NCBI RefSeq assembly: GCF_030028105.1
Contig: NC_092377.1
Coordinates: 157,830,104 to 157,894,103, forward strand
Length of the DNA stretch: 64,000 bases
DNA from: Mobula birostris
Lineage: Eukaryota
Direction of reading: 5' to 3'
In this document: positions 1 to 64,000 of the stretch, piece after piece
How the letters are laid out: each line of letters opens with the position of its first letter
Position numbering within the stretch: position 1 is the first letter of the stretch
Notes under the pieces: model-generated
The model's input: only the letters and a program-made list of their open reading frames with translations
The model's database searches: none
What the model was told of the DNA's origin: nothing
Translations under genes and position numbers: made by a program

Positions 1-334
1 AACCACAGCACAGTGGGAAGAGTCTTGGATCCTCTGATTATTGGATAAAAAGCAAATGAGCTGGAGATTCCCAGCAGGTCATGCAGCACCTGGGGAGAAT
101 AAAACAAATATTTCTGATCCATGATCAGTCATCAGCAGCACTTGCATTTTTATTTTGGTTTTCCAACATCTGCAGGTTTCTATTGCTTTTCATGCCCTTT
201 TGGGAAGGGAGACTGAAGGGCCAGTTGCCACACCCTCTGGTGGAGGGAAGATAGTGGGGTCAGATGCCCCAGGAGATTGTAGGGTCAGAGGTTCAACTTT
301 CAAGACTGAAACTGACAGATTCCTGGATATTGGA

Positions 335-725
335 GCGATCATACGACCACAAGACGCAGGAGCAGAATTGGGTCAATCAACTCATCAAGTCTGCTCTGCC
401 ATTCCATTATGGCTGATTTATTATCCCTCTCAACCCCATTCCCCTGCCTTTTCCCTGTAATCTTTGACAATAAAGGATCTGTAAAGCTTTGCTTTAAATA
501 TACACGATGACTTGCTATCCACATCCATCAATGGCAATGAATTCCACAGATTCACTACTCTCTGGCTAAAGAAATTTCTCAACTCTGTTCTAAAGGGATG
601 TCCTTGTGATCTGAGGCAATCAAGGTATACGAGGATTGGGCAAGAAAGCACGTTGAGTTAAATAATCAGTTATGATCTATAGAGTGGCAGAACAACCTTA
701 AGGGGCTGAATGGCTGCTAGTTCTA
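335..725 (-). mobile_element. CR1 LINE 3' fragments
   Basis: FFSQRVVNLWNSLP in ORF 430-651; CR1-type 3' tail. Confidence 0.8.
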
Positions 726-986
726 CATCTTATACTATTCCCCACATCAAACCATGACACACTGTATCTGACAGTGCTATGACTCAGAACCTAATATGAT
801 AGAACAGTGCAGGAACTAAGGCATTCAAAGCTAATTTAATTTTTTACTCTTCTGTGTATACAAATGACATTACTCCCCTTCCCCTATCGAAACGTAATCC
901 GGACGCCCTGGTTGGAATCAGGAAAGCAAAGGTAGAAGGGAAAAAAAAAAGAGATGCATTGTGAAAAAGAACAAGTGAAGCTGTAC

Positions 987-1228
987 CTGGAGTGGATTGG
1001 TAGCTCTGAGTTTAGGACACAGGAGGCGATGCTGAACTGCTCCAGGAATAACTTCAGCCGGTAACATTTGTCAATAGAGTTCACAAAAATAATAGTCTTG
1101 CCTCGGATAAGGGAAAGTTTGAGTAATGTGTAGATCAGCAGGAACTTCTCTTCCTCCTCACAATTTATGCGGTACTGAGTCAGTTGGGAGCTGTCTGGAA
1201 GTTGAGACTCCTGAAGCTTCAGAACCAC
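987..1228 (-). CDS. DDX56: DDX56 exon 6; further exons lie left of the window
   Basis: 242 nt; tttAG|GTG ... TCCAG|GTACAG; [12 protein letters not shown]...[23 protein letters not shown]...[21 protein letters not shown]. Confidence 0.96.
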
Positions 1229-1993
1229 CTAAAGGATATAAGATGACATTACAGCAACACATCACAGCCACAGTCTAACTTTGTCACCTTACAAATGTGA
1301 TGAATTTAACCAAGAGTAGACAAGAGTCAAAATAGTCAAAATAAATTTACTATCGAAGTAAAAATGTGCTACTATATACTACTTGGAGATTAATTTTCTT
1401 GCAAGCATCTACAAGAAATATAATCTATGGAAAACTATGCAAGACAAAGATTGACAAACAACCAATGTACAAAAGGAAAACCACAAATAATACTGAGAAC
1501 ATGAGTTATAAAGAGTCTGTATGTTATAGAATCAGTTAATTGAAGTTATTCACATCAATTACGAAGCCTGATAGCCAAATGCCAATGGAGAGAATATAAT
1601 TTGCTTGCTTATTCGTGAATAAATGACTGATTCCTATTGCACAGTCTGTGTCCAAGAGGAACCATTTATATTTGTAAGAATTGTTTAAATTATCAGGACA
1701 CCTCACAAAGACTTTCTAACACGTAAAACTCCAAAAATAGGTAGAGATGGCTGCTAAATGGTTCAATATTCAACATCAAACTGCCTTAAGGCCAAGTGAA
1801 ACTGTCCTAACACCCAGCCCTTCCCCTTCATAAGAGACTAATGGAATATCTACTGTTCATCCAAAAAAGCAGACAGCATACACCAGATCTGAGTGTGGAA
1901 GCGAACTTCACATATCTGAAATTCTGGGTCATCCGTATTACCACCACTGAAACAAGGCCAACAAGATGGTCAAGTAGTTTATAGAATTCTTAC

Positions 1994-2084
1994 CGGGTTA
2001 TGAAGTACCAGCTCTTTCAGTGCCTGAACGTCTTCATTAAATGTGGCCGACATCAAGAATGCCTGATAAATCTTCGGAAGGTGT
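1994..2084 (-). CDS. DDX56: DDX56 exon 5 (motif III SAT)
   Basis: 91 nt; ttgcAG|ACACCTT ... CCG|GTAAGA; HLPKIYQAFLMSATFNEDVQALKELVLHNP. Phases are consistent with exons 4 and 6. Confidence 0.96.
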
Positions 2085-2904
2085 CTGCAAGAAGTGAGAA
2101 TAAACCAGACAGGTATAAATTCCATAGTCCACACTGCCTGGGGGTTACATGTCACATCTTCTCTAACACTAATGACTTGCTGAAAACATATCGAAGGTCC
2201 ATGTTGTAGGAGAAACAATAATGAGGGCTGATAACTAGCAAATAGGGATGTGGATTGTGCTAATATGGTTAACAGGGAAACACAGACAAAGCCTAGAAGT
2301 ACAGCCATGGAATGCAGTAGTGACAACATGCAAGTTTCCAGAACTTCATTAATTTTGTTACAGTGTTCAAAATAAATTTATTATCGAAGTAAATATGTCA
2401 CCATATACAACCGAGATACATTTCCTTGTGTGCATACTCCATAAATCCATAATAGAATAATAACCATTAATAGAATCAATGAAAGACCGCACCAACGGGA
2501 CATTCAACCAGTGTGCAAAACACAACAAACTGTGCAACTACAAATAGAAAGAAATAAAGTAATTTAGCACTGAATATTGAGAATATAAGATGGAGAATGC
2601 TTGAAAATGAGTCCATAGGTCATGCACCCATTGTTGTAGTAGAAAACTGGATTTACCGTTAGACCCGAGAATAATAATTTTATTCTGTAACCAGGACCTA
2701 GTCTGTTACTTAATTAAGTCTTCCTGTAGTCATCGTTCTGTTATCAAAATGCAGTCTTATTGGCAAGCTCATCAACTGAGAATGTAAAAGCTGTACCAAA
2801 TTCATGCTCAGCTAAATCATCTTTGACTGGTCTCCCGGTGTGCACACCAGTTTTTTTTTAATAAATCACCTGTTATTTTGAACACCAAGTCTTTGTGATC
2901 TTTC

Positions 2905-3730
2905 AGTTTGCTCCTACAATCCGGTACCCAGCCAAACACACTTCATACATTAACCCTCTCATTCCCAGGATCATTCTCATAAACCTCCTATGGACCAACT
3001 CCAATGCCAACACATCCTTTCTTAGATTATGGGACTCAAATGCCCCAAGACCTTATAAAGCCTCAGCATTGCATCTTTGCTTTTATATTCCAGTCTTATT
3101 GTGTTTGCCTTCCTTACCACCAACTCCAACTGCAAGTTAACCGTTAGGGAATCCTACATGAGGACTCCCAAGTCCTTTGCACCTTCAATTTCTGAATTTT
3201 CTCCCCTTATAGAAAATTATCTGCACCTTTATACCTGCTAAAAAGTGCATCACCATACATTCCCTACACTGTATTCAAAATGCAATGTCTTTGCCCATTC
3301 TCCTATTCTGCATGTTCTTCTGCAGGCCCTCTGCTTCCTCAACATTACCTGTCTCTCCATCCATCTTTGTATCATCCTCGAACATGGGCACAAACCATCC
3401 ATTCCATCACCCAGATCATTAACCTTTATCATGAAAGAACCAGATCCAACCCCAACCCCTGCAGACCCACACTAGTCACCAGCAGCCGAATAGAAAAGGT
3501 CCCCACATTCTTTGCCTTCTGCCAGTCAGCCAATCTTCTATCTATGCTGCCATCTTTCCTGAGCCTCTGCCTTGCTTAGCAGCCTCATGCACAGCACCTT
3601 GTCAAAGATCTTCTGAAAATCCAAGTAAATAACATTTACTGACACTTCTCTGTCAATCTTGCCTATTATTTCCTCAAAGAATTCCAACAGATTTGTCAGG
3701 AAAGATATTCCTTTCGGAAAACTATGCTGA
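2905..3730 (-). mobile_element. CR1 LINE RT fragment
   Basis: Degenerate YLDFQK, LQ.D..R.GEWA and 3' RT segments on the minus strand. Confidence 0.75.
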
Positions 3731-4077
3731 CAATGAGCACAAAAATTCGGACTTCTGTCCCCAAGAGGGTGGAACTGATGAAGGCATGGCCTTAGGGAGA
3801 AGTTAAGAGAGGCAGTGTTCAGTCAGTCAGTCATAAAGAATTTGATGACACAGTCCTGAAGTGCACCAGTAGATGGAGCCAGACATCTTCGCAATCATTT
3901 ATTCCATACTCATTATTAAAATGAAAGCTTACTTGGTCATTATCACATTACTGTTTGAGAGTTGTTTACAAACACCATTGCTCTATTCCCAACACAGGTG
4001 ACAACACTCAAAACAAAATGCACAACAGTTGTAAAGTACTTTGAGACATCCTGCAAAGCAGATTAAAGGCATTATAT

Positions 4078-4858
4078 TCAAGATTCAAGTTCACTTATCA
4101 AGTTTAATTGTCATTCAACCATACATGAAAACCGATGAAAGCAGCCAAATGAAACAGTGCTCCTCTAGGGCCAAAGTGCAAAACGCAGTACCAACATTCA
4201 CACACAGGAAAAACCACATATAGCGCATATGATAGCAAGCACATATGAGATACCAATAAAATACAGTCACACAAAAAAATCGTCCAAGACCTGAGTCCAT
4301 GGATGTTGCTGAAATCTAAAATTGAACACAAATAAACTTGTTTTCTGCTGAGCGAACACTAGGGGACAGCATCTGACTCCAGCTTGGATGCTGTGCCACA
4401 CCACCTCCAGTGGAGGTGAGACTCTGATGCCTCTCCCCTGGGCGGCTGTAAACAGTCAACACCACAGCCTGACGCCTAGTCCTCACTACAACCGAGGCCA
4501 TGCAGCAGCCAATAAACCAGTGAAGTAGACTTGCTGAATTCCACATTAATAATGACCAACAGGGTCTTGTGATCACAAGAAAAGCGACAGACGATCATTA
4601 CTGTCAGACTGCACAGCTCCTTCGCGCATTGACTCCTCAGACGCTTCTCTGCCGCAGGCAGCAGCACAATCCGCACCAAGCCCAGCTCCTTCCATCTCTT
4701 GGCTAACAAGCAACTCGCTGATGGGCTGCTGTACTTTTAAATTCTTAATATCCAGCAGGGTCTTGTAATCGTAAAAAATCAAGCTTAAAAAGGACAGTAA
4801 CACCTTTGGTCAAGCCCGTAGAAGCTGCTGCGATTGAGCGCACCACCATCTTATCGGA
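4078..4858 (-). mobile_element. Internally deleted (bipartite) Rex1-like element
   Basis: 5' end AAGATGGTG plus YDYKTLLDI-like leader, joined to a 3' tail similar to that at 5215-5300. Confidence 0.6.
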
Positions 4859-5214
4859 AGATCTTACCTTATCGTACATCAAAGCAACCGTGAAATGCGT
4901 CATTTGCATTACAACTCCAACACAGCTGAGGGTGTGCTGCACATGTCACCACACACTCTGGCATCAACATAGCAATGCCCACAATGCTTGGCAAAACAAC
5001 ACACACCACAACAAAGCCCCGAAACCTTAAAACCAGCCCACTCCTCCCTCCCACCACAGTCCTCTAAACACAAGACAGTCTCTTTTCTTCAGCCTCCAGC
5101 GGACTCTGATTCGGAATCAGAAATGCAGACACTAGGCCTTCAACTGCCCCAGCCGGCTCGCAGAGATTTGCAGATCCAGGTTCCAATCAATGGGCCATGA
5201 TTTCTGGACTTCAA

Positions 5215-6095
5215 GTCAAGTTCAGCTCAAGTTTATTGTCATTCAACCACATACATGTACAGTGCCAAATGACACAAGATTCCCCCGGCCAAGGTGCACA
5301 ACACAATGTAATATTACTACAAATAATAAAATATATTCCAGAAGATTGACAGTTAAGCACAAGATGCACTTAAGACACAAGTTAAAAAGTAAACATTATA
5401 ACGCGGCTGGCTTTTCATAAGTGATGAGAGCTGGGTGGTGGCAAGGAGTTCAGATGTCTCACAGGCTTGGGGAGGAAGCTGTTTCCCATTCTAACAGGCC
5501 TTGTTCTAATGCCACGGTGCCTCCTGTCTGTTTATAGGGGGTCAAAGAGATGGTGGGAAGGATGGAAGGGATCTTTAACAATACTAAGGGCCCTGTATAT
5601 GAAGCGCTGCTGAAAAATATCTGAAGAGCAGAAGAGTTCCCCTCAGCAGTCCTTTGTCGGGTCTTTCAGTCGGAAGTCCTCCATCTCCCGTACCGGACAG
5701 TGATGCGACTGGACAGGACACTCTCAATGGTGCTCCTGTAAAAATTGGTTGGAGTAGTTGGGGGGGGGGGGGGTCGTCCCTTGCCTCATTCTCCACAGGC
5801 AGTGGAGGCACTGCTTGTGCTTTCTTGACCAACAAGGTGCTGTTGATGCACCTGGTGAAAGCATCCATTATGTGCACTCCCAGAAAGCTGGTGCTCCTCT
5901 CTCTGCAGACAAGCCATTTATGCGCAGTGAGGAGTGGTCAGCCTGCATCTTCCTAAAGTCCAGAATCATCCCTGTAGTCTTGTCGTACTCGCACCATTCT
6001 ACAAGTAGCTCTACCACCACTCTGTACACTGTCTTATTATTGTTGTTGATGAGGCCAACCACCGTTGTGTCGTCAGCGAACCTGATGATTTGACC
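5215..6095 (-). mobile_element. Rex1/Babar 3' fragment (DDX56 intron 4)
   Basis: [14 protein letters not shown]; 3' tail with AATGACAATAAA. Confidence 0.8.
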
Positions 6096-7092
6096 CGATA
6101 TGTAAGAGACAGTTGTCATTTATAACTTGTTGGGGACTGCTCTGAAATTATTACGTTAATTGTTTTATCTGTACCAGGCCTTTAACCAGAAGTTCTTGCG
6201 TTACCTTGCCATGTTCTTTCCACGTATAGAGCCAGTCATACAGCACAACTGGTCTGGGCTGGTCAAGCACCCACTTACACTAATCCTATATAAATCCCAT
6301 CCTAAATCGACTGAATGTCATAAATTTGCAACTGAATGTTCCAGGTGGAGACCGTCTGTGGGAGAATCTTTCCACCACCAGACTCCAGATCGCCTACCCA
6401 CAATGTTCAGCAGAGCAACACATACAGCAGTAAGAATAGAATTAAATAAGACACTAACAGTAAAATAAGTCCACCCCCCACTCTCTCACTCTTACAGACA
6501 GTCCTCCCACCCCAGGTCAGGCTGCCTCCAGGTCCCCAGTCTTTGGCCCTGGACTCTCAAGACTCACAGTCTCGACCTTTGGGTCTCTATCTCCATTCAT
6601 GTTGACTTTCTGGCTTTTAACCTCCAGCCTTGCTGAACTCTGGACTCCAGACTTGGTCGAACTCCGGGTCTCAACCCCAGTACTCGGTCTGGTTTGGATT
6701 TTGACCTTCGGGCCTTGACTGACGTGACCTCCAGGGTGGCTGACTTTGGGAGCACTTTGGGCCTTGACTTGCAGATTCACATGCAGGATGAATGGTGGCA
6801 CGTGCAGGCTGCCCCCAACACCTCCTCGGGTGTGTTTGTTGTTAATGCAAACGATGTGCTTCGATGTACATGTGGGAAGTAAACCTTAATCCAGGGCAGC
6901 TTCTATTCTCATAAGACAAACTCTTGTTCTTGCAAACTACCTCGCCAGGGCCCCTTGCAGTTTGTTTATTTATTTACTTGAAATTTATTTCTTTACCTGC
7001 ACCTTCTCCGTAGCTACAACTACGATATATTCTGTATTCCCTTTTCATCTTTATTACTTCAATAATCTTATGGATGGCATGATCTTACCGAC

Positions 7093-7560
7093 GTGTGGCG
7101 GGGTGGAGATGTGTCTCCACCAAAGGAGGTGTAAGGCGCTCCTTCCCTCTACTAGCCTGCCGGTCACCCTTGGGCAAGGTGTAGCACCTGCTTGGCTCCC
7201 TCCCCACCCATCAGTGTCAGGTGAAGTCATGGAAGCAGGCGGTGGATGGTCGTATGAGCAGCTGGTGCATATCACAAGTCCTGGTTATGTGACCACTGAC
7301 GCCAGGCAGAAGATCACTGAAGAGTAAGGCGCGAGTCCTAATGATGGGTCTCAGGGCGAAACATCAACTGCTTACTCTTTTCCACAGATGTTGCCTGGCC
7401 TGCTGAGCTCTTCCAACATTTTGTGTGTGTTGCTTCAATCTCTAAAGGGTGTTGAAAATGACTGGGGTCACGCATCTCTGTAAAGGCACTGCACAGAAGG
7501 CGGCAATGACACTTCCACAGAAAAATTTGCCAAGAACAATCATGGTCATGGATGGACGAT
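7093..7560 (+). mobile_element. RTE-related non-autonomous element (copies at 11890-12235(-) and 50140-50355)
   Basis: Three similar copies in the window; GAAGGCGGCAATG(GCAAACC)ACTT motif typical of RTE/BovB-type ends; this copy is interrupted by a Penelope pLTR piece at about 7325-7435. Confidence 0.65.
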
Positions 7561-8023
7561 GATCACCTACACCACACTTCCACAACCTGGATCAACACGT
7601 TGACATCGTGTACAGGCTTGCGTGCTTCAAGGATTTCATCAGGCGATAGCAACTCAGGGCCACCCATGTTGGAACAGCTGTGGACGAGATGCCAGACCAA
7701 GATTGATCCAACCCTGGCTCCCAAAAGGACAGACTCCAGGCCACACTTCATCATTTGTCAAAAAACCAGCTGGAAGTGTGAAAAGAAAACCACCTGCCAT
7801 ACTAAACAACAACAATCTACATCATACGGCACGGCACATAATGAAGGTGATGATCTTACTCAATGGCACATTCATACACGTTCATTTTAAGTCAATAGGT
7901 GTAACAATAATTGAAAGAAGGTAATCTGTAAGGGCAAACTGAAAGATAAATCTATTTTCAGATAAATATACCAACATAAATAGAAATCCCGTCAAGAAAA
8001 AAAACTCAAAATTAGTTTCTTAC

Positions 8024-8194
8024 CCCAGAAGGTTCTTCAGGTCATTTTCAAACCCAAATGAGAAGAGTAGATCTGCCTCATCGATCACAAGCATTTCCAG
8101 GGAGGTACAAAGACTCAGCGTGTGCTGTTCCACGTGCAGCAGAACGCGGGAGGGGGTGCCAATGACTATATCAGGCTTCTCCATTAATATGGGC
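8024..8194 (-). CDS. DDX56: DDX56 exon 4 (DEAD box)
   Basis: 171 nt after a 90-nt intron; PILMEKPDIVIGTPSR...VIDEADLLFSFGFENDLKNLL; donor GG|GTAAGA. Confidence 0.96.
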
Positions 8195-8284
8195 CTGAAA
8201 GAGAGAACCAGTATTGAAAAGGGCCACGCGACAAGGTACAAACAGGAGGAAGTCCTCACAGACAAACACTCATTTTTCTTCTAC

Positions 8285-8439
8285 CTCTGTGCTGATATAT
8301 CCGCCTGCCCCGAGACGTCAGCCACTCGAACGTCCCACGTGCAATAGGCTGTAAGTTGTCGGATCATTTGCTGCACTTGCTGACCCAGCTCCTTCGTGGG
8401 AACCAACACAAGGGCTCGCACCGCCTGCTCGCAAGTGGA
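8285..8439 (-). CDS. DDX56: DDX56 exon 3 (motif Ia PTKEL)
   Basis: 155 nt; ctcAG|TCC ... CAGAG|GTAG. STCEQAVRALVLVPTKELGQQVQQMIRQLTAYCTWDVRVADVSGQADISAQ. Confidence 0.95.
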
Positions 8440-10220
8440 CTGAGGAGAGACACAGGGTTTAAGAAAGTCCAGCTCTGTCACAAACATCACTGATACTTCA
8501 GTCAAATACAAATCGGTTCCTGTCTGACATGTTGACCCATGACCTCCACATGCCAAAATGAGACCTATTTCAGGGCAGAGGAGTAACATCTTATCTTTTA
8601 TATTCAATACCTCATAATCTATTTTCATTCCTGACGGTATGAATATAGAGTCCTCTTTCCAGTAAACAAACTACACCCCATCAGTTCCCCACTCTGACCT
8701 TTTAACACTTCTCACCTGCTATTACTTCCCCCATGTCCCCTCCTCCTTTCCTTTCTCTGATGGTCCACTCTCCTCTCAGATTCCTTCATCTCCAGCCCTT
8801 GACCTTTCCCACCCACTTGGCTTTACCTATCAACTTCCAGCTAGCCTCCAGTCCCTCCCCCCATCTTTTAATTCTGGCATTTACCCCCCACCTTCCTTCT
8901 CACTCCTGAAGAAGGGAATCAGCTTGAAATGTCAACTGTTTACTTATTTCCACAGATGCTGCCAGCCCTGCTGAGTTCCTCCAGCATTTTGTGTGTGTGT
9001 TGCTTTGGATTTGCAGCATCTGCTGACTTCGTGTTTATATCCTGTCCATCCACACTGTTATTAATCAGCTTCCCCATGGCAGCAAGTGGATTCAGCAGCA
9101 CCTCACCAGCAAGAATATTACACAGAGTGAGGAATTTATACATTGTGATCATGCACAAAATTCAGAATAACCTTAGTGTTTATTTCTGACACGTACAACA
9201 AAATATACAGTGAAATGCATCATTTGTATCCAATCAAATCAGCAAAAATTGTGCTGGGCAGCCCACAGGTGTCACAGACTTCTGGCATCAACGTGGCGTG
9301 CGCACAACTCACCACCCTAACCGTCCACCTTTAGAACATGGGAGGAAACTGGAGAAGTCGGAGGTAATGCACGCGATCACGTGGAGAACATGCAGACTCC
9401 TTACAGGCAGCGATGGGAATCGAACTCTGATCTCATGGCTGGCTGATGTAAAGCACTGCGTTAACTGCTACGCTACAAAGCCGCCAGCCAAACTTGACAC
9501 TGAGGAGGACTCATGCTACTCCACTCCCCACACAGTTGCTGAGCTAACGCCCAGCAATCTCCAGAGTGGGAGAATGCAAATCATAAAACAGCCAAGTGCA
9601 GTTGCACTTCCTTTTCTATCCAAAGACAACTCATTGCCTGTGTACTTGTCTGGAATTTGACCCAATGCTTCAAAGGAGCACGCCTAGGAAACACACATTA
9701 AATTGGTCACACTGGGCTGTATTAGGGTGAGTGGGAAAAGAGCTCCCCTTCCTTTTGCTCTAGTGACCTAAGCCAACGTGTGGCTCCGTGGCATCTCTCT
9801 GCCACTCTGGCTTACAGAACTCTCCGTCTCTTTCGTCTTGCCTTCCACTCGCAAGAGAGAGCTGCTATGGCCGGCGTGCCCGTCCCAGCTCTCTCGGGTC
9901 CTGTTGTCACGGCTGCGCCATCCCCCGTTGAGCCGCGTCTGCTGAGTCGGGCTTGCACCCCCGCCGCTCCGTTGAGGTTGTCGCTTGTGTTGCTCTGACG
10001 GCCTTGCCGTGTTGGCGCCAGAATATATGGTGACACTCGTGGGCTGATCCCAGCACACCCTTGGGTGTGCTGGTTTTTAAAGGAAACAGCACACTTCTCA
10101 GTATGTTTCGTTGTACGTGCAGTTGGTAAATCAGAATCTGAACAGAGACAAATTCGGACCCTTCAACTTGAAAGACAGAGACTATTTAAGAGCAAATGGG
10201 ACAAACGTGGGAGAGATTAC

Positions 10221-10382
10221 CTTTTTAGTGTTGAGAAGATGTTCGATGATGGGAATGGCATAGGCTGCAGTTTTACCAGACCCAGTGCGTGCCCTGGCCA
10301 GTAGATCTTTCCCCTCCAGTGCCAGAGGAATGGCCTTTTCCTGAATTAGAGTAGGCTGCGCCCAGTTCAGTTTGGCAATGGC
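10221..10382 (-). CDS. DDX56: DDX56 exon 2 (Q motif, Walker A)
   Basis: 162 nt, AG/GT bounded. Translates [54 protein letters not shown]. Confidence 0.96.
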
Positions 10383-11048
10383 CTAAGTATTTTTTTGAGG
10401 GTGGGAAAAACACAAGGTTGCACAACATTTGGTCATAAATACAATGCTTTCAACTCTCCCCTGTGTGTCCTTGCCTCTTCTCAACCCCGCTCCCTTTGCA
10501 CCAGCATCATCTCCCTTGACCTACCAGGCATCTTATCACTCCTCTCCAACCCCATCACAGGATATCATGCCCATAAACGTCCCAACATTAATATATCCCT
10601 CCTCTTTCAAACAATTTCTACCTTTTGCTACCATTCTCTCAACAAGCCCCCACCTGCTCAACCTCTTTCTCCAAGCACCCTTCCCACCTCTTCCCGATGT
10701 GCCCCTCCAAAGTCCAAAGCTTCCTTACTGCCCGCCTCACCAATCTGACCCCAGATCTAGTGTTATCCCTGGCCACTGCCCCTGCAGACGAATTGTGTAT
10801 GTCCCCAGCACCTACGCTGTGACAGGCAGGGCTGAGAAAAACAAAAAGGGAAAAAAAAGAACTAAATCCACATAAAATCAAACCTCTCCCTTGGCCTGCG
10901 CTCTCACCCCAATGAAAACTCTTGTTTCTCCTCCCTTTCTTCTTCCTTCTCTTCCCTCCCTCTTCTCCTTCCCCTTCCCTCCTCGCCATCCCCCTCGCCC
11001 CTCTCCTTAAGCCTTCCCTCCTCTCCGTCCCCCGACCTGACCGGTTAC

Positions 11049-11105
11049 CTCGATCAGTCTCTCATCGAGACCCATCTCGTGGAACTCCAGCCTCTCCGTC
11101 GCCAT
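11049..11105 (-). CDS. DDX56: DDX56 coding exon 1 (MATERLEFHEMGLDERLIE)
   Basis: ATG at 11105-11103 in AAGATGGCG context; 57 nt ending at donor GAG|GTAACC. Resembles the DDX56 N-terminus (F-x-x-MGLD-x-RL). Confidence 0.93.
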
Positions 11106-11129
11106 CTTCACGTTGGATGACGTCACGTG
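11099..11129 (-). promoter_or_regulatory. DDX56 proximal motifs: YY1-like site over the ATG, overlapping CRE and E-box
   Basis: AAGATGGCG on minus strand; TGACGTCA 11118-11125; CACGTG 11124-11129; CpG-rich context. Confidence 0.6.
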
Positions 11130-11344
11130 CCCCTTCACCTCTCACCACTCGCACTCAGCATTGCGCACTGCCCCACAGCGGTGGGAAAGTGTAACTGCAG
11201 CCTGCGCCTGACTGCCTTCCCCAACTCCGGGTCAGAGTAATTGTTTAAAGACCACTCGATTTGGTCCTTCCCTCAAGAAAACGTTTAAATTACAGCCTCA
11301 GCGTCCAAAAATAGAATTATTTATCAGTAGAGTCTGCATGGTGT

Positions 11345-11650
11345 GCCACAGTAGCGTAGCAGTTAGCGTAAACGCTTTACATCGCCAGCGATCAGGATTC
11401 AATCCCCGCCTTTGCCTGCAAGGGGTTGTACGTTCGCCCTGTGACTATGTGGGTTTCCTCCAGATGCTCTGGTTTCCTCCCACATTCCAGAAGATTGGGG
11501 TTAGAAAGTTGGGGCATGTTACATTGGTGCAACACTTGTGGGCTGCCCCCAACGCACTGTCTGACTGTGTTGGTCGTTGGCACAAAAGACGGATTTCACG
11601 GTATGTTTCGATGTACATATGCTCATTAAGACTAATTTATTTAAACCTGT
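11345..11650 (+). mobile_element. tRNA-derived V-SINE
   Basis: A/B-box head, V-domain GTGGGTTTCCTCC..TGCTCTGGTTTCCTCCCACA. Other copies at about 9180-9485(-), 38130-38395(-), 52910-53240(+), 59030-59735(-). Confidence 0.8.
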
Positions 11651-11669
11651 ACATTCTATCAAAGATCGT

Positions 11670-11810
11670 CGGCTGGTGGCGCAGTGAGATCAGCGCCGGG
11701 CTCGAGAATGGAGGTTCCCGAGTTCGATCCAGTAACAGACCGCTCCCGAGCGTACTCTCCATCCGTGCCGGGTGGATGTCGAGCTCGCAACTCGACCTCG
11801 TAAAAACAAA
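11670..11810 (+). mobile_element. Short tRNA-headed SINE with RTE-like motif
   Basis: TGGCGCAGTG (A box) and GTTCGATCC (B box), then ...GCAACTCGACCTCGTAAAA. Confidence 0.65.
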
Positions 11811-12530
11811 CACTGCCACCTCCAGTTTAAATATTGTGGACGATTATTGTGGTATCAGTCAATTTAAGATTAATTTGTTCATTATGTAACATGACATGTG
11901 TGTACATGGTCTTTCCATGACTATGATTGTTCTTGGCAAATTTTTCTACATAAGTGGTTTGCCATTGCCTTCTTCTGGGCAGTGTCTTTATCCTCAGAGA
12001 TTGCCTGGTGTCAGTGGTTGCAAAACCAGGACTTGTGATATGCACCAGCTGCTCGTACGACCATCCACCACCTGCTCCCATGGTTTCTCATGACGCTGAT
12101 TGGAAGGGTGTGTGATGGGAGAGTGGAAGCTAAGCAGGTGCTACACCTTGCCCAAGGGTGATCTACAGGGGGCTAGCAGAGCTACAGAGTTCCCTACACC
12201 TCCTTTGGTAGAAACATATCTTCACCCCCTCCCCCATTCTAATTTATTATTGGGAGCTACATAAATGCAGGCAACATTCCTCCATTCAAGCAAAATTCAT
12301 CATAAAATATAAAGCAATGATGGCCTGGCCTCAGCGCCCTCCAAGATCATCTTCTGATCTTGAGTCCAGTCTTGGGCGCAGGTTAAGTTTACTCTCGCTT
12401 CTTCTAGAGGGAGAGAGCTCTGTGATCCACATCTTGCAGTAGAGGACAGCTCAGTTACATCCTCACAAATGTGCATATGGAAGAACCTTTTATGCCAGTC
12501 TGTACAGAAAGTTTGAAGTTAATAACTCAT

Positions 12531-12828
12531 CAGGGGTGATTGATAAGTTGGTGACCTAAGGTAGGAGGAGATGGGTTATTAACTTCAGACTTTCTGCATA
12601 ATCACTCAAAGAGTTGAAATGCATGTGCATGTAAGGAGAGCTGTATAACTCATCTCCTTCTACCATAGGCCACGAACTTATCAATTACTCATCTGTGGAC
12701 ACTATGCTCCACGACCGCTGGACTAAGTGTGTAAATGTAGGAGGGGACTATGTTGAAAAGTAAATGTGCTAGGTTTTCTAAAATTGATTCCTTCGACCTT
12801 AGGCCACAAACTTATCAATCACCCCTTG
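12531..12828. mobile_element. Mariner-type MITE
   Basis: About 31-bp TIR AGGGGTGATTGATAAGTT.GTG.CCTAAGGT at both ends, followed by TA; a third partial TIR at about 12661-12685. Confidence 0.8.
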
Positions 12829-13136
12829 TATATGTTACTATATATTACTTTGAGATGCATTTTCTTGCAGGTATTTACAGGAAAGTAAAGTAATGCACCA
12901 GTATTTATGAAAAACTATACATATGCAAAGACTGACAAATGACCAATGTGCAAAAGAAGACACTGTAACGAGCTCTTTGAGCACAGGAGAGTATTGGGCT
13001 GCAAGGATTTTACGAGCACCTGTCTGTCTGTCTGTGTCTTGTTTTATGGCGGTTGGCACCCAGCTTAATGGTGCATTACCGCCACCTTCTGCTCTGGAAT
13101 GTGCAATAGACGTACATTCTAAATCCCTTCACCCAA

Positions 13137-13137
<1 letters not shown>

Positions 13138-13199
<62 letters not shown>
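13138..13199. repeat. (TC)n(CA)n microsatellite
   Basis: Direct reading. Confidence 0.95.
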
Positions 13200-13200
<1 letters not shown>

Positions 13201-13575
13201 CATAGAACAGTACAGCACAGTACAGGCCCTTCGGCCCACAATGTTGTGCCGACCCTCAAACCCTGCCTCCCATATAAGCCCCCACCTTAGATTCCTCCAT
13301 ATACCTGTCTAGTAGTCTCTTAAACTTCACTAGTGTATCTGCCTCCACCACTGACTCAGGCAGTGCATTCCACGCACCAACCACTCTCTGAGTAAAAAAC
13401 CTTCCTCTAATATCCCCCTTGAACGTCCCACTCCTTACCTTAAAGCCATGTCCTCTTGTATTGAGCCATAGTGCCCTGGGGAAGAGGTGCTGGCTATCCA
13501 CTCTATCTATTCCTCTTATTATCTTGTACACCTCTATCATGTCTCATACTCCTTCTCTCCAAAGAGTAAAGCCGT
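13199..13575 (-). mobile_element. CR1 3' fragment nested in a Nimb element
   Basis: MIEVYKIIRGIDRVD..TRGHGFKV..FFTQRVVGAWNALP. Confidence 0.88.
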
Positions 13576-14072
13576 AGCTTTACTTTACCCTAACCTATAC
13601 TTTATCCTCCCATCTTTGGCCATCCTAATACCCTATTCCTGTTTATCCGTCATATCCTGTAAAAAAAACCCTGTACCCCTTAAGAAAGCTAAAAATACCC
13701 TAACGTGTGCTCTCTCACCCATGCCCAGCAACCCTTTTAAAGTGAATTCCTGCACCCCCAATTCCCTTAGTTTAATTCTCATCATCTCTCTCTGTATTCT
13801 CTTCTTCCTGCAACTCTTTTACGAGCACCTGAATTGGTTCATTGTTGTTAACGAGTGTCGTTAATCGTTTAGAGTTCCTTGTGTTTTTCTCAAGCGGCTC
13901 GCTCTTTGTATTGCGGTCACTTGGTGCTTTCCATTTAAACTTGTTCAGTTTATTTCGAAAGGCACTGAGATGCCGTGGTTGTCTGACAGGAGACGGGTCT
14001 CAAGATTGAATAATGCATACATACTTTGACAATGAATGTACTTTGAACTTAGTGAAGAATGAAAACACACGG

Positions 14073-14415
14073 CAGCTCTTTACTGTGGCTCTTGAAAGAG
14101 CCTTTGTTGGGTTGAGAGTGAGAATTTCAAGCACACTACCTGTAGTTGCAACAGGTTAGCTGCATGTCCTCAGGGTGCCGGCAAATTTGGAATGGATGAA
14201 GCAAAGGTCAGTATCCTCACAGAGCCCTACCAGCCTCCTGCGGGTCTATAATGACAGAGCTCTGGCAGTGGTGGTGTCCCGAAGTCCCTGGAAGGACAGT
14301 TTGTGGAGGAGCGACTCGGATGTCTCTGGTACCAGATCTCCCTCAGAGCCACAGTGCTAGGTCGGCAGCAGTGCATCCATGGCTGGCGTCACTTTCGTCA
14401 CCGGTTGCTTCTCAG
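14073..14415 (-). pseudogene. Histone H3 pseudogene 1 with stem-loop and HDE
   Basis: Minus-strand blocks RPSTVALREI (14364-14335), LVGLCEDTDLCFIHSK (14233-14186) and PEDMQLT, separated by indels. Stem-loop GGCTCTTTCAAGAGCC 14102-14087; AAAGAGCTG 14081-14073. Confidence 0.85.
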
Positions 14416-14667
14416 TTTAGTGATAAGGAGCTAGCACAGTAGTGTTGAAATAGATATGATCAATGAGTTTTGCGTGGATGTTGACCGATTTCTACTTTTG
14501 TTCTCACAAGTACTAGTCACACCGAGTTCTATTTTTCAGCCTGAAGACCAGATCGTTAAAGATCCCGTGATCTTACCACGCGCGCACATCATACCGATTG
14601 GTAATAAATGAATACAAGGAGACGAAGAAAACAACAGGACCGTCAGGTAGAATAAATAGGGAAGCGT

Positions 14668-14870
14668 CTCTTTACGGCGGTACTTAAAAGAGTCTTTGTC
14701 GGGCTGAGAGTGAGGGAGAGTTCCCTGTCGACCTGCCTTGAAGTCCCGAGCGATGTCAGGACGACTAGTGGAGGGAACAGCTCAGTGGGGTTTTAGTAGC
14801 GCCGGGTTCACTTTAGTCACCGGCTGTCGGGGCGACGGGAGAAACGTGCCCCCTGGGCCATTCGTGCCAT
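14668..14870 (-). pseudogene. Histone H3 pseudogene 2 (large deletions)
   Basis: ATGGCACGA (MAR) at 14870; QPVTKV; CGGCGCTAC...ACTGAGCTG (RRY..TEL, 14804-14778); DIARDFK (14757-14737). Degraded stem-loop at 14679-14694 with flanks paralogous to copy 1. Confidence 0.75.
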
Positions 14871-14928
14871 CTATCTCAGTTCGGAATCGCTGCCTGACCC
14901 GCTGAGGAGACGGTTCGTGAGGCAGTGG

Positions 14929-14999
14929 CCAATCGGGCTTCTCTATCACAGCGAATGCCCCGCCTTCCCTCACGCTGATTGGCCCGCGCCCCTGCCAAT
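14929..14999. promoter_or_regulatory. Histone-type promoter remnant (3 CCAAT boxes, GC box)
   Basis: CCAAT 14929-33, ATTGG 14978-82, CCAAT 14995-99, CCCCGCC near 14958; upstream of H3 pseudogene 2. Confidence 0.55.
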
Positions 15000-15244
15000 C
15001 CGAATCTGGAAGGAGCCGTCCCTTTGGAAAAGCCCGTCAACTTCAGAGCAAGAACGAGATGGTCTCTCCCCACCACCACCACCACCGCTCCATCCGCCAC
15101 AAGCGGAACATCCCGGTGGCTAAACATTTTAATTCCAATTCCCGTTCTCATTCCGACATGAGGCCACCCTGAGGGTGGAGGAGCAACATCTTATACAGTA
15201 TTGCGTTCTGGGCATTCTGGCCTCATACCTTCTCTTTTCCTTCT

Positions 15245-16595
15245 TCTGAGGTACGCAGGTGTTTCCAACGAGTGGACAGTCGCAAGGCCCCGTCTCCCAG
15301 TATACGGTGCCCTCCTGCTTCAGTTTATCCACCATTGCCCCTGTACCAATAAAAGACTAAGGTAACCTGTCTGAACGACTGGCGTCCTGTCGCACGCACC
15401 TCAATAATAAGCAAGTGCTTTGAGAGGCTGGTCAAGGACTACATCTGCAGCCTGCTGCCACCCACACTGAACCCTTACAATTCGCCTACCGACACAACCG
15501 ATCGACAGACGACACAATAGCCACAGCTCTACACACCGTCCATACACATCTGGAGAAGAAGGATGCTTATGTGAGAATGCTGTTCTTGGACTACAGTTAA
15601 GCGTTCAACACCATAGTTCCATCCGGGCTCGACAGGAAGCTCAGAGACCTCAGCCTTGACCCTGCCTTGTGCAGCTGGATCCTGGACTTCCTGTCAGATC
15701 GCCAGCAGGTGGTAAGAGTGGGCTCCCTCACCTCCACCCCTCTGACTCTCAATACAGGAGCCCCTCAGGGATGTGTACTAAGTCCCCTCCTTTACTCCCT
15801 GTATACTCATGACTGTGTTGCCACCCACAGCTCTAATCTGCTAATTAAATTTGCCCGTGACACTACATTGATTGGCCTAATCTCAAACAATAACGAGGTG
15901 ACCTACAGAGAGGAAGTCATCACCCTGACACAGTGGTGTCAAGAAAACAACCTCTTCCTCAATGTCGCAAAAACAAAGGAGCTGGTTGTGGACTACAAGA
16001 GGAATGGAGATGGGCTAACCCCTACAATTGGATCTGGGGTTGAGAGGATAAACAGCTTTAAGTTCCTCAACATCCACATTAAGGAGGACCTCACATGGTC
16101 TGAACACGCCAGCTGTGTGGTGAAAAAGGCACAACAATGGGCCCCCAAATCCTAAGAACTTTCTACAGGGGCACAATTGAGAGCATCCTGACTGGCAACA
16201 TAACTGCCTGGTATGGGAACTGTACCTCCCTTAATCGCAGGATTCTGCAGAGGGTGGTGCGGACAGCCCAGCGCATTTGTAGTTGTGAACAGGACATTTA
16301 CAAAGACAGGTGTGAGAAAAGGGACATAGGATCATTGGGGACCCAAGTCACCCCAACCACAATCTATTCCAGCTTCTACCATCTGGGAAACGGTACCACA
16401 GCACAAAAGCCAGGACCGACAGGCTCTGGGACAGTTTCTTCCACCAGGCCATCAGACTGATTCATTCACACTGATTTGAGTGTATTCTATGTTACATTGA
16501 CTGTTCTATTTATTATAAATTACTATGAGTGCACGTTGCACATTTAGACAGATATGTAACATAAAGAGTTTTACTCCTCATGTATGTGAAGGATG
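15245..16595 (+). mobile_element. Rex1/Babar LINE fragment
   Basis: [33 protein letters not shown]. Confidence 0.88.
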
Positions 16596-17139
16596 TGTTA
16601 TGTACCCCTAGGGGTCATATTTTCTATGGACTATGCCTTTAAAAAGAGAGAGAGAGTTGTACAACACAAACACCTTGTGATTAAGAGAGAGAGAGGTGAA
16701 CACTGCTTTGAGATGGTGTTATGGTTCCTCTGCAGCATGTTTACATTTTTGCAAGGACACTGTCAGCTTCTGTGTTCCTACAGAGAGAGAAGGGAGGAGC
16801 TACTTAATGGACAGCTGGTGTTCAGCACGGTAACGAAGGGTTCCAGCCCGAAACATTGACTGATCATTTCCACGGATGCTGCCTGACATGCTGAGTTCCT
16901 CCAGCGTGTTATGAGTGTTACTATGACCACTACACTGACATGGACTTTAATTTCTTGTTGTTCTGATTGTGTTCTTTCCTGTAAAAATTATGCATAATTT
17001 ATATTTTATTTATGTTTCGTTGTGGATGGTACGTGCCTGTGATGTTGCTGCAACTAAGTTTTTCATTGCACCTGTGCATACGTCTTGTGTGTATGACAAT
17101 AAATTCAATCATGTTACTGTATTATATCTCTAAATAAGT

Positions 17140-17770
17140 TCTTAAAAATATCAAAATAATAAGAAATATATACAAAGGAAGAAAGTGCAAAAGAAATCTT
17201 TAACATTCATGGTTGCTATATTCAGTAGTATAAACTTTAAAAAACAACTAATGACATTGCCACACACTCAGCTTCCCCTTTCACTGTTTGAGGGGTTTCC
17301 TTATCCACCTGTGGTCAAAGGTGTTAACTTGGAAGGACTTTTCTACCGAGCACCAGTAGTGCAGCAGCATTAAGCTGACTAAGGCGTTGTATAGTGGAAG
17401 GGTCAGGTTTAACCTTCCCCACACCAGGGAAAGGCAGAACCTCAGAACGTGGTGACACCTGATGCACACAGACTTTTGTTCCACATACCACCTGATACAG
17501 CCACATATGAAAGTGGGCATCAGGATGAGGACAACGTTGGGTCCCATTCTGTGGGGACTTGCACAATATGACCCAATAGACCTACTCCATCTCGGATAAA
17601 CTGGAAGATATCCTGAGTGATTCCTGAAGCAGGGAGGTGGGGGAAACAGGCCAAGCATGCACCAGATAAAGCAGCCTTGGGAGCATATCACACCTGGTAA
17701 ACAAATTCTTCCCAGATATTGACAGAGATTTCAATTTCCACAGACCCAGCTTTTGCTTATATCCCAATCT
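17140..17770 (-). mobile_element. Tx1/L1-clade LINE fragment inside a probable solo LTR (about 16596-18238)
   Basis: KLGLWKLKSLSISGKNL...LLYLV.AWP. The flanking sequence starts TGTTATG and ends TGACA. Confidence 0.55.
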
Positions 17771-20700
17771 GCTCCAGCCAATTCTTATTACACACCACAG
17801 CTCCCCTCTCCATCAAAACCACGGACTCTGCTGTGGGGCCACACAACAGGTTCGGCAATTGCTCTCGTGAGTTTGCTTGTTTCAGCTAATTACTGTCTCA
17901 TTACAGTGGTACTTAACTCCATTCCTTTTATTCTAGTCTTGTCAAGACTTGACCAAAACCACAGCAATGTTTACGGTCCCTGCTTACCCTCATCCCTGTT
18001 GGGGAAAGAGGACTACCATTTTGACTGATGCCGTAAAGGAACGGCATTCATTTAGTATTTAGTTATTTATTGCTTCCAGCCACAGTATTGGAATTAAACT
18101 TTCAATTTGAGTGTTTTAGTTAAAGACCATGTTGGCCTAGTGTTTATTGTTTTTCTACAACAGTTCTCATTAAAGTCAGTGAACTGTTGATCTGCTTCAG
18201 TACCTCTCTGCACTTGGGCTATATCTGAATGTTTTGACAAAGGGGAGAGCAGAGAATGAGATTTTACTTGAAAATATCTGACAGGAACTCTAGGAGCTGA
18301 ATGCCCTCTTTCTGCATGAGGTCAATGATGTAGCAATGCTGACACAAACTTCTAAAAGATTCTCATTCACTTTTTCACTTGCTTTTTGCAACAAGGATCA
18401 ATCTCACTCCCAAGTGATGCAGATGATCAATCTGTAACACAGAACGGGAGAATTAAGATTGTTCCCTCTTCGCCTGCACAATAATTTAGAAAGGTAAGAT
18501 TGCTCCAACATTATGATCACAATCAGTTGGGAAAACACTGTGTCAACATTACAACAGTGTAGTTACAGCTAATGTCTTAGAAAATGTCTTAGACTTGTGC
18601 ACTAAAATCTTATCTTAATACCACTTTAGCTCTTGGGCAAAAGGATCCTATGTGTTCACAAGCTGCATGGCTATCCAATTAAAAACAACAGCATGAAATA
18701 GCACAAATTACAAACTATCTGATAGATAAACACTATTTCGTCCTGCCTGGCCCAGGGAATTGGTATTCCTGCAAGGAGCAGTTTACATTGAAAGATGTTT
18801 TTGGTTTTAGGAGTTTTCAAATGCAGCTTCTTGGAAGAGTATTGAAGTTTCAGAGGAGTGAAAGGCAAACAAAAGTGCTCAGCAAATTCCATGAGCATCA
18901 GGAAATCAATCACCGTTGGGATATGTAGTGCTGAGAAACAGGGAGTGTGCAGACAGTCTTGGATTAGGAGAATGGACAAAGAATTGGCAGGTGGAATACA
19001 GTCACAAACACAACACACACAAAATGCTGGAGGAAGTCAGCAGGTCGGGCAGCGTCTATGGAAAAGAGTAAACAGGACTCATCATTCCTGACGGAAGGGG
19101 TTCAGCATGAAATGTTGACTGTTTATTCATTTCCATAGATGCTGCCTGACCTACTGATTTCCTCCAGCATTTTGTGTCTGTTGCTGCAGATTGAATACAA
19201 TGCAGGGAAGTGTACGGTCATGCACTTTAATTGAAGGAATAAAGTTGTAGATTACATTCTTTTGTTGGGCTGAATAGCCTAAAATCTGAATCTGCCTTCC
19301 AGCTCACTGATCAGGATAAAACAATAGAACAAAACTAAAGGTAAATAACAGTAATCAAATGATTGTACAGATATCCAGAGAAATGAGTCCCCCTGCCACC
19401 TACAGGCATTTCCCAGTCATTAATGAAATATTGTTCAGCAGCAGATTCATATTGAAGATACTGAGTCCTCAGGCAGAAAGGGCATAATGGACAGGAAGAA
19501 CACTTTCATAGTTCTTAATTATGGCATTTTATTTCCTAAATAATTGCTTTAGAAAGAGTTTAACAAGTAATAATGATGATGAGAAACAGGAAAATGCTGG
19601 AAACACTCTGCTGGCCAGACAACATCTGTGGAGAGAGAAACAGAGTTAATGTTTCAAGTTTGACACCTTTTGTCAGAACTCAGGGGGAAAAAAAAGCCTG
19701 GTCCCTTAGCCACCAGCAAATTATAAACTGCTGGAATAAACCACCAGATCAGGCAGCATCTATGAAGGGAAATGGATGCCTTTCCAGGGTCAACATTTTA
19801 GATCAAGGCCCTACGTCTGGGCTGGAGAAGTCCAGATGAAAGGTCCTGATCCAAAATGTTGACAGTCTGTTTCCTTTGACAGATGTTCCTTCGGCAGCTT
19901 GTTTTGATTTTCCACTCCAGATTCCGGCATCTGTGGTCTCAAGTCTCCTTGCCGTTAACAGAAACTTTTTATTTTAAAAGTAAACTTTATTCATAAATAT
20001 ATACAGTAATTACAAGACAAACATATCTTGTAATTTCTGTAACCCAATTTCCCTCGGGATCAATAAAGTCTATCTATCTATCTATCCATCTATCTTACTT
20101 TAGAGACACAAGGGACGCAGATACTGGAAACTAGAGCAACAAGCAATTGACTGGAGGAACTGTATCAGTTTAACATCTCCAGCATATGTTTTGAAATTTG
20201 TGCCTTCAGGCTCCCGTATCTCCTTCCCGATGGCAGCAATGAGAAGAGAGCATGTCTGGGTTGATGGGGTCCATAATGATGGCTGCTGCCTTTTTGAGGC
20301 ATTAAAAAAAAATAAAAAGTAGTGAGGTAGTTGAATGTCCATTCAGAAATCGGATGGCAAAGGGAAGAAGCTGTTCCTGAATCGTTGAGTGTGTGCCTTT
20401 AGGGTCCTGTACCTCCTTCCTGATGCTAGCGATGAGAAGAGGGCAAGTCCTGGTTGAAGGGGGTAATTAATGATGGTGCCACCTTTTTGAGACATCGCTC
20501 CTTGAAAATGTTCTGGATGTTGAGGAGGATGGAGCTAAGTTTACAAGTCCCTGCAGCTTATTTTGATCCTGTTCGGTAGCCTCCCCACCTCCCGCGCCCC
20601 ACAATACCAGACGGTGATGCAGCCAGTTAGAAAGCGCTCCACGGTACATCTATAGAAATTTGCGAGTGTTTTTTTGGCGACACAGCAAATCTCGTCTAAT

Positions 20701-20870
20701 TTTACATAGTATCCACAAAGCGCCATTCGTGTGGCCTCTTTGAACCGCACACTTGCTGAGAGCCCGCTACACTGAATCCAGCCCCTTGATGTGGAAGCGG
20801 CGGCGAGGCAGGTTCACTCGCAGCCTCCGCTTGGCCAAGGATCTCACGGATTGCAGTGTGCAAACTTGCC

Positions 20871-21004
20871 ATTGGTTCCGTACGCTTTACAATAACTTCG
20901 CCAATCAGAGGGACACGACACGAATTATGTCACCACAGTCCAATCGGAATCAAGACATGGACTAATCCTTCATTAGCATAGGACGGAGGACGCTGCCTAT
21001 ATAA
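20871..21004 (+). promoter_or_regulatory. H2B promoter: CCAAT boxes, octamer variant, TATA
   Basis: ATTGG 20871-75, CCAAT 20901-05 and 20940-44, ATTAGCAT 20972-79 (Oct-1-type), TATATAA 20998-21004. Confidence 0.8.
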
Positions 21005-21055
21005 GCGGGGGAACGGCGACGTCAGGCGTTGTGTCTCAGACTGTCTGCATTTAAA

Positions 21056-21430
<375 letters not shown>

Positions 21431-21473
21431 AGCTCTACAACGTACTGCAAAAAAAAGACCTTTCTCAAACAAA

Positions 21474-21510
21474 GGCTCTTCTAAGAGCCACCCACGTCTC
21501 TGAAACAGCT
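21474..21510 (+). terminator. Histone 3' stem-loop and probable HDE (U7 processing)
   Basis: AAA-GGCTCT TCTA AGAGCC-ACCCA at 21474-21489; purine-rich GAAACAGCT about 13 nt downstream. Confidence 0.9.
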
Positions 21511-22312
21511 ATGCCAGCGTTGCTGTACGTATACGTTTTGTATCAAATTAAGGTTCTTGCTGAAACAAATCAGCTCTCAAATGATTCCCGTTTCGCCCTC
21601 TTGGACGCCACTTTTCCGAAAAGGTGGTTTTATTGATCTGTAGTATTGTCGTGTTGCTATTAGTACCCAATAAAGCAGACCTTGTCTCTAATCACTGCTC
21701 ACAGTACCAATTAATTATGCGTAAATATAATTGTTTAGTTACAAAGCATGGAAACGTTCGCGCCGACTACCAAGTACCCATCTACGCGAATCCTCTTTAT
21801 TCTCCATTGCTTTCCCACCGGCTTATCCTTCTCGTCCCCATCCCCATTCTCCTACCCACCTACGTTCAGGGGCAACTTACAACAGCTAATGGATGAACCT
21901 ACCAGGCAGCTCATATTTGGGACGTGGAAGGAAAACCCAGGCGGTCGCGGGTTGAACATGCGAACTCCGCACTTAGTGTTCGATAATTTGCCGAGATGTA
22001 GACATCTCGGGCAATGGCAGCACTGACTGCCCGTCCTAAAGAACCCTTCTCAGGATACCAGTGTAGCTTCGCAGGGGCGATGGAAGAACCCTTTGTGTCT
22101 ACCCTGCCGAGGCTGATTTCGAACGTCCCATCGTGTGTTATGTTGCCACGTTCTTGGGACAATTCGGCCCCATCTTGCCACGTTAACAATGAGTGTACAC
22201 ACGTCCGTCCCAACTCTTTATCTAGCAATCAGCCTTTGCATCGCATGACATGTTCATCTGTTTGAAAGCTGTGAGAGTACTGCCTCCATTAACTATCAGT
22301 AATAACTGCAAC

Positions 22313-22391
22313 CAGGGGTTCCCAACCTTTTTCATGCCATGGACCAATGTCTTTAAGCAAGGGGTCCATGGATCCAGGTTGGGAACCGCTG
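22313..22391. mobile_element. 79-bp hAT MITE
   Basis: CAGGGGTTCCCAACC ... GGTTGGGAACCGCTG; 8-bp flanks ACTGCAAC and GATGCAAC; relatives at about 23853-23922 and 47305-47360. Confidence 0.75.
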
Positions 22392-22404
22392 GATGCAACA
22401 TCTT

Positions 22405-24935
22405 GATGTACAGCACGGGAAACAAACCCTTTGACCCAATTCATGCGCGCTGACCAAGTTGCCTGATGTAACTAGTACCATCTATCTCTATTTGGTACAT
22501 AAACCATCATGCAATTCTCCAAATGCCTTTTCATATACTGTAACTGTACCCGGCTCTACCACTTCCTCTGGCAGCTCATCACATATAACGCCCTTTTTAA
22601 GTCTTTCCTCTCCCACTTCAAACCCATGCCTCTAGCTTTGGACTTGCCCGCGGGAGAGTGTGGGACCAGGGGGCAGAGCGTCAGAATTGAGGGAGGTCAC
22701 ATCAGAACAGAAATGAGGAAGAATTTCCCCCTCCACTTTAAACATATTGGCACCCTATTTAAACTGTTCATGATTTAATAAACCTATATACAGCCACCCC
22801 TCAGCCGCCAGTGTTCCAGGGCAAAGAGTCATGGTCTGTAACCCAAGCCCTCCAGTCCTGGAGACATCTTTGGATCTTTTTTAGCACCCTGTCCAGTTGA
22901 TTGACATCAATCTTGCATCTTCCAGCTGTCAACCATCCTCTCAATAAATCCACGTATGACATAGGTCAGGGTCATACTGCACAGAAACTGGCCTTTGGCC
23001 CACCATGTCCTTCCTGTCACTAGACATAGGCTATTCAGCCCACCAAGTCTGCTCCCCCAGTCACTCCATCATGGCTGATTTAATTTCCTTCTCAACCCCA
23101 TGCTCTGCCTTGTCCCTGTAACCTTTAGAATTAAGTAACTATCAACCTCTGCTTTAAGTATACCCAAATGATTTGCCCTCCACAGCTGTCTGTAGCAATA
23201 TATTCACACAGATTAACCACCCTCTGGCTGAAGAAATTGTACCTCATTTCTGTGCTAAAGGGACCTACTTCTGATCAGAGGCTGTGCCCCCTGCTCCCAC
23301 ACACTCCCACCAGTGGAAACATCTCAATAATCTAACTTGCTTGCACTTGATCCATATTCTTTGCCTTGGTGATTCACATACTCATCCAGACCCCTCAATG
23401 GGTCCAAGATGAAAGGAAACAGAATGAAATAACAGGGGACTTTCTCAGATCTCTTTATTACTGTCAGTGACAGCAACAATCAGGAGTGCTGGCAATACAA
23501 AGGGCCTCAAAATAGTACTGAAGCGAGATAGGTGTATAGTATATGATGTTTCTGGCAAAAAAAAACATGTAGAATATCATCTTGTAGATTTGATTTTCTT
23601 GCTCTGGAATCAGTGGATGTTTTCCTGCTAATTGGTTCCAGAGGCTCCTGATATGTCATTATTGTGATCAGATTCGTAGTTCGTTTGGGCTTAGACTGAG
23701 GCACAGTCCTCATTGTCCTGGATTGCCATGGACCCCAGTTCTTGCAGTACTGGAGAACCAAAGCAGAAAAACAAAATAGGACAACGCTGCAATAAAGAAT
23801 CAGGCTGCACCCTTCACCTGAACCACTAATTCTGGTTTCTCTCTCTACAGAACAGGGTCCAAGATTAACCCCTCGGTTAATGGTAGGGGTCTATGGCATT
23901 AAAAAACAGTTGGGAACCCCTGCCTTAGAATGTTCCCAGCATTTTCTGGTTTTGTTTCAGCTTAGAAAGGGTGTAGAGGCGATTTAGTTCTCAGAACATA
24001 AGACAAACTAGCAGAATTAGTCCATTTGGCCCATTGAGTCTGCTCCACCATTCCATCATGGTTGATTTATTATCCCTCTCTCTCCTAGTCTCCTGCTGTC
24101 TCCCCATACCCTTTAACATCCTTTCTAATCACCCAATATACCCAATGACCTGGCCTTCAGAGACGTCTGGGGTAATGAATTCCACCGATTCACTGCCCTC
24201 TGGAAAAAGAAATTCTTCTTTATCTCTGTTCTAAAAGGATGTTCTTATTTGCTGAGGCTATGCCCCCTGCTCCTAAACTCAACCACTATAAGAAGTGCCC
24301 TCTCCACATTTACTCCAGCTAAGCCTTTCAATATTCAATAGATCTCAACAAGGAGCCCCCCCCCCTCAACCCCGACACCCGCTCTCATTCTTCTAAACTC
24401 CACTGAGTACAGGCCTAGGTCCATGCAATGTTCCTTTCGTTCCTGGGATCATTCGTGACACCTACCCTGGACTCTCCAGAGAGGTTGCAGAGGAAAATTT
24501 ACCAGGCTGCTGTATGGATTAGAGAGCACGTCTTAGGTTGAGTGAGCTGAGGCATTTACCATTGGAGCAAAGAAGGATGAGAAATGACATGATAGAGGTC
24601 TACAAGATGAGAGGATAGATCAAGTGGACAGCCAGAGATTTTTTCCCATGGCAGAAATGGCTAATCCAAGGGGACAAAAATTTAAGATGACTGTTGAAAG
24701 TGTAGGGGGATGTCAATGGTAAGATTTTACACAGAGAGTGGAGGGTGCATGGAATGCGCAGCCAAGATGGTGGCAGAGGTAGATATATTAGAGACATTTA
24801 AGAGTCTCTTAGCTAAGCAGATGATTGATAGAAAAATGGAGGGCTATGTAGGAGGGAAGGGTTAGATTGACCTTAGAGAAGATTAAAAGGTTGGCACAAC
24901 ATAATGAACCTGTACTGTGCTGTAATGTTTTCTAT
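22405..24935. mobile_element. Cluster of CR1 3' fragments in both orientations (unique island at about 23400-23800)
   Basis: Repeated CR1 3'-end sequences, e.g. 23020-23330(-), 23995-24478(-), 24480-24935(+). Confidence 0.7.
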
Positions 24936-24939
24936 TCTA

Positions 24940-26935
24940 TTACTTTACTTTATTGTTACCAAACAATTGATACGAGAGCATACAATCATCACAGCGATAT
25001 TTGATTCTGCACTTCATGCTCCCTAAAGTACAAATCGATAGTAAATATAGTAAAAATTTAAATTATAAATCATAAATAGAAAAGGGAAAGTAAGGTAGTG
25101 CAAAAAAACCAAGAAGCAAGACCAGATATTTGGAGGGTACGGTCCAGATCTGGGTCAGGATCTGTTCAGCAGTCTTATCATAGTTGGAAAGGAGCTGTTC
25201 CCAAATCTGGCCATACGAGTCTTCAAGCTCCTGAGCCTTCTCCCGAAGGGAAGAGGGACGAAAAGTGTGTTGGCTGAGTGGGTCGTGTCCTTGATTATCC
25301 TGGCAGCACTGCTCTGACAGCGTGTGGTGTAAAGTGAGTCCAAGGACGGAAGATTGGTTTGTGTGATGTGCTGGGCTGTGTTCACAATCCTCTGCAGCTT
25401 CTTCCGGTCTTGAACAGGACAACTTCCATACCAGGTTGTGATGCACCCTAGAAGAATGCTTTCCACGGTGCATCTATAAAAATTAGTGAGGGTTTCAGGG
25501 TACAGGCCAAATTTCTTTAGCTTTCTCAGGAAGTAAAGGTGCTGGTGGGCCTTTCTTGGCAGTGAACTCTGCTTGGTTGGACCAAGTCAGGTCATTTGTG
25601 ATATTGACCCCGATGAACTTAAAGCTTTTGACCTGTTCCACTTGCGCACCACCGATGTAAATGGGGTCGTGCAGTCCGCTACTCCTTCTGAGGTCAACAA
25701 GCAATTCCTTCGTCTTGCTGACGTTGAGGGATAGGTTATTGTCTTCGCACCATGCCACCAGGTTTTTAATTTCCTCTCTGTACTTAAACTCATCATTACC
25801 TGAGATACGGCCTACAATTGTTGTGTTATCAGCAAACTTATATATTGAGTTCAATGGAAACTTGGCTACACAATCATGGGTGTACAGTGAGTACAGCAGG
25901 GGGCTGAGTACACGGCCTTGTGGGGCACCGGTGCTCAGAGTGATTGTAGAGGAAAGCTTGTCCCCTACTTTTACAGCCTGGATCCTGTCTGTGAGGAAGC
26001 TGAAGATCCAGCTGCAGATCTGTGTGCTAAGGCCCAGGTTCCGGAGCTTAGGAATCAGTTTATTTGGAATGATGGTATTAAAGGCAGAACTGTAGTCAAT
26101 GAAAAGGAGCCTTACATATGCGTCTTTATTCTCCAGGTGTTCTAAGGAGGAATGTAGGGCCAGGGAGATGGCAACTGACGTTGACCTGTTGCTCCGGTAG
26201 GCGAATTGCAAAGCTTCGAGGTTGACCGGTAGGCTGTGGTTGATGTGTGCATAACCAATCTCTCGAAGCACTTCATAGCAATTGATGTCAGAGCCACAGG
26301 TCGATAGTCATTCAGGCATGCCACCTTGCTCTTCTTCAGCACCGGGATTATCGTTGCCTTTTTAAAACACAAGGGGATCTTAGACTGAAGCAAGGAGCAG
26401 TTGAAGATGTCAGCAAACACTCTAGCTAGCTCACTTGCACAGGCATGGAGAACCCGTCCCGGGAACCTATCTGGGCCCGTCACCTTCCTTGGATTTATCT
26501 TCAGGAAGGCCCTTCTAACGTCCTCCTCGGTGACGATGAATCTCGATGCCACCAGGTCCGGTTCATCCAGAGGGGGCGGGACGCTCCTCTTCTGTTCGAA
26601 TCTTGCGTAGAATACGTTAAGTTTGTCAGGAAGAAAAGCGCTGCAGTTATTGATATTCCCAGCCTCTTCTTTGCGCCCGGTGATCTCATTTAGACCCTGC
26701 CATAGTCTACTGGCATCCCTCTGGTTAGCCTGGGCTTCCAACTTGGCTCGATATTGCCTTTTGGCACCCTTAATGGCTTTCTGGAGTTCACGCCTGGATT
26801 CCGTATAGTGACTGGTATCCCCGGACCTAAAAGCCGCAGCTCTAGCCTTCAAAAGGGAATGGACCTCATAATTCATTCAAGGTTTCCAGTTAGGGAATAC
26901 CTGGATCGTCTTGCGAGACACACAGTCCACACAGA
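24940..26935 (-). mobile_element. Rex1/Babar LINE, 5'-truncated
   Basis: ORFs 26142-26876, 25495-26271 and 25155-25466 with [29 protein letters not shown]. Confidence 0.9.
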
Positions 26936-27973
26936 TATTACCAACATCAAAAGTTGTTTTGATTTCCATTCACTTGACTGAGAGTTTCCATTAATGAGGA
27001 GAGGTCAGATAGGCTGGGTGTGGTTTCCCTGAATTGGGGGAGATTTGGGGTGGGATCTAATAGGGGTTTACAAAATTAAAGAGGGCATAGATTACCAAGG
27101 TTTTTGCAATTACAAACACTCTAAAAATAGAATGCATATGTTTAGAGGGATCCAAGCAAGGGGACAGTTTGGAGAGGCTGGGGTCAGGTTAAGGTTTAAG
27201 ACCTTAAGATATAGGAGAGGAATTAGCCCATTTGGCCCATCGAGTCTGCTCTACCATTTCATCAAAGCTGATTCATTCTCCCTCTCAGCCCCAATCTCCT
27301 GCCTTCTCCCCATATCCCTGCTTGCCCCTATTAATCAAGAATCTGGCATCTTCCCCCTTTCTTCTCAGTCCTGACGAAGGGCTTAGGCCTGATACGTCGA
27401 CTGTTTATATTTTCCATAGGTGCTGCCTAGCTGCTGAGTTCCTCCAGCTTTGTGTGTGTGTTACAGCCTTGAGGTTCATCTTGCAGGCAGTCACAACAGA
27501 GAAACACCATATAACTTGTTTCAAGAAAAGCCCCACACAACATGACCATCAAACGCGCATAGCAACAAATCGCACTAATAGCAAAAAGCGAGCAAAACAC
27601 ACAGAACACTAAATATTGAATGGCTGTCCCCAAAAATAAGTCCACAGCCACGAGCTGCCAAGGCGTCTCGATCAAATGGCTCAAATAACAAAGTGCGTTC
27701 AGCACTGCGGACATTAAACATCAACCCACAGCCTAAACTGAGTCCACCGCCATGAGCCGTGGAGGTAAATGGACCTCACAATATGGGACCAGAACTCCTA
27801 CATCTTCTGCCGTCAGGGAACTTCACTGAAACTCTTTATGACCCTGGTGAATATGCAGTTGCTCTAATTGTACTGGAACAGCTTGAGCTAAAACATCACT
27901 AGTTCAGGAACACCGATCTTCAGTGCGGAAGATGGGAAGTTGTCTAGTCCCGCTGTCTTTGCTGCAGGGTTAA

Positions 27974-28438
27974 GCCCAATTTATACTCCTGCATCAAATA
28001 TACACCGTAGGTACCGCATACCCTACGCCGCAGGGGGATGTGCACCTCCCCAAAAATGTAACTCACACGTCGTGTCAACGCAGACAGCAACAACTGTGAT
28101 TGGTTCGCTTGGTAGCGTCACATTTCCTCCTACACATTTTCGGTTGCTTTTCTCTACCATGTCTGTGCACTGATATGAAATAAATGGTTGGAGACGAGAA
28201 AACAAATTGTCAAATCTACCTGCCGAAATCCGAGAATATTTGAGATGTATTTCCTCATCCATGTCTCTCACGAATAAACTTAACACAGTGACATAGAAAC
28301 CCCACCGCCAACTAGTGTTTTGGCGGTGAATTGCAGAGCCACGCAGACACAACTACGCATGCTCGCTACGGCGTAGGGCTATGCAAAAGTATAAATTAGG
28401 GCTACGGCGTAGCCCATACGCACAAGCATAAATCAGCC
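27974..28438 (-). mobile_element. PIF/Harbinger non-autonomous element with transposase N-terminal remnant
   Basis: GCCCAATTTATACT versus AGTATAAATTAGGGC and AGCATAAATCAGCC; DMDEEIHLKYSRISAGRFDNLFSRLQPFI resembles the Harbinger F..YFRMS...FD.L motif. Confidence 0.7.
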
Positions 28439-28699
28439 GACACAACAGTTAGTGCTACTGCCACATAGTTTCAGAGAACTGGGTACAATTCCGTCCTATA
28501 GTGCTATGTGGAGTTTGTACCCGGAGGAAACCCACGCGGTCTTGGAGAGAATGTGCAACACAAAGATTTTCCTCAAGAATGAGATGCTAAGCACATTTCT
28601 GTCATTGCCTTGGGAGGTGGTGTTAGGGCGGAATCACCAATACCTCATTTGGAGCTTGGCAACTGAACTATTAGATGCCTGCTGTTTGTAAAAAAAAAT

Positions 28700-29640
28700 G
28701 TAAACACTAATAAAACTCTTAATTGGTGCTCTAACAGAGCAACTTGCTAGTTCAACTCCAACCCTGCTTCCTTCTCAGCAGTCTGGCAAATGTAAACTCT
28801 GCTTGATCTAGTTCCCTTGAGAAGGCCACCGTGGAATCTGCCTCTTTCACATCTGCACACTGTGCATTCCAGATTCCAACCACACCTTTCCAGAAAAGAT
28901 TTTCCTCACGTCACTTATAATCCTCTTCCCTTTTCCTTTTAAATATACATCTGACTTCCAATCCTTGACCGTTGCGCCAACAGGAACAGCTCCCCAATAG
29001 TCTTGCACAAGGCTGGTCTCGTCCATGTCTTGTACAGTTGTAACATGATGTCCCAACTTTTGTCCTCAGAGCCTTGACCAATGAAGGCAAGTTTCTGAAC
29101 AGGCTTCTCTGTCACCTGTTCACCCATGTCACCAATTTTAAGGAACATTTACTTGTACCCCCTTGGTTTCTCTGTTCACAACATACTCTCCAAGGCCCCC
29201 TACACTTTAGTGTGCAAATCCAACCCTGGTTTAACTTACCAAAATACAACACTTTGAAATTGTCCAATTGACCTCATCAATAAATTCTATTAAAATGGTT
29301 AAACACAAGTTCTCCTTTGCAAATATATACAGTCTTGTCTCAATTAATCCAATTTCCTCTGGTCTGTTAATCCTCTCCCAGATCAATGTTTCTGGAAGCT
29401 CTTTCATCACTGAGGTTAAACCAACTGGCCTATATTTGTCGGGCTTATCCTTACTGTTTTTTTTCTTGAAGATGGGGAATACCATTCACCCTTCTGCAGT
29501 CCTCAGACATAACTTCAGTATCCAAAGAACACTGTACAATTATGCTCGCAATTCCGTGACGTCCTACTGTATTTCCTTCAAAATCCTATAAAGCATCCAA
29601 TCCAGTCCTGCATGACTTCAAGTGCATCCAAGTTATTTAA
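28700..29640 (-). mobile_element. CR1 RT fragment
   Basis: PIFKK..DKP.KYRPVGLTSV; LCLTILIEF; DIMLQLYKT. Confidence 0.78.
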
Positions 29641-32600
29641 GAACTCGATACTGTTGGATCTCCGTTTATTTTCTGATCTTTAGGGTTCTTCTGGGATAAG
29701 CAGTCTTAATTCCAAGATTTCAGTTTATTTTAGAGTACAGTACAAACATACAAAAGTTAAGAGAACTAAATAAAGAGCTGGGAAACAATATAACAGTTGA
29801 AAGGATGCAGAGACAAAGGAATGCAGGTGCCTCTGAAAAATCCAGCACTTTTATAGATAAGAGAAATTCCTTACATAGAGAATAAACTAGTTAATAGGCT
29901 ACATAATTAAAACAATTACATCATGTAGATAATGTACTAATACTTAGCCAATGAAAAATGAGAAAGGTGATAAACCCGCAAACACAAGGAAATCTTCAGA
30001 TGCTGGAATTTCAAGCAACACCCAACCTTGGGTCTTGGCTCAAAACGTCGACTGTACCTCTTCCTAGAGGTGCTGCCTGACCTGCTGCGTTCACCAGCAA
30101 CTTTTATGAGTGTTGAAGGTGATAAACCACTGGTTTAGCTACTATACCTCTGCCAGTGAGTGTAAAAAATACACAAGTTTGTTTAAAAGTACAAATCTTA
30201 TAAACAGCATTATTTTAAAAAGTTGTTTTCAAAGTCACCATCAATTTTCAAACATACTTAATGTCTCAATCATCTCCTTCACTATTATGTTGAAAGCACC
30301 TACTCTCCTGATGAAAACAAATGAAAAGTAATTAAGTTCCTTAACAGTGCACTCGACATCACTATGCAAGTTCATTATTTTCTTGTTGTTTATACTCCCT
30401 GCAACTGTTTTATTATTTATATGCTGATAGAAGAATTCTGGATTCCCATTTATTTTTTCAGGCTTTGTTTCTCTTCTTTCAGTTTTCATTTCCTCTCCAA
30501 TTTATTTTTGTAATCAGCCTAGTTCTTGGTGGTTATATACAACCCAACATTTGTCACGATTTTTTCTCTTCTGGGATGAAGGAAGCTCTGCATTTGTCTG
30601 ACACTCTTTTGCCTCAACTGCTTCCTGAAATATATCCTCTTCAAAGGTGGTCCATTAATAGAGTCTTGATTAGTCAGGGCATGAAGGGTTATGGGGAGAA
30701 GGCAGGAGACTGGGGCTGAGGGGGAGATGGGTCAGCCAACGATACATTAGCAGAACAGAATGTTGAAGAAATGAAGCGGATGTGGCCCATGGGCAAAACG
30801 AGAGCATATTTTTAAAGCAGTGGTATGCGACATTTTGTTTTCAAATAAACCTCTGTGAGATTTATAAATAAAAAGATTGTGTTGTGTTTGTAACAATCGC
30901 TCATGTTTAAGGTGACTGACAACCTTAAAAGATTTTCTATACTAATATTTGAAATAAAAAAGTGAATAAATAGAACAAGCCTCTAACCACTTTGTATTGC
31001 AACAGAAACCAATTTTGCACATATAGACAAATGATCAACACTACTGATATTCCATTATTTCTTAATAGCATGATTAACTTCATTACAGTACATATGAAAC
31101 ACCGTGGCAGGAAAGCAGCACCCATCATCAGGGACCCCACCACCCAGGCCATGCTCTCTTCTCACTCCTGCCATCAAGAAGAATGTACAGGAGCCTCAGG
31201 ACTCAGCACCAGATTCAGCCATCATGCTCTTGAACCAAAGTGAATAACTTCACTCACCTTCACTTGCTCCATCAATGAAATGTTGTGGGAAAAGTGGACT
31301 CACTTTCAAGAACTCTTCATCTCATGTTCTCAATATTTATTGCTTATTTATTTATTATTTCTTTTTGTATTTATACAGTTTGTTATCTTTTGCATACGGG
31401 TTGAATGCCCAAGTTGGTGCAGTCTTAAATTGTTTCTGTTACGGTTATTACACTATAGATTTATTGAGCATACCTGCAAGAAAATAAATCTCAGGGTTGT
31501 ATATGGTGACATATACATACATACTTTGATAATAAATTTACTTTGAATTTTAATAGTGTAACCAATTACAATTCTTTTAAAGTTGCATGGCAAACTCTTT
31601 TCCCAGGAAAACATTTCCAACTTTGCCAAAACAAAACTACCTTCCGTTTGCTGGTACTGTATAGCTTCAGTCTAGGTCAGGGTAAGGTGGGGCAGGATGA
31701 AAATCTTTGATTTTAGTAGCCAAAAAATTAGACATAGATTTCCTATGAAGCATGATACTGGAATGCTTTTGCATGCAAATATATTTTGGATGTAATGCAT
31801 TACCATGCATGAGAATTTAGGGAAGAACAAATCTCAGTCTTGCTCAAATAACTTATATGGCATGATATGAAATCAAGAGACTGCAAAAACTATTTTATTG
31901 TCAAAATTAATTGAATGAAATAACAGTATCAGATTTCTACCTCAATCTCTCTAATAGGTGGCAGAAGGTTACAGAAATTGGAAATGCTGGATTACTATGG
32001 TACACATTGGGTTGGGGAGCTGATGGATTATCCACAAAATGGATACAACAAGTGGAAGTGCCTATTATTTCTTAATATTTTTGTTCACTTCCACTTTCTG
32101 TCCAAAAAGGGTTAAACAACCTCCACCTGTCCCAATTTATGACTGTATATGTGGTTTTGGTCAAGTGACCCACCTTCTGATAGAAGTCTTTCCACTAGTT
32201 ACAAGCTTCATGTTTTGAATGTGATGGGCTGTCTGGACGGGTGCAGCTCCAACAACGGTCAAATTTCAGTCCGGCAGCTTGCCTGGCACTGCACGCACCA
32301 TATCGAAGACTATTCGTTCCTATCAACATTAGCCCATCATGGCTGCTGTGTATACTATCTGCAGGATGGGCCACAGCAACTCACCAAGGCTTTTCAACAC
32401 CTCTGACCAAACTCATGACCTCTACCACAACCTACAAAATCAGAATCACATACAATTCATGACAAGGAAGGTCACTCCATTAATTTTGTCTGCGCCAGTT
32501 GAAAAGGCTACCTAACCAAATTCCACTTCCAAACGTAGGTCCACAGTCCTAGTTTCCTGCTCTTTTCACTATACAACCAAATACCTTTGAAATGCAGTGA

Positions 32601-32754
32601 GCTTCTCAGAAACTACTACTCTTTCAGGCTCTGAGTACCAGATCCATGTTACCCTTTCGATGAAAAAATATCTTCCTGTTCTTGCCTTTCATCCTTGTAT
32701 CAATAACTTTAAGTTTTTACCCTGTGGTTTTTGACCTGACTTTTGAGGAAAATA

Positions 32755-33279
32755 CACTCAGTGGGCAATTAGGCACCTCCTGTACCTAATGAAGTGACCA
32801 CTAAGTGTATGTTGTTGTCCTCTGCTGCTGTAGCCCATCCACCTCATGGTTTGATGTGTTGTGCATTCAGAGAAGCTCCTCTGCACACCACTGGTTATTT
32901 CAGTTACTGTTGCCTTCCTGTCAACTTGAACCAGTCTGGCCATTCTCCTCTGACCTCACTCAGTAACAGGGAGCTTTCCATACAACTGTTGCTCACTGTA
33001 AGATTTTTTTTGTTGCTCACACCCTTCTGTTGAGTGTGAAAATCCCTGGAGATCAGCAGTTTCTGAGGTACACAAACCACCATGCCTGGCACCAACAATC
33101 ATTCCATGATCAAAATCACTTAGATCACATTTCTTTTCCCTTCTGATGTTTGGTCTGAAGAACAACTTGACCATTTCTGCATGCTTTTATGCATTGAGTT
33201 GTGGTCCCATGATTGGCTGATTAGATATTTGCATTAACAAGGTGTACAGGTGCACTTAATACAGTGGCCACTAAGTGTA
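32755..33279 (-). mobile_element. Tc1-like non-autonomous DNA transposon
   Basis: KKCDLSDFDHGMIVGAR, MARLVQVDRKATVT; TIR CACTCAGTGG / CCACTAAGTG flanked by TA. Confidence 0.85.
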
Positions 33280-33305
33280 TACTTGTTCTAGTTTATAAGA
33301 GCATA

Positions 33306-33976
33306 TAGCAAGAAAGGTGGGACAGGGAGGGGAAAGGGAGGCATTTATATCAAATACAAAATAGTGTTGCAGGTACTAGGGTAGGTAGTGGAAACAGAAG
33401 AGAGGAAACTGTGTGGACTAGGTTAAGGCTGGGACACTGTGCATTAAATGAAACATTGAAAATGATAGGGAAACAGCAGAGAGGATTGTGTGAGGAATGT
33501 CAGGAAGAGGAGTCAGTAGAACATGTAGTTCTGAGTTGCAGCAAGTATGGGATACAGAGAGAGATGATGAGAATTAAACTAAGGGAATTGAGGGTGCAGG
33601 AATTCACATTAAAAGGGTTGCTGGGCATGGGTGAGAGAGCACAGGTTAGGGTATTTTTAGCTTTCTTAAGGGGTACAGGGGTTTTTTATAGGATATGACG
33701 GATAAACAGGAATAGGGTACTAGGATGGCCAAAGGTGGGNNNNNNNNNNNNNNNNNNNNNNNNNNNNNNNNNNNNNNNNNNNNNNNNNNNNNNNNNNNNN
33801 NNNNNNNNNNNNNNNNNNNNNNNNNNNNNNNNNNNNNNNNNNNNNNNNNNNNNNNNNNNNNNNNNNNNNNNNNNNNNNGAATGTAAGTCTATTGCACACT
33901 CCGGAGCAGAAGGTGGCAGTAATGCACCATTAAGCTGGGTGCCAACCGCCGTAAAACAAGACACAGACAGACAGAC
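33306..33976 (+). mobile_element. Nimb/I-clade LINE 3' end
   Basis: TRLRLGH..LN..L..IGK...CEECQEEESVEHVVLSC; same tail as the 13023 copy; TSD AGAGCATA at 33298 and 33977; contains N gap 33740-33878. Confidence 0.85.
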
Positions 33977-35237
33977 AGAGCATAGATAAACAAACATATC
34001 TCATTCCCAGGGTCAAAGTATCTAATACTATAGGGCACATATTTGGGGGGAGAGTGGCTAAGATCATAGGAGGTATGCAGGGCAAGTTTTGTTTTTGAAA
34101 CACAGAGTGGTGGATGGTAGGAATGCACAGCCGGGGTAGTCTTGGAAGCAAACATGATAAAGGCATTTTAGGTAGGCTCATGAATGTGCAGAAAATGGTG
34201 GGATGCAGATGTAATTTAGTTAGGTATTTGATTACTAGTTTAATTAGTTCAGTACACCATTATGGGCCAAGGGCATTATTCCAGTGTTCTGCTGTACTGT
34301 TTTATTTTCTCTAACCCCTTAGAGTTTTACCTGCCTCATCTGAGACTCTATTCACATTGAACTCTATTCCACAGAAACAAAGCTAGCTTATTTAATCTTC
34401 CTTTTTTTATCTTGTTTTCTTCTCCCCTGTTCTGATATTCTGTGTCCCAGCTAATAAATGAAAAGGTCCCTTATGCATTCTGAACTACCTCACTGACTTG
34501 GCCTGCTAATTTTAAGGATCTATGTATACACCAAGATATTTCTGTTACTCAAACACGCCAATATCCTCTTGTACTTTGTGTATTCCTTTCCCTTGTTATA
34601 ATTTCCAAAATCAATACCTTACAATACTTTGAATGAAAACTCCTTTTGTCACCTATCTATCCAATTTACCTTTTGCTCCTGCATGTTGGCTACTTTTTGT
34701 CAAGATGTAAGCACTAGTGAAAAATCACTCAATATCCAACGCATTGTCCCCAATAGATTTCAATCCATAAAGCTGAAAGAAGAGCAATGTCAATGTAATT
34801 ACTATTGGCGATCTCCCAAGCTTGAAGTTAATCTCTTTCACGGGTCTTATTTTTAAACTGGGTTCTTGGTTGACTTACAAGTCTAACCCTCTATGTGGTG
34901 TTGGCACTGCGACTATGTAGGAATTAAATAGCATCATAAAATTTACCCTTTCTCAGATGAAAGATTATCCCAACATAAATCAGACACAACTCCAATGTTC
35001 AGATTGTAGTAGATAGTTTCTATTTTCAAAGTGTACAGTGAAATAAAAGTTTAATTTAGAGTTGAATAATACAGTATTAATCCCAATAGATACAGTATAC
35101 GTAGATCCCTATAGTTGTACAAAGATATAAAATCCATGTTCTTTATCAGCTGAATGACACAATATAATAATCTCCATAAGGAACACTGTGGTATCACTCA
35201 AATATTGACACAACTTGCAAATGTTCAGATGGAAGTA

Positions 35238-35920
35238 CAGTGGATTCTGGTTAATTAGGACACATCAGGACCAGTACATTTTGGCCCAATCAAATGGGTG
35301 CCCTAATTAACTGAAGTTTCATGGAAATAGTTAAAAAGGTATAAAAAAGACAAACTACTGTTTAACCGAGTAACTAATTATGTATTTAAATGAAATACAG
35401 AACAAATTAGAACACTACCAATACTACTATAGAAGTGTACTAGTTCCTAATACAGTAGTTATCAATGGAGTATTAACCAGGGTACATTGTCGTGCTCTTT
35501 TGATTGATTGTAATTGAACAAAATCAGTGCAGACACTTAAGTGCAGATAAATCTTTGCCTCTATTGCCTTCCTGCCTGAAGTAGTGTCATAATCCACCAA
35601 TAAATTTCCTGGCACAAAGTGATCAAAAATCATGACATTTTGAATCGGTGCCTTTTGGCCCAAATGGATAACACAAGTACATGCAACTGAAGCCATTTAA
35701 AAACTGTTCGCTCTAAGCACAGCATAGTTTCTAATGGCCACACAAGTGCATGCTAGTTAGAAACTGTTCTATAAGTCTCCTGTTCCAATTAAGCAGTACA
35801 GTGTCCCAATTAAACAATGCCAAGACCAGCTAATTTCTCGATTTGTTTTTGTTCTTTATTAGTTGTCTCAAATAAACAGCTGCCCGATTAACCAATGGCC
35901 CAAATAACTGGAAGCCACCG
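35238..35920. mobile_element. Tigger/pogo-type MITE
   Basis: TA|CAGTGGATTCTGGTTAATT ... AATAACTGGAAGCCACCG|TA with subterminal repeats. Confidence 0.75.
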
Positions 35921-36137
35921 TACATCCCAAGATCTCAATGTCTAAGAATTATATAAACATTAATTAAAATCTTGCATCCCACAGTTTAAGAAATTATAGC
36001 ATCAACTGCAATAATGATTACAAGATAAAATTTACAGAATTCAGGTTTAAAGTTTTCGTACATCTTAGTGTTCCTAATGATTGAAATTAATTACCATCTT
36101 ATAGGAAACATATATTAAACCATTAATTCATGACCCT

Positions 36138-36367
36138 TGCAACACACACAAAATGCTGGAGGAACTCAGCAGGCCAGGCAGCATCTATGGAAAAGAGTAC
36201 AGTCGATGTTTCAGGCTGAAACCCTTCGGCAGGACTCAAAGGTCTTGGCCCGAAACGTCGACTGTACTCTTTTCCATAGATGCTGCCCGGCCTGCTGGGT
36301 TCCTCCAGCATTTTGTGTGTGTTGCTCAGATCTCCAGCATCTGCAGATTTTCTCTTGCTTGTGACTG
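36138..36367. mobile_element. Penelope-pLTR-derived palindromic element with 13-bp TSD
   Basis: AATTCATGACCCT at 36125-36137 and 36368-36380; inverted arms of about 85 bp at 36139-36223 and 36241-36325. Confidence 0.85.
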
Positions 36368-38924
36368 AATTCATGACCCTCGGTGAGTTAAAGATTAAAA
36401 AGAACAATCTCATTTTGTGGCTATGGATTGTGGAAAATATAGACAGGTTAACAAACTGCAAAAATATCAGTTCAAATTACATACAAATTACAAATCAGAT
36501 TGGAAGGTTTAAGAAATTCAAAACAGTATGAGAATATATATCAGTATTATTTTCAACTGTGGATACACAAAGCAAATAGAAGTTAAATATAGTATATTAC
36601 ATTGAAATCTTTAGCCCAATTGGCCCAGGGCAGAGTAAGTTCCCTAACTTCCCCACTTCATAGTTCCTCATATCCAATTTAAAACATACACATACACCAT
36701 AGATACAATCTAACTTCACAGGACTGTCATGGTTTTGGAGGAGAAGCTGGGGTTCAAGCTGAACCTACTGCACACCAGACATTTTTTTCCTCCCAAGTCA
36801 CCTCCCATTCTAAAAAGCAACACAGCTGGGAGATCCACACTGCAGTGTACCCATTGATATCTGGCGAGTTGGCCGAGCACATGATATGTAAAGGAGAGAG
36901 GCATTAACCAAATACAGCGGCTTTGGATAAAAAAAAATCCATGAAGTATTGATAAAACATCTAAAATATCATTAAGACACCTTAAACACTCTGATTAATA
37001 CCATGGGAAGAACAATCTTCAGCAAATTTTTGATTTGCTTTTTTGCTGGTTCGGCAAAACATTGTGGGCTGAATGGCCTGTTCTGTGCTAGCACTAAAGC
37101 ACTAATTTCATCAGTCAGCTTTTGGAAGTTGTGAAATAATGTTTTCTGGGAGAATACATTGCAGTAGTTTGACATTAAATGAATTAGTGTGCTTTTAAAT
37201 ATGTGGAATGCATTGCTAACAACTTCCTACACTAATAATTATTGTGCTGTGCACATTTATTGTGTAAGTTACAGAATCTAACCTATAGACAGGAATTATC
37301 AGTTCCTGCCCAAAACTTCACTGCTATTTTATGGCAGAAAGCCTTCTTTTGCCTTAGGCTTGGTTTTTACTGCTCGAGTCAAAGCCTTCAAGACACTCAA
37401 TTAAGTGTTGTTGTGAAGGAAGTGGAGTAAATACAATCATTCCATTCTGGTTGGAGAAAGAGATGCAGCAGGGTAAAAAGGGAATCAAAGTAGGAGTGAT
37501 TGACAAGGTCATGTAGGCATCTCCCCTCTGGCTCCTGCATCACAATGGTTTAAGGCCAGGGGAGGGGAGTGGGGACAGAAATATCCATACCTTGTTGTTT
37601 TCTTTGAACTTACTGTGGAACATAATGGAACACAAGTTCAGAAGTGCTTCTGAACCTGTCTCGGAATGCTGCAACACCCTTCAGTAATCCCATAGCACAA
37701 TGAATCATTTGGCCATTCTTTGCCTCCTCTAGTATAAATAACACTGCCCTAATTTTATACATTAAATGCCATTTCTAAACAGTCTGCCAAATTTATCTCC
37801 CTAAGATTTGGTACATTTCCCTGGAAGGGGCGTGACTGAGTGCATCTAGGGCATCTGAACAGGAAACATCTCTCGCTCAGTTGATCATAAATCATAACAA
37901 TACCTCAAGAAAATCTTGGAACATTGACTGGAAGCTACCATGATACACCCGTCTTCCATCCAAAGCTTCTTCCCTCGTCAAATCTTCAATGCAAGAGGTT
38001 GAATATTTTAAAATCAGGTCTATACTCTTAACTTCTGACTCCTGTTTCTTCCAGTGGAAAAAAGGCCATCAGTTGCATGTACATCCAATCAGAGGCGAAG
38101 TTTACAGGACCCAAATTTAATTATTTTATTTTTATCTGGAGGTACAGCACAGAACAGGCCCTTCTGGCCAAATGAGCCGCCTTGCCCACCAACTCACCTA
38201 CCTCATCCTAGCCTAATCACAGGACAATTCACAATGACCACTTAGCTTACTGACTGGTATATCTCCGGACTGCAGGAGGAAACTCACAGTCACGGGGAGT
38301 ATGTACAAACTCCTTATAGACAGTGAGGAACTGAACTCCAAAATCCAACAACCCAAGCTCTAATAGTATCACACTAACTGCTATGCTACTGTGGACGATA
38401 TCCATTTTATTCAGAAATATCTATGAGATGAGCTGTGGGTTGTGACTACATTAGACTGAATGAAGCACTGTTCAACGATAACAAACAAGAGATAACCTTG
38501 ACATTTTGGACAGTTACTTAAAAATGGAAAGGATGCCTAAAGGTCAGAGGAAGAAATTAAATTTATGAGCAAGACATATAGAAAAAATCGTAAAAACATA
38601 TGTATGTCAAAAGATTAATCCTGGTAAATATCTTTCCTGAAGAAGGGTCTGGGCCCAAAACATCGACTGTTTATTCCCCACTATAGATGCTGCATGACCT
38701 GCTGAGTTTTTCCAGCATTTGGTGTGTAATCCCATATACTATTATGCCAGAGGCAGGAAAATAACATTAGGAACTTATTGATATATTAATCTAGTGTTTT
38801 TTTTAAAATCTTGCCAAGGACCCACATTCAGCAAAATTTGAAAGAATGACAGGTAGTTTCATGTGACACACAATATTTTGAGCAAAACTGCTGAGAAGCT
38901 GTGGTTTTATTGAGTTGAAACTCT

Positions 38925-41900
38925 GGTCCAAGTGGCACCACCTACGACATCTACAAACGCTGCCCCCGGCTTCTCTGGCGGCTGTGGAGAATCCTCAAGG
39001 TCGTCTGGAAGAGAGGCAAAGTGCCCAAGCAATGGAGGTATGCAAACGGAGTGTGGATTCCAAAAGAGAACTCCTAGAACATCAGCCAGTTTAGGATAAT
39101 ATCCTTGCTGAGTGTTGAAGGGAAGATCTTCTTCAGCGTGGTGGCAAAGTGCTTAACAGACTACTTCCTGAGGAACAATTACATCGACACCTCTGTCCAG
39201 AAGGGTGGCGTTCCAAGAGTACCAGGCTGCTTGGAGCACACTGGAGTCATCACACAGCTCCTGAGAGAGACCAGAGAGAATAAGGGTGCCTTAGTGGTCT
39301 TGTGGTTGGATTTGGTCAATGTCTATGGATCAATCCCCCATAAAATTGTTGAAGACCCTCTGAAAAGGCACCATGTTCCTGAAGGAATCAGAGGCCTCCT
39401 TATGGACTACTACAACGATTTCCACCTGAGAGTCTCAGCAAGGCCAATAACATCAGACTGGTGCAGGCTGGAGATTGGTATCATCACAGGCTGCACCATC
39501 TCAGTCATCCTTTTCGCCCTGGCAATGAATATGCTGGTAAAATCTGCAGAGCCAGAGTGTTGAGGCCTGAAATCAAGATCTGGGATCCGCCAACCACCAA
39601 TATGACCCTTCATGGATGATCTAGTATAGGAAGATACACAGTCCTCTTTTATCGTCATTTAGTAATGCATGCATTAAGAAATGATACATTATTTCCTCCG
39701 GTGTGATGTCACAAAACACAGGACAAAGCAAGATTGAAAAAACTGACAAAACCACATAATTATAACATATAGTTACAACAGTGCAACAATACCATAACTT
39801 GAAGAAGTCCGTGAGCACAGTAAAGTTCAAAGTTTCTCAAATGTCCCACATCTCACGCAGACGGGAGAAGGAAGAAAAACTCTCCCTGCCATGCCGACCA
39901 CAATCCGACTCTGAGTCATCCGAAAACTTCGAGCTCTGATCAGCTCTCCGACACCGAGTATTGAGCGCCATCTCTGTCCGAGCAATTCGACCTCTTTCTC
40001 GGTCGCCAAAAGCAGGCAAGGCTGGGGATTTTGAGGCCTACCCTCCGAAAGATTCCCGACTGCACAGTAACGACAGCAGCGAACGGGCGTTTCAGAAATT
40101 TCTCCAGATGTTCCTCTGTGCTTTCACGTCCATTCTCCATCAAATCAGAATTGCCCACGGCCCCTATTTAACAGATACAACATCATTTTTCACTGGAGAG
40201 CTGCGCATGTGCGGTGCGCTGCCATCTTCTCCTCCCGCCTGACCTATCACTACGGAGTCAGTACCTGGTGGATTCTTAAAGGGCTGGAAAGGCTGATGAG
40301 GTGGGCAAGGATGTCCTTTAAGCCTGCAAAATCAAGATCTGCAGTGCTGAAGAAGGGGAGAGTACAGGAGAGATTTCGTTTCTCTATTGAGGACATTCCA
40401 ATTCCTACCATCACAGAGAACCCTGTTAAGAGTCTTGGGAAGATGTTTGATGCAACACTCAGAGATAAGGCGGCAATAAGAAACACCTGTGGGGAGTTTG
40501 AACAATGGTTGCAAGAGGTTGACAGGAGTGGCCTTCCTGGGCAGTTTAAGGCATGGATTTACCAGCATGGTATACGACCAAGAATCCTCTGGCCACTGCT
40601 TCTCTGTGAGTTTCCAATTTCCACTGTTGCTGAATTAGAAAGGGTAGTTAGCCGGTTCCTGCGAAGATGGCTGGGTTTACCAAGGAACATCAGCAGCATC
40701 GCTCTGTACGGGAATAACTGCAAACTGAGGCTCCCCTGAAATCCATCAAAGAGGAGTTCAAGGTTTTGTGAGCAAGAGAGGTGCTGCAGTTCCGGGAACC
40801 TTCAGATCCAAAGGTTGCCGGAGCAAGAGTGGCAGTGAGAACTGGAAGAGAGTGGAGAGCAGAAGCTGCAGTGGAAGAAGCTGAGGCACGAATGCGCCAC
40901 AAAGTGCTGGTGGGGGCAGTCGCCCAGGGAAGAGTTGGACTTGGAGCCTTGAAGTCCCCCATTTTGACAAAGTACAAGGGAAAGAGTGACGAGAACTGGT
41001 CCAGAATGAAGTAAGGGCAGCTGTGGAGGAGGAGAGGATCAGCAGAGCAGTGGCAATGAAATAGCAAAGAGCCTGGACCAAATGGGAGCAGGTGACCGAG
41101 CGAAAGATCACGTGGAACAATCTCTGGAAGGTGGATCCGCACCGCATCAAGTTCCTTATCCAGGCTGTTTATGACGTCCTTCCTAGTCCATCCAACCTGC
41201 ACTGCTGGGGCCTTGCAGAATGACCAGCTTGCCCCCTCTGTGTGAAGACCAGTACGCTAGAGCATATTCTGAGCTGCTGCCCCAGAGCTCTTGCCGATGG
41301 TCGTTATCGGTGGTGGCATGACCAGGTCCTCCGGACAATTGCTGAGACAGTCTGCAGCAGCCTTAACATCTATCGGAAAACAAGTCCAGTCAAGAACAAC
41401 ATCTGCTTTGTCAAAGAGGGGAAAATACCAACAGAACACCAGAAAGCAACTGGGTTGCTCTTCGCTGCGCAGGACTGGAAGCTAAAAGCAGACCTCGGAA
41501 AACAGCTGCAGTTTCCTCCCCACATCACAGCGACTATGTGGCCCGACATTGTGTTGTGGTCCGACTCATCGAAGCACGTTCTTATGCTTGAGCTTACCGT
41601 GCCGTAGGAAGATCGCATGGAGGAGGCATACGAGCGGAAAAGAGCCAAGTATGAAGATCTGAAAGACAACTGTCAAAGAAGAGGCTGGAGAGCAAAGTGT
41701 TGGCCTGTGGAGGTCGGCTGTCGTGGCTTTGCAGGCCAGTTGCTCTGCAAAGTATACACTGCAACTTGGAATCACGGGAGAGAGGAGAGCCATTTCTACC
41801 ATCACAGATGCAGCAGAGAAAACGTCAAGATGGCTCTGGATAAAGAGGGCAGATCCATGGGTTGCTGCTAGGACACAGGCCAGGGTCTGATCAACGCCGG

Positions 41901-41995
41901 TCGGGTCACCTGTGCGAGGGTATGTGATGTTGAAACACCTGACGACCCCAGGTAACATCACTGATGATGTGCCCTAGCTTAGCATCATGCAGATG
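38925..41995 (+). mobile_element. HERO/R2-type (RLE) non-LTR retrotransposon, 5'-truncated, decayed
   Basis: RT GPSG..Y..YKRCP / LSVEGKIFF / QKGG..PGCLEH / WLDL.N.YGSIPH / FMDDL; C-terminal CPLC..LEHILSCC..HDQVL..PDIVLWS..ELTVP..ERK.AKY. Several stops and frameshifts. Confidence 0.88.
39626..40241 (-). mobile_element. About 615-bp non-autonomous retroelement inserted in the HERO RT
   Basis: Minus strand begins GGCGGGAGGAGAAGATGGCAGCG and ends with a LINE-like AATGACGATAAAA tail. The HERO frame resumes afterwards (..ITTESVP..WILKGLERL). Confidence 0.75.
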
Positions 41996-42049
41996 TTTCT
42001 GTAAGAAGAAGGAAAAAAAGGAATAGTTCAAGGGCAGTACAATCAAGAT

Positions 42050-44500
42050 TTTAAGGAAATGCTACATGATAGTGCCAACAAACAGCTCATGGCTCACCCG
42101 GACGGAGTGATCATTGTAGCAGGGGACTTCAATCACACAGATTTTAAACTGGTCATGTCCAAACTTTACAAAAGTGTGAATTTCCCGACACGAGAATATA
42201 ACGTACTAGACCAAGTCTACACAAATATTCCAGGAGCATTCAAAGCAACCCCATCTGTACACCTAGGACAATCAGACCATATCTCCCTCACACTGACCCC
42301 AGCTTACAGACCACAGATCTGCGGAGTAAAACCAACTATCAGGACAGTACATGTGTGGTCTGAAGAAGCCACCTCAATGCTACAGGACTGTTTTGACAAC
42401 ACAGATTGGGGCTTGTTTGCAAAGGGAGCAGACCTGGAGAAATATGGTGGTTCAGTCCTAGGATAAATTAAGTTTTGCACAGAAAATGTAATAACACAAA
42501 AGACAGTTAAGGTGCTTCCCAATCAAAAGCCATGGATTAACAGCAATGTGAGGGCACTACTCAGGGAGCGCGATGCAGCCTTCAGATCAGGAGACAAACA
42601 AGCCTACAGTGAAGCACGGGGGAATCTTCGCAGGGGCATCAGGGATGCAAAGCGCAAATACAAATTGCGCATTGAAAATCGGTTTGATAACAACCACCCC
42701 CGCAGTATGTCTGGCATCAAGGCGCTGACAGACTACAAATCCAATAATCTGCTGCCAGATGATGACGCCACACTGTCTGATGTCCTAAACCAGTTCTTTG
42801 CCCGCTTTGATACTCAGAGGGAGGAGGCTGCTCCACTCATCAACCTACCTGACAATGAGTCCACACTGGTCCTTAAGCAACACCAGGTGGAACCCACCCT
42901 GAGGAAAGTGAATGCGAGTAAGGCAGCTGGCCCAGACGGAGTGCCCGGCCGGGTACTGAAAGCATGTGCTGACCAGCTTGCTGAGGTGTTTACAAGTATA
43001 TTTAACCTCTCACTGCAACAAGCTGTTGTTTCAACATGCCTTAAAGCCTCCACTATCATCCCAGTGCCCAAAAAATCAGCTGTGAAGTGCCTGAATGACT
43101 ATCGCCCTGTAGCGCTGACACCCACAGCCATGAAGTGCTTTGAGAGACTTGTGCTCTCACACATTGAGGCGATAATCCCACCTGATCTGGACAAACACCA
43201 GTCTGCCTACCAGGCAAACCGCTCCACAGAGGATGCAATCACAACAGCCCTCCATATTGCTCTGACTCACTTAGAGGAACCGAACACTTATGTGAGGATG
43301 TTATTTGTGGAATTCAGTTCTGGATTTCACATCGTATTCCCCCATAAACTGGTCAGCAAACTGAACACTCTTGGCCTTGGTTCCCCCCGTGCTCATGGAT
43401 CACGGACTTTCTCACAGACCGACCACAGCAAGTTAGAATTGGTAAGCACACCTCTAACACCCTCATCTTAAAAATAGGCACCCTGCAGGGCTGTGTGCTG
43501 AGCCCGATGTTCTACACACTCTTCACACATGACTGCACCCCCATCTACACCTCCAACTCCATAATTAAATTTTCGGTCGATACCACAGTGGTTGGCCTGA
43601 TCTCGGACGAGGATGAAACAGCCTACAGGCTTGAGGTGGGTCATCTGACGGAGTGATGTAAGGACAATGACCTGGTCCTTAACACTTCTAAAACAAAAGA
43701 GATGATCATTGACTTCAGGAGATCAAAGGACAGAATACACACCCTCTCCATATACATGGAGAGGTAGTGCAAAGTGTGGAAAACCTAAAGTTCCTTGGAG
43801 TTATGTGGTCAAAACAGCTGCCATGGACCACCAACACCTTGCTGCTTGTAAAAAAGGCACAACAAAGACTCTTCTTCCTCAGAAAGCTGAAACAGGCCAA
43901 ACTCCCACAAAAGCTGCTGCTTAACTTCTACAGGAGCACAATTGAAACCATCCTGACCAACAGTGCCACAGTGTGGTATGCCAGCTGCACAGCCGCTGAG
44001 CGACAAGACCTGCATGGCGTGCTGAAGGCGGGCCGGCGATTTGTCAGGATGAAGCTCCCAGGACTGGACACCATCTATTCCCGCAGACTCAGGAGGAAAG
44101 CAATCAGCATAATCAGAGACACCACACGCCCCGGCCTCTCCCTGTTTGATCCACTGCCGTCCAGCAAAAGGTTCAGGACACTAAAAGCCAGAACAAATAG
44201 ACTGAGGAACAGCTTCTATCCCAGAGCTGTGGCCTCCATCACACCACTCCCACAGAACAATGACTGAAACTGTGAGCACACACATGCACACAGAAGAACT
44301 CAAATGCTTGCACTAACGGCACTTTGTGCATTACTGTGATATTCTGGCACTGCTGTAACTTATTTTCTGCTACTTATCTATTTAATACTGTTTTTCTTTT
44401 ACTGTCTTGATTTTATCTACCACTTTATTTAATTGCCTGAGAGAAAGCCAAACAGAGTTTCATTGTACCTATGTATAATGACAATAAAGGTCATTCAATT
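42050..44500 (+). mobile_element. Rex1/Babar LINE (APE C-terminus, RT, 3' tail)
   Basis: [70 protein letters not shown]; tail AATGACAATAAAG. Confidence 0.9.
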
Positions 44501-45924
44501 ATGGCATCATAAAATTATCTTTTATTTTCAAGTTTATTTTTATTCTATTTTCACATTTGCACTTTTATCCCATTGTAAAGCATTTTGAACTACACCATCT
44601 GTATGAAAAGTGCTCTATAAATAAATTATTAATATTTTATGGCATAATAATTTCTAACTCCTAAATATAAAGAACTTCATTGCATTTTTACTTTAAATCT
44701 GTCTATGATATTAAAGTCAACTGCTTGTACATATCACACATACTAACCATAAATATACATATATACTGCCTGTTAGGTCTCTTTTAACCATCATGGGTTT
44801 CTATCCATAAGATCTGCAAAACTTGCCTGAAGGGTTTCGCCTGAAATGTCGACTGTTTATTCCTTCTCCTAGATGCTGCCTGACCTGCTGAGTTTATTCA
44901 GCATTTTGTGTGTTTCTCTGGATTTCCAGCACTTGTAGAACCTCTGGTACTTATAGCTTCCAGCAATTTATGCTTTTTGGTTATTAAAGTGAATGACCTA
45001 CATTAAACAAATGGTCAAAACTGTGAAAATGTATTTGTCAGTAAAATATTTATAATTTTTAAACACTTCTACTGCTTATAAAACCACCTACCTCCTATCG
45101 TCTAACAAAGAAGACAATAAAGCAAAAACTGGAGTCGAGATGGAACAGCAATAAATTATCCTGGGTGTCAGATCTTCCTGAACAATTAATATCACAGCTC
45201 TTCGTCTGAAGATATTTGATCATCAATCTTCTCCACAGCCCAGCCAAATTCCTAGCAAAGGGTTTAAATCTTTTGATATAGAATGCTTCGTGCTTGATCT
45301 TAAGGTAATCTCGAGGCAATAATTGCTCAGGACCACATTAAACCACTACCCCCACCCCCCAGGAATTGCAGAATCATATATCAAGGAAACAGATGTTTGG
45401 GCCATCAAGCAAACCCATTCCTATATCATAACATGGATAAAAAGAAATGCAATCGAAACCCTAAATTAACAGAGTTTGGGAAGAGTGCTATGTTGGTTTA
45501 AGGAATGAGAAGCAAGTGTAGAATAACCGAGACACAACCAATGCAATCAAAGCAAAATTATAAATTGGCTATTGAGAAATGGATTTAGATTTGAGGATAA
45601 TCAGAGAACATGTTGGTAAAGGATAACTAGACCAATATCAGAAAGTGATGCTGCTCCTGGCTGCCTACAAAAGATCATGTCATCTCAAAGAGATGCTAAT
45701 ATATAGAGATAAATGTCAAGGTTGAGGTAGCTACGGTGGGACCACGTGAAGTAGACTATTTACAGTTCAACTACTCAAGAGTGAAGTTCAAAAATAAGCT
45801 CTTAGGAATTCCTCAGCATCACAAGGCTCACCTGAACGAAAAGACAAAGGAGCTCGATTTTCAAAACCAAAGGACCTGATCTCCAGTTCTGTTCTCCGGT
45901 TGTCCTTGCCAGGTTAGGGTGACA

Positions 45925-47300
45925 GATTGGGAACTGCTGACGTACAAAGGGTGTCCATGTACGTCAGCCTATGAAAGTAAGCATGTGGTTAAGGTGGCAT
46001 ATGGTTTATTAACTTTTGTTGCACAGGTTTTGAAAACAAAAGTTAAGATGAATTTTACCCATGTATGTGAAGGATGTAAGAAATAATGTCAAGTCAAGTC
46101 AAGTCAAGTCAAGTCAATTACCCAGGGCATCGGTGATGCCAACCTGGAGCACCTGGTGTAGTTTTAGTTTCCTTACTCAAGGGACATACTTGTCATAGGA
46201 GTGCAACAAAGTATCACCAGACTGGTTCACAGGATGGCAGTATTGTCTGAAAGAGGATGTGTTAACCACTCCACTACTAATAGATTTCAGAAAAAAATGA
46301 CAGCAGATCTCATCGAAACTTACAGAATTCTGACAGGGCTCAACAGACCTAATACACAAGGGATCTTTCCTGTAAGAAGGGTGTGTGCCGGAACCAAAGT
46401 TAGAATCTCAGGACAGGGTCAAGGCATTTGGGAGTGAGAAGAGGACAAATTTCTTCAATGTGAAACTCCCCAACACTGGAGACTGGGGAAGCCAAGACAA
46501 TAGAGATACTTAAGGTGCAGGTATACAGATTTCTAGATATTAAAACTTCAAAAAGTTATGGGAAAAGAGCAGTAAGACTTTAAGACATATGAGCTGATTT
46601 AGGCCATTCAGCCCATTGAGCCTGCTCTGCCATTCCATCTGATTTATTATCCTTCTCAACCTATTTTCTTGCCTTCTCCTCATAACCTTTGACGCCTTCA
46701 CTAATCAAGAATCTAACAACCTCCGATTTTAATATAGCCAAAGATTTGGCCATCACAGCCGTCTGTGGCAAAAAAAATCCACAAATTCACTGCATTTGGG
46801 CTAAAGATGTTTCTCCTCATCTTTGTTCTAAAAGGACCACCTCCTATTGAGGTTGTGTCCTCTGGTCGTAGACTCCCTCACTATTGGAAACATCCAATCC
46901 ACATCCAGTTTATTTTGACCTTTCAATATTGTGTGTTTCAATGAGATTTATGCCACCCCCCCCCCATCATCTCATTGATCTAAACTCCAGCAAGTACATG
47001 CCCACGACCATCAAACGGTCCTCATACATTAACTCTTTCATTCTCAGGATCATACTCGTAAAGTTATGGAGCCTCTCCAATGCCAGTGCATCCTTTTTTA
47101 GATATGGAGCCTCTCCAATGCCAGTGCATCCTTTTTTAGATATGGAGCCCAGAACTGCACACAGTACACCAAATGTGGCCTGACCAATGCCTGGGAGAGC
47201 CTCAGCACATTCTTGCTTTTATATTTCAGTCCTCTTGAAATGAATGGCAACGTTGCATTTGCCTTCCTTTCTACCGACTCAACCTGCCAAATTAACCTTT
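45925..47300. mobile_element. CR1 fragments (+ 45925-46575; - 46580-47300)
   Basis: DLIETYRILTGL; CR1 tails; a 38-bp tandem duplication at 47065-47148. Confidence 0.75.
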
Positions 47301-47858
47301 AGGGAAGTGGGTCCCAATATGGCAAGGGGTCCATGGCATAAAAAATGTTGGGAACCCTTGCTTTAGGGAATCAGCAAGAATGTGGTATTGATCATGTTGA
47401 ATGGTGGAACAGTCTCAAAAGGCCAGAGTGGCCTATTCCTTTTACTACTCTTTGTGCCAACTTCTGATAAAAGTGTTGCCTGAAAGTTAAAAAGATTTAA
47501 AAAACGCTACTGTGTACCACATTTCCTGGTCTTTCATACCTGACTAGTAGTCTACTTAACTCATGCCCATTAACAGCATGTTCAAGTCTTCAGTCATCCA
47601 GCGATACCTCTAACCACTAACACAGATGTCCCCAACAGTTGACATTACAGCAGCATGGTTACAAACCATCTAACCAAGTATATTAGATTTGCAAACTAAG
47701 TAATATTTTATTGCTTATGCAATTAGCAGCAGTCTTCCAGATACCATCTTGTAGTACCTTTATGAAGTCATTGTTTGCTATTCCTAGTTGTGAATCCCTC
47801 GTGGCTTCAGTTCAGAGAACTGGCAGTTAGTGTAACTCAGTCAGTGTCTGAAGGATGC

Positions 47859-48703
47859 TCAAGGACGCCTGCCTCGAAGTGCTCGACCTCGAGGGGATCT
47901 GACTGCCACCTGCAGATTCAATGGTGCTTCTGGAGGAGATGGGGCTTCGGAAGATGGGGAGGGATCATACGTGCTGTTACCCCGAGAGAGGCTAGCAAAA
48001 GACACTCCAGCTGGCCCACTCACATGGGGCTGTGACTCCATGCCGCCATTGAGCTGTGGCAGAGCAGACTGCAGAAGGTCTGAGATGTGACCGAACCCCC
48101 TATCAATACGCCCGCCCAACCTTTCCAAACTAGTGGAAATGGTGCAAGCCAGAGCCTGAATAGCACTTGTTTGAGCCTCAATCAGTGACGCCAAAGTAGG
48201 TGCCACAGGCTCATGGACAGAGGGCTTCATTGCTGCATCGACAGAGTTGGCAACTCGCTCCATGGTAGACTGGAGGGTGGTGATACCTTGTGCCACAACC
48301 CCACAAAAGATGGATGCAGACTCTTCTACACTCTCAGACAGCGTGAGGCAGCTCTTTGGCAGTTTGTCCAAAGCTTGGAGCAACTGATGATGCTCGTGGA
48401 AAATCTTTCTTCTAAAGGCTGGGCCTGTGAGATCTGCATCTTTGTCCTCGTCGATACAGCTAGGACCAGAGGTTGCCCTGGAGTCATCGGTCTCCTGGAT
48501 GGTCCTTTCCACTATGTCCAGCTCCTGTTCATTACTACTGAATAATTCATTATGTGAAGATCCATTTAGCTGACCGTCCATTCCACTGGAGATGTTTAGG
48601 TCAGTGCTGATGTAGTGGAAAGATGGGGCTGGTGACTGTGCATCTTCTGTGAAATGCTCCTCTTCCATCTCCTGTCCAATAAAGCCTAGGTAATGAGTCA
48701 GAT
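47859..48703 (-). CDS. Myb/SANT gene exon 3 (acidic region, helical region, basic tail)
   Basis: Acceptor tctccctctttttcAG, phase 1; 845 nt open to TGA. Spliced CDS 1236 nt = 411 aa. AATAAA on minus strand at 47712-47707. Confidence 0.85.
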
Positions 48704-48833
48704 CTGAAAAAGAGGGAGACAAGATTGGTGAGTCCTGGGATGGTGAACTAAGAACAGTACATGAACATCTCTAGGGTGATTACTCGGTCTGTGTGACGAC
48801 TGAAAAGAGCAGGTAAGAGAAATAGGAATGCAC

Positions 48834-48993
48834 CCTGTGGTACTTGGCCTCCGGCCTTGCCATTCTCAATGTTTCTCCTGCTGTTTGGCCCAATGATGTC
48901 CAGGGCTTCCTGCTCCATCTGGGTGAGATCTAGAATAGATGCTGGGCGTTCCCCGCAACTGGTTCTTTTCCTTGTTTTGTGGGCCAACTTCTC
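48834..48993 (-). CDS. Myb/SANT gene exon 2
   Basis: tacAG|GAGAAG; 160 nt EKLAHKTRKRTSCGERPASILDLTQMEQEALDIIGPNSRRNIENGKAGGQVPQ; donor CAGG|GTGCAT (phase 1). Confidence 0.82.
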
Positions 48994-49409
48994 CTGTAGA
49001 AATAGTGAGAGTGAGTTAGTGCTTCATTGTTATAATGCATGACGGAGACGTGCGAACCAGCTGCATGCAGGAGGCGGGGATGTAGCCAGTTAACAGCCAT
49101 GTTTATTGGTTTTGTGTAGAAAATGAAGGGCTTCAATTTATTTATTATCCTTAGCATTATTTCTTAAGTAGAGTCACTGCTGTAATGCAGGAAATGTGGC
49201 CAACCTGCATAAAACATAATGCCTCCACGAAAATATATGACAGTGACTATATTACTTTTCTTCTACGGGATATTGACCATACAGGAGATGTGAAAAGTTT
49301 TCCAGGTTTTAATCACTGCTCACGTCTAATTCTGAGGGCTTTCATCCAGGCTTACCTGTGTAAGCGGATACCTTGCTTACAGTTTATAAATTTGAGTTCA
49401 ACCAAACAA

Positions 49410-51800
49410 CCTTGATCCCTACACCTCCTTCCTCACCACAACTCAAGGTTCCAAACAGTCCTTCCAGGTGAGGCAACACTTCACCTGCGTATCTGTCAGG
49501 TCATCTCTCTGCAGTACTTCTCGGCTTTTCTGCTCACGGCCCACTTGAGACTATCATTTACCTCTGTGGCCGCCACCCTCCAATGTCTCCATTAGTTGCG
49601 AAGGTTTTTTTTGTCAACTGTACTATTTATTGTAATATACAGACAATATTTATGTCTTAACAGGTTATCAGTATTACTACATGTTAAATATAGTGTTGCA
49701 GGTGTGTATGAAAAATAAAACTATTTCAAAGTTCTAAATACAATAGTTCACTTATAATATATAATAAAACTATAACCAGCAATTAATATTGTTACTTTGG
49801 GTACTTAGTGAGATCCTTGCCACAGATGCAAACTAGTGAGTTTTTGAATATCTGGTTGGAACTTGGTTAGAGATAACCAAAGATCACGTCTTTTCACAAC
49901 ATCAAGATGGTTACAAGCTTTTGAAAGCAGTTGAAGAGCTTGACTAAAACCACATTCAACTAGATAAGAGGTGGGAAATCCAATTAAAAACTTGGCTTTC
50001 TCGCAAAGCTGTGGAAACAGTAGATATTCAAAAATGTTGCTTGCTGTGTTTGAATTTTGCTTGAGCATTTTATCACTCTGCAGCTCAATAAGACATTCTT
50101 GCAACGTGATGACAACATCATTCACATTATATATACCGGTATATATAGCCGGAGAGGAGATATATCTCTACCAAAGGAGGTACAAGCACTCCTTCCCTCC
50201 ATAAGCCTGCAGGTCACCCATGGGCAAGGTGTAGCACCTGCTTAGCCCCCCTGATCAGGGCCACGTGAAGCCATGGGAGCAGATGGTGGATGGTCATATG
50301 AGCAGCTGGTGCAGATCACAAGTCCTGATTATGCAACCACTAATGCATAACAGTAACAATCATGACACCAAACTAGGTAGAGAGACCTACTTTAGAGTGA
50401 GTAGGATCTATAGAAAATCAGTAAAAGTCAAAGAATTATTATAAGTATAATCCCACGTGAAAAAGTACCAGTATTGAATAAACATGTAAAAATAAAATCA
50501 GCTTTTTAGGTAATACTTTTTAAAAATCATTTATTTATTGGGCATTTTTTAAAATGCTATTATATATTCAAGTCCTATATAGCAATAAGGAGCATGCACT
50601 AACCAAGAAGAGTGATTTGAACTTCCTTTCAAAATAATACGTAACAGGGATTTAATAGAAGTTGTAGTGGTATAGTGATGCAGTGGTAGAATGTGTGAAG
50701 TCTCACCTCTCTGCAGTTCAGCTATTTCTGGCCGAGGACCCCACTGCAGCCTTCATGTCATGTTTTGTAAGTAATATAACATGCACAGGTCGGTGGAAGG
50801 CAAACGGAACCAGCCTCTTGTTATATACTTGCTCAGTGGGGCAAAGAGCAGATCTGCAGTTGTGGATGTGCAACAGGACTCAGCGGGCCGCCCTGCAGGG
50901 TGTGAACAGTGATTTGTGCGTGGTCAAGCAGGAGAGAGCGAATGATATGCCGCACCCCCGCCCCCAACACACAGCTAAGCTATTTTGCTGCCTCATTTGC
51001 AGCATCTAGCACATCTTATTTCATCCAATTAAATTACATATACTCATTTCTTTTTTATGTATATATTTTAGTAATCTTTCAATAAAACAGTAAACTTATC
51101 ATGGCCTATTCAGAAACTTCTGTGGCTCCCAGTTTCTTTGTAGCCATGACAAAATCTGGCATGGCCCCCTGGGGGACCCTATGGCTTACACTGAGCATCA
51201 CTGGTCTACAGTATCTAGTGTTGCCTCCTCTGCATTGGTGAGATCTGATGCTTCTCAAAAGGAAGGATCTCCAGGTGGCCACCCATTTCAATATGTCTGT
51301 CCATGACCTCCTCGACTCCCACGATCAGTCCATACTCAGGTTGGTGGAGCATCACCTCATGTTCCATGTGGATAGCCTCCAACCTGATGGCATGAAGATT
51401 GATTTCTCTAACTTTCAGTAATTCCCCCCCCCCACCTCTCCTTGTCTGTTCCCTATTCTGGCTCTCCTCTTTTCTTCACATGCCCTCTGCTGCCCTTTCT
51501 CCTTCTCTTTCTCCCATGATCCACCCTTCTCTCCTATCAGATTCATTCTTCAGCCCTTTACCTCTTCTCCCTATCATCTTCTTGCTCCTTACTTCAGCCC
51601 CCCCCCCCCAGCTGATCTCACCTAGCACCTACCAGCTTGTACTCCTTCCCCTCCCCACACCTTCTTATTCTGGCCTCCGTCTCTTTCCTTTCCAATCCTG
51701 ATAAAGGGTCTCAGCCAAAATGGTGACTGTTTGTTCCTCGTCATAGATGCTGCTTGATTTATTGAGTTCCTCCAACATTTTCTAAGTGTTGCTCTAGATT
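49410..51800 (+). mobile_element. Penelope-like element 3' part, split by the hAT insertion
   Basis: GIY-YIG C-terminus PYTS.LTT.QG.KQSFQVRQHFTC (49415-49510) resumes at 51204 (..VATHFN..EHHL.F...SLQPDGM.IDFSNFQ*), then a pyrimidine-rich UTR and pLTR. Confidence 0.78.
49512..51203 (-). mobile_element. hAT (Buster/Charlie) deletion derivative
   Basis: FPTSYLVECGFS..RRDLWLSLTKFQPDIQKL...QGSH*; CAGT termini; right flank GTCTACAG fits the nnnTAnnn target pattern. Confidence 0.82.
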
Positions 51801-52034
51801 GTCATCATTTGCAGAATCTCATGTTTAGATTTGTATCTTTCCCAGACAAATCTGTTTCCCATTCCACAAAAGCTCCCTGACTTGCCAAGTGTTTCCAGCA
51901 TTTTCCATATTTCCTTACAACACTGAAACAATTTGGCCCATTACCCTCTGTTGGCTGCCAGTGCAGTCCCATCAACCCCATTCCCCCACATTTCCTTGTA
52001 ACTCTCTCACGCGCCCACCAGTTCTCCCCAATAG

Positions 52035-52680
52035 TCATAGTCATACTTTATTGATCCTGGGGGAAATTGGTTTTCGTTACAGTTGCATCATAAATAATAA
52101 ATAGTAATAGAACCATAAATAGTTAAATAGTAGTATGTAAATTACACCAGTAAATTATGAAATAAGTCCAGGACCAGCCTATTGGCTCAGGGTGTCTGCC
52201 CCTCCAAGGGAGGAGTTGTAAAGTTTGATGGCCACAGGCAGGAATGACTTCCTGTGACGCTCTGTGCTGCATCTTCAGTCTCTGGCTGAATGTACTCCTG
52301 TGCCCACCCAGTACATTATGTAGTGGATGGGAGACATTGACCAAGATGGCATGCAACTTGGACAGCATCCTCTTTTCAGACCCCACCGTCAGAGAGTCCA
52401 GTTCCATCCCCACAACATCACTGGCCTTACGAATGAGTTTGTTGATTCTGTTGGTGTCTGCTACCCTCAGCCTGCTGGCCCAGCACACAACAGCAAACAT
52501 GATAGCACTGGCCACCACAGACTCATAGAACATCCTCAGCATCATCCAGCAGATGTTAAAGGACCTCACTCTCCTCAGGAAATAGAGACGGCTCTGTCTC
52601 TTCTTGTAGACAGCCTCAGTGTTCTTTGACCAGTCCAGTTTGTTGTCAATTCACATCCCCAGGTATTTGTAATCTTCCAG
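52035..52680 (-). mobile_element. Rex1/Babar-like LINE 3' fragment
   Basis: ORF 52123-52569 MFYESVVASAIMFAVVCW..NKLIRKA..HPLH; (TATGAC)n tail. Confidence 0.8.
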
Positions 52681-52743
52681 CTTACATTATTCCTAATGTA
52701 TGGGATAATAACTAATTATCCCATACATTAGGAATAATGTAAG
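52681..52743. repeat. Perfect 29-bp inverted repeat with 5-nt loop
   Basis: CTTACATTATTCCTAATGTATGGGATAAT-aacta-ATTATCCCATACATTAGGAATAATGTAAG. Confidence 0.95.
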
Positions 52744-53532
52744 ATAGCCAATTAATAATCCACTGGCCATCTGGAAGCACACAGGAAGAACATGGAAGCT
52801 GCATACAGACACTGGAGATTAGGACTGAACCCATTTTGTAACAGATATCAGTCATGAGATTTACCTGTATAGCTGTGCCACCCCATCCACACCAACTTCT
52901 AAAAGGGCAGGGCAGTACAGTAGCATAGCAGTTGGCACATCACCTTGTAGTGCTAGGGACCACTGATTCAATCCTGTTGCTGTCTGTAAGGCGTTTGTAC
53001 ATGCTCCCTGTGACCGTGTGCATTTCTTCTGGGTGATCCAGTTTCCTCCCATATTCCAAACATGTACAGTTGATAATAGGGTTAATGAGTTTTGGGAATA
53101 CTATGTTGGCACTGGAAGCATGGGGACACTTGTGGGCTGCCCCCAGCTTAATCCTTGGACGATGTTGATTGTTGATGCAAAATGATGCCTTTCACTGTGT
53201 TTTGATATACATGTGACAAATAAAGCTCACCTTATCTTACCCTTAAACCATGCCGCATAAAATCTAGTTACACATTATGCACAGTGATTCATAGTGATTG
53301 CTGGGTTAGCAAAATCCCAGTTTAAAAATTCTCATCTTTATTTTCATATGCTGCATGGCTTCACCCCACTCCCCAAGTTACAATCTCTAAACTATCTGCA
53401 CTCATCTAATACTGTCCTCTTAAACAGTCACGCAGATGGGAAAGACGTCATTCAGTCCTACTTGTCTATGCTCGCCAAGATTCTCACTACTTGACAATTA
53501 TTGAATTTAATCACTCCACCTATTTCACCACA

Positions 53533-53885
53533 AGACCATAAGACATAGGAGCAGAATGTAGCTATTTGGTCCAGTTATTCTGCTCCACTATTTCATCATA
53601 GCTGATCCATTTTCCTTCTCAGCCCCAATCTTCAACCTTCTCCCCATATCTCTTCACGCCCTGACTAATCAAGAATTCATCAACCTCTGCCTGAAATATA
53701 CCCAAAGACTAGGCCTCCATAGCCACCTGTGGCAATGAATTTTGCAGATTCACCCACCACTGTCTGGCTAAAGAAATTCTTCCTCATCTCCACTCTAAAA
53801 GGACAGCCCTCTATTCTGAGGCAGTGTCCTCTGGTTCTAGACACTCCCACCATAGGAAACATCCTCTCCACATCCACTCTATCAC
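53533..53885 (-). mobile_element. CR1 3' fragment
   Basis: VDVERMFPMVGVSRTRGH.LRIEG.PFR.EMRKNFFSQ. Confidence 0.82.
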
Positions 53886-54357
53886 ATTCACATACCAAAG
53901 TCAAAATACCATGACTTATGCTTTCAAACATGTCTAGCTTTTTTACTTCTCTCTTAAGAAGCTCTTTAAACCCTATCTATCAGTAAATTGATTTAATTGC
54001 CCTTATTGTTCACAGAAACATTTCATTTGATATCCTTCCTGGGATGTTTTACTCCAGCAAAGATGCTGAAAGATTTGAAAAGTCAAAACTTTTTCTTTAC
54101 AGAAGGAAAGCTTGACAGAAATGTATAACATGATGAGGGGTTTGCACAGAGTGGATAGCAAGCAGCTGGTCCTACTGGAGAGTACGAAGGATTAAAGGCC
54201 ACAGGTGAAATATTAAGGGAAAGTGAATTAAGAGTGACACAAAGAAAACTGTTAAAAAAAAAAATCAGCATGTGGCTGTAATCTGAAATGTACTGCCTGC
54301 AGATGTAGTGGAAGAAGATTCCATTCTGGCCTTCAAGAAGGAAGGAATTAAATAAAT

Positions 54358-55327
54358 ATACTCAGTGCCAACTTTATTGGGTGCACCTGCTCATTAATGC
54401 AAATATCTAATCAACTAATCACATGGCAGCAACTCAATGCAAAAAAGCATGCAGACATGGTCAAGAGGTTGAGTTATCTTTATAGTATCTTGGAAGGAAG
54501 TGGGATGGTCAAGGAATGCAGGAGGGAGGAGGTGAGATTGAGGTTTGGGCACACAGGGTTAAATAATACATTATTTTTAACAAAGAAATACAGTAACAAA
54601 TATTGTAATCAACAAGATACAGTTGAGTATATTCTGGCGAGGTGCCCAAGATACAGTCAAGAGAGGATGGTTGATTTTAAAGTTATCACAGAATAAAACA
54701 CAACTTAACATTAACAATACTTTGCAGAAAGGATCGCAGGATTATTGCTTTAAATATACAGCGCAGTTCCTTAAGAATACAGGTCTTTTATAGAATTTGA
54801 CAGATACACAAATATATAACGTTTAGATATCCTGACCCATATTCCAGTTCAGAAGGTGGCAGAAATGCACCATAAAGCTGTTTGTCAACCGCCATAAAAC
54901 CTCAGGAGGAGAGGTTCATTTGCTGTTCAGACCAAACATCAGAATGGGGAGTAAATCTGATCCAAGTGACTTTGACCGTGGAATGAGTGTTGGTGCCAGA
55001 TGAGGAGGTTTGAGTATCTCAAACCGCTGACACCCCCTGGGATTTTCATGCACGACAGTCTCTAGAGTTTACAGAGAATGGTGCAATAAACATAAAAAAA
55101 ATCCAGTGAGCGGCAGTTCTGTGGGTGAAAGCGTCTTGTCAATCAGAGGTCAAAGGGGAATAGCCAAATTGGTTCAAAGTGACTATGACTCAAATAACCA
55201 CGACAGTGGTGTGCAGAAGAGCATCTCTGAATGCACAACATGTCGAACCTTGAAGTGGATGGTTACAGCACCAAAAGTCCACACCAGGTTGCACCCCTGT
55301 ATCTAATGAAGTGGCCACTGGGTGTAT
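54358..55327 (+). mobile_element. Tc1-like element interrupted by a Nimb-like 3' end (about 54475-54910)
   Basis: TA-CACTCAGTG..CTTTATT TIR and ...GTGGCCACTGGGTG-TA; N-terminal transposase remnants (SDFDRGM.VGAR; SGVQKSISE). Confidence 0.8.
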
Positions 55328-56866
55328 ATAGCAATGAAAGCTTTGCAAGGCTAGAGAATGGAAAGGAATTGGTTAGACTGGAACTAGTGGAATGGTTTGG
55401 TAGAAAACCAGTGCAGAGATATTTGCCTGAATCACCTCCTAGGGCGCTGTAACTTTGATTCCATACAAATGCAGATTACTCTTCAACACATTTAATGTGG
55501 TACTTCACAGCAGACTTACAAGGAAAGCAAAGCCAATGCAAAAATGATGGCGTAGACACAGAAATTAGTCAGAGGATCAAAAAAGCAGATCTGAGGAGAT
55601 TTGGTATGTCAACAGACACTTGAAAATTTCTACAGAAAGGGTTAAAGGTGATATATTAAAACTGATTCTGAAAACCATAACGGTGGCTTTTCAGATTGTA
55701 AGGAAGGGCCCTTCCTCCAGATGAGTGACATCGGAGACTACCGATGACAATGATAAACAACCAACTGGAGGAACTCCGCTTGATCAAGCAGTAGGTATCA
55801 GAGAAAGGAACTGTTGGCCTTCCTGTTTGAAACCCTGCATCCAAACTAGCCCTGCTTCAGCCTGAAATGTTGGCAATTCCTGCTCCTGATGCAGGCTTTT
55901 GACCTGAAGCTTCAACAATTCCTTTTCTCCGACATATGCTGCTCAATCCGCTGAGTTCCTCCAACAGATTGCTTGTCGTGCCTGCAGGGGTCATTTCCAC
56001 CCCCTAAGACATGACCTGCAGGAAGAAGCAAGTTTAGCAGGCCAAGGGCAGGCTAAAATACTGGAGTATGCCCGAACACTTCTGTTGGGGGGGGGGGCAG
56101 GAAGCATATGGACCACAGCCATTTCTGACATGGACACATGCCTTTGTCATGATACAGGGGAAATCAGTTTTGTCATACCCTCTTCTTATGGTGAGGAGGT
56201 ACAGGAGTCTGAAGACCATCAATGATTCAAGAACAGCTTCTTTCCCTCTGCTATCAGACTTCTTAAGACCACAAGACACAAGAACAGAATTAGGTTATTC
56301 AGTCCATTGAGTCTTCTCCACCATGTCCGAGTTGTTATCATCTCAACTCCATTCTCCTGCCTTCTTTCTGCAACCTTTGACACCAAGAACCTCCACTTTA
56401 AATATACTCAATGACATGGCCTCCACAGCCATCCAGGGGAATGAATTCCACAGATTCACTAGCCTCTGGCTAAAGAAATCCCTTCTCATATCTCATCCAA
56501 AGGGTTGTCCTTGTATTTTGAGCTGTGCCATGAACAGTAACTAATTATTCTTTTTTTTTTGCTCTGTTTCGTTACTAACATCAGGCAGGAGGTACAGAAG
56601 CCTGACAGACAATGATTCAGGAACAGCTCCTTCTCCTCTATGAACCCTATGAACCCAAGAACACACCTCATTATTTCTTTCTGTAGAACTATTTTGCAAT
56701 GTATAGTGATGTTATGACTTTGAACTGCATTGCAGCCGCAGAACAGACTTCACATCATGAGACAGACAGTGATAATGAACCTGATTCTGAAACCTGCCAA
56801 CACAAGGACTGGTGACTGGTTGGAGCAGAGTGGCTGGGGGCGAACTCCTGCGGCCACCATGCTTAC

Positions 56867-57097
56867 CTTCGCAGTCCAGGTCAGGCCATTGAACTTCTTG
56901 CGGCACTGCAGCCAAGTCTTTGGCACCTCACTCTTGGCATTAACACAGTGTGCCACCTCCATCCAGGCCTGGTGCACCTTCTCCCTGGGCACACTCCTGC
57001 CCTCGGAGGGGAAAAATATCTCCCTGCGAGCCCTCACCTGCTCCAGCAGAACCTGCACTGCTCTATCGCTGAAGCGCGGGGTCCGAGGCTCCGACAT
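56867..57097 (-). CDS. Harbinger-type Myb/SANT DNA-binding protein, exon 1
   Basis: 231 nt, MSEPRTPRFSDRAVQVLLEQVRARREIFF...AWMEVAHCVNA...KTWLQCRKKFNGLTWTAK; donor AAG|GTAAGC. Motif pattern of the NAIF1/MSANTD/Harbinger Myb family. Confidence 0.88.
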
Positions 57098-57420
57098 GCC
57101 GGCGAGAAACAAAACCCGAACCCGGGGCAGGCTGAAGGGGGAAAGGTGTTGGGGGAATATGAGGCGGCTGGAAATTCGTCGTCGGGGGGTCGGCCGGAAA
57201 CACCCACCCTCCGGCCAGCCCGTCCCTCATCGGACATTCACACACATATATGGCCCCGCCGGCCAATGGAGACCCAGAACTTCCTGTCCATCATAGGGAG
57301 CGCAGCTAATCGGAGAAGCGGACTGACGAGGACCCGCCCACGCCGGCCCGATGTGCGCCCGCACTAAAATTGGCATCGCAAGATGGCGGCGGTGAGGGTC
57401 CCTGGCTGAGGGATGCAGGC
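57060..57420. promoter_or_regulatory. CpG-rich, probably bidirectional promoter with a perfect YY1 motif
   Basis: Dense CpG against a CpG-poor background; CAAGATGGCGGC at 57379-57390; CCGGAA motif near 57194. Confidence 0.7.
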
Positions 57421-59206
57421 TGGTATTGAGCGAATTAAAGGCTTTCAGAAGCAGCATCACGTTTAACATCACCTGCACATATCGTGAAATTGGTTGTTTC
57501 TGCAGCAGCAGTACAATGCGATACATAATAGCTGGAAAAACTGAATTACAGTAAATGCATCCATCTATAGGAATAGAAATTTAAAAAACGTTGTTAGGTA
57601 GTGTTCATTGGTTGTAATATCCATTCAAAAATCGGATGGCAGAGGGGAAGAAGCTGTTCCTGAATTGTTGAGTGTGTGCCTTCACGAACAGGACATGTCC
57701 TGGATGATGGGAGGTATTAATGATGGATGCTGACTTTTTGAGAGATCGCTCATTGAAGATGACCGTCTCTCAGGTTAAAAATTGTGCATTTTCCGCTGAT
57801 GGGGTAGCCGCTTGCGAAGGAAACTGAGGGACGAAAGTATCGAGGGAAAGAGGAGTTGTAAAGTGGAGGAAATAAGAGGATAGGGAGAAGGGGAGTGAAG
57901 GGGTTAGAGGGGACGGGGACAGTAGAAGGTGGAGAACGGGTAGGTAGGAGAGGAGACTGGAGTAGAACCTTGTAGAAAGATTAGGGGTGGAGAGAAAAGA
58001 AGAAAAGGGGAATTGAATAGAATAACAGGGGAAAGAAAGGTAATGTTAGTGATATAAGACATTATACCGCGTGCTGAATAAATATTGAAACACTTGTAGG
58101 AAAGCAGCATACATCATCAGAGATCTACGCCACCAAGGCCATCCTCTTTTCTCGCTGCTACCATCAGGTAGAAGGTACAAGAGCCCCAGGACTCGCACCA
58201 CCTGGTCCAAGAACAGTTACTACCCCTCAATCATTACACTCTTGAACAAAGGCGTTAACTCTACGCATTTGCCCAACTATTGAGATATTCCCACAACCAA
58301 TGATCTTACTTTAAGCACTCTTTATCTTGTTATTTCATGTTCTCACTATTTATTTATATTTGCATTAGCAGTTTGCTGTCTTCTGCACTATAGATGATCT
58401 TTTTCATTGATCCTGTCATAGTTACTATTCTATCAATTTGCTGAGTATGCCCACAGGAAAATTTATCCCAAGGTTGTATGTAGTGATGTAGTGATCTCTA
58501 AGCACATAATTTGCATTTTTTGTCATCTTTTAATATGAATACTTATTTCAATGCAAGTAACTGACTATAATAGAAAAAAGTCCCCTTAAAAATAACTCAG
58601 TGGCATCTAGAAGGACAGACTATCCCTGGGTTTAACGTTGCCTCTTGAAGCCGATAACTTGAAACACTTGCTCAGCAGGACACTACAGTGCCAACTAATA
58701 TTCTTGTTTTTCGGTGTTTGGGAGTGGAATGTAGCATCACTGCCTTTTTAACCATACACACTATAATTTGTGGCTGTTTATTGTTAGATACATGACCCCT
58801 TTCAGAGTTTTCATTGATCAAATGCTCCAGTTCTTCAGCTGAATGTGCACTTCATGCCTGTGTAAATATAAAAGCTAATCATCTTCAGCTCTTTTTCCAT
58901 GGCATGGCTCATTGGATCAGAGTTTGGGTGATATCGATGTGTTTATAATGCCCTGGTCCAAATATCCAAATACAAGCCCCCTACTACATACAGGTACAGA
59001 GCTATTTTGATGCCCTTGGTCTTTTGAACAGGAAATATTAGCTTTATTTGCCACATGTACATCAAAACATCAATACAGTGAATTGTGTCATTTGCGTGAA
59101 CAACCAACACAGTCCAAGGATGTGCTTGGGGCAGCTCGCAACTCTCACCATGCTTCCAGCGCCAACATTGCAACTTTCTAACCGGTACATCTTTGGACTG
59201 TGGGAG

Positions 59207-59615
59207 TGTGGTAAACCATATATACGTATGTTGTAGCTGGGTAACTGGACACGCCCCTCTGCTGACTGCCCTTGTGGCTCCTCCCACAGAGCCCTGAGTA
59301 AAGGTGATTTTGCCCTGCTCCTTCCCCTCAGACCAGGGGCAGACACTCAGCATGGAGGTCACATTTTACTGCGAATAAAATTGAAGCACCTTCAATAATT
59401 CCAAAAGACTGAAGTAGGGTAAATATTGAAAGGCTTTTATTCGCAGTAAAACGTGACCTCCATGCTGAGTGTCAGCCCTGGGTCTGAGGGGGAGGAGCAG
59501 GGTGAAATCGCCTTTATTCAGGGATCTGTGGGAGGAGCCACAGGGGCAGTCAGCAGAGGGGCGTGTCCAGACAGTCAACCCAGTTACAACATATATATAT
59601 ATATGGTTTACGACA
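59207..59615. mobile_element. Foldback LTR-like element inserted in a V-SINE
   Basis: TGT...ACA termini, inverted arms of about 180 bp, GGGAG on both flanks. Confidence 0.75.
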
Positions 59616-60714
59616 GGGAGAAAACCCACACGGTCAATGGGGAGAATGTACAAACTCCTTACGGACAGTGGCAGAATTGAACCCGCGTGACTGGCGCTAT
59701 AAAGCAATACACCAACCGCTACACTACCATGCTGCCCTTGAAGTAAAGCCTTGGCTTCAACAACATGTTAAGCACTCAGCCCCACGTAACACTAGTGCTA
59801 GCCAGTCCCTCTAATTACCTGCCTCCAACAAAGCATTAGTGGAATCTTGTCAGTGGTATTGGGCCAACTGAGGATATGGAGCACCTGGACCCCAGTACAT
59901 CAAACCTCACAGGGTAATTTGATGCAGCTGAGGTGAGGTGAAGAAAGATTGGACATCTGATCGATTTAAGAGCCGAGCCGAATTGGGTACTGGCTGAATC
60001 GAGGTGGTGGAGCCAGAGCCCGAGGGTGAGGAACAGCCTGAGATTTGGACGATTTAACCACCGGGCCAGATTGAAATTGTCAGAGTGTTGGGGTCGGAGG
60101 CGAGAGACGGGCCAGTTCAGCTCGCTGCCCCACAGGGTTTGCTCTTCTCTGTGCTGGACTGTGGCTGTGACCTGCAACTTATGGGCTTCTGGACCGACTC
60201 CAGTGACATCTGGTGTTGTGAACTTCAGTTCTGAATGCTGTTTGCTTGCTTTCATTGTTTGCACAATTTGTTTTTCTCCCCTCTCTCTGTACACTGGGTG
60301 TTTGACAGTCTTCTTTTGTTTTTTAAGGGTTCTATTGGGATTCATAGTTTCGTGGCTGCCTGTAAGGAGACAAATCTCAAGGTTGTATAAAATATAGATA
60401 CTTTGGTAATGAAATGTACTTTGAGCTTTGAGCAAGAAAAAGTGCCATTTCAACATGACAATCTGACATAAATAGTCCTGATCAATGGTAGCAGACCCAG
60501 CTGACGACCTGGAGCTCTGGCTCAACAATATTCTGAAACACAGGTGCAATCTCATCAGGTTACTAAAACATTGGAAATACTCCCCATCCAGTAAAAGACA
60601 CGTAGAGAAGGTAGCAATTCCCATTCATGAAGTTTGGCTTCTCACCACTGGGTTGAAATGGAATGGAAATGAGTTCTCATTTACTGAAGTCCAAGATGTC
60701 TCCTGAATAGAAGA

Positions 60715-61295
60715 GATTCTGCAGATACTGGAGTTTTGGAAACACACAAAATTCTGGAAGAACTCAGAAGGTCAGTTAGCATCTATGGAATGGAATAAGT
60801 AGTCGATGTTTCTGGCTCGGACCATTCATCAGGACTGGAATGGAAAGGAGGAGAAGCCAGAATAAGGTGGGGGGGGGGGGAGCAGGGGAATGAGTACCAT
60901 CCAGAAGGAGATAGGTGAGGCCAGGTGAGGGGGGAAGGTAGAAGAATGGGGAAGGGGGTACGAAGTGAGAACCTGGGAACTGATAGGTGGAAAAGGTAAA
61001 GGGCAGAAGGAATCTGATAGGAGATTATGGGAGAAAAGGAAGGAGAACTGCACCTGAAGGGGCTGATTGGCAGGTGAGGAGAAGACAAGGGGTAAGAGAG
61101 GAATTAGAACAGGATTGAAGAAGAGGTGGGGGGGGGGGAGAAATTATTGGAAGTTAGAGAAATCGATGTTCATGCTACCAAGTTGGAGGCTACCCAGATA
61201 GGATATGAGGTGTTGCTCCTCCAAACTGAAAGTGGCTTCATTGTGGCAGTGGAGGTAGAGGAGGCCATGGCCCAACATGTCAGAATGGAATTCCT
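60715..61295 (-). mobile_element. Penelope-like element 3' end
   Basis: LEEQHLISYLGSLQLGSMNIDFSNFQ*, pyrimidine-rich UTR, pLTR with hammerhead core at 60837-60801. Related pieces at 8630-9030 and 15085-15230. Confidence 0.8.
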
Positions 61296-61937
61296 CTCCA
61301 TATAATTCTCCTAAATAGTATTTCATCAGGGTGTGGCCCCTTTAATTAGACAGGTGAAATGGACATAGCAGAAAAAGAAGCGGTCATTTGATCCAATTAC
61401 AGAATGATTCTCTGTAGATGATCAAACTAATCACAATTTGATTTAATGTTTCCCTCCCTGAAACGATAACAAACAAATCCAGAATTAGAACTGAAACTGG
61501 ACAAAGGCATCAATGACCAAAAGGGGACACATTCGTCACTTTCATTGCAAACATTAGCTTTTGGAAACAGAAGGCTATATTCACAAATCCTAGAGCCGGT
61601 TTTCTAAGACATTCAGTATCTTCTGTAGGTATGCAGTGACATTTTGGAGTACATGATAATGTGGGCTTACATCAAACATCCACATGCCAAAGCTTCTTTT
61701 TTGAGAAGATGCCCTCACATACCAATATGCAGTAAAGATTCAAGATTTTGGAAGACGTGGACTTGTACCTGGGGAACTAACTCTGTGCAAAAGGCAAATA
61801 TTGATGAATTTCACTATTTCTTTCACTGTGCCAGAACAACTTTTGATTAATTGATGAAAAGTGTATTTTATGACATAAAGCTTAGACTTGGGACAAAACT
61901 CATGGTCTACAGGGCAGTAGTGATTCCTGCCCACTTA

Positions 61938-62480
61938 TACCATGGAGAACATTCTGAATGGCTGCGTCACCGTCTGGTATTGGGGGCAGGTGGGGGGGGG
62001 GGGGGTGGCCACTGCACAGGATTGAAGTAAGTTGCAGAAAGTTGTAAAATTATTCAGCTCCATCATGAATGCTAGCCTCTGTAGTATCCAAGACATCTTC
62101 ACAGAGCGGCGCCTCAGGAAGGCGGAGTCCATTATTAAGGACTCCTATCACCCAGGACATGTCCTCTTCTCATTGTTACCATCAGGGATGAGGTACAGGA
62201 GCCTGAAGGCACACTCTCAACGACTCAGGAACAGCTTCTTCCCCTTTGCCATCCGATTTCTAAATGGATATTGAACACATGAACACTACCTAAATACTTA
62301 AAAAAATTTCTGTTTGTGTGTTATTTATTTTAACGTAACAATTTAATATACATATATAATTACTTTAATTCATTTATTCATTTTTTCTGTACTGATCATG
62401 TATTGCATTGTACTGTTGCCGCAAAATTAACAAGTTTCACAACGGATGCAGGTGATATTAAACCTGATTCTGATTTCTGA
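61938..62480 (+). mobile_element. Rex1/Babar 3' fragment
   Basis: HPGHVLFSLLPSGMRYRSL..RLRNSFFPFAIRFLN plus tail. Similar shorter pieces at about 20200-20700(-), 31095-31550, 56170-56790, 57430-57760(-) and 58110-58490. Confidence 0.8.
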
Positions 62481-62989
62481 TTTTTTATTTGTTACTGGTA
62501 TTCATATTGGTGTATTGGTACTAAAGAAATGAAGACTTGGTTGCCTTTCAAAACACCTACCTGGTGTCATGCTTCCGACTGAACAGCAGCAGGCATCTAA
62601 ATTTTGGCACTCCATTTCCCCAGAGTATGGTTAGCTGACGCTGTCCCTTTAAGATGCAGACTGCCAATTATTGCCTAACAGATCCCTTATATGGAAAGTC
62701 TGTACTTAAGGGCTTCGTGCTAGGCACTTAGTACTTGGAGGGTGGAGGANNNNNNNNNNNNNNNNNNNNNNNNNNNNNNNNNNNNNNNNNNNNNNNNNNN
62801 NNNNNNNNNNNNNNNNNNNNNNNNNNNNNNNNNNNNNNNNNNNNNNNNNNNNNNNNNNNNNNNNNNNNNNNNNNNNNNNNNNNNNNNNNNNNNNTTTGCT
62901 TGATGTGTGAATGTGGTTTGGAACCTGTTGAGGGAAAGAGAGTGGGGAAGGAATGGAAATTGCTGGGAGGGGGTCGTGTGGGTCCGGTA

Positions 62990-64000
62990 ATGGTGGACAA
63001 GATAAGAGGTGGGGTTGAGGGAAAGAAAGTGGAGAAGGAGAGGGATAGAGACTTGGGACCAGAGGTAGGCAGCTGGGGAGAGGTGGATTATTGTGAAGGG
63101 AGAAATAAAGGGAATGAGGAGGTAATGAGGGGTTGGATGAATAAAAACCAAGACAAAGGGAATAAAAGAATAAGAAATGATAGTGGAGAAAGCTCTGAAA
63201 GTGAGGAAGATGAACAAGCTCAGAGAGGAGGTGTTGTCATAATTAGGTTTAATGAGAAAGCTCAGGGACATATGAAGAAAATTAACCTGTTTGTGCTAAC
63301 AACAACTCTGACAAATAAGGCAGGGGAAAAAGTATTTGCAAAAGTCCTTAATGATGGCAACTTATTGGTAAGATGTGTGAATGAGGAACAACTTGAGAAA
63401 GCACTCAAGCTAAAAGAGATAGGAAAATGCAAGGTGGAATACACTGGGAGGGTGGGAGCACAAAACAGTGGTTGTAAAGGAGTGATCATGGGGATACCAA
63501 TGAGTATAAATATGGAGGAGATAAAGAGGAATATCAAAGGAGGGAAAGTAATGAATGTTCAAAGACTGAAAACAACAAAGGAGGGAGTGAAAAAGGAAAG
63601 TGAATCAGTATTGATTGAATTTGAAGAAGAAAGAGTGCCAAGGAAGGTGTTCCTGGGTTTCATGAGTTACCCAGTAAGGGTGTATGTGCCAAAGCCACTG
63701 AGGTGCTATAATTGTCAAAGGTTTGGACACGTGGCTAAAAACTGTAAAAGGCAGAGGAGATGTGCTAGATGTGGGGGTGATCATGAATATGGAAAGTGCG
63801 GAACAGGAGTTCAACCAAAATGCTGCAATTGTGGAGGAGCTCATAATGTTGCATATAGTGGGTGTGAGGTTGTCAGACGGGAGACTAAAATTCAAGAAAT
63901 AAGAGTGAAAAGAAAGATCACTTATGCAGAAGCTGTAAGAATGTCAAGAGAACATAATAATGCTCCTAATGAACAGGGAGCAATAGGGATACGAGAGATG
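62990..64000 (+). mobile_element. Nimb/I-clade LINE ORF1 (gag-like), open to the window end
   Basis: 337 codons with no stop from ATG 62990; YVPKPLRCYNCQRFGHVAKNC, CARCGGDHEYGKC and CCNCGGAHNVAYSGC zinc knuckles. Absent from the ORF track because it has no stop in the window. Confidence 0.88.

Follow-up and report, generated by a model that had tools for sequence, protein, structure and literature searches.

A 64,000-nt stretch of the Mobula birostris genome, hereafter the window, contains a three-exon open reading frame (ORF) with a Myb/SANT domain, here called gene A. The question that it raises is whether this is a host gene domesticated from a Harbinger transposon, part of an element, or a member of an older vertebrate gene family. 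Harbinger elements carry a Myb-like ORF, and vertebrates have repeatedly domesticated such ORFs, NAIF1 and MSANTD1-4 being genes of this origin (PMC9392472). This class of domesticated genes is itself well established. We consider it probable that gene A is a conserved elasmobranch host gene, derived from a Harbinger Myb ORF and encoding a predicted DNA-binding regulator, with a linked paralogue B and an unlinked paralogue C.

Gene structure and transcripts

The ORF of gene A runs on the minus strand through 57097-56867 (231 nt), 48993-48834 (160 nt) and 48703-47859 (845 nt), giving a spliced coding sequence of 1236 nt and 411 aa with GT-AG joins and a single, terminal stop, which reproduces exactly the three in-phase exons that a first-pass annotation of this DNA had described. 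Elsewhere in the window, a DEAD-box helicase gene was seen at 2-10 kb. The features of the locus are as follows.

57098..57235, minus strand: 5' UTR of gene A, to the extent reached by a spliced contig (run X1, record 1); the true start may differ
56867..57097, minus strand: long form of coding exon 1, aa 1-77, which encodes the Myb/SANT trihelix domain
57038..57097, minus strand: short form of coding exon 1, aa 1-20, closed by an internal GT donor
48994..56866, minus strand: intron 1, 7873 nt, packed with high-copy repeats
48834..48993, minus strand: coding exon 2, aa 78-130, with the end of helix 3, a basic stretch and a short conserved helix; paralogue-specific
48704..48833, minus strand: intron 2, 130 nt, skipped by contigs of runs X1 and X2
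47859..48703, minus strand: coding exon 3, aa 131-411, with an acidic linker, helical module and Pro/Ser-rich tail
48279..48479, minus strand: exon 3 island, aa 206-272, to which the 10 paralogue-diagnostic sites of this exon are confined
48063..48422, minus strand: C-terminal helical module, aa 225-344, from structure prediction; no Pfam family
47328..47858, minus strand: 3' UTR in contigs, which includes an AATAAA and extends past it
57001..57500, no strand assigned: CpG island covering the promoter and exon 1

The CpG-rich promoter noted in the first pass was borne out by the bin 57001-57500 (GC 0.60, CpG o/e 0.86 vs 0.36 for the window and 0.21 at 50000-56000); the CpG-island filter was passed by 5 of the scanned 500-nt bins. 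The AATAAA noted after the stop is present at 47712-47707, but it is not the sole or final poly(A) signal, as a contig with 0 differences continues to 47328.

Evidence for splicing comes from assembled contigs of public sequencing runs. That contig (X1, record 1) is 1735 nt long, spliced and of the short form; a contig of run X8 (record 25) carries the long-form junction of exon 1 to exon 2, and one of run X2 (record 8) the junction of exons 2 and 3. Both introns are thus skipped across contigs of three studies (X1, X2, X8), and the junctions 56867/48993 (X8) and 48834/48703 (X1, X2), which had been named as a check on the gene model, were seen, while the intron bin 49035-49381 had a depth of 0 in 4/4 runs.

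A donor GT at 57037, inside exon 1, was overlooked in the first-pass annotation. Its use gives a 354-aa isoform without aa 21-77 (57 Myb residues), which is identical to RefSeq XP_072122693.1 at 354/354 residues. Across 8 species, 13 annotated proteins (6 of A, 7 of B) are of this short form, which is also the one shown by the closest-matching run (X1). The 411-aa form was found in none of the 8 M. birostris cluster members, and its junction was seen solely in a run from another organism (X8). The proposed 411-aa product is a real ORF, but one of two isoforms, with the Myb-less form in the closest run. It may be that the internal donor exists just because the codons there are conserved.

Gene A as a fixed gene with two paralogues

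The 7.9-kb first intron had been described as holding transposable elements, and it is indeed repeat-rich: bin depth reached 80,252 vs 1-31 in the bins of exons 2 and 3, its sequences recur elsewhere in the window, and a single LINE-type Pfam match lies at 52126-52650. Domain searches of the 67 ORFs at 45.1-64 kb, where 6.9 kb upstream of the start codon lies in the window, gave no transposase, and a DDE motif matched none of the 690 ORFs of the whole window. Among the longest 25 of 123 inverted pairs, 3 bracket gene A, with a complementarity of just 72-80%. The pair 45642-45666 / 57439-57463 was considered as terminal inverted repeats (TIRs) and rejected (80% over 25 nt). These searches agree with the earlier reading that no transposase gene or TIRs adjoin the gene. 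Furthermore, gene A has one match in the window, and the depth of its exons (1-31) compares with 10^3-10^4 for repeats. The features of an autonomous Harbinger transposon, namely a neighbouring DDE transposase, TIRs with a 3-bp target duplication (among the longest 25 inverted pairs) and many near-identical dispersed copies, were thus not found within the range of these searches.

Outside the window, databases list gene A, without a name, for 18 elasmobranch species (sharks, skates and rays), B for 20 species and C for 7 named species. A and B lie on the same contig in 16/16 species with both on record; C is unlinked to this pair. Instead of many near-identical copies with TIRs, there is one A protein locus per species, except for a second identical record on another Heptranchias contig. 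The expectation of a single-copy orthologue failed in another way, as gene A is one of three paralogues. The separate domestication had been placed in chondrichthyans; the range seen is elasmobranch, with no chimaera or bony-fish relative named among the matches, 10 of the 142 distant ones carrying a name.

Constraint on the protein is strong in exon 1 of A, where orthologues share 82-97% identity vs 39-66% in the tail (10 species pairs). Exon 1 of B is 88-100% identical across the species pairs compared (one B comparison is without exon 1). In run X8, 1/183 positions differ in exon 1 vs 26/867 in exon 3 (p 0.07), and the five classified coding differences of run X2 in exons 2-3 are 2 synonymous and 3 non-synonymous.

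The ORF could also be part of a young or still transposing Harbinger element and be intact by chance. This view has in its favour the Myb/SANT domain of element type and the three C-type copies on different contigs of Heterodontus. It is already contradicted by the finding that each of 18 species has a single A, the exon 1-2 tree of which largely matches the species, by the lack of a transposase or TIRs nearby, by the repeat-filled intron and by the low, even contig depth over exons, and we regard it as extremely improbable. Gene A is a real, spliced, conserved host gene in sharks, skates and rays, and the immobilisation of the element proposed earlier holds in the sense that this is a fixed, expressed gene and not an active element.

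Ancestry of the family and the sharing of exon 3

Sequence likeness makes it likely that the ancestor of gene A was the Myb/SANT gene of a Harbinger element. In exon 1, Pfam PF13873 scores above its curated threshold (E 2.4e-12), and F9 and W45 are nearly invariant across 43 aligned rows. The closest relatives of A are shark Myb/SANT ORFs (28-43% identity), and A, B and C sit in a Myb clade of 35 rows (SH-aLRT 97), of which the 8 other members that are named are all elasmobranch, each from one species at 90% identity. These nearest relatives are lineage-restricted and often fragmentary shark ORFs. Among the relatives of the C-terminal module are fragments and copies fused to a vigilin or SAMD1 gene model, as would be expected of scattered element remnants. 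The suggested likeness to shark Harbinger Myb proteins therefore stands as to the shark ORFs, but none of these is tied to a transposase or TIRs. A DDE domain was found in none of the 142 relatives, the supposed element ORFs were singletons at 90% identity in 7/8 cases looked up rather than many near-identical copies, and two metagenome scans gave no confirmed locus. A Gly-rich motif after the Myb domain, which we take to be a hallmark of the element protein, is present in 56/122 relatives and in 0/11 rows of A, B and C.

Alternatively, A, B and C could be diverged paralogues of an older vertebrate Myb/SANT gene of the NAIF1, MSANTD or TSNARE1 type, expanded in elasmobranchs with no new domestication. 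A NAIF1 cluster was found in the ESM Atlas at 0.90 (rank 5), some RefSeq records of A and B are named MYPOP-like, and NAIF1 is the name that a single RefSeq record, from Carcharodon, gives to a further conserved shark gene (P0091) in which the C-module is weakly matched (28-33 bits); our trees, furthermore, were built without authentic NAIF1 or MSANTD sequences. Against this, P0091 falls outside the 35-row clade, and the MYPOP-type rows, which presumably represent MYPOP, are 23-27% identical to A, lack the C-module and form a separate clade (SH-aLRT 99). N-terminal motifs of NAIF1, MSANTD3 and TSNARE1 matched none of the stored proteins, and one of MSANTD4 type matched one unnamed row, while the full-length relatives at 40-41% identity (P0081) are single-species shark ORFs. 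We therefore consider an origin from an older host gene unlikely.

Within the family, the exons group differently. Each paralogue forms one group in the tree of exons 1-2 (support 100/99 for A, 100/98 for B and 96/92 for C). In the tree of exon 3 without the island, A and B pair within species in Pristiophorus (100/100), Heptranchias (100/99), Heterodontus (100/97) and Mustelus (100/100), and batoid A and B together form one clade (97/97). Both trees left out 15 near-duplicate or odd rows, catshark P0077 among them, and the exon 1-2 tree an additional 4 rows without full exon 1. A site scan of six sharks placed 43 paralogue and 118 species sites in 6 runs vs 64 when shuffled (p 5e-5). The 10-site island, the bounds of which were chosen after the alignment was seen, groups by paralogue like exons 1-2. 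The island is not absolute: catshark protein P0077 combines an A-type end of exon 2 with a B-type island, and A and B of Mustelus share the first three island sites. Of 28 A/B-diagnostic sites, C of Heptranchias agrees with B at 19 and with A at 7 (p 0.03). An AU test with a quick constrained search and groups that were not blind rejects A as a single clade in exon 3 outside the island; our reading leans on the trees and the site scan instead.

Grouping of exon 3 by species, with exons 1-2 and the island grouping by paralogue, points to gene conversion that stopped in the ray ancestor, and it is likely from these patterns that exon 3 was kept matched between A and B in sharks by repeated, long-running conversion. 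Assembly collapse is an unlikely source of the A/B identity, because the identity recurs in 9 shark species, is graded (79-99%, 88-100%) and spares the island, and because an old event is common to all batoids.

Predicted function, proposed history and known systems

The three-helix Myb domain of gene A was modelled at pLDDT 86, and this predicted structure resembles an EP400-type SANT chain (Z 8.8), the Zeste DNA-binding domain (Z 8.6, rmsd 2.1, 66 aligned) and GT-1 (Z 8.3). The C-terminal module (aa 225-344) is predicted at low confidence as long helices (pLDDT 46-66), and the full-length model is poor (pLDDT 52), its fold matches being generic long helices. A search of the ESM Atlas with the module gave nothing above 0.80, a PDB sequence search nothing below E 0.19, and complex prediction for the modules of A and B, run without alignments, reached 0.19 vs a mark of 0.34. 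From the Myb model, we are inclined to regard A as a DNA-binding regulator.

A more specific mechanism can be put forward tentatively, and all its parts may well not hold together. The trihelix domains of A and B would differ in the DNA that they prefer to bind, protein contacts would be made through the helical module common to both, and the Myb-less isoform, keeping the module without DNA binding, would dampen the full-length forms. As to history, the ancestor of elasmobranchs would have fixed one element ORF, from which duplication would have produced C and an A/B pair. New residues would then have become fixed in the Myb domain of A, and in sharks exon 3 may have been copied again and again between the two linked genes by gene conversion, a process that ended in the ancestor of rays and skates. 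A still more speculative extension, which we hold to be rather doubtful, is an elasmobranch transcription-factor module made from one transposon ORF. In it, the linked A and B would read DNA through distinct heads, their common interaction exon would have been matched by conversion through most of shark history, a small protected island would choose the partner, and each gene would have its own Myb-less antagonist. The same radiation of elements would then have given rise to several domestications found in elasmobranchs only, including that of the P0091 family.

The same domain could also serve defence, with A, B and C acting as Harbinger-derived restriction factors that bind the ends or transposase of resident elements and with the Myb-less form as a decoy. 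Element Myb proteins bind subterminal DNA and transposase (PMC9392472, PMC9710019). Shark genomes still contain many related ORFs, and B and C keep family-typical helix-3 residues. However, A has changed a nearly invariant helix-3 residue, the near stasis of exon 1 in both A and B is not that of an arms race, and the gene is kept in rays, where just one non-family relative was named. We thus find a restriction role improbable and prefer that of a predicted regulator.

Published surveys started from human proteins, or covered among these fishes the elephant shark alone, in which Harbinger elements were not detected (PMC9392472, PMC9179366), and a family of sharks and rays would therefore be missed by them. 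Outside subscription journals, we found no literature on chondrichthyan Harbinger Myb genes, on this family or on six RefSeq loci looked up. With this family, elasmobranchs would join the lineages that have domesticated Harbinger Myb genes time and again, and since it keeps full-length likeness to likely element relatives, it is a good case for tracing the changes by which such an ORF is tamed. In the A/B pair, moreover, probable gene conversion is limited to a single exon, spares a resistant island and has a dated end in rays and skates, which makes the pair a clean natural example of this process.

Compared with the Myb-like ORF of Harbinger (PIF) elements such as Harbinger3_DR, gene A has the same N-terminal PF13873 and is about as long as the element protein, for which 300-400 aa are stated (PMC9710019, PMC9179366). 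It also has full-length likeness to lineage-restricted shark ORFs; unlike the elements, its locus is without transposase gene, TIRs or multi-copy state. Absence of the Gly-rich motif, presumed typical of the element ORF, likewise sets A, B and C apart. MYPOP is a putative Harbinger-derived gene (PMC9392472). Gene A resembles it in having PF13873, about 400 aa and a proline-rich tail. In contrast, the rows that presumably represent MYPOP differ in Myb-region identity, clade and C-module, as described above. In Anopheles APM2/APM2b, a domesticated PIF MADF gene, the second ORF is also tandem-duplicated, with one copy diverging fast; unlike in A/B, the transposase was co-domesticated and co-duplicated (PMC9710019), and the Anopheles pair is not known to show gene conversion or a domain-less isoform. 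With NAIF1 and MSANTD1-4 (PMC9392472), gene A shares an N-terminal Myb/SANT trihelix as the sole recognised domain and a fixed, expressed state with no transposase alongside, and, with MSANTD1, 3 and 4, three exons. For NAIF1, binding to HARBI1 has been shown. NAIF1 and MSANTD1-4 occur as single copies across jawed vertebrates or sarcopterygians, whereas A, B and C are three paralogues seen in elasmobranchs only and, unlike them, have a C-terminal helical module lacking a Pfam family, a probable exon-restricted gene conversion and a conserved Myb-less isoform.

Gene A and its transcripts

Gene A, the three-exon Myb/SANT gene on the minus strand of the window, is a real, conserved and expressed elasmobranch gene. 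The exon structure proposed for it in the first-pass annotation proved exact, the three exons giving a spliced ORF of 411 aa with no internal stops:

57097-56867, minus strand: exon 1 of A, GT-AG join, in-phase ORF
48993-48834, minus strand: exon 2 of A, GT-AG join, in-phase ORF
48703-47859, minus strand: exon 3 of A, GT-AG join, in-phase ORF

Exon 1 contains a Pfam match to Myb_DNA-bind_5 (E 2.4e-12), and exons 2 and 3 have no Pfam family match. The CpG-rich promoter that had been described was borne out by a CpG island at 57001-57500, and intron 1 is packed with repeats, whose proposed families and nesting are putative. It also holds that no transposase or TIRs adjoin A: a transposase was found in 0 of 67 ORFs near the gene and, by motif, in 0 of 690, and no convincing TIR pair was found, the search upstream covering the 6.9 kb before the start codon that lies within the window. 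A near-perfect palindrome with 45-nt arms is located within intron 1 (52665-52759), and a MITE-like hairpin (59207-59615), approximately 2 kb upstream of A, has 136-nt arms with 92% complementarity and outer arms with TA-rich ends.

Elsewhere in the window, a DEAD-box RNA helicase gene of several exons (about 1979-10330, minus strand; motifs near 10283, 8400, 8157, 8082, and 2053), which we take to be DDX56-like, lies approximately 37 kb downstream of A on the same strand and is usable as a synteny anchor. A lone, presumably histone H2B-like gene is found in a CpG-rich patch on the plus strand (21056-21430) and is broken by an assembly gap (21172-21299). A 362-aa open frame with a CCHC zinc knuckle (62912-63997, plus strand), which runs off the window end, is likely ORF1 of a young LINE.

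Contigs of four public sequencing runs (X1, X2, X6, and X8), whose status as RNA is our guess, were compared with positions 47300-57700. These contigs omit the introns of A at the predicted splice sites, and a bin of intron 1 (49035-49381) had zero coverage in all four runs. The predicted exon 1-exon 2 junction occurs in X8 record 25, in which 57048-56866 is spliced to exon 2 as in the 411-aa long form, and the exon 2-exon 3 junction occurs in X2 record 8 and X1 record 1; X6 yielded short pieces of exon 3 only. X1 record 1 (1735 nt, 0 differences), which spans 57235-57037, 48992-48834, and 48703-47328, uses a donor within exon 1, resulting in a 354-aa short form that lacks aa 21-77 of the Myb domain. 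The AATAAA noted after the stop is present at 47712-47707, but the transcript continues beyond it. All 354 of 354 residues of the short form agree with a Mobula birostris RefSeq protein, and 408 of 411 residues of the long form with an M. hypostoma protein, which places the window in a devil or manta ray; a 411-aa M. birostris member was absent among the eight cluster members. The Myb-less junction is common to 13 collected proteins (6 of A and 7 of its linked sister gene, B) from eight shark and ray species, all of them predicted RefSeq isoforms, with contig support here for the window's own. As both A and B have this junction, the Myb-less isoform probably arose before the A/B split, and it may be selected or may be a leak from conserved codons.

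Three paralogues and the split history of their exons

A single-copy orthologue had been expected, and A turned out to be one of three paralogues. Records of A, labelled uncharacterised, come from 18 ray, skate, and shark species, and those of B from 20. B was not found within the window; its contig has the same length as that of A in 16 of the 16 species having both (smallest 626 kb, in Mustelus). C, the unlinked paralogue, is on other contigs in seven named species. Among the clusters read, which are part of all clusters, A was not seen in Pristis or Narcine. Between species, A is 82-97% identical in exon 1 versus 39-66% in the tail; its classifiable coding differences are five (2 synonymous, 3 non-synonymous), too few to inform dN/dS. 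In Heterodontus, two near-identical full copies of C and one partial copy are present on three contigs (P0059, P0060, and P0061), for which recent segmental duplication, assembly duplication, and renewed mobility are candidate readings.

Because identity patterns, trees, and a site scan concur, we infer that exon 3 of A and B underwent recurrent gene conversion in sharks, which would have ended in the batoid ancestor, and that selection probably spared an island at aa 206-272. When A is compared with B inside each of nine shark species, identity is 60-68% in exon 1 (complete in 7 of the 9), but it rises to 79-99% for aa 131-205 and to 88-100% for aa 273-346. Within six batoids the latter two stretches reach 53-59% and 69-73%. 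In the exon 1-2 tree, A, B, and C each form a group, whereas in the exon 3 tree without the island the A and B of one species pair up and every batoid A and B sequence falls in a single clade (97/97). The island tree again unites all A (98/96), with B weakly supported (62/0); the trees omit 15 rows, and the exon 1-2 tree four more. The scan of six sharks, made without presupposing the island, counted 43 sites of paralogue type and 118 of species type, grouped in 6 runs where 64 were expected; within exon 3, each of the 10 sites of paralogue type lies at aa 211-268. Protection of the island is not absolute, however: in catshark P0077 the end of exon 2 is of A type and the island of B type, and in Mustelus some of the A/B difference in the island is gone. 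In catsharks A may have been overwritten by conversion; P0077 (Scyliorhinus canicula) is a chimaeric gene model in which the Myb domain is not annotated. By sequence comparison A is read as the derived copy, because C is B-like at 19 and A-like at 7 of 28 A/B-diagnostic sites. Among the A-derived changes are G71 and W74 of helix 3, positions at which B and C carry D and R.

Relatives and origin

A profile search over 1.84 billion representatives gave 336 matches, of which the best 150 were taken and 142 were new; 10 of these have species names, and the remaining 132 could include chimaera or bony fish. Among the 142, the C-terminal module, the helical part at aa 225-344 of A, was present at 20 bits or more in 15, six of them named and all six elasmobranch. 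The top one, P0081 (Heptranchias), aligns along its whole length with A, B, and C at 40-41% identity. P0082 and P0090, close to Pristiophorus P0085, have two or three tandem Myb-plus-linker units before the module. A 70-row tree of the Myb domain, built by a quick method from few columns, nests the A/B/C clade (99) within a 35-row clade (97) whose eight other named members are all elasmobranch, one species each; rows presumably of MYPOP type branch separately (23-27% identity).

Several relatives are fragmentary, and two occur as fusions with unrelated domains of host genes (vigilin KH and SAMD1 WH), as would be expected of mobile-element remnants inside host genes. Since none of the 142 relatives carries a transposase domain, the case for Harbinger ancestry comes from the type of domain, the architecture, and how the relatives behave, and on these grounds we consider it quite likely. 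Of the first reading of A as a domesticated Harbinger Myb gene, the conserved, expressed gene stands, and A is probably a further such domestication.

Other elasmobranch Myb/SANT genes were also seen. P0091, outside the window, represents another shark gene that is highly conserved (11 members from 10 species at 90% identity) and bears a weak version of the C-terminal module; it is a more distant relative. One RefSeq record labels it NAIF1; it lacks the NAIF1 motif, so that by motif it is probably not NAIF1, and it is a candidate for a separate domestication. A further tight clade (P0097, P0122, P0103, P0101, P0127, P0119, P0128, and P0088; named members from Heterodontus and Narcine) may comprise more fixed elasmobranch genes.

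Predicted proteins and known Harbinger domestications

Exon 1 is modelled with confidence as a trihelix (pLDDT 86). Its nearest structural matches are the DNA-binding domains of Zeste and GT-1 and a SANT chain of EP400 type (Z 8.3-8.8), with weak Foldseek E-values. The rest of A is predicted, at low confidence, to form a disordered linker, then the long helices of the aa 225-344 module, and finally a tail that is again disordered. PMC9392472 describes binding to DNA and to a partner protein for both NAIF1 and the Myb proteins of Harbinger elements. By this analogy and the model, A and B proteins may be DNA-binding regulators, whose forms would read different DNA sites via their Myb heads and share one interaction module, with the Myb-less form tuning both.

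PMC9179366 reports no Harbinger elements detected in elephant shark and leaves other cartilaginous fish to be examined; the terms shark, skate, and Callorhinchus had no match in the supplement of PMC9392472. No published description of the A/B/C family was found, and supplements of other genome papers could list such loci. The three-paralogue family, the exon-limited conversion, and the conserved Myb-less isoform are additions without a match in the literature searched. If the ancestry holds, A, B, and C extend the established class of Harbinger Myb domestications.
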